Part shown: piece by piece, positions 1 through 64,000 of the stretch
How the letters are laid out: the number at the start of each line of letters is the position of its first letter
How positions within the stretch are numbered: the first letter of the stretch is position 1
Source of the DNA: Bispira polyomma
Taxonomy: Eukaryota
Reading direction: 5' to 3'
Assembly: GCA_965649765.1 (NCBI GenBank)
Contig: OZ287755.1
Span: 27,466,001-27,530,000 of the forward strand
Length of the DNA stretch: 64,000 bases
Notes under the pieces: model-generated
What the model saw: the letters and a program-made list of their open reading frames with translations, nothing else
What the model was told of the DNA's origin: nothing
The model's database searches: none
Translations under genes and position numbers: made by a program

Positions 1-230
1 TAAATTTAAGAAAAACTGTAACTCCTTATACAAATTAAAAAAGATTCTAAAAGGCAAATTTAATAATGGTTATTAGATATTTCTCTGATCATTTTTATGT
101 ATTGGTAGACTATTAGTAATGTAAAGAAAATATAACTCCTTATGCAAGTTTAAAAAATTCTAAAAGGCAAACTTATTAATGGTTATAAGATGTTTCTTTA
201 ATAATTTGAATGTATTAATAGACTATTATT
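1..230. repeat. Two diverged ~113-bp tandem units (truncated by window edge)
   Basis: taactccttat..aaattctaaaaggcaaa..taatggttat..gactatta occurs twice. Confidence 0.6.
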
Positions 231-252
231 AAAATTGTATTTAGTTCTGTTA

Positions 253-482
253 CATAGGCGGTCACAATAGTGTCCGGGTCACAATAGTGTCCGGGTCACA
301 ATATTGGTCGATGCACATTTTAAAGTTTCAAGTGTAGATTTCTCAAAAATACAAAATAGTATTCTGTAATTTAATTTATAGGCATAAAGTAGCATGTGTT
401 TTCAATATTAATTTCCGTCAGCTAGTTCTTTAAAAATGCAGCGGACACTATTATGACCCGGACACTATTGTGACCACCCGTG
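253..482. mobile_element. Tc1/mariner-type MITE, copy 1
   Basis: ~40-bp TIRs (cataggcggtcacaatagtgtccgggtc / gacccggacactattgtgaccacccgtg) flanked by TA at 251-252 and 483-484. Confidence 0.8.
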
Positions 483-830
483 TATGTGTATATATTATCA
501 ATAATAAATAAGCTGGAATTAAGCAATTAGGGGATAGTCTTGATGAGTTTCTAATAACTTTTGCTATCTCCATTTCAATATTTCTGTAATCTCTAATTAT
601 TTTTATATTAGTTTGTCATATCTATATTTATATTTCCTTTATTCTCAATCTCTGTAACTTTTTTTGGCATAAGTATAATAATGTTATGCAAACCCAGAAA
701 GTTCCTTCATTACAAGATATAGACATAGTATAATTATGTAAAAATTGGTGTAAATTGCTTTTATATATGTTATTAAATTGAATATATATTTGTTTTCATA
801 TTTATATATACTTGTCACATAATATTACTA

Positions 831-1026
831 CACGGGCAGTCACAATACCGGTCGGGTCACAATACCGTCCGTTGCATTTTTAAATACTTTATCGACGGAA
901 ATTAAAATTGAAAACACATACTACTTCATGTCTATAAATTAAAGTACACAATACTTTATTTTATTGTAAATAAATCTACGTTTTAAGCATTCAAATGAGT
1001 GTCGACCGGTATTGTGACTGCCTGTG
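831..1026. mobile_element. Tc1/mariner-type MITE, copy 2 (inverted relative to copy 1)
   Basis: TIRs cacgggcagtcacaataccggtcg / cgaccggtattgtgactgcctgtg with TA flanks; internal sequence is the reverse complement of copy 1. Confidence 0.8.
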
Positions 1027-1162
1027 TATTACAGAAAGACATAAAAATTATTATGATTATTATTATAATGTACTCAAAAGTATTCAGTAACCTGGGCCTG
1101 TATTTACGAAGGGACTTAGCCAGGTCTTAGGCTTAAATCTAGAACAAAAATATACTGATTTA

Positions 1163-2749
1163 GGTAAATACTAAAACTTGGAGGTAATCGCCTCCGTGAA
1201 GGAGAAATCGTCTAAAATCGCCTAATGCACTTTATACAGGGTTAAAAAAATTGCCCAAAATCGCCTAAATCTTGGGAGGTGGCTCTGAAATCGCCTGAAT
1301 CCATGGAGGTAGCTTGAAAATCGCCTAAATCTTGGGAGGTAGCTTAAAAATCGCCCAAATCTTGGGAGGTAATTTAAATAAACTCGTAATTTCATACAAA
1401 TTAATTGTGTATGAATGTATTATTATATGCATTCCAATAAATAACCAATGTATTGTTATATTTATTGTTCACCCGATTTGGGGACTTTTATATACAGTCT
1501 AGGATTTAATTTTGTATTTATGTGTTCTTATATGTATTATTATATTTATTGTTCATTTGATTTGGGAATTATAATATAGAGTCTATAGGATTTAATTTTG
1601 TATTTATGTATTCTTACATGTAATATTATATTTATTCTTCATTCGGTTTGGGAATTATATAATATAGTCTAGGAATTATTTTTTCATATTTATTCTCCAT
1701 GTAACATGCCGAGCTACAAATTAAACAAATGCTGAAAATGATAGATAACTTTATTCACAAAGAAAACAGGATCAAGAAATATACAAAATATACAATTTAA
1801 CCAGCAAGGCTGGGACTGCCTGGAACAGGTAACACTACATAAAATACATTCTGGAACATTCCATCTTCCCTGAAATTAGAACCTGACTGATATAAAAAGT
1901 TAGCAAGTCTGGATCATACCTATAACTAATAGGTCCTATCCTGTATACTTATAACTGTTATATTTAAGTCATTAAACTAATACCTATCAACATCAAACAG
2001 CTACATTACATTTAAAAGAAAAGATGTGTTAATCACAGGTTTTACCCTGTCAAGCAACACACAAATGAACTAAGCACAAATAATCATTCTGGGTTTTACC
2101 CCTTAAACTATAGGTTTTACCCTATTAAACTTAACTATGGGTTTTACCCCATTAATACCACCTCATGTTGACCTGTCCAGTTCAGCAAAGAAATGAAGAG
2201 AGCATGGCCCTTATACAGCCAAAGTCCCAGACCCACCAAACAGGGGAGAATAACTTACCAGACAGAGCCTCCCATTGGCTAAGGGTTTAGTCACAACCCA
2301 AACTTTGAAGGGATAACTTCCCAAAAACGAGTGTCAACAACAAAATCCTATCTAGCATGGAGAATCATATCAAACACATTAAACAATAATAAAAATAATA
2401 AAGAATAGAATATCTACACAAGACAAAGGTTTGTAGTTACAAATATTGTTAATAAAATGTTTATTACGGACCACGGCAATTAGCGGCTCACGCACGTGCT
2501 ATAATTACAGCATTAGCGGTTCACGACATCCACATCCGTAATAATGTATATTGTATTATGTAGTTACCCTGAGTGAAGAATAAAAGAACTCCTAAGATGG
2601 GAGCCAATTTTAGAGCTACCTCCTAAGATTCAGGCGATTATCAAGCTACCTCCCAATATTCGGGTGATTCTTGAGCTACCTCCCAAAATCTAGGCGATTT
2701 TACCTCCGTGGCGGAGCTCCGTATGGAGCTCCGAGCTTTAGTAACTACC
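1163..2749. mobile_element. Non-autonomous MULE/MuDR-type element
   Basis: 9-bp TSD ACTGATTTA (1154-1162, 2750-2758); TIRs ggtaaatactaaaacttggag / ctccgagctttagtaactacc; ~30-bp subterminal repeats aaaatcgcctaaatcttgggaggtagc inverted at the two ends. Confidence 0.85.
1700..2441 (-). mobile_element. Possible solo LTR inside the MULE
   Basis: TGTAAC...GTTACA termini; minus-strand CCAAT (~2275), TATAA (~2211) and AATAAA (~1750) in LTR order; not present after the shared sequence in MULE copy 46971; no TSD seen. Confidence 0.4.
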
Positions 2750-2790
2750 ACTGATTTAAGCCTAAGACCTGGCTAAGTCCCTTCGTGAAT

Positions 2791-3158
2791 AAGCCTATTC
2801 AGCATTTCGAGTGCGCATGTCCACGTTGGGATAAATAAAAGCACATGTAGGCGATAACGACAGAGGATTTAGAGATCTCGCAAAATGTCAGCAATTTCTT
2901 TCCACTTCAAATTTTAGAAATAATTAAAACAAATAATATAAATTATTAATATAGGCAACCTTGGTATCGAAAGAAAGGTTTTGATGAGAGCTTCTCGATT
3001 ATAAGTTCAGTTTTGCAATAATAGTATGTTATAACATTTAATTTTAGCAAATGTAAATACGTGATCTGTTTTAGTTAGCTTTTAGTGGTTTGTTTATCCC
3101 GAACCGAAGCACACACATGGCTATTTATACATGCGCACTCGGAATGCTGAATTGGCTT
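2791..3158. mobile_element. ISL2EU-like MITE
   Basis: ~30-bp TIRs aagcctattcagcatttcgagtgcgcatgt / acatgcgcactcggaatgctgaattggctt; AT duplication at 2789-2790 and 3159-3160 inside the right TIR of the Harbinger MITE. Confidence 0.7.
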
Positions 3159-3704
3159 ATACGGCCCCTGCAAAAATTTACTGGTTGTCAAGTAAAGCGG
3201 CCAGATTCTTCTAAATAATTCACATTGTAGAATGTGTCACTTACCACTTGCAATCTCATTCAATGATGGACAATGTAAAGGAACTTTCTGTGCATTGTAC
3301 TCGCTTGAAGTCATGTTGTTTGAAATAATTCTGGCACATTAATATAAATATAACCCCAAATCTTCCCTTATCCTTAACCGGAAATGAGTTGCCGATGGTG
3401 GTACATGGTTAGTACTATACCTCGGACAATTACGCCCTGCTTTAGGGCGGTTAGATCAGGGCGACAGGGCGGTAATTTGATGTTGTTTAATACACCGTTT
3501 ACTGAGCCAATTGATTAAATAGATGTATCTATATGAATACTTCACCTAAAATATTCGTTTTGGTACCAATAGGAAACTCTTATTATGTAGCTTGTTAATT
3601 TGAAATTCAAATATAAGCTTCTGTAGATATTGTTTTGTAAAATTGCACTGTATATCCAAAATTGTTTAAAATAGCACATCTTTCCTTGTTACCTGTAGTT
3701 TATT

Positions 3705-4170
3705 CTTTTTTGTCTCCAACATATAACTTGGACAAAACCGTCCTGCTCATATGTTTTAGTGGTGTTTTGTAGTTCTTCATACAAATCAAATTAATTGTTT
3801 TTTTTTAGTCTCCATCTATAACTTGGACAAAATCGCCCTGCTCATATGTTTTTGTGGTGTTTTGTAGTTCTTCATACAATCAAATTAATTGTTGTTTTTT
3901 TGTCTCTAGACCATAACTTGGACAAAACCGCCTTGCTCATGTGTGTTTATGGTAAATCTGTAGTTCTTCAGACAGAAAAAAAAATTTTTGTCTCCAACCT
4001 GTAACTTGGAAAAAACCGCCATGCTCATATGTTTTAGTGGTGTTTTGTTGTTCTTCATACAAAGCAAATTAATTGTTTTTTTGTCTCCATCTATAACTTG
4101 GACAAAATCGCCCTGCTCATATGTTTCAGTGGTGTTTTGTAGTTCTTCATACAATCAAATTAATTGTTTC
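3705..4170. repeat. ~90-95-bp tandem repeat, about 5 copies
   Basis: Unit ataacttggacaaaa(t/c)cgccctgctcatatgttttagtggtgttttgtagttcttcatacaaatcaaattaattgttttt; explains the spurious ORFs at 3906-4194. Confidence 0.85.
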
Positions 4171-6469
4171 ATTCTATTTGCTGGAATGGAATAGGTGCGA
4201 TGGAAAGGTGCAATATGGGGGTGCGATATTGGGTGCCCCCAACCCCAATTTGAAATTCAGAAATTGGAGTAGAGGGGGGAGGTGCGATTTGTTTGGAGAG
4301 ATAACAGGGATATAGTTGTTGTTTTTTTATTGAATTATAGTTGCATGCACCTCGTTTAAATGTCAATACATTATTACATAAATATGGTTGCCCATCCACT
4401 TTAATTTGATATATAATTATACATATTATTTAATTAAAGCATTTATGACTTAATTCATGTTTAACATTAATATTCAAAGAAATTAGACACTGCATGTGTG
4501 ATGTCAATTCTATTATTATTCAGTCACGGAACCCAACTCATAATTAATAAACATGTCTAGGTAATTGTTAGGCATTTCTGAATTTTTACAACTAGGAATG
4601 GGGAAGGGAGGGGAGGTGCGATCTTTAGAACCTGGAATGATTAATCCTATTTACACTTTAGAATCTGGAATGATCAATCCTATTTTAATAACATATGGGA
4701 TTGCCATCTCTTGTTTAAACAAGATTAAGGTTAGAAATTATTTCCTTGATTCTTAACATGCCTGGTTAACTAATTCTATTGACTGAACTAATTGTTGTTC
4801 AAATAATCCAATAAACTAGCACAGAGTATTGCCATCTTTTGTCAATGGAACTAATGTGTGAATGACAATTGTAATTAACTTCTAATTAATATAAACATCA
4901 TATATATACCTCCCCCCTCCATTCCAAGTTCATAAATATGATAGGGGAGAGGTGGGGGGGTATGAGGAGTAGGGTGCGATCTTTATATTAATGATTTAAA
5001 AGGGGTGAGATCAGCCCATTGGAATAACATATATATGTATATGTATATATATAAAGACTTCTTTGTCAGTTTCCTGGCTTGTATCTAACTATATACATAC
5101 ATGTGTACACCCATATATATATATGTGTCATAGTAGAAAGCCCAATTTGGTAGAATTTTAAATTCTACCGGTAAAAACTCTAATTGGACTTTCTACTGGT
5201 AGACAGTCCAATTATGTTTGTTAATTAAGCAATGACTGGCCTCTGTGTATAATCTGATTAAAAAGTCATACTGCCCTCATATAATGCTCAAGCATCACGC
5301 CCCCGGGGACATCAATATGTAGATCGCACTCCCCCCTCCATTCCAAGTTAAAATGGGGGTGCGATGCTTTTTGAACTTGGAATGGGGGTGCGATCTTTGC
5401 TTACAGTACTTGTGATGTTTGCAGTAGTTAAATTTTTTATAATTTGCAGAGTTTTGTAATTGAGATATAATTTTCAGTATTATTAGGCTGTTCTACTGGT
5501 AGGGTTTCAGATACTTATCTGTAAACTCCGCCCATCTGCGCAGTGACAGAGATACTTAACTGTTTTACTACCAGTCACACAGAAAAAATAAGTATCTACA
5601 ACCGAAGACAAATGGAAATTGACGAAGAAGTATACCACGTGCATGATGGGTGATATATCCATATTTTACCTTAAAAAACAATACTATCAGGGATGCTAAC
5701 CTATTTGTTAAATTATATGTCCATATAAGAGATTTATTCAAGCAAAGATGACTACAAATATATTATTATTTAATTTAATTTTTATCATTATATAAAACGT
5801 CACACAATGTGGTGGAGCAGTCAAAAGTCGAAAACAACTAAATATCCTGATTTGAAAGTTACTACTTCAAAGTGCTCTCTACTGAAACCTATCAAAACCT
5901 TATATTTGCAAGGCAGTCATGTGATTTATTTAGAAAGTTAACCAGCGAGATATGTGTATAACTTCGGTACTTATCATTTTTGAATATTGACCAGACGAAC
6001 AGTGAGAGATACTTATCTTTCTTTCAGATTAAATAAGATAAGTATCTTTCCTACCAGTCGAACGTGGGTACTGTTGCCGGTTTGAACATGGGATATCTAC
6101 TATACCTCGGACTTCATCTCGGATGTATTCGGACTTTTACGGCAATCCTGCATTTCTGATTAATTTACTAATTTGGGGGTAGTATTGAACATTTAGTTCT
6201 TACTTATTATCGTTTGATTTCTTCACATTTTAACGCAATTTTTCAAATGTTCTAGAATTCTCTATAAAACGTTCATATTAATTAAATAGATATGTACATT
6301 GCCATATTATTTTAATTTGTTTCTCACTAGAAACCTAACATAAATTGATATTAATGTAATATATATGCACACTGTCTTCTATAACTTGATTTATTAATAT
6401 GTTTTATACAGCATTAATAAAATATTAAGTTGTTTTATTTGTACATCATCACCCCTCGGACCATCAAAC

Positions 6470-7010
6470 ACAGAGAGTTTTTAGCAACCTACAGCGTTCT
6501 GAGCAATGGCAGTGATGATAATGGTATTGTCTGGATGTTATCACAGTAGTTAGAAACGCTTACCAAGGCAGTAAAAAGTTTACTACATGATGTTAATTTG
6601 GAGATTGTGGCTTCAGTAAATATTCAGTTCATCAGGGGGGCTAGTCCCCAATAGCTTTTAATAACCGTTGTAAGCATGCAAATCATCCTGGATGGCGCAA
6701 AACAGGAATCTGTTTGTCAGAAAATTTCACAAACTGATTCTAGTCCAGCTTTGCAATATACTATATTGGCAAAACGTATCCAGGAATAGGTGGACAGAGA
6801 GCTCTATAGTATGTTGAACTTTAGTATGTTGAATTTGAGTAAAAGGTTCAATCTGGTCACTTTAGAGTAGGTGGTGAAACACCATGCCAGAAGTTTGTAA
6901 TTTGGCCTCATGATTTGTGATTTATTGGAAATGATAAAAGGGTCATTTATGATGAGCTCACTTTGCCTCAGTGGTTTCAAGCGTTTAATATATATGTGTC
7001 TTGAAAGAAC
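6470..7010 (+). pseudogene. Degraded gag fragment of the Ngaro-like family at 9740
   Basis: 6847-6990 translates VQSGHFRVGGETPCQKFVIWPHDL*FIGNDKRVIYDELTLPQWFQAFN, matching VKSGQFRVGWETPCKRFVYWPHDLCFIGSDCKRVTYDELTLLQW at ~10530; left boundary approximate. Confidence 0.75.
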
Positions 7011-7189
7011 AGGTTAGTTGTATCAGAGGTAACATATTAAGATAGACCAAAATCAAATTTGATCAGTGAATTATGGGTAACGGATGGGGTTTCAGATCAT
7101 CTAGCAAACTTTGCGTATTTAAATTTGCCAGTACCTGCATCACTAAAACCTCATGTGATAAAATACCGAAATATCCAAAAAACAGCACT

Positions 7190-8040
7190 GGTATCAATAA
7201 TTATAATATAAAACACCACTTATATGCTGATAACACTCAAGTCTATCTATCTTGCAACCCTCGAAATGTAAATAAAATACTGATCTACTCACAGACTGTC
7301 TGTCCGCTGTCCATGCGTGGACAAACTATTCTAAATTGTTATTAAATCCAGACTCTTTGGAAAAAAGAAAAACAGTGAATTCCTAAAATTTTTGTTCCCC
7401 ATTTCCCCTCTGGGAAAAGATATACTATTTTCCGAAAATGCCAAAAACTTGGGTGTCAATAATAACTGTGGCTAATGCTATTGCGAGTAGCTGCCTCGAC
7501 TACTGCGACTCTCTTTTGTTTGGAGTAAACAAATCACAAATTCAAAACTCCAGTCCATTCAAAAATATCTTTGCAGTGTGATTTTTAGTTTGGGTGGTCA
7601 CACAGATGTCACTCCTTACCTCAAAAAAACTACACTGGCTCCCCATTTACTTTTGAATGTTGTTCAAAATTCACGTTACCACTTTTAAAGATGTAGTAAT
7701 TGAATATCCCTCCTACCTTGCTTTTCTTCTCTCTTTCAGTATCCCAAAAAGAGGCAACAGACTTTCTGTTTCTTTGGTCAGACCCACCGGAAAAGCAGGA
7801 TCCAGAGCTTTCTCCATTGCAGCTTCCTTGTTATGGAACAGTCTCCTAGTTGACCACTGATCAGTAGAGACACTCAATGGTTTTAAGAAAAAGCCTAAAA
7901 GCTATCTTTTTAACCTTGCCTACCCACCTTAGTACTTTGCCTGTACGCCCCACATCCTCTCTTACAACTTTGCTATGCTCATGGACTTAACGATTGGATC
8001 ACTGATTCCGCTATTGCACTTTAGAAGATGTCTAAATTGT
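7190..8040 (+). mobile_element. L2-clade LINE 3' relic
   Basis: KHHLYADNTQVYLS (RT YADD region), TPYLKKLHWLPI, SRAFSIAASLLWNSL; 3' tail shared with 45783-45906. Confidence 0.8.
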
Positions 8041-8299
8041 GTCTGATTTGCTTCAAGATGCTATGGATTTGGGCTGGTTGATTGTAAGAGAAAAAGGACA
8101 AAAACGGGCAAGGGTTGGTTACAAATTAAAAAACAATTCACACTGATAATAGTTTGACTTACAATGTAAAAGGTGGGCACCTCTATGCGTATTATTTGTC
8201 TAAAATTCTTAAATCATGTTTTAGTTACTACTTATATCCTAGAAAAAGTACATTGTAATGTATCTTGTCACCCAATAAATAATAATAATGGAAAAAATA

Positions 8300-9720
8300 G
8301 CATGTACAACAAAACTTCAGTAAATGTTTAACAGTCTTACTAATGACAAAAGTAATACTGAAGAAGTTTGTTGTAGGATTTTCAACAGCAAGTTATATGT
8401 TAGTTTTGTCACACTATTGTTACTTTACAAAATTGTCTGTAGTATTGTAAACTCTTACAAACTTAGTAATTTTATTGGCAATGCTTGTTTGTATATGCAC
8501 ACAAGTTTTAGTAAACTTACACTGTAGTAAATGGCCCAGAGGTGGACAATATTAATTTGGACGTCAGTTTTGTGTGAAGGCATATTTCTGGGTGTTGCAT
8601 TTATGGCTGTCGAAAACAGCTATCTATCTAATGTAGTCAATGAACAGTTTGTAGGTACCAGAAGTTCTAGTGTTAATCCAGAATTTATCGTTAGTTTGAT
8701 CTTTACTGTCACCGTCTTTACCATGGGATTCCCCATTATCTGTACTTTGGTCACCATTAGATTCGCTATTGTCTGTACTGTCACCATCAAATTCTCCATT
8801 GTCTGTACTGTCTTCACTATTAATAAGATTATCAAACATCTGATAATTACGATGTACAGCTCACTTTAGAGCTTTTCTGAAGTTATCATCCTTTACCTCC
8901 ATGAGATTTTCAACGTCTTCCATTATTTCCCTGTGTATGGTACTGCGTTTCAACTTGCAGGCTGTAAGCACAATATCTTTGTACTTTTTCACAATGAACT
9001 TTTTATAATTGTATAGTACAACTTCAGTAGCTTTCTGGCATGATTCAAGGTCAGAGTTCACATTTTCTGCATAATCTCCAGCTATTCGACCATATTCGTC
9101 ATTGTATTCATCATAGTTCTCATTGACAATATCATCCCACGTTTTTTATCATTGTTGGGTTTCCAAGACACTGTTTTGAAATAGTTAACTTTATGTCTAT
9201 CAAATCGATACCAAGCAGTTAAATTATAGGTTCTGCTCTGTCAAACTTGCTAAAATTAGAGTTCAGTGTACATCAAGGCTGATGTCATTGACAAGTACAA
9301 ATCAATTTATTATCATTTCTATGCTCATGATACACAACTCCATGTTCATTTATCAAATAAAAATGCAACTTCTGCATTTTAAAGCCTTCAAAGCTGCTTT
9401 GACAATAGTGAGGTTGCGAGAACACTGGCTAGTAGCAAGCTCGTTAAGTGACTGGGGGTCAGGGACGTCTAGCCGAACTACTTTTGTAGAAGTAGTACAT
9501 TTTTGGCACCAACTGGGACGGCCGTATAATTTTATTGGTAACACCGGATTTGTGTTCCAAAGAGATTTATATTTGTGTTACAGGGATAGTTGGTAACACT
9601 GGATTTGTGTTCCAGAGAGATTTTATATTTGTGTTACAGTGATAGATTTTATTGGTAACACCGGATTTGTGTTCCAAAGAAATGGTGTAGAAAACGTTCA
9701 CAAAGAGGCTTATATACTGG
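8300..9720 (-). mobile_element. Degraded cluster of short intronless ORFs, possibly Polinton/Maverick-derived
   Basis: Compact head-to-tail minus-strand ORFs (9353-9544 DVPDPQSLNELA; 8861-9150 helical TWDDIVNENY..HREIMEDVENL; 8624-8839 acidic tail); TATATAAG at ~9710; resemblance from memory only, no hallmark gene. Confidence 0.35.
9528..9680. repeat. Short tandem repeat of ggtaacaccggatttgtgttccaaagag, 3 copies
   Basis: Direct repeats at ~9536, ~9591, ~9654. Confidence 0.75.
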
Positions 9721-9797
9721 TGTCCCAGTTGGTGCCCTAGAAATCTCGAAAGACTCGTGTTATTTCGCTTTTAAGTTTGACTGTGGTTACAGCAGTT

Positions 9798-11122
9798 ATG
9801 AGGAGCTTCAAGAAACCTAAAGGACTAAGTGCTGGTCGGATAGTAGCGACTAGAACCAGCAAAGATACTGTCCCAGCGACGGCTAGCTTGCCAGGGAAGA
9901 AGTTAAAGAAAACTAAACAGAAAGGGACTAACGACAGCTTGTTCGGACCGTTAGGTGGAGCACAGGGTCGAGGTCCAATAGACATTTCAATGCCAACGTC
10001 TATAGCTGTGGAAAGTGGTCAGTTTCCTAGTCGTACAGGAACCAGAAGTGTAGTCAAGGCGAGACTCGCAGCTGAGGCTGCTGGCAGGCTTTCTGTATCA
10101 GAGCTAACTGGTCAGATGAATTCATAGCAAAACCTTGGCAGTGGTGATCCTCAGACGTCAGATGTATTTCAGCAGTTGGGCCAGTTGACGCAGGCGGTGC
10201 ATTTTTTGAATGATGTTAACTCGCAGCTGATGAACCGGGTGGATACTATTGAATCGAGTACAAGTTCGGATGTTGTGGCTGATTCTGGTGTCAGGGCAGC
10301 CGTTACTGCCCCAGTAGTATCTGTTAACCCTCCGAAGATTTTTCCCTCACTGGGAGGGGCGAAATCGTCACATGAACAGTTATAAACTTTCAGATCCGGT
10401 TTGAATGTTGTTAGTTCGGATCTGGCTGTGCAGCAAGAAGTTCAGAGGAGATTACTGGAGATGGAGGATCAAGAGGAGCAAGTACTGGACTTTGGTATGT
10501 CAAATTTTCGAGCTAGTAACCGAAAAGTTAAGTCTGGTCAGTTTAGAGTTGGATGGGAAACCCCTTGTAAGAGGTTCGTGTATTGGCCTCATGATCTGTG
10601 TTTTATAGGAAGTGACTGTAAAAGAGTAACATATGATGAGCTTACATTGTTACAATGGTCGTTGGGTTTCAATAGATGTATTCTTAAAGAATCTGATTTG
10701 CAAGTATAGCAAAACATGCTTAAGTACAGTACTGAGTTAATGCAAAATGCTATGCATCTCGGTTGGTCAGTAGCCAAAGGGGCTCACAGGGTTATTATGT
10801 GTAGTATGGAGGACAGTCTGTTGACCTGGGCTGAACCAGATAAAGTGAATGAGATTCGGCGGCAGTTTGGCCAGAGACAAGTAGTGGCTAATGCCAAGTC
10901 AGGTTATGTTAAGTCAGCTTCCGGTTTCTCCAATAACAGGGAAGTATGTACTAATTTCAGTCAGGCACTTGTGAATCCAGTGTATATCACAAAGTAGGCA
11001 ATGTTTGGCTCAGGCACATTTGTGCTTATTGTATGAATACCATGAATCGGCCATATCCTCATAAGAAAATGGACTATCAAAAGAAAAAAGCAAAAAACGG
11101 TGGCGCTACCTCTCGGCAGTAA
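9798..11122 (+). pseudogene. gag-like ORF of Ngaro-like copy 1
   Basis: ORFs at 9777, 10176, 10401 and 10716 are one frame broken by single stops; WPH..YDELTLLQW motif; frameshifted C-terminal Cys/His finger. Confidence 0.8.
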
Positions 11123-13990
11123 CTAAAGTAGTTAAAGTTAGTAATTGTAAGATTGTTGAGAGGCCTAGTCAAGTAACTGAAAATATTGTTTCACCCCTGG
11201 CAGTACAGCCGAGTTGTAATGTTAATGTATGTTAAAGTGTTCAAAATGCTAGAAATAAGGCTAACTGTAGAGACAATCTGAAAAATGATAGTTTTTAAAA
11301 TGGACGTTAAACCATTGCTCAAGGCAGTAGTACTAATAAGGTAATGGACATTGAAGTAAAGTTAGCCAGTAATGGATGTACCTGTTGTTTAAAGTTAAGG
11401 CAAGACGTCTGTACTTGCATAAGTTGTATATATTGTCTGGTTCAAAAATCCCTTATGGGGAGGGGCATGATAGTTCGCTTGAAGGTGAGCAGAAACCCAT
11501 GTTAAAACAAGTATTTACTGTCACAAATACTAGTTGTCTGGATTATCATCCAGTTATGTCAGGAACATGTGTAAAATCCACACAAAATGGCTGGATTTCA
11601 GCAAGCACAGTATTTCCTTTTGATAGCAAATTTCAAAATTACATCACTGCGCAACAGTCTGCGCAGAAGCGTTTAAATGGTTTGGGCGGAAATGGTCAAA
11701 CTCACTTGAGTTTAGGCAGCAATACTCTGCTAAGTTCTGTCAGAATGGCTCGGGAATGCACTTTAATCCGCGGAAACCTGGTTTCCGCGGTTCGGATAGA
11801 CTTCGTCCTTCCGAGGGGGGCACACAAGCCACTTTTTGCGACACATGTAATATTGTTGTGTCTGAAGTGTTGAATAGTTTGGGGCGTGGCGTTGTTTGTC
11901 GCGCATTAATACATTTTCTCTTATATACTACACCAAATCTGGTGAGGTGGCTGGCGTGTGGGTATATGTCTGACTAGGCTGCAATACCCAGCCAGCACTG
12001 CTGGATTGCTTACCATAGTTGGGCACACACTGAAGTTGTATAATACTTTGGCCTACTTGACTCGTGTGTTACTGGTTTGTTCATATTATGAGGGTACTTG
12101 CATCAAATTTATCTTACAAAGGAGTTTAGCAACTTTATTAGTAGAATTTGTGTACAGGAGACAGGAGTCTTAAAATTATAGCATTAACCATGAGTCTTAT
12201 CAGTAATTCCACACATACAGGCTTACAAAATCACTTAACTAGTAGTAGTTGTATACATAGCAAGGTCTGGCCATATATACTTGGCCCTGTTACTGGACAG
12301 TTCACACTGGGTTGTATTAAAGCAGTGTGTTATAGTCATGTTACCCAGAGTCTGTGTAGTATTATATATGACATTTCTATCTTTGTTATTAAATGTTGTA
12401 TTTATGTATGTATGTGGCAATGGTTACACTTGTATAAGTTCACTCTTGTTTACACAGCACAGGTTGTACTTGACAAGATGTACAGTTTAGTTGGTCTGTA
12501 AATTTGGTGGTTTTTGTATTGGTTCTCTACACACGTTGGGTGTCTTATTGTGCAACTTTGTAGGCATACACAAGGTAAGATTTACACAGTAATGTCTCAC
12601 CGGGTAATCATATAGACAGTAGTCAAGACCTTTCTTCATATTATAATGGTCATTATATACGGTGCATATATCCTGGACAATTTAAATTTGGCTACTTACC
12701 TGCAGGTAGTCAATTAATGCCAATTAATGGCAGCTGCAGTGCAATTAATTGTGATTCAGCAGTACAGTTGAACAAAGTTGTTAATGGTTATGGTGGTTGC
12801 TTTAATTTTGTGTATCCAGGTATTCCAGTACAGTCTTCACTTAACATACCTGTTTGGAGGAAGTTATTGGACAATTATTATGATAAGCAATTAGTGGAAT
12901 TATTGGAATTTGGTTTTGCTATTGATATGCACTCACTCATCAAGACAGTAACCACCCTGCAGCAGGTTCTTACCCAGATCATATTGCCCATTACTTAAAC
13001 ACTGAACATAAACATGGTGCTATTGAAGGTACTCATTATTGCCAGAGAATGACTGACAGTATTCGCTTTATTATGAGAACATAGGGATATGTTGTTTTTA
13101 ACTACATTGATGACATCATAGGTATCCATGCCTCTTATGATGCGGCTATGGCAGCTTACACTTTCTTATTATAACTGCTCTCCAATTTGGGTCTTCCAGT
13201 TAGTCCGGCTAAGTTGGAGACCCCTAGTAAATGTATTACTTGCTCAGGAATTAACATTGATGTTGGAAAGGGTAGTATAAGTTTGCCACCAGATAAATTA
13301 CTTGAAATCACTGAATTGTGTGTTGATTGGTCTAGTGGAAAGTTTGCAACCAAAAATCAAATTCAGAGTATTGCTGGTAAGCTATTGTACATTAGTAAGT
13401 GTGTCAGGCCTGCTAGATTATTCATCAATAGAATCTTACATGTGCTTCGCACTTGGCAAGAAAGAGGCAGGTTTAAGATAAGCAGTTCTTTCAGAGCAGA
13501 TGTCAGATGGTTTATACAATTTCTAGAACAATTTAATGGTGTTGTATTGTATGATAAGCCACAACAGCATAGTAACATTGTGTATGTGGATGCTATGTTT
13601 GACTGGACGTGGGGCAGTATATCAAAACACTGCTTATCATGTAGAGTTGTCCAATATCAAGGATCGACCTAAACTTATTGTTCACTTGAAAATGCTTAAT
13701 GTTTTCACTGCTCTCACTGTGTGGTCGCCTTCATTCAAAGGTTCTCATGTAATTTTGTATTGTAACAATTTGGCAGTAGTCAATGTACTCAATTTTAACA
13801 AGGGTAAGGATGCTTATCTTAATACAGTAGCATATTTGGTTACTTACGGCGTCACATGACATTACTTTGCAGGTTAGACATGTGGCGGGTGTTGATAACA
13901 TGGGGGCCATCTGTTATCTAGATACTCAGACTTAGCCAAACGGGCACAATTTCATGCCAGTTTTCAGCAGTTGCAATTGCTGCAGGTTCC
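11092..13990 (+). pseudogene. pol (RT + RNase H) of copy 1, frameshifted, with internal RT deletion
   Basis: IPVQSSLNIPVWRKLLDNYYDKQLVELLEFGF, NYIDD, GINID..LPPDKL, KCVRPARLFINR, YVDA, HLKMLNV..YCNNLAVV. Confidence 0.85.
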
Positions 13991-14063
13991 CTGTCATGCC
14001 ACCCCCTCACTTGGGATATTTAATGGTTACTATGAATGATTATGTATATGTTTGTTCTTACAG

Positions 14064-15010
14064 GTTCCACCCAGTTAAAACAATTACTGTCTGTGGCTTC
14101 CGCCCAGGCAAAAATGGTGTATCAGCCCAAAACTAGGGCTTGGTATTATAGGACTATGTCCACCTTTCTTAAGTTTTGTGTTACCAAGTCTGTTCAACAT
14201 CTCCAATACTCACTTAGTGTGGTTCTGGCTTACATTGAGCAATTGGTTCAAATTGGGCTCACTTATCCCTCCATTCAAAATCATTTGTCAGCCTTAAAGC
14301 ATTATTTCAGAAGGTTTGGATTGGATGTGGAAATTTTTAGTCATGTCCATGTGGTCATGCTTCTCAAGGCTATCAATAACAATGTCACTAGACAGGTGAA
14401 AGACAGATTTAATATATATTTGTGCTCAATGTGACAGGATCACACATGGTATAGTTTTAAGGCAGTGTTCTTAGTGGCTTTCTTTGGCCTTTTTAGAATA
14501 AGTAACTTGTTGTCACATAGAGTGTTTCAGTATGATTGCAAACGACTGTTATTACGTCGTGATGTGCAGTTTCAATCACGAGGTTTGGTGATACAAGTTA
14601 GATGGACTAAAACTATGCAAAGTAGACAAATTAGTGTGTCGTTGCAGTTACCTTTTATTAATGGTTCTCCGCTTTGTCCAACACAAGCGGTTCAACAGAG
14701 GTTTGATTGCTATCCGGCTTCTCTGGATGCACCACTTTTTGTATTACCTGGTTCTCAAAATCAGTACAAAATTTTGACAGATGTCAAAGTGCGTTATGTA
14801 TTAAAGGACATTTTAGGAGGCCTTGGCCTTAATACTCATACTCTTGGTTTTCATGCATTCAGGCGTTCAGGGGCTTCCCTCCTGTTTCAAAATAATGTTC
14901 CCTTGCAGTGTCTTCAGGCACATGGGACCTCAGATGCGGTTTGGGCTTACTTGTAAACTGGGGCCAATCTCTCCATCATCCCTCAAGCTTTTCAGGCCAT
15001 TCTACCTTAA
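14064..15010 (+). pseudogene. Tyrosine recombinase of copy 1
   Basis: SIQNHLSALKH, FFGLFRISNL (box I R), WTKT, LCP, FHAFRRSGA (HxxR), HGT-SDAVWAYL (catalytic Y); frameshift near 14430 and a stop at 14954. Confidence 0.9.
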
Positions 15011-15206
15011 AAAAAAACTTAGTAAGTATTCCAACTTTCTTTCTTCTTACTTACTTGTTTGGCTTAGGGTGGTTATTATTCTAGTATTCACTTCAAATAA
15101 TCACATAATCTGTAATGGTGGTAGCCATTGGCTAATACTTGTGTGTAATAAAAATACAAACTGTCAGCGTGGTAACATATTGGCTACTATTTGTATGTGA
15201 TTCTGT

Positions 15207-15207
<1 letters not shown>

Positions 15208-15238
<31 letters not shown>

Positions 15239-16780
15239 ATTTTTTATTATACTGACATTGTGTTATACATATACAAATATACAAAATCACATTTTATTAA
15301 TTGTAACACTCAGCCTTAAGGCTTATAAGTCAGTTTAAATATAATATTCTAATTTAATGTGTGTATAAAAAGGTATAAAACTATTATTTTGCAGAAATGG
15401 TAAAATTCACAATTTATTGAACTTTCTATATCTTCAATTCTTTTAAAAATTTTGATTTCCTATATTCCCATAATTTACATAAAAATTTTGCAAATGTTTT
15501 AATATGTTTATCTTTGAGTGACATTAAATTAATAAATTTTTCTTCCGAACTCAAAAGATTAAAGTTTACTTCCACATTTTTAACAACATAATCAAAGAAC
15601 ACTTTTCTATCTCTATCGTAAACTGTACAGTCAATTAAAAAATGCTGTTCGTCTTCTATAAAATTTAAATTACACATTGTACATATCCTACTTGACAAAT
15701 CTCTTTTCTGGTATCTTCCAGTTTCTATGGCTAGAGGCAGTATTCCAGATCTTAATTGGGCAATGAGAGACCTTTCATTTCTATAAAGATTCTGTAATAC
15801 GTATTCTTCTGTATAAATATGAGTTTTATATTTGACATACAATCTTAATTTTGGTTTGGTACATATAGATTCTTGCCATTCGAGATCATTTAAACAAAAT
15901 AGCTTCTCTTCTGCGGTATTTAAATCAATGTCTTCTCCTAGGAGAAGTTTTTCTTGCAAGCCTATCTGATCTAAAATGTTTTCTAGGTCTCCGCTCCAAC
16001 TTTCATTTGTTATGTTCTGAAGATCATGTTCGAATATTTGATATGTTAGTCTCTCATTGTCCATTCTAATAAGCCTATTATAAAACTTAAAGATATTCAT
16101 ATACATTCTGAATTTTGGTTTTAGCCATCCTACATCCAATACATTTACTGGGTTTTTGCATGCACACCCAGAAAATAACGACATGCTCTATTCTGAATTT
16201 TATTGGCATAATTTGAGTGTGCAAAACCCCAAATACCACTACAGTAATCTGTTATAGGTATGATGCCACTTTCATATAATTTTGAGAATGTTTTGAATCC
16301 AATATTTTTATATTGTTTAAATTTTGATATTAATCCACCTAGTGCTCGCCCACCAGCTTCTGATAGTTCTTTTGCGCATACTTTATAATCTAGATGTTCA
16401 TGCAAAGATACACCTAAATACTTATATTGATCAACAATCTCAAGCTTTGAAGAACCAGTAACAAATTTACAACAAGACTGTGGTTTTCGTTTTTTGCGGA
16501 AATGTACTATTTGACTTTTTGATTCGTTTATTAATAAGTGCCATTTTTTGCACCACTGATCCAGTTTAGTCAATAAAAGCTGTAAATGTTCTTCGTTTTC
16601 TGCAATTAAAGCAATATCATCTGCATATAATAATATTGATATCTTTTTGTTACCAAAGGGGACACCTAAACCCATATTTTTTATTTCAATGGCTAAGTCA
16701 TTTATAAAGATTCCAAACAATGTTGGGGACAAATTGTCACCTTGTCTTAATCCTGAATTTACCACAAACCAAGAAGAAAG
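15208..16780 (-). mobile_element. 5'-truncated non-LTR retrotransposon (RTE-X-like) with (TCTA)n tail
   Basis: GLRQGDNLSPTLF, LLYADDIAL, YKYLG; C-terminal LAIETGRY..C..C..EDEQHFLIDC; one frameshift at ~16150; AATAAA followed by a TCTA microsatellite tail. Confidence 0.85.
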
Positions 16781-16869
16781 AATGCATGGAAAATAAACAA
16801 AATATACCAAGACATACTGTTATATATTTGTGTTACTTCAAGGTCTAAAATGGACTCGACTCTGGTCAC

Positions 16870-17511
16870 TGTGTTAACAAGTAGATGTTTGACAATAAGT
16901 TAAAACTCAACGAAAGAAAAATCATTCTTTTTGGATCCAAGAGTTTTTCTGACAATTTTCCAGTCAATATTCTGGGAAAGATCTTGTTGCCTCAAGTTGC
17001 AGTGTGTACAACACAGTTTGGCTCAGATAGTAATGAGGAAGTCGAAGTTAAGTCACATTACTCCTGTTTTAAAAACCCTCCACTGGCTGCCTATTGGGTA
17101 TACAACAATATTCAAAAACATCCCTCAGTCTATAAATATCTCAATTCAGGTCTCCCTCGGTATTTCAGTCCTTACTTGTCTCGCAATACATGTTAACGTA
17201 ATACAAGGTGTATAGTAGGCCTGAAAATGCTTTCTTAGGGGCTCTTGCTTTGTACGAAGACATTTTAACAATAGTTTCTCATATGATGCTGCTAAGCTAT
17301 AAAATAATATGCCTCATGATATTCGCACTGCCTCCTCACTTGCCTGTTTTTAGAAAACAGCCCAAAACCTACCTATTTAGCAAAGCTTTTCCACCTTGGC
17401 CTCCTTTTTCCGGCGTCTTCATGATCATGACCCATGTACCTCCAATGGCTATGTTAATTGTCAAATGATTTTCTGTCCTCTGCGCCTTAGAATCTGCTAG
17501 CACAGAGTTTA
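16870..17511 (+). mobile_element. L2-clade LINE 3' relic, split by the Harbinger insertion (tail resumes 22179-22210)
   Basis: MFDNKLKLN, SHITPVLKTLHWLPI, FRKQPKTYLFSKAFPP; tail gcgccttag..agagtTTA|gcattataaaag. Confidence 0.8.
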
Positions 17512-18211
17512 AGTGGGGGTTCCACATTCAGGATTTGGTCCCCGACCTTCCCGACTTTGAGGTCCGGGACACCTACAGGAAGGTCGGGGAGCAAAATCGG
17601 GGTTGTCGGGAAGGTCAGGAAGAATATCAAAAAAGTTAGAAATTTTAAAAGTGGTCCCGACTTTTGGTCCCGGACCTCAAAATCGGGATCATCAATATGT
17701 TCGATCCTATTACCAATATGTTCTGTCGGATAGGTCGGGGCGCACTGCCGGCCTGTCCTATTGCCGGCCCGTTCTGTCCTATTGGGATCCGCCCCTTTTT
17801 CAATACGACAGGCCGGGCTGCCAATCTGATCGAACTTATTTGACTCCCAACTTGACGTATTACTCCCCGATCGAACTTTTTGTCACCCCGGCAGAACTTG
17901 GTGTAAGCACGTTTTTTTACCCGATCAAACTTAACACAGCAGGACAGAACGTATTGGCTATCAGATCTGCCGGGAGAGGTAAAAGATCGAACTGGGGGAG
18001 GGTAGGACAGAACTTATCAGCCTTAGGATCTGGCGTATTCAGTACCGACCAATAGGATCGAACGGGGTTGTTTGGGTCGTTGTATTTGGAGATTGCTGAC
18101 TGGCACGAAGTTGTGTTTTTTGTAGAGAGGGATTTTTATTGTTTTTAATTAGTTATATGTTTTGAGTTTAGGGCAAGTTTTACAGTTAGGTTTTTTTTCA
18201 CAACATTAAAG

Positions 18212-19784
18212 ATGCCTAGATTGAGGAGAGTGAAGAGGAAGATTGTTGAACAGGAGAGAGAGGAGTTTGAAGTGGGAGTATCATCAGATGAGATAGAGAG
18301 GAAGAGGAGAGATGACAGAGAGTCCTGCAGTGAGTGAGAGAGCTGAGAGTGGGAGAGAGGATGCTTCACAAGTATTGCCTGGATCTTCACAGTACAGAGG
18401 ACACATAAAGAAGGCCGGCAAGATGGTCCATGTCATTCTGACAGAGGAGGACGAGGAATCAGTAGTGGATTTTGTCAGAGACAACGAGGTGCTTTTCAAC
18501 AAGCACCATGAACAGTTCAAAGACAGAGCACTGAAGGAGAAGTTGTGGTCCGATTTCGCAGCTACCTGTGGTTTGAAAACCAACGAGGTTAGGCCTTGGT
18601 TTGAGTCGCAGAGGACCTGCTTCGGCAAGTTGATAGTTAAGACCCTATTTTACAGAGCGAAGAAAACTGGCTGATCGCGCTTCTCTTTTCTTGGATATCA
18701 CATCGACAGGCATGTCAAGTCGTCAGGCTTCAAGCCCAGTGCTACGTCTACCCAGGGAGTGTCCCCACCCCGTCAGGGAAGCCACGATGTGTCCAGATAT
18801 TCCAGCATCGGAGAAGAGGGCGACAGCGTCACAAAGACCAGTCTCAGGAGCCTCCAGAGAAGTTCCCCGTCTCGACTCAGCTCAGACGCCAACCTCATGC
18901 TTGGAGAGCACCTCACGCAGATCAGGACACTGATGAGCAGCTTGGTTGGAGAGCAGAGAAGTCCCCAGAAGCCTGTGACCAACCGCAGCGCCTTTTTTGC
19001 TTACCTAGCAGCCGAGGCAGAGAAGTTAGATGTGGGCGAGTTTCAGAAGTTCCGAGACAGCACCTTTTCCTGTCTTAGCCAGATCCAGCAAGGTAGAAGT
19101 CAACCCGTGAGGAGTGCCTTCACCAGACCTGCCCCAACGTCTACCCTGTCGCGAGCGCCTGGATCGAGCTACGTCCCCCGGCAGTGTGTGCAGCAGTCTC
19201 AGCATCCTCAGCTTGTGGTGATGGATAGAGCTACACAGTCTTCGGCTGCTGCACAGAAGCCCGCGTTTCAATCACAGAACTTTCCGTTCCAGCAGTCTCA
19301 GCACCCACCACAGTACGTTGTGGTGGGTACAGCTACAGTGTCTTCAGCTGCTGGGTCGTCTCAGCAGAAGCCTGCTACCACGTTTCAACAACAGAACTTT
19401 CCGTCCCAGCAGTCTCAGCACCCACCACAGTTCGTTGTGGTGGGTACAGCTACAGAGTCTTTGGCTGCTGGGTCGTCCAGTGTCAAGTCGCCGACTTACT
19501 TTAGCTTGGAAGAACATTCAGGGGTTGCTACTAAGTTGATGCCGAGCATTTCTCCTAGTAAGCAGTACTCGAACCCACCTTCTAATGCATCCTTGTTTGA
19601 GGAGTCAGCACACAACACGTCAACGATTTCAAGCTTTCTGACGAAGTACAACAGCAAACTCCCCCAGGACTTCGGTTATGAGACAGTTAGTCCCAGCGCC
19701 CCAGGAATACTGGCAACGCCTTTACCAGTGGACAATCAGCAGTCACAGATTGACAATCAGCAGTCTCAGGCAGTCACAGATTGA
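18212..19784 (+). pseudogene. Harbinger Myb/SANT-like (MADF) DNA-binding protein
   Basis: ATG at 18212; EESVVDFVRDNEVLFNKHHEQFKDRALKEKLWSDFA..WFESQRTCFGKL (MADF); then RSAFFAYLAAEAEKL and a Q/S-rich repeated tail; 2-3 frameshifts. Confidence 0.85.
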
Positions 19785-20309
19785 CAACACACAGCAGCTG
19801 ATCGTCTCGCCAACACCTCAGCCAGAGTCAAAAAAAAAAAGAATCAAAACCTCCCAAAATTGCCCAAGTAAGTATCTAATTGAGATTGAAAATCCCTACC
19901 CCCATTGGAAAAGATTTTGTTGAAAGATAAGGGATACCAAATATGAGATATTGTTAGCAAAAAAAAAGTCTGTCCCTATAAGTACCGAATTGAGATATCA
20001 AGTCCCCATCCCCATAGTAAATGTTTCTGATAAATAATGACAGACAATAATTGCAAGAAATTGTTTTAGAAGGGAAGACAGTACAAAGTCTGTCCCAAAT
20101 AACCCAATAAGTACCAAATTGAGATACAAAACCAAAGGTTGTCAGTATGTCTGTGTGTGTAGGGCTTTTTACATTTTCAATGTTTTTGGGGGGAACTGGT
20201 TAAGTTGTATGTATGCAGGGGCCCTGGGTATTACATTTAGTGATTGTTATTGGTAATAGGTGGGGGGTGGGGGTGTAACAAATAGCTCAGATATTGTTTT
20301 TGAAATAAT

Positions 20310-20361
20310 TGGGTGGTCCTGAAAAGGACCTTTTAAATTTTGGGTGGTCCTGAAAAGGACC
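20310..20361 (-). terminator. Two tandem histone-type 3' stem-loops downstream of the transposase
   Basis: Minus strand: AAAA-GGTCCTTTTCAGGACC-ACCCA twice (stem-loops at 20346-20361 and 20315-20330), starting 75 nt after the transposase stop. Confidence 0.85.
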
Positions 20362-20436
20362 TTTTAAATTTTTTGCTACTGCAAGACCTCTGGGTTGGCT
20401 TCTCATCTGGCTCTTGTGGTTAGGCTCAGGCTCAGG

Positions 20437-21729
20437 CTAAACTCTTTCCTCTTGCCACGGGACAGCCCCCTCATTCATAAAAAAGTCCATTAATACGTCC
20501 CTCTGTTCTTTGGCCGCCCTGGATGGGTTTCTGTGGGTGGTTGGTTGACCTCTTACTAACTGGACCTCGGGTTCAGGTGGATCATCTTGTGGGTTAGGGT
20601 GCTTTAGTGCTGGGTTTCCACACCGGCTTCTCAGTATGTTATGTAATATCACACACATCAATGTCAGATTTGAGGTCACCAGGGGGTGCTGTTACATTGT
20701 CGTCAGTAATAGGCGGAAGCGGCTGGCCAAAATCCCAAAAGAGTTCTCCACTGCCCGCCTTCCCCTGGATATCCTGTAGTTACAAATTCTCTGTGCATGG
20801 GTGAGTTCCCTCCTCGAGTAGGATTTCATCATCCAAGTTTTCAGAGCAAAGGCGTCGTCCCCCAACAGGAAGTATTCCACGTCACGTCAAGACCCCTCAA
20901 ACAGTGGTTAAGGTCTGGGCAGCCCAATGGATGCATCTTCTATCTTCTGCTTGAGGTCTGAGTGGTTAAAAATTTTGGCGTCGGAACAGGAACCACTGCA
21001 TCCAATGTCTACCCAAATAAATCTGTAGTCCGCATCAACCAGGGCAAACAGGACAATGGAGTGGAAGCCTTTATAGTTGTAGAATTCGCTCCCAGCCTTG
21101 GGAGGCTTCTTAATGGCCACGTACTTCCCATCGATAGATCCAACAGCATGAGGGATATTCAACCTGGTCCTGTACACTTCTTCTATTTTCAGCCAGTCTG
21201 CGGGGGTGGTTGGGCAGGCTAGATTTTCTGTCTCTTATTCCGTAATGATGGCCTTGCATTCTTCTGGTATAAACTTGGTGATAGATGACTTCCCCACCAT
21301 GAACTGGTAGGACAGGGATCTGTAGTTCTCCCCAGTGGCCAGGTGCCTTAAAGTTACAGCCAGTTTCAGTCCAACATCCAAGGGCTTTCTGAACCAAGTG
21401 ACTTCTTTCTTCACATGGGGTGTTATCCTATCCTTGATTTCGTCAAATATGTCAGGTGGTAGCCTGAAAAAATTCCTGTATGAGGCTGCATCCCCTTCCT
21501 GTAGCTCCGGCACTAAGTTTGCGTAGTAGCTTAGGGCCTCTCTCTGACCGATCCAAGGCTTGACCCAGCAGGTGGGTGACATACGTGGAAGTCTAATCTT
21601 CTCCGGGGGAGCCCAAGGGGCGCGTGGTGGTGTTTGGTTCAAATCCTCCTGACCCTGAGCCTTGTCTTTCTCATGTTGTAATATAAGCATGAGGATACAT
21701 ATTTCAATCTCAAAAAAACTAACTGGCAT
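20437..21729 (-). pseudogene. Harbinger DDE transposase (HARBI1-like), intronless, frameshifted
   Basis: [94 protein letters not shown]. Confidence 0.95.
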
Positions 21730-22233
21730 TTTACTCACTTACTCAATTATTAATGACCTGATTACTCAAAAATTCTTGAGTTTTAGGGCTCAAAAAGAGG
21801 TACTTATGGGTCTAGAAGCACTCCTGACTTTAATTTTTAGAAAGTTCGAACCTATTGGTCGGGATGACCAATACGTCAGATCCTATAGTCAATACGTTCG
21901 ATCCTAAGTCAATACGTTCGATCCTATCGCCAATAAGTTTGATCCTATTCAGGTCGGGAAGGTCGGGAGTCAATGGAGTTCAAAGTCGTACGACCTTTAC
22001 ATACGATCGGGGTCGCGGGCCCGTCAAAACGGCGCGCAATCAGTTTAATTGGGAAGGTCGGGGCATATTTTCATTTTCCCGCCCAAAAAGTGGATTTTAT
22101 TGATTTTTTGGTCCCGACCTTCCCGACTTTAAAGTCGGGGTTTTTTTGCCGATCGAACTTAAGTGTGGAACCCCCCCTTTAGCATTATAAAAGTTAGATT
22201 GTTGATATTACTATTTTCACATCCTGCGCTTCC

Positions 22234-22603
22234 TTTCATCAGATATATACCCAATATTCGTCGGATGTTGACTTTTAAAATAGCATGAGAAAGCTTATTT
22301 TATTCTGATTACTGTGCTTCTTTTTTCATCAAAATTCGTTGAGAAACGGCTCAGAAATTTAAGTTTATAGATTGGTACCCATTTTTACTTCTTTATGTGT
22401 GCGTTGTGGCGTACCTGCAAAACCGACGTCATAATGACGTTGCTGTGATGCATTATTAACAGCAGAAGGAGAAGTTAAAGGGGGTGCCCGTCTAAAAATT
22501 TAAATATCTGAGCCGTTTCTCAACGGATTTTGTTGGGGGAAAAAGCACACTCATCAAAGTAAATCACAACATCCGACGAATATTGAGTGTATATCGGATA
22601 AAA
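22234..22603. mobile_element. Foldback non-autonomous element
   Basis: Nested inverted repeats: aatattcgtcggatgttg / caacatccgacgaatatt and cgttgagaaacggctcaga / tctgagccgtttctcaacg. Confidence 0.7.
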
Positions 22604-23107
22604 ACTATACCTGTTACAGTGTTTTTGTATTAAAATCGGACAGTCCTCCCGATTTTTCCCCTCCCTGACAGATAAAATATGTTGCCAAACAGACGTCGGC
22701 TGACGTCTGATCGGATCTGATGCAAATATGCTGAAAGGAAGCACTTGGTTATATTATGTAGTGAGCAAAAAAATCGGCCGACGTCTGTCGTACACAAGCT
22801 AAACCTATTAGCTTGTTCCCCAATGTCAAGCTATTACATGTATGTATACAGACATTTAGATTTGAAAAATTTAATTTTGAATTTAAATTTTTATTAGAAA
22901 TACATTTCCTAATATAGCTATATGTTGGAGCCATCCAATCCATTGGCCAACGCGGAGATGTGAAAATTAAGGTATAGTACTACCTTAACCAGCCAATGGG
23001 TATATACAGTAGTCCACCCTCTCGTCAAAAGGGTCATATGATCACCTGTTTACTTCATTTTTATGTTGTAAAAGAATTACGTGCATGGTCGGCGGGAGGG
23101 ACTCCAA

Positions 23108-23235
23108 GTATTAGGAAATGGTATTTCTAAAAAAAGTATTTCTAACAAAAAAAGTATTTCTAACAAAAATTTAAATTAAAAATTAAATTTTTTTCCATTT
23201 TATAGCGAAATACTACTACCATTTCCTGATATAGC
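23108..23235. other. DIRS internal complementary region (ICR)
   Basis: Joins a copy of the element's 3' terminus (complement of 22864-22912) to its 5' terminus (ttttatagcgaaatactactaccatttcctgatat, complement of 33745-33779). Confidence 0.85.
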
Positions 23236-23899
23236 TGAATCCAGCCTAATTGGATGGAGGGAATTCTTTTACTGAGAACCCCTACCACCTTAACAGCAGT
23301 GTTCATAGTCCATAGACAATCCCATTACACAACTACACCAGCAACCTTAGTAAATAAAGCTTAGAATACCTTGCTGAAAATGTATGTACTTGTCACAGCA
23401 ACATTAAACAATATAAGGTAAAATGCACAATACCTCACAAGATGTAAGGTATGAAGCTGTTCTAAAAATGTACAGTTAGAAGATGCTCAACATATCCACA
23501 TATGTACAGACTACCACCACAAAGAACTACCTTGACTCTAAAGAGGAAGTGTCATCTGAAAATAGGAGAATGATAAACTTCCACTGAGAAGTCAAATCAA
23601 ACGACTGTGTAGAACTATTGTAGGCTATTCATCCTACAATAGATGAAAGAATAATCTAAATATTCATACCAAGGAATACTTTTGTAACATAATCATAGAT
23701 GCAAGCAAAACGAAATGAGCATAAATGACATATAATAATGTTACAACTGTAATCATCCCAAACTAGATACAAAACATAACATATGAGCATGAGAATTACA
23801 TACTACTTATGTTACCACTGCAGTTATCTCAAACACAGAAGCAAACATATCATATGAACATAACAATGACATAATACAATATTAAAACGTGCTGTTCAA

Positions 23900-25560
23900 A
23901 CACAATTGGACCCAACTGAAGCATTTTACTATGATGCCAACTGAAGTCCTTGAGATAAAAGTTGATGAAAGTATTTGTGGAATTTCCAAAAGGAAGCATA
24001 GAAAAATCATCTAAGTAAATTCCCCTCTTAAAAGCCAAATAAGTAGTCATAGATCACATCATGAGCTTTCACTTGACCAAGCTGAAGTGTCTCACTGTCT
24101 GACTTATCATACACGAATTTGTTTCAGCCAAGAGGAAATTGTGACTCTAGGAAAAATCTTTGTTATGACCTTGCTTAATAGCCAACAACAAGGGTTTTGT
24201 CAATGCTTAAGATGCTTGGTTATATCTAGGTAGAACCTAAAAGCTCTCACAGGCAAAGTGACTTATCATCCAGAAAAGTCCTATGTAACTCCTATGTTTT
24301 CAAAACTGGAATGATCACTTGTTTCATAATATTTGAACCATCAGAAGCCAATTGGTTGTTTGGTTATAAACTGGTGATGGTGGAAAAGTAACCTCAGACC
24401 AATTTCCTTATAACTTAAGGAACTGTGTCCAAGAGGGAATCTCACTTCTTTTGCCAGAAGCCAAAGCCAAAAGAAAGACAGTCTTGTAAGTCAAAAACTT
24501 AAGAGATGCCTTTCCTGAGGGTTCAAAAGGAGCCTTTGTAAGTGAGAGGAGAACCAAAGACAAATCCCAATTTGGTATGGATCTATTTGCAACTGGCTTA
24601 TCCCTATAGAAACTAGAAATAAGTCTATTCAATTCCAAATTTTTAGATACAGTTTGCCCTCACTACCAAGACCATCTGCAATAGCAGTTCTATATCCTGC
24701 AATGGTAGATGGTTTCAAAGCTTTTCCCCCCCAAAGAAATTAGGAAATTAGCTACATCTGGGATAAGGAAAATTGAGATGTCCACCTTCCTCTGTTTACA
24801 ACATCGTAAAAATGGACCAACTTGACTCATAGATCTTTCTGGATGAAAGTCCCTGAGGTTCCTCAATTCTCTTAACCACTTCATCTAAAAATTTGTGTGG
24901 ATCTGCAAGTGTGACTCTAGATGCCAAACATGTAGATTCAGATATTCCAGATTGGTGTGGAATCTGTTGCAGAATGGCTGTTTCAACAGATTCCACCACA
25001 GTGGGAGCCTCTTTGGTGGTTTGGTGGACAACTGTATAAGGCCCCAAAAACCAAAGGCATCCCTGGCTAGCCTGGTGCAATGAAGACCACCCTGTTCCTA
25101 TGAGGCAAAACTCTTCCACCACCTAAGGTAAGAGAGCCACAGAACAATGACCTAGGCAAGAAAACCTCCCAAGAAAAGTTCAACTCTAATTCCAAGCTTG
25201 AAAGTCCAGGACAGACAAGACAGAAAGTGGCAGGTGAAATTATGATTTGTCGCAAATAGATCAACCACAGGTTGATATCAACCGTGACTAATTGAGTGAA
25301 AAAACCTGATGATTCAAAGACAGTTTTGTCTGAATCAACGTTTTTCTTTAAGATAGAGCATCTGCCAAAACCCCCACATAACTTGGAACATGGCGGCAGT
25401 TGTTTAGATGAATCTGGCATTTTCATGCCATAAAACGTCCAAACAAAAACACACATTTCCATGGAATGTGTTATCCCTTGTTCATAGGGGCAAGAATACT
25501 ACTATTAAGGCTTGAATCACTGCCTTTAATACCAAAATGTCTAAATGAAATTTTGTTTCC
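23900..25560 (-). pseudogene. DIRS1-type RNase H / methyltransferase-like / YR remnants
   Basis: WDLSLVLLSLTKAPFEP..LTYKTVFLLALASGKR and VKAHDV..LAFKRG..NTFINFYLKD (YR); VDLFATNHN (MT-like); ILVLKAVIQAL..THSMEMC (RNase H). Confidence 0.85.
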
Positions 25561-27896
25561 ATCTGATTGCACAGAGCACTTGCTGAATGATGGTCAAGAT
25601 GAAAACCCCCAGACCTTCTCTAAAAAAACTCCTTCTGAATTCCTCTTGGGTAGTGATAGTGACTTCATTTTGATGGCTCTAGAAGACCTGGAAAATTCCC
25701 TGTTAGACAGATAACTTCCTTCTTGAAGAATTATGTCTATATTCCTCATGTGGAGTAGCAAAATCTATATTCACAAGTGATTAAAATTGGATATAGGTAA
25801 CTTCTATACAGGAACAAGACATTCTGTATGAGAGATAAAATTCTCAAATCTGTTCTCAGACATTGAAGTTTGAACATACCTTTGCCCCAAGAAACATCGA
25901 TAGAAACCTGTAAGTAAATACCATCGTCATAAGTTTTAGAGAAAGCACTGTCTTCTTCTAAGCTGACTGACTTAAACTTAAGCCTACACTTCTATATAAA
26001 TATCAGCAATCTATGTGGTATAGCTCCAAAACACTGTAAAAGCTGGGCTGCCTTAAGTGAAGGAGTTATTCCTAAAGGCTGGAACTGCTTTAAAAATCCC
26101 ACAGCTTCCTTTAAATTTCAGCTGGTGGCAATACTGTGATTGAGATGTCACATCTAAGGTAATCTTTAAAAGGAATAACCTCTAAAAATCTGTTTCACTT
26201 CTTCAGATATTTTAGGTGGTACTGAAGCTCCCTATGTGACTTAAGAAGACTGCCAATGACAGCTTAATAAATCAAGTCAAGCAATAGAAAAACATTTCTT
26301 CAATGTCGACAATGTGTCAACATAAATAGGCACTGGCTAATCACCATCATCAGTAACCTCTAACGTAATAGTATGTATACGTCTTCACAGTCAGTAAACA
26401 TGTAAAACTTCTGTCTCGCCTTATGAATGATATTTAAGGGGGTACTGATACTCTGTTTACATCATCTTTAGCACTTGCCCGTGGACAAGCTAGAACGTGT
26501 ATAAAATAGAAGTGAGGAACAATCTTTGGTGCAGCGTTCTGCATTGTTAGCATTCACAGCAATATAAGGCCTCTTAAAGCAGTCGGATCTTCCGCTCACT
26601 TGTCCATCTGTTGAGTTTTAGACAGTACCTTGTTTCCAGGAACTATTCTGCTTTATCTATCTATCAACTCCTGTATATTTTTAATAGAGACCTCTGTGTC
26701 AATGACAAAATAAGGCCTATATGACAATAGTTGTTGAGTAGATTTGTAGATCTGACTTAAAATTACTGCTAAAGATTGTCGATTTTTTAAAATCAACTAG
26801 AGGCCTATCTATTCTGCACTCTCGATCCATCACTTCGTAGTCAGTAGTAAGGGTTGTGGACGAGACCTTGTAACCGTATCTTCAGTAGAAGCAACTTCAT
26901 AGGCCATGTGAGACTGACAAAACTGCTTAAAAACCAACTAAATAATGGTTTGTAGCAAATATTCTGTCAAAATTCACGGGACTGAATCAAGTTCGTTCCC
27001 ACGAGAAAATTTACTTAAGATTCGATCCCAAAAATGGAACATGCTCGTCAAAAATGAACCACTAACAAAAGGAATCTTTCAGCATTCATTGTAGAATTCA
27101 TTGTCTAGTAGATAAAACTCTTATTAGTTGAATAGATGGAGTAAAAATCCTTAAACTCTAAAAAATTTCAAAAGATGGACTTCACTGTTGATGGCTAACA
27201 AAAATAATGAAGTGAACAGGTGATCATGTGACCATTTTGGCGGGAGGGTGGACTAATGTTTTTACCCATTGGCTGGTTAAGGTAGTACTATACCTGAATT
27301 TTCGCATCTATGCATTGGCCAATGGGTTGGATGGCTCCAAAATATAGCTCAGTCTCTCCCCAGTTATGTGGACTTAGTTCAGTTCCCCTGTGTAGCAGGC
27401 CAAGGGATTATTAGAGAATTCTTAGCTTCTTAGTTTAGCCAAGCATAACTAATAATGAGCCCAGTTTGCGGTAATAATATTTATTAGTTACTATGTTAAA
27501 ACACTAACAGCTAATATTTACAGTAGAGTTTGAGGAGGGCATAAGGTCACCAAAGCCTAAGGCTTAAACTTTTTAGTTTAAGTTGAAAGTTAACTTTTAG
27601 TCCAAACTTAAACCCCAATTTAAGTAAATTTTCACTTTAAGTCCAAACTTAAGCATTAAGTTGAGGATTTGAGTTTTAGTTCAACTTAATGTGTTTTTGT
27701 ACGTTCAACTTGAATTTTTGGTTTTAAGTTGAACGTACATTTTAAGTACAATGTGTACTGGTTACTAAAGGTGACCTTATGCCCTGGGACAGTAATGACT
27801 TTTGTTACTGTCTAGTTGACTGTTATGAACATATTTATCTTGTTTTGTTCCAGATTTGTAAACATAAAATGTGTCATACCACCAAACCCCAATAAC

Positions 27897-28882
27897 CTAG
27901 GAGTTGTGTAGGATGGAAGCCCTAAAAGAATCCGCAACCTGGGAACCAGCAAACGCCGAATCAGTAATATATCTCCAGACACAATCCGACGTCCAGGTGC
28001 CCTGTCTCTGGATATCTTGAATTCTAACATTGTTATTAAATGCAAACGTGGCACCTGAACATCTGAACACATAAAAAGTGAGACCTGTCTGCTCACAACC
28101 TAACATTTTTAGAACATTTTTTAGATGTCTACGTACTTTGGAATCCGTAAGCGGAACCCAATTTCGCCCACATTTGAACTGAAAGAGGGGAAGATTATCC
28201 CCTACAGGAGTGACAGCCAAAACATTTTTAATCGCTGTAACTGGACAGATGCTGGAACCAGGAAGGGCTGGGATGGTTATGAGCTTGACAACATCTCTAG
28301 TTTGAAGGGTTTTAGACCACTTCACCAATGTAACAGCATAGCCTGGTTTAAACGTAATGTCAGCTCGTGCTAGCTGTTTCAAAGGGTCAAAATCCCTGAC
28401 AGAATGTGGGCACAGATTTGACAAACGCAGGAAACTGAAAAAACTAATCAGATACACAGCTTTGAATACTAGTCCCATATATGTTACATGACATTTCTGG
28501 ATTAATTTTTCCAGCAGTGTGATATCAAACAGTGCCTTCAATTTTGCTTGCAGAGGTTTACTGACCGCCAGAGCCTTGTTGAAATACTTAATTCTGGTAT
28601 CAGAAAAAGCTTCTACTTGTACATGAAACAATACACATTTAGCCTTTATAGCAGAAAGGTAATTGGCAATTTGTGAAGCTGAAACTTTATTACTGTACAA
28701 GAACTCTAAAAAAGAGAGCAACTGCAATACATTCACCTTTTCCGGGCTCCAATCCATGAAAACCCCAAAAGCTATGAAGGTCCTGAACATTCTATCATAC
28801 GCTCTAGAGGTAGACAGAGAGAAGGCTCTGTGAGCTCTTTCACAAGCCTGTCTAACCAACATAAGCTCTCCTGGGTGAATGC
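27897..28882 (-). CDS. Tyrosine recombinase of copy 2 (HxxR histidine mutated)
   Basis: IANYLSAIK, FFSFLRLSNL, WSKT, ICPV, FYVFRCSGAT (HxxR with H>Y), GTWTSDCVWRY; preceded by ttgcAG acceptor. Confidence 0.9.
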
Positions 28883-28909
28883 CTGCAATATACACTATAC
28901 CATAATGAA

Positions 28910-31455
28910 TTATATGTTCTCATTAACCCTGAGCAATGCATGATGCACGGGCAGCCATTGCACAGGGCCTAGCAAGTCATGCAATGCTTTGTGATCTCTG
29001 TTGGTATCAGTCCATTTGGACAGCAAATCTGCTACTTTGTTTTTTACCCCCAAAATGTGAATGACTTTAATGTCGATGTCAAGTTTACTGACCAGCATAT
29101 AAATATTGCGCGTGTATGTGGCTAACGTAGGATCCCTTGTCGATCCGCTTTGCAAAACAGTCACAACTGCCTGGTTATCACACTTGATTAAGACACGTCT
29201 ATTTTGCCAAAGCCGGCCCCATAATTTAATTGCCACCAGTATGTTCAACATTTCTAGGTACGCTATGTTTAGTTCAGTCATATGAGTCGGGAGTTTCAAT
29301 TGGTAGACTTGATTTTGATAAACCCCCCCCCCCCATGCCTGTCAAACAGGCGTCAAGCTCTACTTGAGCTGTAACTGGAATATGAGAGAAAAAGGAAACT
29401 CCATTAAATTGTTGTATAAACACCGAGAACCAATTTAAATCTCTCCTGAATTCCTGAGTTATGTTTATACATTTACTGGTGTGATTGTCTCTCAACAATT
29501 GAAGCATACGATTTAAAAACGCCCTTGCATACTTTACACATTTTGACACGTAAAGTAACAGGCCTAGCAGGGATTGAAGTTCCCGTTTAGTACAAACATT
29601 TTTTGTTTCCCATGCTTCGCAGACGCTCTTAATTGCTTGCAATTTCTCAGGTGGAATCGAGGTAGTGAGGTGAACTGTGTCTATAGTGATACCCAAGCAG
29701 ATTACGGACGTACCAGGATGTACTAATTTTTTTTCACTGACAATTAAACCGAGCTCTGTCAAGAGTTCCTGTAATCTCATATACGTTTTCTGTATTTTGC
29801 TGGGCAGCGAGACACATAAAAAATCGTCGATATAATTGTGGACGTTATGATTTTCTGTTTTCATAATGTACCTCACGGCATCCGAAATTCTTTGAAAAAT
29901 AGTGCTGCCATTCTGATAACCGAACGGCAACGATTTATCTATGTAATATTTTTTCCAATTTAAACCTAATAGGTCTAGGTCACCCGGATCTATGGGCACG
30001 TGACGAAAGGCCCTACTATCGTCCACTTTAAAGATATGACAGCCTTTACCCATCTTAATGACCTCTTGCGTTAGACTGTCGACTGAAGGATATGACAGTA
30101 AAAACTCGGTGCCTAAGTAAGACGTGGGGGAGACCCCTGCATTTACCGAATATCCTTGCGGCCAACTAAGGTCCACAATAACTCTTCTGTTCTCTGAATT
30201 GGCTTTATCTCTCGTCATTAGGGGGGAACAATGTAAGTTTTCGATGGGTGGGTCATCAAAAGGACCTAACATGGCCCCCAGTGAACATTCTTCCGCCATA
30301 TAAAAATCTACATGAGCCGGGAATTCAGTCGCCGATTTATGATTATTCCCCTCATTGTGAGTTTTATTTTCTCGACAAAAATCTAATGGAAAGCCATGCT
30401 TGATCAATAAAGGCAACTGTTTATCCCAATAGTTAAGCAAATACTTATCCCATGCCTGAGTATTTAGCTGCGATTCAACCGGGAGCTTAAGGCCATTAAA
30501 ATTGAACCTGCCATCCGCCCTGACACGCTTGTGTATTTCTAACACGTGTAGTCGTTCCGTTTTTGTGCTTTCTGTGTTATTACTGGTCATGAAATCCGAG
30601 AGAGGTGTGAACCCATAAGCCACATCATTTTGTGCCTGCCACCTTTTGTAATTGTCATTATTCTTTGCCAAGTCTAACAAGAGACGTTTGTTTTTTCTCT
30701 GTTTGAGGCCCCATGTATATTTATCTGAAGGTAAAATGCACTCACTAGTACTGTCCTCCTTATTAAGGTTGTTTGTAGTAGCCAAGCCTGTGTAAAATCT
30801 GGTATCATTATTCTGAACCAGGCCTTGGCCCCCTTTGTTGGCTTGACGCCCTTTACCACACTTGCTATGATCTGTCTGTGCGTTAACCCTCACTGTGGTA
30901 ACATTAACAGGCCCAGTGTGAATGGCACTCCTGCCCCTCTCACTATCCCTGACAGACGCTTTGTGTCTTTTGTTCTCTATTGTGGCAATTTCTGGCCTGG
31001 TAGTTTCAGATTGATTACTCCCCCCTTTCCCCAGAGTGTCAATGTGAGCGAGAATGGCATACCTATTGTGAAGTGGAAGGGCACCCCGGGTTGAATTGTG
31101 TTCACACCTCCTCCCAGATCTCCTGTCCACCCCTTTTGTCTCTTTGTCACTAGACCTCACACTAGGATTGATTGTTTTCACGCCTACCTGCGGTACACCG
31201 CTGGGGAAATGGACTCTTTTGTAACCCTCTGTGTATTTGACTTTCAATAGATTTAGTATTGTTAATACTTCTTTTTACTACGTCGCTATACTTGACAGAG
31301 ATACTCCTGCCTTTCTGATATCTGATCATTTTCTGTACAACCGACTTTTGCAATAAAGCTACATCCCTAAACTGGGTATTATATACAACTCTAGTAAAGA
31401 CTCTGTTATTGACATTTGCATCCACTGCACTTAGGCAGTGGCCCCTTAGTTTTTT
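28910..31455 (-). pseudogene. pol (RT + RNase H) of copy 2
   Basis: RRVIVDLSWP, KVDDSRAFRHV, LPFG, NYIDD, CLGITID, LDACLTG, LEMLNILVA, CDNQAVV, NKVADLLS; frameshifts near 31200 and at a 12-G run (~29330). Confidence 0.92.
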
Positions 31456-32486
31456 AATGCCTTTTTGGGGCACATGCTGCTCCTGTGACTATTGTCACAG
31501 GTTTCGCATGTATGTTTGTAGAACTGCATACCTGTTTTATGACTAGTCGAATGTTTGCATGTGCCATCCTGAAAATAGCGACACGTGACCGCCCCTTGTT
31601 TGAAGTTATTTTTCTTGTGACTACTTCCCAACGTACGAATGCCTGCCCCCGTACCGGTTTGACCTGCATGCAAATGTCTCTGAGCATGGGCTCTACGAAT
31701 TCTGTCAACCTTTTCAATGTCTGACCATTTTAATTTGTCCATCTCCATATTCGTAAGGACGACTGCATGGCAAGCTTTAGCGGCCTCCCAGGAAAAATCC
31801 TGGGCATCCTCCATCAAGCCAGTCATGTAGTCGAGCATAGCGTTTTTATTTTCTTGCAACTTCTCTTCTTGAATGATTCGCGTAAAGCCACAGACCCATT
31901 GCACTACAGTTAGATCATCATAGCTGGGCCGTGCTTTGGTGCTACCCGATAGAACATGATTGTGGGGCCACTCTACAGTTCGTTTCACCAAAACTTCCAA
32001 CCCCCCTCCCCTCTGGGATTTGATCTTACCTTGGGAAGGGCTCTCGTTAATTTGCCTTAGCTCTTTAAGCCTTTGCTCAACCTGGGTTTGAATTTGTACA
32101 TTCTGTCTCAGAAATTCAATACTGGGAACAATCCTGGTGTCAGGTACGCCAGCGCTCTGACGGCTATCGCCCAAGTCTACAGAACTAATTTGCGAGACTG
32201 AATTTTTACTTGCCTGATTGTTAGAATTTTCCACCAGCGCTGCCTCTGTGAGCTGAACCCGTCGATCCATGCTCTGCACTGCCTGACTAATCGACTGCAG
32301 CTGTTTCAATATAACAGTCGACATATCTCTCTCACCAGAGACCGACACTGAATCCGACGGGTCCACCTCAGCTGAGTCAGCAACTGTATTCCCCAAAGAT
32401 ATGTCCAAAACATTACAATGTCGACCAACCGGCCTTGGGTGTTTCCCCAAACATTTGGAGCAGTATACACTCGAACGACGTGGCAT
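31446..32486 (-). CDS. gag-like protein of copy 2 (346 aa)
   Basis: Open frame; N-terminal CxxCxxxHxxPxGxxC; WPH..YDDLTVVQW; C-terminal C-x6-C-x5-H and CxxCxxxHxxxxC fingers. Confidence 0.9.
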   Translation of the reverse strand: MPRRSSVYCSKCLGKHPRPVGRHCNVLDISLGNTVADSAEVDPSDSVSVSGERDMSTVILKQLQSISQAVQSMDRRVQLTEAALVENSNNQASKNSVSQISSVDLGDSRQSAGVPDTRIVPSIEFLRQNVQIQTQVEQRLKELRQINESPSQGKIKSQRGGGLEVLVKRTVEWPHNHVLSGSTKARPSYDDLTVVQWVCGFTRIIQEEKLQENKNAMLDYMTGLMEDAQDFSWEAAKACHAVVLTNMEMDKLKWSDIEKVDRIRRAHAQRHLHAGQTGTGAGIRTLGSSHKKNNFKQGAVTCRYFQDGTCKHSTSHKTGMQFYKHTCETCDNSHRSSMCPKKALKN

Positions 32487-35089
32487 CACTGTGAATTATA
32501 AAAGCAACAACTAAAATACTAAAATACAATCAAAAACGAGCATAAATTCAAATGTGATGCCACGCTACTTTTCTAAACAATGCTCCCTGTTCTGTAAACT
32601 TCGGAAATGGCGGGAGAATTTTAGAGGAGCCGGCTTTTATACTACCGCACATAGCCTGCAAATTAGTCAGCCTGGTACCCGAGAACTGACCTTGCTGCCG
32701 CCCGGGTCGTCATCTCATAAAGTTGGATAGAAAGGCAAGATGCAGACACAGTAAGAACAACATGTTAACTCGTTTGGATTTTATTAAAACACACACACAC
32801 ACAATTCATTAACACTATTATGTAATCCCCAGTATGAGGTTACCTTAAGATCTAGCCAACCTGTTTGAGGTCACCTTAACTTTGCCTATTATTTAAGGTT
32901 ACCCTTAAGTAATGCGAATTTTTGCCTTCTGTTTTATGGTTTCCTTAAATTGCACTTAAGGTGCCCTTAAGTTGTTGAGTTTGAGGTGTCCTCAAACTGA
33001 TGATTACTTACACAACATTCTTCGTGACTATCAACTAAAACTATGTACCTTAAGTATGAATTGTAATATGTATATAATGTAAATTACCTACGTATACATT
33101 ACTTATAGTGATATGAAGTATCAAGTGCCGCGAAACCACTGGAGGCCAGTTTGGAACCCGGGTCCTACGGCACCTATTCGCCTAGCAGTAAAGGTTCCCG
33201 GCTGCAGAGCTTTGGTCCCTGGTAGCCCACACCAGGGTGTAGATACAAGCCGAGAACCAGTACCACACGGATCCGGGTTCAAAATCTGCCCGCAGCAGCA
33301 CGCAAGGCACACAGCACTGCAATCAGACATGTAAAACTAAAACAAGTAGACTAAAAACAGCTATGATAAGGAAAATACAATAAACCAACCTTGCAAAGGC
33401 TGAGCCTTGAAAAAGGCTGATTTGCTCTGAAGAGCATTAAGACCTGTACATTATGCATGCGCACATGGCATAATTAGTAACCATGACGGAGAAAAAGGAT
33501 GTGAACGTGCTTGCATGTTGCCATTCTATAGAAATTACTATCTGAGGGTGAGGAGGGTGGGAGTTTTTGATCCACACCTTCCAAGCATTTATTCCAGAAT
33601 GATGTATGTAATGCTTGGGCCCCCAAACCTGGGGTTTTTGGCGGGAAATAAAGTTTTGTGGGTAAACTTGCTAATGAGCATCAATGTGACAGAAAGAGAG
33701 ATTGTCACCTGACGCTAGCCTTTATAAGGCGCGCGTTCAACTTAATATCAGGAAATGGTAGTAGTATTTCGCTATAAAAGCTCATTTATGAAACTAATTT
33801 TGACAATAATTGAAAAACACCTACTGAGGCAATCAGCCTGATCATTTTAGTATCACTGCAATATATGACTATTGCAACTGAATGACCTGGCTTGTAGCAA
33901 GAAACCAAAATAATCTGTCAAAGAGCAATTAATGAGGATCTCTAGTTCACCCTTTTCTGAAAATGTGTACAACAGCCTCATCGTCACAATGTACCTTTAC
34001 TAACTTTTTCTGCCAATATTTGCCCCACCCTTGCAACATGACATGTTTATCATCTCATAGTGTACTATAGGTTACATATGTGCAAAACTAGCATATACGT
34101 GGCTGCATCCATGTGGAGGGTAGGTCATTATCAAATATTATGAAATGAACAGTCAACAAAAATAACCGAATTTTATGCATAAGGTCATCTGCTATTTACA
34201 TAATGTTCTCATTCAAGTTCAAATTGTACTTAATCTGAAAATGCAGACAAGATAAAGGAAGCTAAGGTGGCCTTTACACCTTATGCTTAGGTGGCATTTC
34301 ACCAAAAGAATAAGTAAATTCTTAAAAACCCAGGATAAGGTGACCTTATCCCCTTACTGAAAATCAACTCTATATATAAACATAAAAGTATACATTAGAA
34401 AATAATTTTTTAACGGTTTAATTTACCGCAATCTTGTTAATAACTTTAAATACTTGCTGCTCCCCCCAAAAAAAAATCCTTCTTGTTCCAACATATAAAT
34501 GCAAAGTTTTGCAAATGATGCTCCTACCCTATGGAATAGTTTACCCCCTTTTCCGTCAACAAGGCATCAGCATATACTAAGAAATCTGGGTCACTGTCGA
34601 TGAATCATAACACCCATATTCAACACACAAAGGGAAGCTAAAATGAAAACGCCTGCACTTTTATAGTATGGAACCCTGTTTGTCGTACAATATTATAAGC
34701 TTGAACAACCCACTGCTTAAGGGGAACATATTCCAACACAGATGACTTGTTCTTCCACACATACAAGAAAATTTCCTGTCCCAAACCCCTGTACCATACT
34801 ACATGATGCACCTAGAAGCCGATAATAAAGCCTATTCAACAGCGAGAAAAACTGTATGAATCTTGATTAGGAATTAAGTCCAAGTATACATTGGGGATTG
34901 CTATTATGTAAGGGAACACTGGACTGAACTGATTAAGGTCATGTGACAATGGAATACAAACAATATACAGAGAGCACGTAATGGTGGGTAGAAAGTTTAT
35001 CACTGGTTATGCGACACATTAATTCCTTCCAGGGCACTGTGGAAAACCAGAATGGCCAACAAATAATAAGGCTTCTTATAAAAGATTTG

Positions 35090-37922
35090 TTTATTTAGAC
35101 ATTATATGTTAAAAACAGAAATATTAAAACAGCGTGCAAGAAATTTATAGAGTACAATGGCAGAACTAGATCTTTTTATATGCTGTTAGAAAAGTGTATT
35201 TCCACCTGTAATGGCAGGATTAAGGTCTGCATATTTTACAAAATACAATATTCATGTTATGAGAATCATTTTAAAACTAAAAACATCAAATTTACAAAAA
35301 AATTATTGGTACTTGTATGAAAAGTAATGCTCTATAATTTTGTACTTTGTTGACATATTCAAAAGCTTATCTTGAGAGATTACTGATCTACTGTAGAATG
35401 GATAAAAAGTGATTGAAACAATGCCCATTGTGTTTGTAAAGTGTTTTAGATTAAAATTTTCACTTTGTACAGAGGCACTTCTATTTATTACTAAGTATAC
35501 CTGCCCAACTCTTAGTGGAACTGATCCAACAATCTCTGCAAATGTTTAACAGGCATAAAATAAGAAATAAGGCATTTCTCAAGTACAAAATGGAGGGAAA
35601 CCTCTAAATATCTTACAAAGATTTAAGTTACACACTGAGAATAGTAAATAAACCATGACAAGCTGACATTTAGTGGCAATTAGTCTGATCCAGAAAAACA
35701 CTAGTTCTGGAGTACACAACACATGAATATCATACACACACTAGATGGAGGGGAAGAAAGTATTAGTTACACAGCAGCCTTATCTTACAACTGACTGTTA
35801 CACAACACAGGTGTACAACAACAATTCTACTGATTTCAGCTACCATACATTACCATCTATTCTACAAGAGATACCAACCACTTTAGCCAAACAATATACA
35901 GAACACCTTCAAAGTTCATGTGATATGCATTCCCACCATTTGTCTGGTCAGAATGAATACCAAATCAATGTTACAGTAGAGGCACTATAATGGGGATGGG
36001 GCTTGTTGTATAATCTTTAGTGTTGCATATTTTATAAACTGTCAGTATATCACACAACTAAATTGCATATATCTTCACCATAACCTTTACTAAAATGCAC
36101 TTGTATAAATAAGAAAATGTAGAGTTACAGCCGATATAGAATGATACAGATCAAAAAGAATACTGTCACCCACTCAAAATTACTTATTGACAAGTATGTA
36201 CAAAATAGACTCAAGTGAGTAGTATGAGATGTGTGTAGGTATGGTACGTCATCCCAGTATAGGCATGTGTTTACTGTACTTTTAAAAAGACATGTATCTG
36301 TTATGCTGATGTTCTGAGTATTAATCAACAGCTGGCCATAGTTGGTACAAGACTTGTAGGCAGCGAGTTGACAGTTTGTAGTTAGGTGTTGAAAGGCTGT
36401 GTTATCTTATTTTTACTTATTTTTTCCAGACACACATACAGCCCACTATGTATTGATCAGCCAAAAATGTACATAGAATTGAAGGATTTTAACAATACTT
36501 GTGTTACATCAAGGGAAAGTACAATATCTTTTGGGAATGTCTCTAACTTACATGTATCATAAGGAAGACTAGTTTTCTAAGGGTTTTGAATACTACATAA
36601 CTTGTAGAAGCATATCCAGAGAGATGCAAGTATTACTAAGATGAAGATGCCAAGCCTCACAGTTAGTGGTTACGTATAGTGTGATAAGTTGTAGAGTATC
36701 CATCTGGACTGGTTCTGGGTAACAGCAGTACCTTCTTATGTACAGAATGTGTCTACACATTACAAAGATGTCAGATCAAATTGTAAGGAGTATTATTCTG
36801 AATTAATATCTTGAAATCTCATTTCACGTACATATACATAACATGAACACCTTCTTACATATAGATATAGCTCATGCACAACAGTGCATTGTAGCTTGAT
36901 AAACACTAATATGAACAATTACATGTAACACTAGTTCATACCTTCAAAAGGCAATGTGTCCTATTTATGTTCTATAACATCCCATTAACATAGACAGATT
37001 TAGCCATGTCCTTAACACTTGCCTAAACCAACCTGTGTCTATAAAGGTGGTGATCACAATGAGATCCTAACATCCAGTTACAACTATGTGAACATTTATT
37101 ACAATGGCTTACAATTAAAACTACATCAAAGGCAGAATGTGCAAAATTCTAGCTCTAAAACCTTGAATATATATACAAATGACCATAGAAAAGTGCTAAA
37201 CCTGCAAGCTTACACATATACTGCAATACCTGTTGACAATGTTACTAGTGAGCATATGTCCAGTGACACGAGTCTGATAGCACTGCTATGATAGTTAACT
37301 ATTTAAGTACATAGAGACTTGAAGACCAGTAGGGCTTCTGGTGTACCAGGGGTGGTATTCACAAAAAAACTAAATCTAAACATTCTCTTAACTATAGTTC
37401 AAAACTATACTAGATCTAAGACAAAGAACAGGCTTAGCCCTTTTGTGAATAACCACCTGGGTGTCTAGAGCTACACCTGGTCATAGTTTAGTGTCAGCTG
37501 GCTGTGGATTACATAAACAAACTGTGGACTGCTACATGTAATAGAATGACCACCACACAAGACTAGGTCATTCTGACTACATCTCAGAATACAGGGACTG
37601 GGACTGTATAAAAGTACACAGGGACACTAAGAGAACACGTTGTGTCATACACAGTTAAACCACAACATCTCACTAGATAGATGTCTGAATAAAACAACCT
37701 GGGGATTAAACACTGAGTAAGGTGTAGCTGTAAAATGATTGCCAAAATTCATTGTGAATGATTACCAGCCATGTTATGTTACATATATTAAACAATTGAA
37801 AAGTGATTAGATGTGCACATTAAAAAGTCCAACAGTTAAGAGAAGGTTGTGGCACTGTATCCAGAGATGTGGATGATGTTGAGACGTAGTCATGATAACA
37901 ATAGGGCTAGGGTGGGCAGGTC
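35090..37922 (-). other. Putative long 3' UTR of the Ig gene ending near a minus-strand AATAAA
   Basis: No splice or coding signal after the stop; AATAAA at ~35090-35095 followed by a U/GU-rich tract; other poly(A) sites are possible. Confidence 0.35.
37350..37456. mobile_element. Diverged Harbinger-type hairpin MITE
   Basis: gtggtattcacaaaa / ttttgtgaataaccac TIRs with CWG flanks. Confidence 0.6.
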
Positions 37923-38023
37923 TCACAACAGTCTGGACACAGCGATCAGGCTCAGCACGGTGAGTATACTGGACAGTTGGGGTGGACACCCATTGCCATC
38001 GTCAAGGACTGGACTGACTGTAC
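37923..38023 (-). CDS. Ig gene last coding exon (GPI signal)
   Basis: ttatag| GTVSPVLDDGNGCPPQLSSILTVLSLIAVSRLL*; missed by the ORF track. Confidence 0.85.
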
Positions 38024-41000
38024 CTATAACACAAACATCTGGCTACAAACTAGGAACTACATAGTCAAAGTATGTGTACATAACAAAACTACACACTTAA
38101 ACAAGTCACAAAAACTACACCATGTAAAGAGATTTAAAATGATGTCACAACATCATCTAGTAATGGTAGAATTACTTCAAAAGACCAAGGTTTTATTCTA
38201 TTCAAAAAACACATAGCACTATCAACAACTCACCACTGACAACATATTTACAGACACAGAGAATTTCTAAATGAAACATACCTATACAATTACCTGCTAA
38301 GAGTTCTGAGTCACACATACAAGCTAGTGGTGTAATGAGTAGAGGACTAGATTACACAATATAAAGTCTAGAACTAAAAACAAAGACACAGATACAAGAC
38401 AGTGTAAGTTAGAGACTGCTCTCAATATTTATATACCTACCGAAAGTATGTACCAACATCTGGATTCATTGATTGCCAAATTAAGTTAACCAAGTTCCCA
38501 AAGAACAATGTTACACAGGAAATGTTGTACTTGTAAAATAAGCATACCTTTGGTTTGTAAATTAAATAGCTTGTTTTCCAGTCTGTTCTGTTTACATACA
38601 CAGTATATGTGGACTATGTACATATATTATCACATATCTATATACACTTATTATACGAAAATATAGACAAATGCAAATACCATAAACATCTAATATCCTA
38701 TCTCTATGATATGAATACACAGTGGATACATTATAATGATTTATTGCAATCAATTAAGTATGGTTATTCTGCCCATAACACAGAGTTTAAACTTTCATTT
38801 AATGAATATTTTATTATCCAATTAAATGTCCATGCTGCCAAGGTGTTCAGTTAATAGAGCTTCATCATGTATGTACCAGATGTGTCTATATCTACCCTGG
38901 GATTATCACATAAAGGTCACAAAGGTGTAGCATGCCGTTAGTGCTTTAGATACATGTGTCACTACTGCAGATATGTGTAATCAATTTAACTTTCTTTTAT
39001 ATTCAAAATTATTCACAGTTGGTTGTTCTGGGATTCAAAGTATCAACCTTTTCTGGACCCTTCTTAACATGGCAAGCTTCTTTAGCTTGCCCTTGTAGAT
39101 AAGAGCGAAAGACAAACTTTAACTGATCACTCTGTCTCTGGGAGACCCAGGATGTGATCAATCTCAAAGTCTTGTTGGCCTATTTTAATAAGGTTTACAT
39201 TCTCTGTTTTTGTAAAGAAACTGACATATCGGCAGTTTGACCACATACATGCTATCAATGTAGATAGCCGTACAAAGAGTTGGAAACATACACAAAGACG
39301 GGGTGAGTGGTTAGTTTTACATAGAACAAGCAAACCTCTCTTACACAATGAACACAGCTTGTTTTAGGTACAAACTCCCTCCTAAACTGTGTAGCAAGTA
39401 CAAATAAGCCTTTTGTGCAGGTAAACTCTTCCTATACAGACAGGAACTATTTCAGATATTCAAAACTATGTGATTGTTACAAATTGATGGAGTATAGTAG
39501 ACAAATATTGGTATTGTACAGGTCACTGGTGTACCTATGTAGTGCATGGTCCCAATAAGCATTAGGGAAAGTACATTGTCCTTTCCATTAATATGGAAAA
39601 TACAGTTAGTTTGCAGTTTGCTCTTACTGTGATATTATATACAGGATACTATATATGGATGCAGTTAGTACTACAAAGCTGTCATTAGGGATAAAACTAC
39701 AGACTAAACACACATCAATGGCAATAAAGTAATTCTAGTAATAAAGCAGAAAATAAAAACATTATCACATGCAAATAATATTATCACATTCACATCATAT
39801 TTATGGGAATGAAGAACAGAACAAATCAATAACGTTAGGAATAAATTGTGTATTAGTACACAGTATAACACAGAAACTAAAAACTATTTCAACTTAAAAT
39901 AGGAAAACCATCACATAAAATAATCAGCAAAAGTCGACAGCCAGAATGAAATAATAAAATCCAATTTTTAAGTGAAGGTGTAAAATTAAGATTGATTGCA
40001 GGTTTCTACATGTTGATACTGGAAAGATAACAAAGCCACTAATAAGCGGACATCTATTATTGGTGTGTATAGAATCACATGATGGTCATGTGACAGACAT
40101 ACCCTGGTTGTTGTTGTTGTTGTTGTTGTTATTGACTACTGTTGTAGTAGGCGCACGAGGTGGGGTCACAGGATCTACCACTGTTAATAAAAGAGACTTG
40201 ATTACAAATACATTTCCTGTCAAAAGCAGTCCCATCAAACACATAACAAGCTGAAAAGCTGGACTTTTTCAAAACAGTGGCACATATTAGGATCTCCTTG
40301 ACTACAAGCTGATATGTTGTGTAATAAGCAGGGATATCACTTCTGTCTAATCAAGATGAAAGTTATAGTTTGAACCTCCCACAACTGCTGATCTAGTTCA
40401 CACTAAGAAATACATTGCATTTCTAACATTCTCACTATTACAAAATTGATCTCATGCACCAGTAATGACAACACTTATGTAATCTAGCACATATGACACC
40501 AACAATTTAACAAGATATAGGGTAAATTCTAGTGAATGCAAAACAGAAAATCTAAAAATTTGTTAAAAAAAAAAAGGTATTCCTTAAACTTACTGTTGCA
40601 ACATATTTCAACAAAATATAGAGCAAAGTCAAAAGGTAAAAGTTATGCCCAAACTATGCCCAAAGATGTAAACTTCATTTAATACACTCAAAAATAAATA
40701 TGTAATCAGGGGTGATGCTAGTGTATCTGTGGGACTGGACTCATAATAAACAGTTGTGATAATGAAGACATGAACTCATAGTTTTGGGCACTCGTATTTT
40801 ACTTTATCGAGAGATCAAAATGCATCGATTTACTGACAGTTGTCTGACATTTCAAATCTTGCAATTAGACACAAACTTAACTCATCGCTTGACCTTAAAG
40901 CTAGGATTAAGGGTAAAATTTGACCTGCTCTCTAATTTCCAAGACTGTGTTTCAAGATCAACGGTCCATGACCATAAGTTTTAATGATTTACACAAAAGC

Positions 41001-44000
41001 TTTAGACTTCCACACATATGTCAGCCTTATTAATAATGCCTACATGTTACTTTGGTTAGAAGCAGGCAAAATGTTAACATATCAAGGGGCAAAGATCAGG
41101 TTGTATATTTATAGATTTGTTGGGTATATTTGCCAGATGTGACTTTTGAGGTCAAGCTCACAATGTCAAGCCAATGTCAAGCCATGAGGTTACATACATG
41201 TAACCAAGAGTGACCTTCCTTTGGTGTATTGTTTCTCTCATATGTAGTGAGGAAATGCTTATTCAGCTCTGGTATCCAAGACTGTCGTAAGATTATGTCA
41301 CATTTTGACGGGCCTCCACATAGCTTGTGACACACTAAAAGGTTATGTTTGTAATTTGTGTCTCATTTAGATCATGCAGACTGAAGTGACCAGTGATAAC
41401 AAGCCACACCATGAGCCCATCCCTCATCCGAAAGTCTTTTAATAAATTGGAAGAGAGTGGCATGACACAACAGCATACAAAATTACTCAAAATGATAAAA
41501 AAGAACAAAACAAATTTACAATACTTATAAACACGCACATTAAATTTTACATGGTAAGAAAATGTAACAACAAGAAAGCTATCAAAATTAATCTATTATT
41601 TTAACAAAAATACTTCAAATAGGTTACAAATCACACAAACAGAATTAGTATCTATTTGATATAAATTTTCCTATGTTCTAGAATTCTAGTAGAAGTTCTA
41701 TATCAACCAATGTATCATTAGACATGTGAAACCTTACAGCCTAATGACTTCTCTAATGCTGCCGGAGCTCTGCCCAGAGATATCAACCAGATTAGACTTT
41801 TATCATAAATGTAAGAGCACAATGAGCATTATACTAAATATGACCATGCTTCTCACTCTTGGTGTTTGAGATAAAGAGCATCTAGTATTAATATTAGTTG
41901 TCAGGTAACACTGTGTACTTGTCAAACCTATGTATAGATTAGTAGTTGACTAGCAAGGTCATTAAGGGAGACATACCTTCTTCCAGTTGTACTCTGTCTA
42001 TGGCTGTACCCTGACTGTTTGTTACTTCTAATGAATACATCTGGAAGCCTTCAGCTCCCACAGACTTGACATGCAGCATAAACGTGTAGCTACTTCCACT
42101 CTCCTAAAATATACATGCATATCTAAATGTTATATGTTTATTGAAAACAAAACCCACATTCACAAATGTTTTGAATGTAATTTCATCAGACGTAGTTCTT
42201 CCTCAGTCTCACAGTTTCTGAGAACTATAGATATCATATCATACAGAGCTTACGTGAGATAGATAAAAACACATTTACTTTTTAAGAACAAATGTTTCGA
42301 ATTTATTTTCATCAGACAAAATATTCCCTTGACCGGACGGTTTCCGAGAACTAGCCTGGCCGAACTTTGGCAGCAGCAACCGTCTGGCCATCAGGACGAC
42401 CTGGGTGAAAAGTATACCCCAACCATCTGCCCATCAAGACGACCTGGATGGAAATTATACCCCAACCATCTGGCCATCAGGATGACCTTGGTGAAAAGTA
42501 TACCCCATATATGTATTGAAGTCAATCTGTGAAACCAATCATTATATGTAATGACTAAAAGTTTTAGTCATTATGTGAAATGACAAAAATCAGTAAAAGA
42601 TAAGTTTCAGTCATTACGCGAAATGACTAAAATCAGTAGAAGACAATATTTGCATGTATAGTCTTAATTTACTATCACATTATGCACTTGAATGGTTAAT
42701 TATGTATAACGTAATACTATTGAAAGTTAAATCATTAAATTATGAAGGAAATATAGAGCTGCAATAGTACAAAGGGGTTTTGCATTATGTAACATTACAG
42801 TATTACTTTAGGCAACAGTGTCATGATTGAAAATTTTTACTGGTCTTGCGGATTGACTGTAATATATACATATATATAGACTGTGTGGTAGAAATCAAAA
42901 TCTGCATAATACCTGAAAATACACTTCATAGACAAATGCCAGAGTAGCAAGTAAAGGAACAGTGGATTACGTACAGTGACCATGAAGTGAATATTTCCAT
43001 CTGTACTCATGTCATCAGGGTTGAGGCTCACACTGGCACCTGCTTGTTCAAAGCTCCACATAGCTGTGTCATATTTGGGCAACATGTCAGCAGTACAGCT
43101 AATTTCCACCGGAGAATCAGGCTTAGCCATCATCGGTGACTGACTGCAGGTTAACTTAGGTTTGTCTACAATGAGCCACATGAACCACAAACAGATACAA
43201 ATATACTGTTTTTGTTCACAAAACGGTGCAGACCCTCATCACCAATCTACTGTNNNNNNNNNNNNNNNNNNNNNNNNNNNNNNNNNNNNNNNNNNNNNNN
43301 NNNNNNNNNNNNNNNNNNNNNNNNNNNNNNNNNNNNNNNNNNNNNNNNNNNNNNNNNNNNNNNNNNNNNNNNNNNNNNNNNNNNNNNNNNNNNNNNAGGA
43401 CTAATGTACCACACAAATACTGCAATCTGGCCTATCTCTACTGGCCTATCTATACATGCTAACTTAAACCTGCTGTTGTTGCATACACAATTAAAATTCT
43501 TAACTTTTATTGGCTGACGGAGTCCCATGAAAGTTGGTATCTAGAGAAGGTTAACAACTTAAAAGCGCAACTCTTACCCTCTAAAACATAAATAAATACA
43601 GGGACAAAAAGGATTTTCCTCCTTTTATCTGAAAGTTATATTATCTGTATCTAAATTACTTGACACTATGTATTGATTAGTTTATGTTAATTTTACTGTT
43701 TATGATGTTGTTTTAACATTGTTACACGTGTATTATATGTAAGAACAATGTGATAGGCAGTGATGCTAGGTGGATGCTGGTCTCGGGAAGGCTGACAGTA
43801 GATGACTTACAGTGGACCTGAACAGTGACAGATGAGGAGAGTTTCTGATCGTGGTTTTCAGCTTTGGCAGTACAGGTCAGTGTTTTGTCATTATCTTCAG
43901 GCTTGGGGTCAGTGTAGCCAGTGTAGGTTACTTCAATTTCCTCCACATACAAACCATCCTCAACGTCAAAGCTTTCAGAATCTACTTTGTTAAACCTGTG

Positions 44001-47000
44001 ATATTAGAATACAATACCAACTGTGTACAAAGATATGGTTATGTTTGTCGGAAGGATCCATATTTAAATACTGTGTACAAAGATATGGTTATGTTTGTCG
44101 GAAGGATCCATATTTAAATACTGTGTACAAAGATATGGTTATGTTTGTCAGAATGATCCATATTTAAATACTGTGTACAAAGATATGGTTATGTTTGTTA
44201 GAAGGAACCATTTAAATACTGTGTACAAAGTGGTAGTTATAGCGAGTCAGTGGTAGTTATAGCGAGTCAGTGGTAGCTATAGCGAGTCAGTGGTAGTTAT
44301 AGCGAGTCAGTGGTAGTTATAGAGAGTCAGTGGTAGTCATAGAGAGTCAGTGGTAGCTATAGAGAGTCAGTGGTAGTTATAGCGAGTCAGTGGTAGCTAT
44401 AGAGAGTCAGTGGTAGCTATAGAGAGTCAGTGGTAGTTATAGGAAGTCAGTGGTAGCTATAGAGAGTCAGTGGTAGTTATAGAGAGTCAGTGGTAGTTAT
44501 AGAGAGTCAGTGGTAGTTATAGAGAGTCAGTGGTAGTTATAGAGAGTCAGTGGTAGTTATAGATAGTCACCGAGAGCTACAGAGAGTCACAGGAAGCTAT
44601 AGATAGCCAGTGGTAGTCGTAGAGAGTCACAGGTAGTTATAGAGAGTCACAGTTAGCTACAAAGAATCACAGGTGGCTACAGAGTCACAGGTAGTTATAG
44701 AGAGTCACAGGTAGTTATAGAGAGTCGCAGGTACTTATAGAGTGTGGCTTACATTTCTGTAATGTCCTTATCTCCTAGGGTGATGGTGACTTTTGGTGGT
44801 TTTAATGTGCCCTCCGTGTTGACCACACACTTTATACCCGCCTCCTGGCCCTCAGAGAAGATCAACGTTTCCCCCTCCTCCACGCCAATGTATGTCCCCT
44901 GATGAGTCTTTTGTGAAAGGCGGAGATCACTGGGAGGCACTGTAACACAGTTACACAACAAATCCACAGGAAACTATTGTGAAAACACTATNNNNNNNNN
45001 NNNNNNNNNNNNNNNNNNNNNNNNNNNNNNNNNNNNNNNNNNNNNNNNNNNNNNNNNNNNNNNNNNNNNNNNNNNNNNNNNNNNNNNNNNNNNNNNNNNN
45101 NNNNNNNNNNNNNNNNNNNNNNNNNNNNNNNNNNNNNNNNNNNNNNNNNNNNNNNNNNNNNNNNNNNNNNNNNNNNNNNNNNNNNNNNNNNNNNNNNNNN
45201 NNNNNNNNNNNNNNNNNNNNNNNNNNNNNNNNACAAAAAAATGGCTTGATAATCAACAGTAACCCTGTCATATGTAAACAAAACCAACTGCTGAAACCTA
45301 GAATAGAATGAGAATTACATGGCTTTTAAATTACATTGTAAGAAAAACAAAAATAGTATCAGAGATGCCGAAACTCCACAGCCTTTGGGTGAAACCAGAC
45401 TATGGCATTGCACACCTATACTTAGTAATATTTGTACCACATATGATGAACTTCCTCAGCCTCATGGTTTGAACTTTGGCAGCTGCTGAGCGTCTGCTCA
45501 TCTGACAAACCGGCTGAAAACAAAACCCCAAAACCTCACAGCCATTATACTTGTACTTGAATCTGAATTTAGTTGTGTTTTTCATTGCTTTTAACAGCTT
45601 AGGTCATATCATGATATCCAGATTCATTGGTGGAAGAAATCAGTTCCTATGGCAATTACATGACAAACATTCTTATACATTCATTATGTGAAGGGTGAAA
45701 GAGAGTTGTGCCCCTTGCCACCGGATGCCAAAGGGTGGGTTAACACCCAGTCTGGCTGCTTTCTCATTAACCAGCGGTTAACCCCCCTATCCTTACGACC
45801 TTGCCATGCCCATGGACTTTATGATTGGATCACTGATTCTGCTGTTGCGCTTTAGAAGATGCCCTAGCATCAATAAAGTGCATTAAAAATGCATTATAAT
45901 AATAATGAAAGAACAAACAAGATTCGAACCCACATTGGTGAGAGGCCTGTGATTGTAAAGCAAGTGCTTTAAACCATTAAGCCACTGCAGTCCCCGGTAA
46001 AACTTAGCAAGTCTATTGTTACAAATGTCTTAGACTTAGTATGAAGAGACTAAATAGAGGATTTATTGCACAGGACTTACCAATGATATTAATGGTCTCT
46101 ATGGCTGTTTCTAACGGATTGTTGTTGTTCATGATATGAACACATAACCACTGTCCCCTGTCTGCACCGCGAACCCCTGCAAGGAAGTCAGTACATGTTG
46201 TAAAGAATACAGTGTATAACTAACTATACAGCTGCTACACTTCAGGGGCCGTATTCACGAAGGGACTTGGCCAAGTCTTAGGCTTAAATCAGTAAATTTT
46301 TGTGCTATAGTTAAGCCGAAGACTTGGCCAAGTCCCTTCGTGAATACAGCCCCAGGTACACAGTAATCTATAGAGTATAATATGTATACATCAAGTACAC
46401 ACTATATCTACAATACGATGTAAAGAACACAGTGGATAAATATACAATGAGATTGTACAGCTGGTACACACTTTGTGTACACAGTAATATACCAGAGATA
46501 CAATTGGGTTGACGTTAAGTTTGTTCAGGGAACCTACACCATCAGTTTAGGCTTCTTACCTTTTATGCTGACAATTTGCACTCCATTAATAAGGTTGTTG
46601 TCACCGTCTATAACTTCGTACCGTTCTTGCTGCTGAAAACCTCCTTGTTTGACTCCATTCACAGCCACAGAAAACTGAGTGCCCTCAATTTTTCGTACCA
46701 GTTTGAGTAACTCAAATTGCTTATATTCTAAAAATGAAAATAATGCACAATAATACTTCACTCAAAACTTTTATTAAATTTTTTAGTGTACATGTATTAG
46801 TCAATTTGTCGCATAACTCATCTTCTCAGGTCCTGTATTCACTAAGGGACGTAGCCAAATATACTTTACTAGATTTAAGAATAAGACTTGGCTAAGTCTC
46901 TTCGTAAATATGGGCCCTGATGTTCTATTTACAGTTTTACACAAGAATTAATCTATAGATATTTATACACGGTGGTTTCTAAAACTCGGAGCTCCGTCAC

Positions 47001-50000
47001 GGAGGTAAAATGGCCTAAAATCGCCTAAAATCACCTAGATCTTGGGAGGTAGCTCCATATGGATGTAAAATCGCCTAAATCTTGGGAGGTAGCTCTAAAA
47101 TCGCTCAAATCTTGGGAGATAGCTTGAAAATCGCCTAAATCTTGAGAGGTAGTTTGAAAATCGCCTGACTCTTGGGAGGTAATTTATAACAAACTTTTAT
47201 GAGGAATTAATTTCATAAGGAATTTATTTTCTATGAATGTATTATTATATGTATTCTACTAAATAACCATTGTATTGTTATATTTATTCTTCATCCTATT
47301 TGGGGATTATAATATACAGTCTAGGATTTAATTTTGTATTAATGTATTCTTATATGTAGTATTATATTTATTCTTCATTCGGTTTGGGAATTATATAATA
47401 TACAGTCTGGGGATTATTTTTTTCATATTTATTCGAAATTAGAATATTAGAAAAAAGTACTTTGAGCAGGCCTGATATCAAAAGATTTATATATTAAAGC
47501 AATCATTGAATTTAAGTATTTTAACTTCAAAATAATTTCGGTGAGTGTACATATATAGGGGGTATTTGGAGATAAGAGTACATCTATAGAGTGTCTGTAG
47601 GTAAGTGTACATCTATAGAGTGTCTGTAGATGAGTGTACATCTATAGAGTGTCTGTAGGAGATGAGTGTACATCTATAGAGTGTATGTAGGAGATGAGTG
47701 TACATCTATGGAGTGTCTGTTGGAGATGAGTGTACATCTATAGAGTGTCTGTAGGAGATGAGTGTACATCTACAGAGTGTATGTAGGAGATGAGTGTACA
47801 TCTAGAGAGTGTCTGTAGGAGATGAGTGTCAATCTATAGAGTGTCTGTTGGAGATGAGTGTACATCTATAGAGTGTATGTAGGAGATGAGTGTACATCTA
47901 TAGAGTGTCTGTTGGAGATGAGTGTATATCTATAGGGTGTCTGTAGGAGATGAGTGTACATCTATAGAGTGTATGTAGGAGATGAGTGTACATCTATAGA
48001 GTGTATGTAGGAGATGATTGTACATCTATGGAGTGTCTGTTGGAGATGAGTGTGCATCTATAGAGTGTCTGTAGGAGATGAGTGTACATCTACAGAGTGT
48101 ATGTAGGAGATGAGTGTACATCTAGAGAGTGTCTGTAGGAGATGAGTGTACATCTATAGAGTGTATGTAGGAGATGAGTGTACATCTATAGAGTGTCTGT
48201 TGGAGATGAGTGTACATCTATAGAGTGTCTGTTGGAGATGAGTGTACATCTATAGGGTGTCTGTAGGAGATGAGTGTACATCTATAGAGTGTATGTAGGA
48301 GATGAGTGTACATCTATAGAGTGTATGTAGGAGATGAGTGTACATCTATAGAGTGTATGTAGGAGATGAGTGTGCATCTATAGAGTGTCTGTTGGAGATG
48401 AGTGTACATCTATAGAGTGTCTATATAAGATGAGTGTACATCTATAGAGTGTATGTAGGAGATGAGAGTACATCTATAGAGTGCCTGTGGGAGATGAGTG
48501 TACATCTATAGAGTGTCTGTAGATAAGTGTACATCTATAGAGTGTCTATTGGAGATGAGTGTACATCTATAGAGTGTATGTAGGAGATGAGTGTACATCT
48601 ATAGAGTGTATGTAGGAGATGAGTGTACATCTATAGAGTGCCTGTATGAGATGAGTGTACATCTATAGAGTGTCTGTAGGAGATGACTGTACATCTATGG
48701 AGTGTCTGTTGGAGATGAGTGTACATCTATAGAGTGTATGTAGGAGATGAGTGTACATCTACAGAGTGTATGTAGGAGATGAGTGTACATCTAGAGAGTG
48801 TCTGTAGGAGATGAGTGTCAATCTATAGAGTGTATGTAGGAGATGAGTGTACATCTATAGAGTGTATGTAGGAGATGAGTGTACATCTATAGAGTGTCTG
48901 TTGGAGATGAGTGTACATCTATAGAGTGTCTGTTGGAGATGAGTGTATATCTATAGGGTGTCTGTAGGAGATGAGTGTACATCTATAGAGTGTATGTAGG
49001 AGATGAGTGTACATCTATAGAGTGTATGTAGGAGATGATTGTACATCTATGGAGTGTCTGTTGGAGATGAGTGTACATCTATAGAGTGTCTGTAGGAGAT
49101 GAGTGTACATCTACAGAGTGTATGTAGGAGATGAGTGTACATCTAGAGAGTGTCTGTAGGAGATGAGTGTCAATCTATAGAGTGTCTGTTGGAGATGAGT
49201 GTACATCTATAGAGTGTCTGTTGGAGATGAGTGTACATCTATAGAGTGTATGTAGGAGATGAGTGTACATCTATAGAGTGTCTGTTGGAGATGAGTGTAC
49301 ATCTATAGAGTGTCTGTTGGAGATGAGTGTATATCTATAGGGTGTCTGTAGGAGATGAGTGTACATCTATAGAGTGTATGTAGGAGATGAGTGTACATCT
49401 ATAGAGTGTCTGTTGGAGATGAGTGTACATCTATAGAGTGTCTGTAGGAGATGAGTGTACATCTATAGAGTGTCTATATAAGATGAGTGTACATCTATAG
49501 AGTGTATGTAGGAGATGAGAGTACATCTATAGAGTGCCTGTGGGAGATGAGTGTACATCTATAGAGTGTCTGTAGATAAGTGTACATCTATAGAGTGTCT
49601 ATTGGAGATGAGTGTACATCTATAGAGTGTCTGTAGGAGATGAGTGTACATCTATAGAGTGTCTGTATGAGATGAGTGTACATCTATAGAGTGTATGTAG
49701 GAGATGAGTGTACATCTATAGAGTGTATGTAGGAGATGAGTGTACATCTATAGAGTGCCTGTATGAGATGAGTGTACATCTATAGAGTGTCTGTAGGAGA
49801 TGACTGTACATCTATGGAGTGTCTATATAAGATGAGTGTATATCTATAGAGTGTATGTAGGAGATGAGTGTACATCTATAGTGTGCCTGTGAGAGATGAG
49901 TGTACATCTATAGAGTGTCTGTATGAGATGAGTGTACATCTATAGAGTGTATGTAGGAGATGAGTGTACATCTATAGAGTGTATGTATGAAATGAGTGTA

Positions 50001-53000
50001 CATCTATAGAGTGTATGTAGGAGATGAGTGTACATCTATAGAGTGTATGTAGGAGATGAGTGTACATCTATAGGGTGTCTGTAGGAGATGAGTGTGCATC
50101 TATAGAGTGTCTGTTGGAGATGAGTGTACATCTATAGAGTGTCTATATAAGATGAGTGTACATCTATAGAGTGTATGTAGGAGATGAGAGTACATCTATA
50201 GAGTGCCTGTGGGAGATGAGTGTACATCTATAGAGTGTCTGTAGATAAGTGTACATCTATAGAGTGTCTGTAGGAGATGAGTGTACATCTATGGAGTGTC
50301 TGTAGGAGATGAGTGTACATCTATAGAGTGTCTGTAGGAGATGAGTGTACATCTATAGAGTGTCTGTAGGAGATGAGTGTACATCTATAGAGTGTATGTA
50401 GGAGATGAGTGTACATCTATAGAGTGTCTGTAGGAGATGAGTGTACATCTATAGAGTGTCTGTAGGAGATGACTGTACATCTATAGAGTGTCTGTAGGAG
50501 ATGACTGTACATCTATGGAGTGTCTATATAAGATGAGTGTATATCTATAGAGTGTATGTAGGAGATGAGTGTACATCTATAGTGTGCCTGTGGGAGATGA
50601 GTGCACATCTATAGAGTGTCTGTATGAGATGAGTGTACATCTATAGAGTGTATGTAGGAGATGAGTGTACATCTATAGAGTGTATGTAGGAAATGAGTGT
50701 ACATCTATAGAGTGTATGTAGGAGATGAGTGTACATCTATAGAGTGTATGTAGGAGATGAGTGTACATCTATAGGGTGTCTGTTGGAGATGAGTGTACAT
50801 CTATAGAGTGTATGTAGATGAGTGTACATCTATAGAGTGTCTGTAGGAGATGAGTGTACATCTATAGAGTGTATGTAGGAGATGAGTGTACATCTATGGA
50901 GTGTCTGTTGGAGATGAGTGTACATCTATAGAGTGTCTGTAGGAGATGAGTGTACATCTACAGAGTGTATGTAGGAGATGAGTGTACATCTAGAGAGTGT
51001 TTGTAGGAGATGAGTGTCAATCTATAGAGTGTCTGTTGGAGATGAGTGTACATCTATAGAGTGTATGTAGGAGATGAGTGTACATCTATAGAGTGTCTGT
51101 TGGAGATGAGTGTACATCTATAGAGTGTCTGTTGGAGATGAGTGTATATCTATAGGGTGTCTGTAGGAGATGAGTGTACATCTATAGAGTGTATGTAGGA
51201 GATGAGTGTACATCTATAGAGTGTATGTAGGAGATGATTGTACATCTATGGAGTGTCTGTTGGAGATGAGTGTACATCTATAGAGTGTCTGTAGGAGATG
51301 AGTGTACATCTACAGAGTGTATGTAGGAGATGAGTGTACATCTAGAGAGTGTCTGTAGGAGATGAGTGTCAATCTATAGAGTGTCTGTTGGAGATGAGTG
51401 TACATCTATAGAGTGTCTGTTGGAGATGAGTGTACATCTATAGAGTGTATGTAGGAGATGAGTGTACATCTATAGAGTGTCTGTTGGAGATGAGTGTACA
51501 TCTATAGAGTGTCTGTTGGAGATGAGTGTACATCTATAGGGTGTCTGTAGGAGATGAGTGTACATCTATAGAGTGTATGTAGGAGATGAGTGTACATCTA
51601 TAGAGTGTATGTAGGAGATGAGTGTACATCTATAGAGTGTCTGTTGGAGATGAGTGTACATCTATAGAGTGTCTATATAAGATGAGTGTACATCTATAGA
51701 GTGTATGTAGGAGATGAGAGTACATCTATAGAGTGCCTGTGGGAGATGAGTGTACATCTATAGAGTGTCTGTAGATAAGTGTACATCTATAGAGTGTATG
51801 TAGGAGATGAGAGTACATCTATAGAGTGCCTGTGGGAGATGAGTGTACATCTATAGAGTGTATGTAGGAGATGAGTGTACATCTATAGGGTGTCTGTAGG
51901 AGATGAGTGTACATCTATAGAGTGTCTGTATGAGATGAGTGTACATCTATAGAGTGTCTGTATGAGATGAGTGTACATCTATAGAGTGTATGTAGGAGAT
52001 GAGTGTACATCTATAGAGTGTATGTAGGAGATGAGTGTACATCTATAGAGTGTCTGTATGAGATGAGTGTACATCTATAGAGTGTCTGTAGGAGATGAGT
52101 GTACATCTATAGAGTGTATGTAGGAGATGAGTGTACATCTATAGAGTGTCTGTATGAGATGAGTGTACATCTATAGAGTGTCTGTAGGAGATGAGTGTAC
52201 ATCTATAGAGTGTATGTAGGAGATGAGTGTACATCTATAGAGTGTATGTAGGAGATGAGTGTACATCTATAGAGTGCCTGTATGAGATGAGTGTACATCT
52301 ATAGAGTGTCTGTAGGAGATGACTGTACATCTATGGAGTGTCTGTTGGAGATGAGTGTACATCTATAGAGTGTCTGTAGGAGATGAGTGTACATCTACAG
52401 AGTGTATGTAGGAGATGAGTGTACATCTAGAGAGTGTCTGTAGGAGATGAGTGTCAATCTATAGAGTGTCTGTTGGAGATGAGTGTACATCTATAGAGTG
52501 TCTGTTGGAGATGAGTGTACATCTATAGAGTGTCTATATAAGATGAGTGTACATCTATAGAGTGTATGTAGGAGATGAGAGTACATCTATAGAGTGCCTG
52601 TGGGAGATGAGTGTACATCTATAGAGTGTCTGTAGATAAGTGTACATCTATAGAGTGTCTATTGGAGATGAGTGTACATCTATAGAGTGTATGTAGGAGA
52701 TGAGTGTACATCTATAGAGTGTCTGTAGGAGATGAGTGTACATCTATAGAGTGTCTGTATGAGATGAGTGTACATCTATAGAGTGTATGTAGGAGATGAG
52801 TGTACATCTATAGAGTGTATGTAGGAGATGAGTGTACATCTATAGAGTGCCTGTATGAGATGAGTGTACATCTATAGAGTGTCTGTAGGAGATGACTGTA
52901 CATCTATGGAGTGTCTATATAAGATGAGTGTATATCTATAGAGTGTATGTAGGAGATGAGTGTACATCTATAGTGTGCCTGTGAGAGATGAGTGTACATC

Positions 53001-54021
53001 TATAGAGTGTCTGTATGAGATGAGTGTACATCTATAGAGTGTATGTAGGAGATGAGTGTACATCTATAGAGTATATGTAGGAAATGAGTGTACATCTATA
53101 GAGTGTATGAAGGAGATGAGTGTACATCTATAGAGTGTATGTAGGAGATGAGTGTACATCTATAGGGTGTCTGTTGGAGATGAGTGTACATCTATAGAGT
53201 GTATGTAGGAGATGAGTGTACATCTATAGAGTGCCTGTATGAGATGAGTGTACATCTATAGAGTGTCTGTAGGAGATGAGTGTACATCTATGGAGTGTCT
53301 ATATAAGATGAGTGTACATCTATAGAGTGTATGTAGGAGATGAGTGTGCATCTATAGAGTGCCTGTGGGAGATGAGTGTACATCTATAGAGTGTCTGTAG
53401 ATAAGTGTACATCTATAGAGTGTCTGTTGGAGATGAGTGTACATCTATAGAGTGTATGTAGGAGATGAGTGTACACCTATAGAGTGTATGTAGGAGATGA
53501 GTGTACACCTATAGAGTGTATGTAGGGGTGAGTGTACACCTATAGAGTGTCTGTAGGAGATGAGTGTACATCTATAGAGTGTCTGTAGGAGATGAGTGTA
53601 CATCTATAGAGTGTCTGTAGGAGATGAGTGTACATCTATAGAGTGTCTGTAGGAGATGAGTGTACATCTATAGAGTGTATGCAGGAGATGAGTGTACACC
53701 TATAGAGTGTATGTAGGAGTTGAGTGTACATCTATAGAGTGTCTGTAGGAGATGAGTGTACATCTATAGAGTGTCTGTAGGAGATGAGTGTACATCTATA
53801 GAGTGTATGTAGGAGATGAGTGTACATCTATAGAGTGCCTGTATCAGATGAGTGTATATTAAACATACAGTGTCTCTATTAGATAAAGGACTGGTAGTTA
53901 CAACCAGTGCACAACTTACTATCTATGGTACAGGTTATTGTCAGCTCATCACCCTCTCTGATCAAACCACTAGGGGAGAAGTCCAGCTCTATGTCAGCCT
54001 TACTCAGATGACAAACCAAGA
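37923..54021 (-). CDS. Probably GPI-anchored three-Ig-domain cell-surface protein (IgSF), 5' exon(s) not located
   Basis: Nine GT-AG exons with compatible phases: 53920-54021, 46560-46727, 46081-46176, 44753-44939, 43811-43995, 42975-43165, 41977-42103, 40103-40180, 37923-38023 (~410 codons); end of a signal peptide, V-set DRGQWLC, second Ig DNDKTLTC, third Ig, P/T/N stalk, hydrophobic C-terminus. Confidence 0.88.
40103..40180 (-). CDS. Ig gene stalk exon with poly-Asn
   Basis: taacag| VVDPVTPPRAPTTTVV(N)nQ |gtatgt; phase 1-1. Confidence 0.8.
41977..42103 (-). CDS. Ig gene exon (Ig3, C-half)
   Basis: ttttag| ESGSSYTFMLHVKSVGAEGFQMYSLEVTNSQGTAIDRVQLEE |gtatgt; phase 0-1. Confidence 0.88.
42360..42510. 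repeat. ~44-bp tandem repeat, 3 copies
   Basis: accatctggccatcaggacgacctgggtgaaaagtatacccca. Confidence 0.75.
42975..43165 (-). CDS. Ig gene exon (Ig3, N-half)
   Basis: ttgtag| YKPKLTCSQ..VEISCTADMLP..MWSF..HFMVT |gtacgt; phase 1-0. Confidence 0.88.
43254..43396. other. Assembly gap (N)
   Basis: Run of N. Confidence 1.
43811..43995 (-). CDS. Ig gene exon (Ig2, C-half)
   Basis: tcacag| FNKVDSE..PEDNDKTLTCTAKAE..VTVQVH |gtaagt; phase 2-1. Confidence 0.9.
44015..44230. repeat. ~50-bp minisatellite, 4 copies
   Basis: aatactgtgtacaaagatatggttatgtttgtcggaaggatccatattta. Confidence 0.9.
44229..44745. repeat. 20-bp minisatellite, ~25 copies
   Basis: agtggtagttatagagagtc; runs up to the exon donor at 44752. 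Confidence 0.95.
44753..44939 (-). CDS. Ig gene exon (Ig2, N-half)
   Basis: ttacag| VPPSDLRL..EGQEAGIKCVVNTEGTLKPPKVTITLGDKDITE |gtaagc; phase 1-2. Confidence 0.9.
44992..45232. other. Assembly gap (N)
   Basis: Run of N. Confidence 1.
45565..45995 (-). mobile_element. tRNA-derived SINE interrupted by an L2 3' tail (45783-45906, + strand)
   Basis: Minus-strand A box TGGCTTAATGG and B box GGTTCGAATC; 3' part ttcttccaccaat..catgatatgacctaa; the L2 tail matches 7975-8030. Confidence 0.65.
46081..46176 (-). CDS. Ig gene exon (Ig1, F-G strands)
   Basis: ttgcag| GVRGADRGQWLCVHIMNNNNPLETAIETINII |gtaagt; phase 1-1; missed by the ORF track. Confidence 0.9.
46246..46352. mobile_element. Harbinger-type hairpin MITE (intact reference copy)
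   Basis: ~42-bp TIRs gggccgtattcacgaagggacttggccaagtctt..; CAG TSD. Confidence 0.85.
46560..46727 (-). CDS. Ig gene exon (Ig1, middle)
   Basis: ttttag| KYKQFELLKLVRK..ERYEVIDG..VQIVSIK |gtaaga; phase 1-1. Confidence 0.88.
46830..46916. mobile_element. Harbinger-type hairpin MITE, internally deleted copy
   Basis: gtattcactaagggacgtagccaa / ttggctaagtctcttcgtaaata. Confidence 0.7.
46971..47434. mobile_element. Left arm of the MULE family at 1163
   Basis: ggtggtttctaaaactcggag terminus, same 30-bp subterminal repeats and AT-rich body as 1163-1695. Confidence 0.85.
47560..53858. repeat. 32-bp satellite, ~195 copies, intronic
   Basis: Unit gatgagtgtacatctatagagtgt(c/a)tgt(a/t)gga; period 32 measured at 47641/47673. 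Confidence 0.97.
53920..54021 (-). CDS. Ig gene exon (end of signal peptide, start of Ig1)
   Basis: tttcag| LVCHLSKADIELDFSPSGLIREGDELTITCTID |gtaagt; phase 1-1. Confidence 0.88.
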
Positions 54022-54045
54022 CTGAAACACAAAGTAAATGTCTGA

Positions 54046-54200
54046 TGTATAACAGGTTTGCGGTCACAAAAATATGCACATCTAGTAAGCCATGTCTCTA
54101 CAATGTCTAGTGTATAACAGGTCTGCGGTCACAAAAATATGCACATCTAGTAAGCCACGTCCCTACAATGTCTAGTGTATAAAGGTCTGTAGTCACAGAT
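54046..54200. repeat. ~65-bp tandem repeat, 2.3 copies
   Basis: tgtataacaggt(t/c)tgcggtcacaaaaatatgcacatctagtaagcc. Confidence 0.8.
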
Positions 54201-55904
54201 ATATGTAAACTATGCCTCTGCAAATATAAAACCCCTTGTCATTATGATGGAATGAGGATAAAAAACTTTTTAAAATGTATAACAATGTTTTTAGATAGTC
54301 TCTGTGCGTTGAGTACAGTGATAGAATAAATCACTCCACTATGACATGAAGACACAAGTGTATGCATGGGAAGATTTAACCTTTTGGGTTGAAATAAGAA
54401 GCAACATTTTTCAAACAGTAGGGGTTGCAGAGACTAATCCATTAAACCATGCAGATATTGCAGATTTCGAATCTCATGAATGTATATTAATAATGTGTAA
54501 GGAGTGCACTGTCCTGAATACCTGAGCTATAGGAAGGCAATCTTACAGCTTGTATTAAGTAAGCATGGTTACCGTCTTACACAGTCCTACCTGTGACCCA
54601 GAGACTTTAACACTTCTTACACTCAAATAGTCCTCCTGGTTTGGGGATTTGGGGTTACCTAGCGTAAACTTTATTCCTTTTTGTTTATACATGGTAATTT
54701 TGGTCTTTAAATTCATAGTCTGCATTTACCAAGTCCTTTGAAAACCTCTTTCACACCCTAGTTTACAGGTGTTAGCAGGTAATAATGTTATAAGTAGACC
54801 AGAGCCTAAGGTGTCACATTATTTACAGATTGCAGAAGTAAATATGTCCATATTATGAACAAAGACAAAGCCAAGTCAGCCGGAAAAGATTCCGTCCCAC
54901 AAACAGGCAATACACTGTACTTAGCCTGGCTCCACCTTAACGTGTACTCACCACTTGATTGACAATGTCTTGTAGAAGGAACATATGCTCAATATATCAG
55001 AAGCTTCTGATAAAAGTATCAAGAGGTAACACTCCTTGCCACAAGTTTTTGGCCTGTACACTCCACTCTGGAAATCGAATACTTCATGGTGTTTTAAAGA
55101 AGACTCGCAGAAAAACTATTGGTGTATATATTTTTTTCCAAGTAAGATTTAGCTTTGGCAAGGCTAAACTCTTATCTTTAGGAATGTTAGGCGACAGGAT
55201 TTCCCCCTAAGCTTTTGTCAAGAAGACACAGATGATTACCAAAACAGTATGTACTCTTATGTCAACTAGAGTAGTATGGGGCTGTACAGTGTATTACTCT
55301 CTCTCCCTCTACTGTTATTGACATGATCACATTGCTAAACATATACATTGATAGGGGTAAAACTGAACAGCAGAGTGCAATTAAAGCTGAGCAGTGTTAA
55401 TCACATAAAGCAAAGTCTGGGGAATTCAAACCACCACTTTGTATTGTAGGGGCGAGTACACAATACACAGCACAGATATCAGCACCTCTCTCACAAGTCA
55501 TGGTCTACCATATATGAGCACACCATGATTTGGATAGTCTACTTTGTCAGGCCAGTTAAATCATGATGTATCCATGTATTATGTAAGAGAACAACAATCT
55601 ATAATGTAAGGTACAGTTGAGTAATGAATATGAAGAGCTGTAAGAAAGACAAGTGTGTCGAGTGAACACGCCTCCTGAACACTCATTAACTGCAAGGCCT
55701 TTTAGAGATTTAAAGAGGCACTATTTGTGTATTTGCTGACTGTGTCTGAGAACACTTATAGCCTTGGTTAAGACTCAAGTTGCCAACAAGTCTCATTAGA
55801 TGTTGAATACCTGTAGCTACACATCATCAAGTACTGGTATAAGTAACAAGGTGCTTCCTTGCTATGAGTGTGCCCCAGCCAAGACAAGGTCTCTGTGTGG
55901 GGTA

Positions 55905-56335
55905 ACTACTCTCCCAGGCTCTGTACTGTTATGTACATAGTATGCTTAATAGTTCTATAAAGTGCCTCCCCCAGGCTCTGTACTGCTATGTACATTCTAG
56001 ACTAATAATTCTATATAGCGACTCTCCCAGGCTCTGTACTGCTATGTACATTCTGGACTAATAGTTCTATAAAGTGCCTCTCCCAGGCTCTGTACTGCTA
56101 TGTACATTCTAGACTAATAATTCTATATAGCGACTCTCCCAGGCTCTGTACTGCTATGTACATTCTGGACTAATAGTTCTATATAGTGCCTCTCCCAGGC
56201 TCTGTACTGCTATGTACATAGTATGCTTAATAGTTCTATATAGTGCCTCTCCCAGGCTCTGTCCTGCTATGTACATTCTAGACTAATAATTCTATATAGT
56301 GCCTCTCCCAGGCTCTGTACTGTTATGCACATAGT
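55905..56335. repeat. 56-bp minisatellite, ~8 copies
   Basis: ctcccaggctctgtactgctatgtacattctagactaataattctatatagtgcct. Confidence 0.92.
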
Positions 56336-59300
56336 GTATCTAGTTTCAGGCCTGAGAGCTGTAACTGGTGTTTTGACTGATGCCTGATAAAAAGCAATCA
56401 GCCAAAATGATAACATCTCCCATTATGGCTGCAGTCCTATGTTTATATATAGAGTCATGTATATACATACAGTCATGTGTTTGTGCCTAGTCCTCTGGCC
56501 ACCTTACTCTCAATAACACTTATTGCTTACAATTCTAAAAGTCTGGATATATTCTACAATATTTCCCTGATATAATCCAATCTGATTATTATAATCAGTA
56601 ATACACAGAAATTTTCCCATGCAGTAACATAAATTTTGGGTCACAAGTGTACTTTTGTCGGTATTCTATCTACTTAAATCATGTCGTTGTTACTGCCATA
56701 TCGGCGCCACTGGCATCAAACATATAAACGACTTGTGTTGATTCAATATGTTATGGAGAAAATTGAATATTTGTATCAACTTCATTGTCGACATTACCAT
56801 AAATCAACGACACTGTGCAAAAGAAAAAAAAAACTTTTGAAAAGACATTCATAAACCACAACAACATGTACAGGAGAATATATTCTTATAAACAAACTTC
56901 TGGTCCAATAGCTAGAGTGAGGTTTAAAAACATTCTGGTTGACGATATTCTATGTGTAATGCAATCAAATAGCAGTGTGTTTATTGTGTGAACACGCCTG
57001 TAGTTTGTGTACGATGTTATGTACACCCAATACTGGCGGGTTTAATACACAAAAACACCAACAAACAGGGTTTGATATTAAACCAAAATCGTCCCACCTG
57101 GCGACATATCACAGAGGTTAAAACCTGATGTATATATTAGGTTTAACAGTGTACACCAGACTTGTATAAACACGTCCATCAGTTTATGGTTTTATGTATT
57201 ATACATGACACTATGATCGATCACAAATTCTACACAGGGATAATAGTATGCTGAATATACGCCTTTAAATATGTTGTCTTACAACAAGTATCAACCCCCC
57301 AGTGCCAGTAATTACAGCAGATAGTGTGATCTTTGTAATCCAGTCTGGTATGTACAGAACTAGAACTTTGAATTGATCCCCAGGTCACAATGTAATAATC
57401 ATGGTGTACCTAGGTAAGTGATCCCAGGTCTTTGGTATCAGCACAGTGTCACACTGTTACATAGGTAACTGATCCCTGGGTTGTGGTATCAACATGTACA
57501 GTGTCACACTATACAAAATGTGGACAGACATGGAGGTCTGCTAATGTGTCTAACAACACAAACGATGTATATGTACTGTGACACATAAATCGAATATTCT
57601 GTCACCAAAGTATTATTTTGCTAGATTGTCTAATTTCATGATTCCTCCAATACATTAACAGTAAAGATCCAAAACCAACATAACATACCAAGACTGGTCC
57701 CCAGTATGGCAAATAGTACATTTGATTGTTTAATTTTGAACCATACCTTTTGGGTGTTAGGATGCATGTGAACATAGCTTTAGGAATCTTGCTGAAACAG
57801 TGAAAGTGTCATTTGGTCTTCGTGACACAGTACACAGTTTTGGCTTAAATTATTTCTGTGTGTGTGTGTGGAGGGGGGGGGGGGGGGTGTTGCTGGGAGT
57901 AGTTCTACAATATTTTACTATTGAACTCTACTGCAGTAACAGTTTGTAACGGCTGTAAACAGTCTACGGCATTCTCTCGGGGACAGCTGTCTGTATTACG
58001 TGACCTGGCCACAGCCCACCATGACAGCCCACATTCCTACTGAAGGGAGGCACTGTTTGGCTACTGTCAGTGTGATTTCTAATTTAGATATTAGGAACTA
58101 TTGACTCATAGTTAGAACAGAACCAATCACGTGGTGACCCTCAAGGACAAGTCATGTGGTGGTGATAGAAAAAAAAAACTACATGTAGTTCTTATTAAAT
58201 TAACCTGTGTAAGTTTTGCTAAAAAAATTGCAGCGAAGTGTTCTGAAAAATAACGCTGAAATGAAAGGAAAGTGTGGTTCACTGGTGAGAAGGAAAACTC
58301 CCAAAAACAAACATGAAAAAAACAGTATTGGTGTCATTATCACGAGACAAAATTACACTGGATGATTGTGTGCAATAAAAAATACACACGTCATCACCAT
58401 TTTTTGTCCTGTTATAAATGTTTATTTAGGTCAAAAGGTTTGAATAAATGTTGTTGCATTAAACTTACAAGTTGGAATGCTATCCCTGGACCGTATGCAC
58501 ACTTGACCAGACCTCCATCTTACATTATTGGTAATCACATGGAATGTTGACCATCTTTCGGGTTGGTTTGAGTTGGTCACGCCTTACAATATGCAAACAT
58601 TAAGCACCTTGAAGATTGATTAGGTCAGTTGATTTAAACCCCGAGCCTTTGCAGGTTCCATGCTTCTTAGTGTGGGAACTATGTGCACTGTCTAACAAAT
58701 AAAACCGAACCAAGTCTTTGACCGAGGGAACAGTCAGTGAAATGATGAGATTTTAATTTTAGTCACACAAAGGGCCTAAAACTCAGTTCTTTTGTACAGT
58801 GTGGGGGCAGAGACTTCCCAACAGAAGGGACCACTACAGCTGGAATACGTGTACAAGTAGTTGTAGGACCTGGGTATTTGGGGACATTAGGTAGTTTGTG
58901 CACCTGTAGTCCGTGTGTATGGGTTTGGGCGTTCATTAAACTGCCCGGATTTAGGAGTCTTTTAAATGTCAAAGCAGAGTTTGAATGTGTATAACTTTTA
59001 AAATTGATGTAATTGGGTAATACAAAAACTACAACTTACATGTATAGAGATTTTGATAAGACTGACGACCGATAATGTGCAGAGTTACAATAGTCCACAT
59101 GTCCACCGACTAGACCATTTCCCAGGATCACAGCTGTAGTCAAACCTGGGAGAGACTGTATTCTATATAAATCTCTGAAATTAGTCACTCTACATTGCAT
59201 TTACATTTGTTTTACTTGAATTATTGAAAAACCCCTCGGTTTCAATATTTGTGCATGTAGGTGCACCAAACGTAGTTTCAGTTGATTGGTATGACAATAA

Positions 59301-59724
59301 CCGGTGCTCCATCAGAGCCTCAATTACTACATGAAATCAATACAGCAAACCAGTGTGCTGTAAGAGCCACTTCATACCCATCACAAGAGTCCTCCAGATC
59401 CGGACTAAGATAGCTAAATGTCAGCCCTCTATGGCTGGTGTACATTTACAATAGAAATCAATACACGACAGGGGGGTTTACGGAGTAACAATACCGAGAT
59501 AGTTCTGATACCACAGATGCCAAGACGACGTAGTGAGTCAGAGGCAAATGTCACCGTGTTACTGTGTAATAACCAGAGGGGAAGAAATGAATTATTGAGC
59601 ACTGTTTGTACAGCAATACATGATATCTTAAGAATCCAGTGGACTGATAGGAGATGATACTACTTCTGCAAACCTAATGTAAACACTTGTAAACAAATCA
59701 GAGGGGTAACTACTCCAGTAATCT

Positions 59725-59766
59725 GGTCACGTCATCAGCGGAAGTGAGGGTCGTGGTGTATAAAAG
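59725..59766 (+). promoter_or_regulatory. Putative promoter/enhancer: CRE-like, ETS and TATA motifs
   Basis: ggtcacgtca, gcggaagt and tataaaag within ~42 bp in a locally GC-rich patch. Confidence 0.35.
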
Positions 59767-62619
59767 AGGCCCTCCCCCCACCCTGTGCCTCGGATCCCCT
59801 CCCCTTATTCCCTGTCCTTGCACTGCTGGTCACCGGACAGCACGAGTGTTTGATTTAGGATTTCACTGTGAGTGTGTGTGTGTCAGGGGCAACTTTACCA
59901 CACTGTCTGTAACTCTCCCTCTGTTCCTCTAAAACATGGACTGCTCCATCCCTCCTCTCTGACACTCTGTTTCCCCATTGATTTTCTCCCACTCTTCCTC
60001 ATATAGATTTGTAGAACACATTTTTCACATACAATACCAACATGTTGCTGTTTCAATAACATCAGTCGTATTTTGTGAAGAGTGGTAAAAAACACAGATG
60101 GTGGGGAACGAGCTGGCAGTTTTCCACTTTGTTGCCATTAGATAGGAAGTTGGCTGTAGCAACAAACGACGGAAGAAGACATGCAGTTAATGTAGTTATG
60201 GTGGTTTGGCGTGATTACTTGGCGTGTAGAGCAAAATAAGGTGGCCAAGACCCATAAGTAGCAAATCTTATTGCATTAAGCAACCTCCCATCAAAAGAAA
60301 AACAGGGTCATTGTAAAGGCATCTGGCTGTCTGAACAAAGTATGTATACTAATTTTAAGTATACTCATTATGTCCTGGACATTAAAATATCTATAACAAA
60401 CAATGAAAGATGATTCAAAGACAATCAACTTCATGGTAACAAAACCATGCTCATAATTTAGTCATTTATTTCTATCAATTTAATTGAGGAATAAGTTTTT
60501 ATTAATAGTATGAATGGAAGCAAAGGCCACATGAATATTTAGCACTGCGTGATAGAAAAACACCCCAAGGTTTCCGTCTTATTTTGTCCAAATGTTGTCT
60601 ATATTGGTATGTGTGGTCTTGTTTGGATGTGTCAACCCTGTCCATTAAAGTGGTTAATTCACGGATACCTAAATAGTTACAACAAAAACTCTGTGTGGGT
60701 CAACATGTGCTGGTCATCTACACATGGAAATGTGGCACACATAAACCGGTACTATTCATTATTATGACACATCCATTAACACTCTTGAAAACTTACAGTG
60801 CTTACATTAAGCTTTGGTCTTGGTTTCCACTGTAACTATAAGGACACACCCTTCTCCCCATTCTTGTACACTTGAATAGTTAAATTGTCAAGTTTACCCT
60901 TACAAATAACCTTTCCATTGTTGTGGACTGTGGTGTTTAAATGGTCAAGTTTACCTTACAGATAACATTTACACTGTTGCTGATGCTGTATTATTCAGAT
61001 TGACATTAAATACAAACAACCTTTGCATCTTACACCGTTTAAGTTTAGTATCTAAATGGGTAGATGTGCCTTATAGATCTCCTTCTTACTTCTATATACA
61101 ATTCTGGTGCCATGCTGACACTGGTGGTTCCCCAAGTGAGCCAGTGAGATGACTCCATTAAAGCTACCTCACCCTGCATAATGAGGCTCAGTGTGAACTT
61201 TACAAGTCACCCCTGGATGTCTGAACCCTGTCCACAACACTTCATGAACAGCTTTATATTGTTGTAACATACATATTAGTTCAGAATGCATACATTTTCA
61301 ATCTTTTCAGAGGTGCTGTTTGACTTCATACCATGTAAGATGGTATGTCATCAGTACCCAGTGTGGAAGAGTGTGGACTTTGTACTTACACAAAGTGTGG
61401 ATGTACCAGTCGAATTACCATGATTATGGCATTTATATTTACATCTTTAGACAAGTCCCCAAAGTGACAATAAACCAGCCATCTGCTGTGTACAATAAGT
61501 GTTTGTAGTGGATCTAGACCTTACTACACACAACAACAGTGGCACAATCCTGACCGCTTTGGTCAGATAGAATGTATTATCCGGAAACTTTTTATTTATG
61601 TCAACATAATAAAAATTGTAACTTTTGTCAAGCATGAGGACAGCATTTGACATTTTATCAATAAAAATCTCACATCTGTATCATTATAAATGCAGGACTT
61701 AAAACTCCTGATATTGATATTCTTTCAACTGATATTGAAATCTGTCTGAATCAAAGATAGTTTAATCTTACTTGAAAACTAATCTAGTAATGCAGATCAT
61801 TAATACTGCTCAGCACCCTGCCATAACATTCAGATGCTCTAGGTACAGACCACAATGTAAGCTCTTTGGCCTGCAGTTGAGAAAATATGCTTTGATGTGT
61901 TAAAAATTTTTCTGCCGAATTTTGTAAAGCATCAATACCAATAAAATGTCAAGTTCTGTTCACAAAATGTGTAATTTGTCCATTTTCTGTGGCCAAATCT
62001 TAGTTACCAAAGTTAATTTATACTTTAAGGTTCCCACGGTCCTTTGTTAATCATTGCTTTGACATTAGACAGGGTTTGTGTGTTCAGGGTTCAGATAACA
62101 TTATAGGACTACTTACAGCAATGTCAAGTGAGACTTCACACCATAGCTCATTCATAGGGTATGTGAAAACTACTAAAGTCCTGGGCTGTGTAGATACAAT
62201 ACGTAACTGCTAGGGCAATGCTGGGAATGCAACTGTCTTAAATATTATAGCAGAATCTGACATTAGAAAAGGACTTGTACTCTGAGGTTTAAGACTAGTG
62301 GTTGGATAGGAACTACATGTATTAAAAGACCTCTTTATTGTCAAAACAGGAAGAATATTGCCAGAATAGGATGTTGTCTTGCTATTTTATAAACTTTGTC
62401 CTGAAACTAGTTGAAGTAGTCACAGCTAAACTTAACCAACTCGGTGTCATTTAAATGGATATTTATCCTCATGTCAAACTTGCAATGATAACCCCTTTCC
62501 TGAGGTAATCCAACACTATCACAGTCGGTCTTAAATCTGTTCATAGGTTCTGGGACATATTTGGTTTATAGAACCCACCCCTGTGTGTGTTTATTCAGTG
62601 AACCGAGGGGTGGGGAGTT

Positions 62620-63570
62620 AAAATGGGTAACAAGAACCTGTCAGGTCAGTGACATTACAGAGATAGAGCCTGGTCTATGTTATTAGAGGGGGTAACAAGA
62701 TCCTATCCAACCTGTCAGGTCAGTGACGTCACAGAGACAAGTCTATGTTATTAGAAGAGGTAACAAGAACCTATAAAGGTCAGTGACATCATACAGACAG
62801 AAACTGGTCTATGTTATTAGAGGGGGTAAAAGGAACATGTCAGGTCTGGACTATGTTATAAGAGGGGGTAACAAGAATCTGTCAGGTCAGTGACATACAA
62901 ACAGAGGTTGGTCTATGTTATTAGAGGGGGTGAAAAGAACCTGTCAGGTCAGTGACATTACAGAGATAGAGCCTGGACTATGTTATTAGAGGGGGTAAAA
63001 AGAACCTGTCAGGTCAGTGACATCATACAGACAGAGGTTGGTCTATGTTATTAGAGGGGGTAACAAAAACCTGTCAGGTCAGTGACATCATACAGACAGA
63101 GGTTGGTCTATGTTATTAGAGGGGGTAAAAACAACCTGTCAAGTCAGTGACATCACAGAAACAGAGGTTTGTCTCTTATTAGAAGGGGTAACAAGAACCT
63201 GTCCAACCTGTCAAGTCAGTGACGTCACAGAGACAGAGGCTGGTCTAAGTTATAAGAGAGGGTAACAAGAACATGTCAGGTCAGTGACGTCATACAGACA
63301 GAGCCTAGTCTATGTTATTAGAGGGGGTAAAAGGAAACTATTAGGCCAGTGACATCACAGAGACAGAGGCTGGTCTGTTACTAGAGGGGGTAACAAGAAC
63401 CTGCCAGGTCAATGACGTCACAGAAACAGAGGCTGGTCTATGTTATTAGAGAGGGTAACAAGATCCTGTCGAACCTGTCAGGTCATCTACTTCACACAGA
63501 CAGAGGTTGGTCTATGGTATTGGAGGGGGCAATCAGAACATGCGAGATCAGTGACATCAGAGATACAGCC
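62620..63570. repeat. ~60-70-bp minisatellite, ~14 copies
   Basis: aacaagaacctgtcaggtcagtgacatcacagagacagaggctggtctatgttattagagggggt. Confidence 0.92.
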
Positions 63571-64000
63571 TTGTATATTGTCTATGATACATGTTGTATG
63601 CGAGTCAAGTACATGTGTATTTAGCATTGCTCTTTAGGGCTACTACTTTTGTAGTCATAACTTTTTTATACAGGTTGGGATTTTTTTTCCCACTAGTCAA
63701 TGACTTTCAGCCTATCATATATTTCAAAAGTCATTAAAATTAGGTTTTTGCTTCATGCAAAAAGTGTTTCAGCTTTTTGTAGCACTTGCAACCGTCTCAG
63801 TACTTTGCATGAATATACATATTGTCAGTATAACGTGTCTTTGTGTTTTATAATCTACATATAAGGCTCCAGTCTGTCTTCATATTACCTATACATATAC
63901 TTGTTTACACGTAACACTTCAAGTCTACCCAGGGCCCTGTCAGTGTTGACATTTCACCCTATTTTTCAGCCAACATATTTGTTTTTCAGTGGTGATGTAT

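What the first reader, a model, noticed from the sequence alone, without database searches (positions are those of the whole stretch)
9798..15010. Independent replicate of the gag-to-YR splice in divergent Ngaro-like copy 1 (and donor in the third gag relic)
Seen: donor TTTG|GTATGT at 10495 (phase 1), just before the same K-x-K-S gag motif, and acceptor tttgttcttacAG|G ending at 14063 (phase 1) at the head of YR. The gag relic at ~6824 also retains GTATGT at the homologous position. Copies 1 and 2 share only short protein motifs, so matching position and phase argue for selection rather than chance (inference).
Basis: partly seen in the sequence, partly recalled or inferred. Interest (0 to 1): 0.7.

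Follow-up and report, generated by a model that had tools for sequence, protein, structure and literature searches.

The report
Retrotransposon recombinase spliced onto gag
A group of animal jumping genes seems to make its integration enzyme by splicing it in frame onto the front half of its structural protein, rather than by the ribosomal frameshift proposed in print, but no spliced RNA has been seen yet.

Summary
The donor (10495) and acceptor (AG ending 14063) are present and both phase 1. Two details are wrong. The donor lies 9 codons before K-V-K-S, not directly before it. The relic's GTATGT sits in a 15-bp duplication and is no independent support.

Related elements support the splice. 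A phase-1 YAG heads the recombinase (YR) in 30 of 30 elements, against 390 of 1232 control windows. A phase-1 GTA donor follows the same gag helix in 8 of 8 gags, against 8 of 32 protein-conserved Gly-Lys/Arg sites. The published pol-to-YR frameshift is impossible in 13 of 20 elements, whose ORFs do not overlap. 17 of 29 YRs lack a well-placed Met.

Best reading: Ngaro-like elements make a Gag N-half–YR fusion from a spliced subgenomic RNA. No RNA evidence was obtainable, and copy 1 is dead. The copies share ancestry, so this is deep conservation, not independent origin. The scan noted similar splicing on other DNA before. I did not find it in the papers searched; two key papers were unavailable.

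The parts
9408..15200 (+). Copy 1: decayed Ngaro-like YR retrotransposon (gag, RT/RH, YR); 3' end cut off near a minus-strand LINE
   Evidence: Homology to copy 2 proteins; Pfam SAM-like and integrase hits; left end inferred from loose contig ends at 9408; right end approximate
9798..10494 (+). Predicted exon 1: gag N-half (basic N-terminus, coiled coil, QxxVxxR helix), 232 codons + 1 nt, with two in-frame stops in this copy
   Evidence: matches the gag N-half profile over residues 123-228
10495..10500 (+). Predicted phase-1 splice donor, TTTG|GTATGT, 15 codons after the helix Arg and 9 codons before K-V-K-S
10495..14063 (+). Predicted 3569-nt intron holding the gag C-half and all of pol; retained in the genomic RNA
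   Evidence: splicing is inferred, not observed
11092..11098 (+). A AAA AAC heptamer near the gag end; candidate -1 frameshift into pol
   Evidence: same heptamer in the gag frame with an open -1 frame in copy 2, L016 and L025; frame not testable in copy 1 because of indels
12645..14023 (+). RT and RNase H remnants, broken by stops and frameshifts; ends at a stop at 14021-14023
   Evidence: tblastn with copy 2 pol; translation
14051..14063 (+). Predicted phase-1 splice acceptor, TTTGTTCTTACAG|G; in-frame ATGs at 14036, 14042 and 14048 lie upstream of it
14064..15010 (+). Predicted exon 2: tyrosine recombinase, 314 codons after the split codon, with internal stops
   Evidence: 33% identical to copy 2 YR over 299 aa
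6807..7009 (+). gag relic related to copy 1; GTATGT at 6809 and 6824 inside a 15-bp tandem duplication
   Evidence: weak, not independent
32024..32029 (-). Copy 2 phase-1 donor, CAAG|GTAAGA, after 152 gag codons from ATG 32486
   Evidence: best of 67 GT in that gag ORF
28883..28900 (-). Copy 2 phase-1 acceptor TTGCAG|G ending 28883, with a second in-phase TAG 12 nt upstream (28895)
27897..28882 (-). Copy 2 tyrosine recombinase exon, 327 codons, open

Best explanation
These Ngaro-like elements express their third ORF from a spliced subgenomic RNA. Shown in sequence: a phase-1 donor in the linker after the gag N-half, a phase-1 acceptor at the head of YR, both conserved across divergent elements. 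Inferred step 1 (about 0.85): the host spliceosome removes the 3.1-3.6 kb between them from part of the transcripts, giving one ORF, Gag N-half + YR (152+1+327 codons in copy 2; 232+1+314 in copy 1 as it stands). Inferred step 2 (about 0.7): unspliced RNA is the genome and the mRNA for Gag and, by -1 frameshift or UGA readthrough at the gag end, for Gag-Pol. Inferred step 3 (about 0.55): the Gag N-half coiled coil lets the fusion co-assemble with Gag, so the recombinase travels with the cDNA, as Gag does for integrase inside Gag-Pol of LTR elements. Copy 1 is dead and only inherited the sites.
For: Acceptor: best-scoring AG in the 75 nt before the YR anchor is phase 1 in 27 of 29 elements, controls 210 of 593. 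A phase-1 YAG lies 12-45 nt before the anchor in 30 of 30, controls 390 of 1232; 14 of 14 clusters at 50% identity; T at -5 in 29 of 30 and at -6 in 28 of 30. Donor: phase-1 GTA 12-20 codons after the helix Arg in 8 of 8 gags, first or second of all GT in each gag ORF. L016 keeps GTAAGT on an Arg codon instead of Gly. Protein-conserved Gly-Lys/Arg sites elsewhere read GGT-A in 8 of 32 (Fisher p 1.7e-4). In 67 gag cluster representatives the residue after the linker Gly can start with A in 56 (background 275 of 639), and in 27 of 38 after removing K/R (background 139 of 503). In the AlphaFold model of copy 2 gag the donor falls just after helix 130-148 and before the compact domain of residues 161-272. 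Copy 2 gag 45-152 modelled as three copies: score 0.59, best of 3 controls 0.01; runs agree in at least 36% of contacts, partner pLDDT at least 58; the mark was reached by 21 of 30 solved pairs and 0 of 23 single chains (eukaryotes 17 of 29, animals 7 of 16, only 1 of 7 without an older relative); three copies are outside the calibration and coiled coils resemble many solved structures, so the pass may be from memory.
Against: No spliced RNA or fusion protein was seen. Copy 1's donor is only moderate (F before the Gly; T at -2) and three in-frame ATGs precede its acceptor; 12 of 29 elements have a Met by profile position 10. The scored rule missed 2 of 29 (L021, L030). Only 6 related loci were long enough for the donor test, and the search windows were set after seeing the data. 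In one search, 11 of 67 did not fit, and 4 more proteins had no Gly in the window; 69 of 145 lacked the anchor motif and 5 were too short. No branch-point enrichment (15 of 30 vs 11.7 in shuffles, p 0.15). Splice scores used my own approximate weights, not ones trained on this genome. Pairing of this donor with this acceptor rests on matching phase only.
Confidence: 0.82

Rival explanations
1. The acceptor is real but is joined to another upstream exon: a short intron from the end of pol (giving Gag-Pol-YR), a leader or mini-exon near the gag start, or a trans-spliced leader.
For: Acceptor conservation (30 of 30) is better sampled than the donor (8 of 8). A phase-1 GTA-type site at the RNase H G-K/R motif occurs in 7 of 21 pol tails. 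Earlier scan notes describe other YR elements with one shared first exon and several acceptors.
Against: Best donors in pol tails are spread over phases 8/7/6 of 21, and no pol column exceeds 5 of 13 rows. No consistent donor near the gag ATG and no consistent acceptor before gag or in pol. A leader without a start codon would not fix phase 1 (inference).
Confidence: 0.08
2. YR is made by programmed ribosomal frameshifting from the end of the RT/RH ORF, the model of Poulter and Butler 2015 as quoted in PMC13003380.
For: 5 of 20 elements, copy 2 among them, show a short -1 overlap of YR with RH, as the quote describes; 2 of 20 are in-frame adjacent.
Against: 13 of 20 have no overlap (gaps 6-306 nt) and none of the 5 overlaps holds an XXXYYYZ heptamer. 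In copy 1 two in-frame stops (14021, 14033) lie between the RH end and YR. All 5 overlapping elements also carry the acceptor; a T-rich acceptor tract lacks stops and would itself lengthen the ORF upstream (inference). It may still hold for other Ngaro lineages, which I did not examine.
Confidence: 0.04
3. YR is translated from its own ATG by reinitiation or from an internal promoter; the splice-like sites are by-products of AT-rich spacers and Gly-Lys codons.
For: Copy 1 has three in-frame ATGs at the YR head and copy 2 has one 7 codons after the acceptor; 12 of 29 have an early Met.
Against: 17 of 29 have no Met by profile position 10 and 15 none before position 27, which would drop the first conserved helix. 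Met positions scatter from -30 to 130 while the acceptor holds phase and position. Gly-Lys/Arg controls give 8 of 32.
Confidence: 0.06

Closest known systems
Ngaro-like tyrosine-recombinase retrotransposons (order DIRS)
   Same: gag, RT/RH, YR in that order on one strand; no methyltransferase after RH; description in PMC9210276, PMC4157794, PMC8547959 (passages).
   Different: In print YR is thought to be made by frameshifting (quote in PMC13003380, section 17). Here it appears spliced to the gag N-half. The A1...B1A2B2 repeat layout was not shown, and no SGNH ORF follows YR in the loci translated.
Spliced env mRNA of retroviruses and Drosophila gypsy (errantiviruses)
   Same: Third ORF read from a subgenomic spliced RNA while unspliced RNA serves as genome and gag/pol mRNA; pol by frameshift (PMC4276936, passages).
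   Different: That mRNA lacks gag and pol sequence. Here 111-232 gag codons stay as a fused domain, and the third ORF is the integration enzyme.
Spliced short gag RNA of plant Ty1/Copia elements
   Same: Conserved alternative splicing of a retroelement RNA sets protein stoichiometry (PMC5580714, abstract).
   Different: That splice yields Gag alone; this one would yield a Gag-enzyme fusion and skips the reverse transcriptase.
DIRS1-like and PAT-like elements
   Same: Same enzyme set, separate YR ORF.
   Different: They carry a methyltransferase domain, and DIRS1-like ones inverted repeats (PMC3266345, PMC4157794, passages); neither was found here. Their YR heads were not examined.

Membership tests
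Ngaro-like YR retrotransposon | gag, RT/RH and YR in separate ORFs, same strand, YR last | tested here: met
Ngaro-like YR retrotransposon | No methyltransferase domain after RNase H | tested here: met
   pol ends 33-36 aa after the D.LSR motif in 8 of 8 pols printed and 22-38 aa in 20 of 20 located; no methylase family in 7 pols scanned
Ngaro-like YR retrotransposon | Split direct repeats A1 ... B1 A2 B2 | tested here: inconclusive
   No match between left and right ends in copy 1 or 2. One contig per run joins left-end 9536 to right-end 15079. L004 and L008 have 211- and 713-nt direct repeats before gag and after YR, but no B1/B2 pair
Ngaro-like YR retrotransposon | Falls in the Ngaro clade of RT/RH and YR trees | not tested
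   No named reference sequences were on hand; the tree holds only unnamed relatives
DIRS1-like retrotransposon | Methyltransferase domain; inverted terminal repeats | tested here: not met
   flanking repeats found in L004 and L008 are direct
U2-type spliceosomal intron | GT...AG ends with compatible phase | tested here: met
U2-type spliceosomal intron | T-rich tract before YAG, purine after | tested here: met
   T at -5 29 of 30, at -6 28 of 30, purine at +1 29 of 30 (in 7 loci the T-richest of several phase-1 sites was taken)
U2-type spliceosomal intron | Branch-point motif | tested here: inconclusive
   YTRAY in 15 of 30 vs 11.7 in shuffles, p 0.15
U2-type spliceosomal intron | Exon junction seen in RNA | not testable with these tools
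   No RNA holder listed

The most novel reading that the evidence does not exclude
A broad lineage of animal Ngaro-like retrotransposons uses a three-tier scheme: Gag from unspliced RNA, Gag-Pol by recoding, and a Gag N-half–recombinase fusion by splicing, in which the Gag coiled coil is the packaging tag for the recombinase. Their YR proteins as annotated are then N-terminally incomplete, and the spliced RNA, which keeps both ends, could be copied as a short pol-less element.
Probability: 0.55. Interest if true: 0.78.

Novelty: new variant of a known kind. Interest (0 to 1): 0.66.

Why it matters
How YR retrotransposons express and package a recombinase encoded in a third ORF, with no protease and often no start codon, is open; the explanation in print is a frameshift. 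A conserved splice gives exact, testable junctions and a different protein to purify. It would also change how these YR genes are annotated and how tagged Ngaro elements must be built. It would be a retroelement parallel to retroviral env splicing that fuses the integration enzyme to Gag.

Tried and rejected
No whole genome is held, so genome-trained splice scoring and a copy survey were not possible.

RNA: no RNA holder listed. The three runs of unknown kind cover copy 1 evenly with about 2100 contigs each. No 10494-14064 joint is among the 15 joints shown (114 not shown); no difference at donor or acceptor is among the 40 shown (1095 not shown). Neither blank is evidence.

Fusion proteins: none of the best 150 of 389 gag N-half profile hits carries YR; the longest of the 120 listed YR relatives is 354 aa and of 48 gag relatives 404 aa. 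Listed sources were all 'ena' assemblies, many on long contigs and probably genomic gene calls, so this is uninformative.

No relatives in viral contigs or genome contigs.

A 5' leader intron or pol acceptor, prompted by earlier scan notes: no consistent site in 8 gags and 8 pols (the script stopped at copy 2 pol). A pol-tail donor: not conserved. Hairpins after the slippery heptamer: z -0.9 to -3.3, only L016 notable.

Gag fold: no Foldseek match at E 0.001, only generic long helices at Z about 5, no sequence match in PDB; the C-domain was not searched alone.

The relic as third witness: rejected.
Full report
OBSERVATION. Both sites are at the stated places and both are phase 1: donor TTTG|GTATGT at 10495, acceptor TTTGTTCTTACAG|G ending 14063, 3569 nt apart. 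Copy 2 on the minus strand has the matching pair at 32029 and 28883. Three details need correction. The copy 1 donor is 9 codons before K-V-K-S, against 0 in copy 2. The relic's hexamer has A at -1, lies in a 15-bp tandem duplication and falls outside the 73% DNA alignment with copy 1. The two copies are 31-45% identical over long protein stretches, so they are homologues, about 2.5 substitutions per site apart in YR, with no DNA match. Copy 1 is dead: stops and frameshifts break gag, pol and YR. Sister contigs differ from it at its three gag stops.

RELATED ELEMENTS. No genome was held. A YR alignment fetched 32 loci from metagenome contigs. Four lacked the YR head (L012, L028, L029, L031) and were dropped; L015 was dropped as too near the contig end and included.

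ACCEPTOR. With an untrained score, the best AG in the 75 nt before the YR anchor was phase 1 in 27 of 29 elements (25 of 27 related loci plus both copies; misses L021, L030), against 210 of 593 control windows. Without a score, 30 of 30 had a phase-1 YAG 12-45 nt before the anchor, against 390 of 1232 controls; the 30 fall in 14 clusters at 50% identity (L015 assigned by hand), all positive. T stood at -5 in 29 and at -6 in 28 of 30, a purine at +1 in 29. That window was set. No branch-point excess was found. By eye, the N-termini of database YRs show the same trace: an F/L/Y/I-rich run, then a residue that can end in CA or TA, then usually Gly (not counted).

DONOR. Six related loci held a whole gag. 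In these and in both copies, the best GT 8-24 codons after the Arg of a QxxVxxR helix was phase 1 and followed by A, 8 of 8 (window set). It ranked first among all GT of the gag ORF in 6 and second in 2. In L016 it is C|GTAAGT on an Arg codon, so the nucleotides outlast the Gly. As a control, protein-conserved Gly-Lys/Arg sites read GGT-A in 1 of 7 (KSG), 0 of 7 (zinc knuckle) and 7 of 18 (RNase H), 8 of 32 in all. Among 145 further gag representatives, 76 had the anchor motif, 5 were too short and 4 had no Gly; in the other 67 the residue after the linker Gly could start with A in 56 (background 275 of 639), and in 27 of 38 without Lys/Arg (background 139 of 503).

RIVALS. The model in print is a frameshift from RT/RH into YR (Poulter and Butler 2015, seen only as quoted in PMC13003380 section 17). 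The RH end was located in 20 of 30 elements: 13 have no overlap with YR, 5 a 7-55 nt overlap in -1 without a slippery heptamer, 2 are in-frame adjacent. In copy 1 two stops separate the RH end from YR. An own ATG is possible in copy 1 and in 12 of 29 elements, but 17 lack a Met by profile position 10 and 15 before position 27. A donor in the pol tail is not conserved, nor is a leader or pol acceptor.

MECHANISM. Shown: the sites and their conservation. Inferred: part of the transcripts lose the gag C-half and pol, giving Gag N-half + YR. Unspliced RNA gives Gag and, by recoding, Gag-Pol: copy 2, L016 and L025 have A AAA AAC in the gag frame with an open -1 frame, copy 1 has the same heptamer, and L002, L004, L008 and L014 have gag-TGA-pol in one frame. 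The predicted gag structure (mean pLDDT 81, pTM 0.49) has a knuckle, a long helix 53-91, helices 123-148 and a compact domain from about 161; the donor at residue 153 lies in the linker. Copy 1's N-half lacks the knuckle but keeps the long helix and QxxVxxR helix. Copy 2 residues 45-152 were modelled as a three-chain bundle, score 0.59 against best control 0.01, with the caveats listed under evidence. YR retrotransposons lack a protease (PMC3783388, passage), so a fusion would persist. I therefore propose the coiled coil as a packaging tag; this last step is the least secure.

WHAT IS KNOWN. The elements fit Ngaro by ORF order and lack of methyltransferase; the repeat layout is inconclusive and no tree with named references was made. 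Nine library searches listed no paper on a gag-YR splice. I read keyword passages of PMC6681497, PMC7192593, PMC4157794, PMC3783388, PMC9341512, PMC9210276, PMC3266345, PMC8547959, PMC9940879, PMC4495291 and PMC4276936, passages and sections 12 and 17 of PMC13003380, and the abstract and outline of PMC5580714. The Ngaro papers PMC3783388, PMC9210276 and PMC3266345 hold no occurrence of 'splic' or 'intron', and PMC8547959 none of 'splic'. Goodwin and Poulter 2004 and Poulter and Butler 2015 were not held. No supplements and no Repbase entries were read; they could hold an earlier mention. Earlier scan notes on other genomes report splicing in Ngaro-like elements from a shared first exon to several acceptors; they are unchecked, and that layout was not found here.

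VERDICT. A conserved in-frame gag-to-YR splice is likely (0.82) but not seen in RNA. It is a new variant of a known kind; interest 0.66.

Noticed in passing
window 11092-11098 (+), 31449-31455 (-); L016:1057, L025:1041; L002:1122, L004:1562, L008:3007, L014:1317: Two alternative gag-to-pol junctions in one lineage: an A AAA AAC heptamer with an open -1 frame, or a single in-frame TGA between gag and pol.
   Followed up: partly
window 9798-10130: Copy 1 gag begins with a Lys/Arg-rich stretch and lacks the CxxC...H..P.G..C knuckle found in the 7 gags of alignment A2.
   Followed up: partly
L008:1-1575 and 7350-8062; L004:1-211 and 5288-5498: The same direct repeat lies before gag and closely after YR, followed by a short C-rich motif in both loci; this does not fit A1...B1A2B2 simply.
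   Followed up: partly
window 9535-9680: 2.5 copies of a 55-bp unit in the left end of copy 1.
   Followed up: no
window 15207-16819 (-): LINE reverse-transcriptase remnant with an (ATAG)n tail next to the 3' end of copy 1.
   Followed up: no
window 18284-21738: PIF/Harbinger-like transposon: MADF ORF on plus, DDE_Tnp_4 nuclease pieces on minus.
   Followed up: no
window 47542-53856: About 198 copies of a 32-bp satellite, 91% matches, with strong GC skew.
   Followed up: no
window 42840-43235 (-): Weak Ig_3 match (E 7e-4, below cut-off), perhaps a host exon.
   Followed up: no
P0281, P0302, P0303: Gag relatives of 620-689 aa with long low-complexity inserts between the coiled coil and the second helix.
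   Followed up: no

What the first reader, a model, noticed from the sequence alone, without database searches (positions are those of the whole stretch)
20280..20439. Harbinger transposase mRNA appears to end in tandem histone stem-loops: a transposon co-opting replication-dependent histone 3' processing
Seen: on the transposase sense (minus) strand, 75 nt after the stop codon, the sequence reads AAAA-GGTCCTTTTCAGGACC-ACCCA-aaattt-AAAA-GGTCCTTTTCAGGACC-ACCCA-attatttCAAAAACAA. It lies inside the TIR/TSD-bounded element, the transposase gene is intronless, and no histone ORF is nearby. Established: replication-dependent histone mRNAs end in a 16-nt hairpin (6-bp stem starting GG, UUUC loop closed by U-A) with A-rich 5' and ACCCA 3' flanks. 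SLBP binds the hairpin and U7 snRNP cleaves using a purine-rich downstream element, which restricts these mRNAs to S phase and supports oocyte storage. Cut-and-paste transposons gain copies when they move during replication. Inference: this family makes non-polyadenylated, SLBP-controlled transposase mRNA that times transposition to S phase or early embryos. The A-rich tract after the second hairpin is only a weak HDE candidate. I know of no description of this arrangement, but could not search the literature.
Basis: partly seen in the sequence, partly recalled or inferred. Interest (0 to 1): 0.92.

Follow-up and report, generated by a model that had tools for sequence, protein, structure and literature searches.

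The report
Harbinger transposon genes with histone-type ends
Both genes of an abundant cut-and-paste transposon in this animal end in the stem-loop and downstream signal that normally finish only histone messenger RNAs, and related transposons in other genomes keep the same signals, so the element has probably borrowed the cell's histone RNA-finishing machinery, though no RNA data could test this.

Summary
Window 20346-20361 and 20315-20330 (minus strand) are two identical 16-nt histone-type hairpins, starting 75 and 106 nt after the stop of a DDE_Tnp_4 transposase. The distal one scores 41.2 bits on Rfam Histone3 (cut-off 34).

The element (17512-22178, TTA duplications) is a dead, internally deleted copy of a PIF/Harbinger family with over 1000 candidate copies.

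New points:
- Fuller copies carry a further histone-type hairpin on the opposite strand, about 58 nt after the convergent MADF-like gene. The window copy has lost it by deletion.
- Transposons 52-60% identical in transposase, from four other assemblies, keep the module. Around it, non-coding DNA is at random identity.
- All stem changes are compensatory (3 of 6 pairs, 100% paired).
- Relatives in Mercenaria, Pinctada and Mytilus edulis carry AATAAA and no hairpin.
- The tandem hairpin marks a subfamily (14 of 23 copies) but recurs in one foreign relative.

No RNA run was available and U7 was not found, so cleavage, missing poly(A) and S-phase timing stay inferred. Other agents of this scan reported the same on other windows of this genome.

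The parts
17509..17511 (.). Left target-site duplication TTA
   Evidence: TTA flanks both ends. Family alignments end at 17508-17511.
17512..17526 (+). Left terminal inverted repeat (15 nt, 1 mismatch to the right end), followed by subterminal short repeats
18211..19784 (+). ORF2, a MADF (Myb/SANT-like) gene convergent with the transposase; broken in this copy by a frameshift and stop in the MADF part at 18423-18806
   Evidence: tblastn of the intact MADF part onto the window. PF10545, E 5.7e-09, on the intact copy L039:2352-2822(-); 341-aa ORF at 18759-19784.
19829..19830 (.). Junction of a ~577-bp internal deletion that removed ORF2's own histone-type hairpin and downstream element, which fuller copies carry
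   Evidence: query 2471/2472 are adjacent here but 577 bp apart in C2:31.64 Mb. Histone3 hit on ORF2's sense strand inside that segment (L036:4533-4579, minus).
20130..20131 (.). Junction of a ~230-bp internal deletion relative to other copies
   Evidence: blocks 120-2170 and 2171-2470 are adjacent here but about 230 bp apart elsewhere.
20277..20309 (-). Histone-downstream-element (HDE) look-alike. Its core CAAAAACA is at 20302-20295, 12 nt after the stem, and is followed by an ATATCTGAGCT...TTGTT tract
   Evidence: core at +12 in all five host histone 3' flanks and in the transposon modules. The 38 nt after the stem are 75% identical on average to host flanks, against 50% (sd 4%) for shuffles.
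20310..20330 (-). Distal hairpin SL2 (20330-20315) plus ACCCA (20314-20310); predicted cleavage after ACCCA
   Evidence: RF00032 at 41.2 bits; forms in the fold.
20341..20365 (-). Proximal hairpin SL1 (20361-20346) with AAAA and ACCCA flanks. It is the first unit of the 31-nt tandem duplication and has no HDE at the proper distance
   Evidence: 26.2 bits; present in 14 of 23 less-biased copies.
20437..21690 (-). Transposase gene (DDE_Tnp_4 / Plant_tran), one frame, no intron, 4 in-frame stops in this copy
   Evidence: An intact 419-aa version is at L036:2044-3303.
22164..22178 (-). Right terminal inverted repeat
22179..22181 (.). Right target-site duplication TTA

Best explanation
The two hairpins are the 3' processing signal of the transposase gene of a PIF/Harbinger transposon family. 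This family, together with a wider clade of Harbingers, ends both of its intronless genes with the signal of replication-dependent histone mRNAs instead of a poly(A) signal.

The signal has three parts: a 16-nt stem-loop that keeps the nucleotides SLBP reads, an ACC(C)A spacer, and a downstream element at +12 nt that copies the host's own histone downstream element.

The likely mechanism runs as follows. SLBP binds the hairpin next to the cleavage site (SL2 in this copy). U7 snRNP pairs with the downstream element. The CPSF73-containing cleavage factor cuts after ACCCA, at window ~20310. The resulting non-polyadenylated mRNAs would then share the fate of histone mRNAs, meaning SLBP-dependent export, translation and decay. 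That would tie synthesis of transposase and its MADF partner to S phase and/or to maternal storage in oocytes and early embryos.

Shown here: the signals exist, belong to the family, match the host's signals, and are under purifying selection across distant relatives. Inferred: binding, cleavage, lack of poly(A), timing, and any benefit to the transposon. The extra upstream hairpin SL1 is a 31-bp duplication carried by one subfamily. It would stay inside the mature 3' UTR as a second possible SLBP site.
For: 1. Rfam RF00032 scores 41.2 bits (cut-off 34) at 20335-20289, minus strand.

2. The hairpin is a family trait. There are at least 1064 first-look candidates for a 251-nt probe, and the 40 scored copies are 92-100% identical. 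Hairpins sit at +75/+106 nt after the stop in 28 of 30 copies. In a less biased sample, 14 copies have two and 9 have one.

3. Fuller copies have a separate Histone3 hit (34-36 bits) on the opposite strand, about 58 nt after the stop of the convergent MADF gene. It is present in 16 of 23 copies.

4. The host's H2B, H3 and H4 genes end in a GGCTCT stem-loop followed, at +12 nt, by a CAAGAACA core and a further conserved tract. The transposon modules have CAA(G/A)AACA at +12 (+11 in L073). They are 69-75% identical on average to the host flanks over 38 nt, against 50% (sd 5%) for shuffles.

5. Harbingers with 52-60% identical transposases in four other assemblies carry the module 17-45 nt after the transposase stop: L067, L073, L082 and L080. 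L067 and L073 also carry it after the convergent MADF gene.

6. The module is an island of conservation. The 69-nt module is 71% identical across four families, while the UTR before it is at 37% and the 100 nt after it at 53%, both at shuffle level. The last 120 coding nt are at 65%. BLAST of L073 against this genome aligns only coding DNA plus the hairpin region.

7. Covariation: 13 distinct hairpins are 100% paired, 3 of 6 pairs show changes on both sides, and none changes on one side only. Stem G2-C, C5-G, U6-A and loop U1 and U3 never vary.

8. Relatives in Mercenaria, Pinctada and Mytilus edulis lack the hairpin and carry AATAAA instead. Those in Littorina, Lytechinus and Mytilus trossulus show neither. 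So the hairpin is a clade-specific alternative rather than a by-product of the transposase gene.

9. Both genes are intronless, as histone genes are. An SLBP gene is present in the genome. Nine of 54 sampled loci, some overlapping, keep transposase ORFs of 400 aa or more.
Against: - No RNA evidence exists. The three runs that hold the element are of unknown kind and cover genes and intergenic DNA alike, as genomic contigs would.
- U7 snRNA was not found by Rfam RF00066. A pattern for an HDE-complement plus Sm site gave chance-level hits, and none completed the Sm consensus. Pairing with U7 is therefore untested.
- The transposase-side core differs from the host core at one central base (CAAAAACA against CAAGAACA).
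- ORF2's hairpin lacks the A-rich 5' flank and scores only just above the Rfam cut-off.
- AATAAA motifs lie about 315 nt (transposase side) and about 140 nt (ORF2 side) beyond the hairpins in L036 and could be the ends actually used.
- The copies are scattered across the genome, away from the histone arrays where processing factors concentrate.
- The transposase tree does not resolve whether hairpin-bearing elements form one clade.
Confidence: 0.7

Rival explanations
1. The signals do work as histone-type 3' ends, but what the transposon gains is not S-phase timing. It gains a very compact, intron-independent and poly(A)-independent way to cut and terminate transcripts. That stops the two convergent genes from reading into each other and making double-stranded RNA, or it gives access to maternal mRNA storage.
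For: - The two genes face each other about 1.2 kb apart, and each has its own signal on its own sense strand.
- The same convergent layout with two signals is kept in L067 and L073.
- The 3' UTRs are short, 17-106 nt.
Against: Relatives with the same convergent layout manage with ordinary AATAAA signals, as in Mercenaria and Pinctada. Nothing here separates this benefit from cell-cycle coupling, and the two are not exclusive.
Confidence: 0.2
2. The hairpins are an inert piece of a histone gene's 3' flank that an ancestor of this family picked up and then copied along passively, with no role in expression.
For: The module resembles host histone 3' flanks over about 60 nt. After insertion, individual copies decay by single uncompensated changes, as neutral DNA would.
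Against: - The signal is present after both genes, each time in the sense orientation and just past the stop.
- It is kept in families whose transposases are only 52-60% identical, while neighbouring non-coding DNA is randomised.
- Stem changes are all compensatory, and the positions SLBP reads are invariant.
- The +12 spacing is fixed.
- The stems (GGTCCT, GGCCCT, AGTCCT) differ from the host's GGCTCT, so this is not a recent copy of a host gene.
Confidence: 0.05
3. The palindromes act at the DNA level, for example as a binding site for the transposase or MADF protein or as a cruciform or replication pause, and only look like the RNA signal.
For: The stems are perfect palindromes in DNA, and Harbinger accessory proteins do bind DNA. 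This rests on general knowledge and was not tested here.
Against: - The asymmetric features follow the sense strand of the adjacent gene in every case: loop TTTC, the ACCCA flank, and the downstream element at +12 on one side only.
- The conserved downstream tract copies the host histone element.
- The site lies in the middle of the element, not at its ends, where the subterminal binding repeats are found.
Confidence: 0.05

Closest known systems
[quoted passage not shown]
   Same: - A 6-bp stem and 4-nt loop, with G at stem position 2, a U-A closing pair and loop U1 and U3 invariant.
- An ACC(C)A spacer.
- A downstream element with the same core and the same +12 spacing as this animal's H2B, H3 and H4 genes.
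- A short 3' UTR and intronless genes.
- A score above the Rfam cut-off.
   Different: - The signal sits behind a transposase gene and a MADF gene of a mobile element present in over 1000 scattered copies, not behind histone genes in arrays.
- The stems differ from the host's by compensated pairs.
- One subfamily has two hairpins in tandem.
- Processing itself has not been shown.
[quoted passage not shown]
PIF/Harbinger DNA transposons (DDE_Tnp_4 transposase plus a Myb/SANT-like DNA-binding protein, TWA target duplication)
   Same: - DDE_Tnp_4 / Plant_tran transposase.
- A second MADF (Myb/SANT-like) gene.
- Short terminal inverted repeats and a TTA duplication.
- The closest named relatives are annotated 'putative nuclease HARBI1' in molluscs and sea urchins.
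   Different: Named relatives checked here in Mercenaria, Pinctada and Mytilus edulis have ordinary AATAAA signals after the transposase gene and no histone-type hairpin. Those in Littorina, Lytechinus and Mytilus trossulus also lack the hairpin.
U7 snRNA repression of HERV1/LTR12 and lincRNAs in human cells (bioRxiv 10.1101/2023.08.25.554787)
   Same: It links the histone-processing snRNP to mobile-element transcripts through HDE-like sequences. I read only the abstract.
   Different: There U7 acts on retroelement LTR transcripts as a repressor, and no stem-loop-plus-HDE 3' end on a transposon gene is described. Here the full two-part histone signal sits at the 3' end of both protein-coding genes of a DNA transposon.

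Membership tests
Histone-type 3' end signal (RF00032 / SLBP-U7 processing) | A 16-nt hairpin with a 6-bp stem and 4-nt loop that scores above the Rfam Histone3 gathering score | tested here: met
   41.2 bits against a cut-off of 34 at window 20335-20289(-). Family copies score 35-41 bits and ORF2 hairpins 34-36 bits.
Histone-type 3' end signal (RF00032 / SLBP-U7 processing) | The nucleotides SLBP recognises: G at stem position 2, U-A closing pair, U at loop positions 1 and 3, A-rich 5' flank, ACC(C)A 3' flank (list recalled from established SLBP work) | tested here: met
   Invariant in 13 distinct transposon and host hairpins. The exception is ORF2 hairpins, which lack the A-rich 5' flank.
Histone-type 3' end signal (RF00032 / SLBP-U7 processing) | A histone downstream element at a fixed distance 3' of the hairpin | tested here: met
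   The core CAA(G/A)AACA lies at +12 (+11 in L073), as in host H2B, H3 and H4. About 75% identity to host flanks over 38 nt, against 50% for shuffles.
Histone-type 3' end signal (RF00032 / SLBP-U7 processing) | The downstream element is complementary to the 5' end of the species' U7 snRNA | tested here: inconclusive
   U7 was not found. RF00066 gave no hit, the pattern search was at chance level, and the candidates fail the Sm consensus.
Histone-type 3' end signal (RF00032 / SLBP-U7 processing) | Transcripts end a few nt after the stem and lack poly(A) | not testable with these tools
   No RNA run was available, and the three runs behave as DNA contigs. There is one hint: a Logan contig, L080, consists of 29 nt + ORF + 44 nt and stops 6 nt past ACCCA, but the kind of its run is unknown.
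Histone-type 3' end signal (RF00032 / SLBP-U7 processing) | The host has the machinery (an SLBP gene, and histone genes with the same signal) | tested here: met
   PF15247 matches two exons at C5:32.895-32.898 Mb. Host histone arrays carry stem-loops.
PIF/Harbinger transposon | DDE transposase of the DDE_Tnp_4 / Plant_tran type | tested here: met
   PF13359 at E 3.2e-29 on the intact copy. Fragments in the window score E 1e-13 and 1.9e-09.
PIF/Harbinger transposon | A second gene for a Myb/SANT-like DNA-binding protein | tested here: met
   PF10545 MADF at E 5.7e-09 (own family) and 1.3e-11 (L073).
PIF/Harbinger transposon | Terminal inverted repeats and a 3-bp TWA target-site duplication | tested here: met
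   15-nt ends with 1 mismatch, and TTA on both sides.

The most novel reading that the evidence does not exclude
A clade of Harbinger transposons has, over a long evolutionary span and in several host genomes, expressed both of its genes as SLBP/U7-processed, non-polyadenylated mRNAs. These would be the first non-histone genes, and the first selfish elements, known to use the replication-dependent histone mRNA pathway. The pathway would couple production of the transposition machinery to DNA replication or to maternal mRNA stores.
Probability: 0.5. Interest if true: 0.9.

Novelty: new variant of a known kind. Interest (0 to 1): 0.8.

Why it matters
Histone mRNAs are held to be the only cellular mRNAs that end in a stem-loop instead of a poly(A) tail (PMC4604434). 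A mobile element that carries the complete two-part signal behind both of its genes would matter in four ways.

- It would be the first non-histone user of the pathway.
- It would be a natural test of what is sufficient for U7-dependent processing away from histone loci.
- It offers a concrete mechanism by which a cut-and-paste transposon could confine its transposase to S phase, when moving from replicated to unreplicated DNA gains copies, or load it into eggs.
- Poly(A)-selected RNA-seq would systematically miss the expression of such elements.

The comparative evidence here makes the idea directly testable with simple RNA experiments. That evidence is the match to the host signal, the conservation island, the compensatory changes, and the relatives that use poly(A) signals as contrasts.

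Tried and rejected
- RNA evidence. The look-up of sequencing runs returned three runs of unknown kind from one study. Their Logan contigs cover coding and intergenic parts alike, at depths expected for a high-copy DNA repeat, and show no ends. They say nothing about expression.

- U7 snRNA. Rfam RF00066 gave no hit in the genome. A pattern combining the complement of the host downstream core with a loose Sm site gave 10 hits against 10 in the reversed control. Three similar hits looked like the sea-urchin layout, but none completes the RUUUNUCYNG consensus of PMC5054213, so I dropped them.

- More genome letters. I therefore could not inspect the best scattered Histone3 hits, the 1727-bp array on C4, or further families, and I did not try to read them another way.

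- Single origin. The transposase tree leaves the backbone unresolved, with hairpin-bearing elements in two moderately supported groups. One versus two acquisitions cannot be decided.

- Species identity. The nearest named transposases are from bivalves, a gastropod and sea urchins.

- Run metadata. The run behind contig L080 (SRR9074987) is cited in no held paper.

- Literature. Five searches found no description of a transposon gene with a histone-type 3' end. A 2026 preprint on the evolution of this machinery does not mention transposons.

- Rejected readings: a one-off captured fragment, a nested insertion, and a DNA-level palindrome (see rivals).

Full report
**What is in the window**

Read on the minus strand, window 20361-20346 and 20330-20315 are two identical 16-nt hairpins: a 6-bp stem beginning GG, a loop TTTC, and a T-A closing pair. 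Each is preceded by AAAA and followed by ACCCA. Together they form a perfect 31-nt tandem repeat.

The distal hairpin with its downstream tract scores 41.2 bits on Rfam Histone3 (gathering score 34, E 9.6e-09 over 64 kb). It is the only Rfam family hit in the window. The proximal hairpin scores 26.2 bits because the second hairpin occupies the place of a downstream element. Both form in the minimum-free-energy fold.

The hairpins begin 75 and 106 nt after the TAG (20439-20437) of a gene whose pieces match DDE_Tnp_4 and Plant_tran.

The element runs from 17512 to 22178. It has 15-nt inverted ends and a TTA duplication on both sides. A MADF-type second gene lies on the plus strand at about 18211-19784. 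That makes it a PIF/Harbinger transposon.

The copy is dead. The transposase frame has four in-frame stops, ORF2 is broken, and two internal segments of about 230 and 577 bp are missing. No histone gene lies in the window.

**The hairpin belongs to the family, and the second gene has one too**

A 251-nt probe across the hairpins found at least 1064 first-look candidates in this 1.04-Gb genome. The 40 scored copies are 92-100% identical.

In the 30 copies fetched with that probe, 28 have both hairpins at +75/+106. In 23 copies found with the whole element, a less biased sample, 14 have two hairpins and 9 have one. The tandem form therefore marks a subfamily, the one this window belongs to.

Copies decay by single uncompensated changes, as expected after insertion.

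Nine of 54 sampled loci, some overlapping, keep a transposase ORF of 400 aa or more. One is the 419-aa ORF at L036:2044-3303.

In fuller copies Rfam finds a further Histone3 hit of 34-36 bits on the opposite strand. It lies about 58 nt after the stop of the convergent MADF gene, on that gene's sense strand. Its stem is GGCCCT/AGGGCC and its loop is TTTT. It sits inside the 577-bp segment that the window copy has lost, and 16 of 23 copies keep it.

**The downstream tract copies the host's own signal**

The genome has large histone arrays. In three repeats, the H2B, H3 and H4 genes each end about 32-35 nt before a GGCTCT stem-loop (38-41 bits). Twelve nt after the stem comes a CAAGAACA core, followed by a further conserved tract.

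The transposase module has CAAAAACA at +12, and the ORF2 module has CAAGAACA at +12. In both, the following roughly 20 nt also resemble the host tract.

Over the 38 nt after the stem, the transposon modules average 69-75% identity to the host flanks. Shuffled controls give 50% (sd about 5%, maximum 70%). An SLBP gene is present.

**Relatives in other genomes**

The intact transposase finds 2162 relatives. The nearest named ones are from bivalves, a gastropod and sea urchins, at about 50% identity. I fetched DNA around twelve of them.

Four of the five nearest, at 54-60% identity, have sequence beyond the stop, and all four carry a histone-type hairpin 17-45 nt after it. The fifth, P0001 (L081, 60% identity), sits on a contig that ends one base past its stop, so it is uninformative.
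- L067 and L073 (ENA assemblies): each also has a second hairpin on the other strand, after the convergent MADF gene.
- L082: a metagenome contig.
- L080: a Logan contig.

L073 again has two hairpins in tandem, with a 25-nt period. All four keep a CAA(G/A)AACA core at +11 or +12 wherever the contig reaches that far.

A second, older family in this genome, about 70% identical to L067, has a decayed transposase-side hairpin and a 42-bit ORF2-side hairpin.

Seven relatives show no Histone3 hit at E up to 0.05. They come from Mercenaria, Pinctada (two), Mytilus (two), Littorina and Lytechinus. Four of them carry AATAAA within about 60-150 nt of the true stop: Mercenaria, both Pinctada loci, and Mytilus edulis.

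**Evidence for selection**

Across four families, the 69-nt module is 71% identical. The last 120 coding nt are 65% identical. The UTR between stop and hairpin (37%) and the next 100 nt (53%) are at shuffle level. BLAST of L073 against this genome aligns only coding DNA and the hairpin region.

In 13 distinct hairpins from transposons and host, every cell is paired. Three of six pairs show changes on both sides, and none shows a one-sided change. None of 500 shuffles reaches the observed pairing or covariation score.

Hairpins on the transposase side share the GTCCT stem core across genomes, and ORF2-side hairpins share GGCCCT. This suggests both modules predate the split of these families.

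The transposase tree has long branches (0.2-0.55 changes per site). It places the hairpin-bearing elements in two moderately supported groups on an unresolved backbone.

**Mechanism and its limits**

The most economical reading is that these transposons use the histone pathway. SLBP binds the hairpin, U7 snRNP pairs with the +12 element, and cleavage follows ACCCA.

In the two-hairpin subfamily, only the distal hairpin has the downstream element at the right distance. The mature RNA would therefore keep both hairpins.

None of this could be tested at the RNA level. The only runs on offer behave like genomic DNA, and U7 could not be found. S-phase or maternal timing is inference from what is established for histone mRNAs.

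Points against are listed under the best explanation. They include the central G-to-A difference in the transposase-side core, the poor 5' flank of ORF2's hairpin, and AATAAA motifs 140-315 nt further on.

**Novelty**

Five full-text searches found no description of a transposon gene with a histone-type 3' end (also 53).

Other agents of this scan reported the same phenomenon from other windows of this genome. My tests agree with them and add several things:
- the foreign relatives
- the conservation island
- the compensatory changes
- the fixed spacing
- the contrasts with poly(A)-type relatives
- the one-hairpin and two-hairpin subfamilies

Noticed in passing
G000:C4:54707086-54812449 (outside the window): More than 60 Histone3 hits of identical score (40.6 bits), spaced 1727 bp apart on one strand. 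This period is far shorter than the 4.8-4.9-kb histone repeats elsewhere in the genome. It could be a single-gene histone array (for example H1) or a tandemly amplified unit carrying a histone-type hairpin.
   Followed up: no
G000: C5:56368243, C9:19182869, C2:16794129, C4:4003589, C1:79490430, C7:22096930, C4:29933104 (outside the window): These are the best-scoring Histone3 hits in the genome (43-46 bits). They are single and scattered rather than in histone arrays, so they may mark other gene or transposon families with histone-type ends.
   Followed up: no
window 48001-54000: A 6-kb stretch with extreme GC skew (+0.49 to +0.57) at ordinary GC content. It is probably a strand-asymmetric repeat or satellite.
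   Followed up: no
window 27897-32489 (-) and 13187-14956 (+): Long ORFs of a retroelement carrying a tyrosine-recombinase-like gene: 657-aa, 347-aa and 332-aa ORFs. Other notes of the scan call these Ngaro-like elements.
   Followed up: no
window 15426-16810 (-): Two adjoining ORFs (252 and 221 aa) that look like a reverse-transcriptase fragment of a LINE-like element, just outside the left end of the Harbinger.
   Followed up: no
L036:3698 (own-genome copy C2:31.64 Mb): Six to ten contigs per run leave the element at the same point and continue with a shared unrelated sequence. This is probably the breakpoint of an abundant deletion derivative or subfamily.
   Followed up: no
L061:2202-2272: The Rfam 'mir-297' hit between host histone genes is a (TGTA)n microsatellite scoring below the family cut-off. 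It is a false positive.
   Followed up: yes
L080 (Logan contig of SRR9074987), 1-1363: The contig consists of 29 nt, a 429-aa transposase ORF and 44 nt, and it stops 6 nt past the ACCCA of a histone-type hairpin. These are mRNA-like boundaries, but the kind of the run is unknown.
   Followed up: partly

Follow-up and report, generated by a model that had tools for sequence, protein, structure and literature searches.

We found that a Ngaro-type retrotransposon in the 64-kb stretch of DNA analysed here (the window) contains a predicted splice donor in gag and a predicted acceptor in front of the tyrosine recombinase (YR) gene, and that the two sites match in phase. Such an element very probably expresses its recombinase from spliced RNA, as a Gag(N)-YR fusion, the spliceosome using both sites together, whereas unspliced RNA would be translated into Gag and, through a predicted -1 frameshift, Gag-Pol. 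Both the splice and the frame of the fusion are strongly supported by sequence conservation beyond amino-acid constraint. As Pol would obtain them through the Gag-Pol frameshift and YR through the splice, both enzymes would carry the N-terminal helices of Gag. The translation of the recombinase in the order DIRS has so far been explained by a guess, frameshifting, which a conserved splice would replace. If our reading is true, the real recombinase gains about 150 residues, which matters for biochemistry and tool-building because ORF-finder annotations place the beginning of these enzymes at an internal Met or within the intron.

All coordinates are positions in the window, and the exon and intron coordinates of the element, copy 2, run down the minus strand. 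Copy 2 (32719-27380, minus strand) is a Ngaro-type YR retrotransposon of the order DIRS with the arrangement A1 - gag - pol - YR - B, its ends mapped against 20 sister copies. The same comparison delimited a 5' repeat A of about 150 bp (32570..32719, TATAAA at 32641), which full-length copies carry a second time, as A2, at their 3' end, and a 3' repeat B of about 504 bp (27380..27882, AATAAA at 27485). Copy 2 has no A2-spacer-B2 tail and retains only A1 and one B; the split direct repeats A1 ... B1 A2 B2 typical of Ngaro were recognized through the sister copies, five of which contain B1-A2-spacer-B2 (four of these five also contain A1). The gag, RT/RNase H, and YR ORFs lie in the Ngaro order on one strand. 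The gag ORF (31446..32486, ATG at 32486) encodes 346 amino acid residues and matches no Pfam family. The pol ORF (28910..31488), in frame -1 to gag, encodes RT and RNase H, as recognized by RVT_1 and RNase H matches, terminates shortly past RNase H, and is broken in copy 2, including a frame change at a G run (29334-29323). In four intact pol ORFs, Pfam detected RT and RNase H families only, and no methyltransferase, protease, or DDE integrase. The YR protein was identified by weak matches to Phage_integrase/SAM-like families (E 0.004-0.08) and by the residues R-K-HxxR-W-Y, conserved across 38 aligned YR proteins; the HxxR motif is altered in copy 2, and the YR profile gave no match among PDB sequences. 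Assignment to the DIRS-like or PAT-like elements was rejected, as there is no methyltransferase domain and there are no inverted terminal repeats or internal complementary region of the DIRS-like type. The Ngaro elements described in passages of PMC8547959, PMC4157794, and PMC9210276 share with copy 2 gag, RT/RNase H, and YR on one strand and likewise lack methyltransferase, protease, and DDE integrase; their split direct repeats, A1-ORFs-B1-A2-B2, are matched by the full-length sister copies. Unlike Ngaro as described, our elements have a spacer of 670-690 bp that separates A2 from B2 and lack a hydrolase ORF: the spacer of L039 contains no ORF longer than 72 codons that could encode an SGNH hydrolase after YR. 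As the hydrolase ORF is optional, its absence does not disqualify the element, and such an ORF was found in a distant relative, L134 (PF13472, E 5e-12).

The predicted donor of copy 2, CAAG|GTAAGA (32024..32033), ends exon 1 at 32030, 457 nt from the gag ATG and thus in phase 1, in the Gly codon of a GKIKS motif; the coding part of exon 1 (32030..32486) comprises 152 codons and 1 nt. Its GT at 32029 is the top U1 match among the 66 GT dinucleotides of this gag. The predicted acceptor, tattgcAG|GC (28881..28890), is also in phase 1. The predicted intron (28883..32029, 3147 nt) starts with GTAAGA, ends with ttgcAG, and would take out the Gag core, the C-terminal Cys/His cluster, and the whole of pol; with a donor GT that matches U1 and a T-rich YAG acceptor, these elements show the sequence features of a U2-type spliceosomal intron. 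Predicted exon 2 (27897..28882), an ORF with the weak Pfam matches mentioned above, encodes the tyrosine recombinase in 328 codons. The first-pass annotation had proposed phase-matched sites at 32030|32029 and 28883|28882 and an in-frame Gag-N/YR protein of about 480 residues, and sequence and arithmetic bore out both points (457 + 986 nt, or 480 codons plus stop). Its other distances needed slight correction: the RNase H stop (28912-28910) lies 27 rather than about 26 nt before the intron end, and the early YR ATG exists but at 28862, 7 rather than about 10 codons after the junction Gly. A second YAG in phase lies 12 nt downstream of the acceptor (exon start 28870). The same arrangement, as had also been claimed, is present in copy 1 on the plus strand, which is decayed: its phase-1 donor TTG|GTATGT (10492..10500, cut 10494|10495) and phase-1 acceptor gttcttacAG|GT (14050..14065, cut 14063|14064) are 3569 nt apart.

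The acceptor YAG was in register in 58 of the 60 fetched family copies. Among 23 family representatives, with YR identity down to about 22% and nine families from other organisms, a phase-1 YAG just before YR was found in 22, and one YAG in each of the other two phases. These counts (1/22/1) refer to profile codons 4-10; in 15 control intervals no phase exceeded 10 of 23. The expected family-wide conservation of a phase-1 YAG was thus observed. The acceptor profile is TTNYAG|R, of which the features beyond YAG were not used for selection: T occupied -5 in 21 and -6 in 18 of the 22 representatives, a purine occupied +1 in 18, and -4 showed no base preference. The residues encoded across the acceptor are variable, and in-frame stops occur a few codons upstream. 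The acceptor YAG lies about 18-19 codons ahead of the A[FY]xP motif of YR. Among 79 YR ORFs from other organisms, 59 had the translated footprint of the site, [FLIV][TASP][GDEA], at the corresponding place, whereas 12 other intervals gave counts of 0-12. The deepest clade, the L136 group, has two competing acceptors and two competing donors, all in phase 1.

An in-register donor, AG|GTAA[AG], was present in 47 of the 51 copies with mappable gag (nine of the 60 fetched copies had none); in two more it was one base off, and in two it was altered. A phase-1 donor occurred in the same Gag linker in all 17 families, and over the 35 codons leading up to the KS[QG]-type motif the best GT was in phase 1 in 16 of the 17 Gag families, with one tie; outside an aligned Gly column of 11 families, the donor was taken as the best phase-1 GT in the interval, which makes these counts partly circular, and as the families are related, they are not independent trials. 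In the Gly column itself, the codon at the donor was GGT in 11 of 11 families, whereas GGT served 113 of 323 Gly (35%) elsewhere, nine other conserved Gly columns used three or four codons, and the next residue varied (K, R, T, N, M, or E). The donor is therefore conserved beyond amino-acid constraint, the test that the first-pass annotation had set. In L137, the donor falls in an Arg codon instead. By a simple U1 score, the copy-1 clade has a weak donor, with 15 and 20 gag sites scoring as well.

Gag contains an N-terminal CxxC-H-C motif, two long helices (predicted at residues 52-90 and 123-148), a helical core (about 160-275), and a C-terminal Cys/His cluster. In the predicted structure, the donor falls in a low-confidence linker just past the last N-terminal helix, ahead of the core. 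The Gag fold had no PDB match by Foldseek and no usable match in the Atlas, and its best comparison (Z 5.1) was to generic helical bundles. The fusion had been thought to retain a coiled coil and a zinc knuckle; the long helices are indeed predicted, but the CxxC-H-C motif is not universal, being absent from the copy-1 clade and L145. The better-conserved Cys/His cluster is that of the C-terminus (residues 302-339), which the splice excludes. All the predicted fusions would share one or two long helices, so that protein-protein assembly seems a more likely route for Gag-N than RNA binding. We consider the chances about even that YR, by way of these helices, assembles together with Gag around the genomic RNA or cDNA. 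Another possibility, which we favor less, is that the splice is real and Gag-N provides only a start codon and a leader, or is cleaved off, and does nothing to bring YR to the particle. This idea is compatible with the splice and opposes only the function proposed for Gag-N. No part of Gag is less conserved than Gag-N, whose length also varies (about 110-230 residues, depending on the family); together with the patchy Cys/His motif, this would suit a mere leader. However, the donor lies consistently where the helices give way to the core, and not close to the ATG, so that the helices are always kept, and the four intact pol ORFs contain no protease domain.

The acceptor may also be real and paired with another donor, in a 5' leader or a host exon, or a short internal transcript may supply YR through an ATG of its own; in either case, the GT in gag would be incidental. 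In the family of the window and several neighbors, a Met occurs 0-9 codons after the acceptor (7 codons past the junction in the family of the window), and an unfused, nearly whole YR would thus be possible in such families. We nevertheless regard this explanation as improbable, since the first Met of the YR frame comes late, at least 23 codons past the acceptor, in most copies of 14 of the 23 families (the other nine were not late in this sense), and since gag has a single conserved column with a strong GT, in phase 1. A 5' leader intron was examined and rejected because the AG that immediately precedes the gag ATG is not shared among families. A second acceptor for pol was likewise rejected, as strong in-frame candidates were found in only two of seven intact pol copies and at different places.

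Poulter and Butler (2015, quoted in PMC13003380) described YR expression in Ngaro as probable frameshifting from Pol, and splicing is mentioned in none of the passages on Ngaro cited here. Programmed frameshifting, or stop read-through, at the RT/RNase H end would give a Gag-Pol-YR polyprotein. The frames suit it in places: in several families, including that of the window, YR is in frame -1 to pol and overlaps it by a short stretch (here 7 nt, elsewhere 28 or 73 nt), and single copies (L108 and L109) have pol and YR in one frame. Across families, however, the frame relation is -1, 0, or +1, with an overlap in some and in many others a gap (up to 293 nt), and an in-register slippery heptamer was present at the pol/YR boundary in one of 91 copies. 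For both reasons, the guess of Pol-to-YR frameshifting, judged by these sequences, fails in these elements. By contrast, the gag-pol boundary has a conserved site: at the gag stop lies a slippery heptamer, A AAA AAC (31455-31449), followed by a hairpin (31441-31422; together 31422..31455, minus strand). Of 17 families, 14 had this heptamer in register where gag ends, and 11 of the 14 had the same hairpin, which suggests that Gag-Pol is made by -1 frameshifting. As a frameshift into YR would also leave the TTNYAG|R profile and the fixed GGT codon unexplained, we consider it very improbable. Least probable is chance or amino-acid constraint, by which G-K in GKIKS would force GGT-AA and an AT-rich spacer would supply AG: a G-K pair does yield GGN-AAR codons and the genome is AT-rich, but Gly needs no T in the third place, the following residue varies, and the acceptor phases are skewed, so that this reading is largely refuted.

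No spliced, intron-less DNA copies were found: all 39 exact matches to the family exon end continued with GT. The longest YR frame among 122 matches was 364 codons, and longer frames (498, 978, 1232, 473, 422, and 407 codons) were rejected as fusions because their sequences indicated frameshifts, a deletion, or gag run-on; these long-frame searches scored the best candidates only. No YR domain was detected in 150 Gag relatives, and no clear Gag match in 239 database YR relatives (one was marginal, E 0.04), most of which are ORF calls on DNA. A weak search with Gag-N against longer proteins gave no match, ten Gag clusters carried no names, and viral contigs yielded no relative of the element. 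Three sequencing runs of unrecorded kind covered the element and its flanks evenly, like DNA, and were uninformative on expression; the predicted joint was not among the 15 listed of the 103 joints in them. The Gag-YR splice was unreported in the literature searched, which lay outside Poulter and Butler (2015), Goodwin and Poulter (2004), Repbase, and supplements. We suppose that a packaging or cis-acting signal in the intron keeps spliced RNA from being copied back into genomic DNA.

Retroviral env and foamy-virus pol are downstream ORFs expressed from spliced subgenomic RNAs, and their products mostly use their own start or a few Gag codons, unlike the predicted fusion, in which about 150 Gag residues are kept. 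Another parallel is the SD' RNA of murine leukemia virus (MLV), in which, according to passages of PMC10496198, a donor inside gag is joined to a downstream acceptor, placing N-terminal Gag in frame with integrase sequence, as predicted here for YR; the P50/P60 product is packaged. The same passages indicate that P50 contains only the last 116 amino acid residues of integrase and has an accessory role, and that Gag-Pol supplies integrase proper, whereas here the whole recombinase would depend on the splice as its only route. The MLV SD' RNA is also reverse transcribed and integrated (PMC10496198, same passages), whereas no spliced DNA copy was found here. In plant Ty1/Copia elements, a conserved alternative splice (shGAG) sets the ratio of structural to catalytic proteins and the unspliced RNA serves as the genome, as described in part of PMC5580714; a conserved retrotransposon splice is thus common to both, though predicted in our case. 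The shGAG splice gives a Gag-only RNA with early termination (PMC5580714, same part), whereas that of Ngaro would bypass RT and yield an enzyme fusion. If our reading is true, Ngaro mobility depends on host splicing and on the export of intron-retaining RNA, as in retroviruses. More tentatively, at slightly less than even probability, Ngaro elements from animals to protists may make their integration enzyme only as a spliced Gag(N)-YR chimera, with both enzymes helix-tagged and co-assembled without protease and with the splice ratio acting as a switch between copying and integration; this would be a third, protease-free way of building a retroelement particle.

The Ngaro-type element on the minus strand of the window (copy 2) contains gag (32486-31446, 346 amino acids), a pol region for reverse transcriptase (RT) plus RNase H that is broken in this copy, and a tyrosine recombinase (YR) frame (28919-27897). 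The donor CAAG|GTAAGA in gag has 457 coding nucleotides upstream and is therefore in phase 1, and the exon following the acceptor tattgcAG|GC starts in phase 1 of the YR frame. By arithmetic the two predicted exons total 480 codons, so the in-frame joining of gag and YR predicted in the first-pass annotation was recovered. The distances in that annotation (pol stop about 26 nt from the acceptor, YR ATG about 10 codons in) were revised: the predicted intron ends 27 nt 3' of the RNase H stop, and the first Met of YR lies 7 codons 3' of the junction. The divergent copy 1, on the plus strand, is decayed and has the same arrangement, as had been claimed, with a phase-1 donor at 10494|10495 and a phase-1 acceptor at 14063|14064. 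The window copy 2 is damaged in pol and in the HxxR motif of YR; the HxxR change was found in one of 19 copies.

Comparison with 20 sister copies placed the ends of copy 2 at 32719 and 27380. In five of the 20, the 3' end reads B1-A2-spacer-B2, an arrangement of split direct repeats by which two papers define Ngaro (PMC8547959, PMC4157794), and four intact pol ORFs contain RT and RNase H domains only. On its structure the element is classed as Ngaro-type. In the full-length genomic copies L032, L035, L039, L042, and L047, a spacer of 670-690 bp separates A2 from B2; it is absent from the rest of the element and lacks any long ORF. The other 15 sister copies and the window copy end in a single B repeat, as recombination between B1 and B2 would give. 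Sister copies have TAYGAGA at the 5' end and GAACTG at the 3' end, and the same two motifs abut at the B1-A2 junction. Among copies L031-L050, many are embedded in tandem repeats of various periods, as judged from self-matches of the flanks, and no obvious target duplication was seen at the ends. Positions near 27349 and near 33745 of the window are joined in DNA contigs; therefore, copy 2 with about 1 kb upstream is nested inside another repeated sequence.

The Bispira polyomma genome (1.04 Gb, 75 contigs) gave at least 122 scored matches to the YR of copy 2 and at least 151 to that of copy 1; more than 13,000 first-look candidates were obtained with the YR query, and the fetched copies include at least 14 YR families, so that Ngaro-like elements are very diverse in this genome. 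We sampled 120 genomic copies and 26 metagenome-contig loci (26-45% best-segment identity). No intron-less DNA copy of Gag(N)-YR was present among the best-scored matches in the genome, and no annotated Gag-YR fusion protein among the database relatives of YR and of Gag. In a distant relative, L134, an SGNH/GDSL hydrolase ORF (1042-1692, PF13472) directly follows YR, and by eye the locus L148 is arranged similarly.

Conservation of the acceptor was examined in 114 of 148 oriented loci, namely those in which the YR N-terminus was present and a single frame covered 150 or more profile positions. Single linkage at 78% sorted these loci into 23 families, of which 14 belong to this genome and nine to other organisms; among 34 finer clusters, pairwise YR identity was 22 to 86% (median 34). 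At profile codons 4-10, YAG occurred in phases 0, 1, and 2 in 1, 22, and 1 of the 23 representatives, respectively, and in 15 control windows no phase exceeded 10 of 23. The conservation of a phase-1 YAG before YR was thus borne out; the representative lacking it is a frameshifted copy whose sisters carry the site. At positions that had not been selected, the 22 representatives have T at -5 (21) and at -6 (18), a mixed -4, and a purine at +1 (18), a pattern that, as sequence, matches a textbook 3' splice site. The residues encoded across the acceptor vary and in-frame stops lie just 5' of it; therefore, protein constraint does not explain the acceptor. Its translated footprint, [FLIV][TASP][GDEA], was found in 59 of 79 database YR ORFs (those of 239 hits long enough to include the place), compared with 0-12 in 12 other windows. 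The deepest YR clade has two rival phase-1 acceptors.

For the donor, 36 intact gag ORFs were grouped into 17 families (13 from this genome and four from other organisms). The best U1-matching GT within 35 codons 5' of the KS[QG]-type motif was in phase 1 in 16 families and tied in one. These counts involve some circularity, since the best phase-1 GT was picked inside a window, and kinship among the families means that they are not independent trials. In all 11 families that align in one column, the donor Gly codon is GGT, whereas GGT accounts for 113 of the remaining 323 Gly codons and nine further conserved Gly columns use three or four codons each; conservation beyond amino acid constraint was therefore found here as well. 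The residue after this Gly varies (K, R, T, N, M, or E), and several families have GTATGT, GTACGT, GTAAGT, or GTGAGT. In L137, another sampled locus, the donor falls in an Arg codon, and in the copy-1 clade 15-20 other GTs in gag score equally.

AlphaFold models of Gag (mean pLDDT 64 and 67) have long helices at 52-90 and 123-148 and a confident core at about 160-275; therefore, the donor, at codon 153, is at a modeled domain boundary. The zinc knuckle previously ascribed to the Gag N-terminus exists as a CxxC-H-C motif and is missing from the copy-1 clade and the locus L145; the C-terminal Cys/His cluster, which the predicted splice removes, is better kept. Gag belongs to no Pfam family and its fold matched no known structure in the fold comparison; its profile found 4591 relatives (E ≤ 0.001) among 50%-identity representatives.

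YR might instead be translated from its own start codon, which is possible in nine of the 23 families, including that of the window; in the other 14 this route fails, where in most copies the first Met of YR comes only after 23 or more codons (about 100 at most). According to Poulter and Butler (2015), as quoted in a newt paper (PMC13003380), the Ngaro YR ORF lies in the -1 frame with an overlap to RT/RH, and its translation probably involves frameshifting; however, in 91 copies of 19 families with a mappable RNase H end, the YR frame relative to pol is -1, 0, or +1 by family, unlike the fixed phase of the acceptor, the two are often separated by a gap (up to 293 nt), an in-register slippery heptamer occurs in one copy, and the 7-nt overlap in the window family has none. 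In two single copies, RT is in frame with YR: L108 (4453-7387, oriented coordinates), through an internal deletion, and L109 (3730-7426, likewise oriented), in an open frame of 1232 codons.

The conserved splice-like sites suggest that a spliced Gag(N)-YR RNA is very probably real and the main route to YR; that Gag-N in addition brings YR to the particle we regard as an even chance. If true, the splice would overturn the standing guess of frameshifting.

At the end of gag, A AAA AAC was in register in 14 of 17 families, and a CACTGC/GCAGTG hairpin lies 5-8 nt 3' of it in 11 of those 14 (one or two copies folded per family). The pol frame is -1 relative to gag; the region would fit a standard -1 frameshift to Gag-Pol, an established mechanism whose use here is suggested by these motifs. 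No conserved acceptor into pol was found, nor a protease in the four intact pol ORFs. The likely products are therefore Gag, Gag-Pol, and Gag(N)-YR. Translation of each would begin at the gag ATG, and no protease that could separate them was found. Unspliced RNA would give Gag and, by -1 frameshifting, Gag-Pol; spliced RNA, joining the gag start and donor to the YR acceptor, would give Gag(N)-YR.

Gag(N)-YR splicing would be a new mode of expression in a known superfamily, Ngaro. In the portions consulted of eleven sources, YR is a separate, often overlapping ORF or its expression is unaddressed, and an element-internal splice is unmentioned (PMC7192593, PMC6681497, PMC4157794, PMC3783388, PMC9210276, PMC8547959, PMC12477816, PMC9341512, PMC2632668, PMC9940879, PMC4495291). 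We found no published report of a Gag-YR splice in a search of openly accessible papers. The nearest analogies are the MLV SD'/P50 fusion of Gag with an integrase fragment, for which the donor lies within gag (PMC10496198), and the splicing of Copia shGAG (PMC5580714).

Elsewhere in the window, the GC skew across 46000-54000 is very strong, with a value of about 0.5 between 48 and 54 kb, and the stretch probably consists of a long repeat, simple or tandem. From the ORF list, by eye, we take 15426-16819 (minus strand) to be a LINE-type RT remnant, and 18297-21738 is presumably a Harbinger-like pair, with a DNA-binding ORF on the plus strand and nuclease ORFs on the minus strand.
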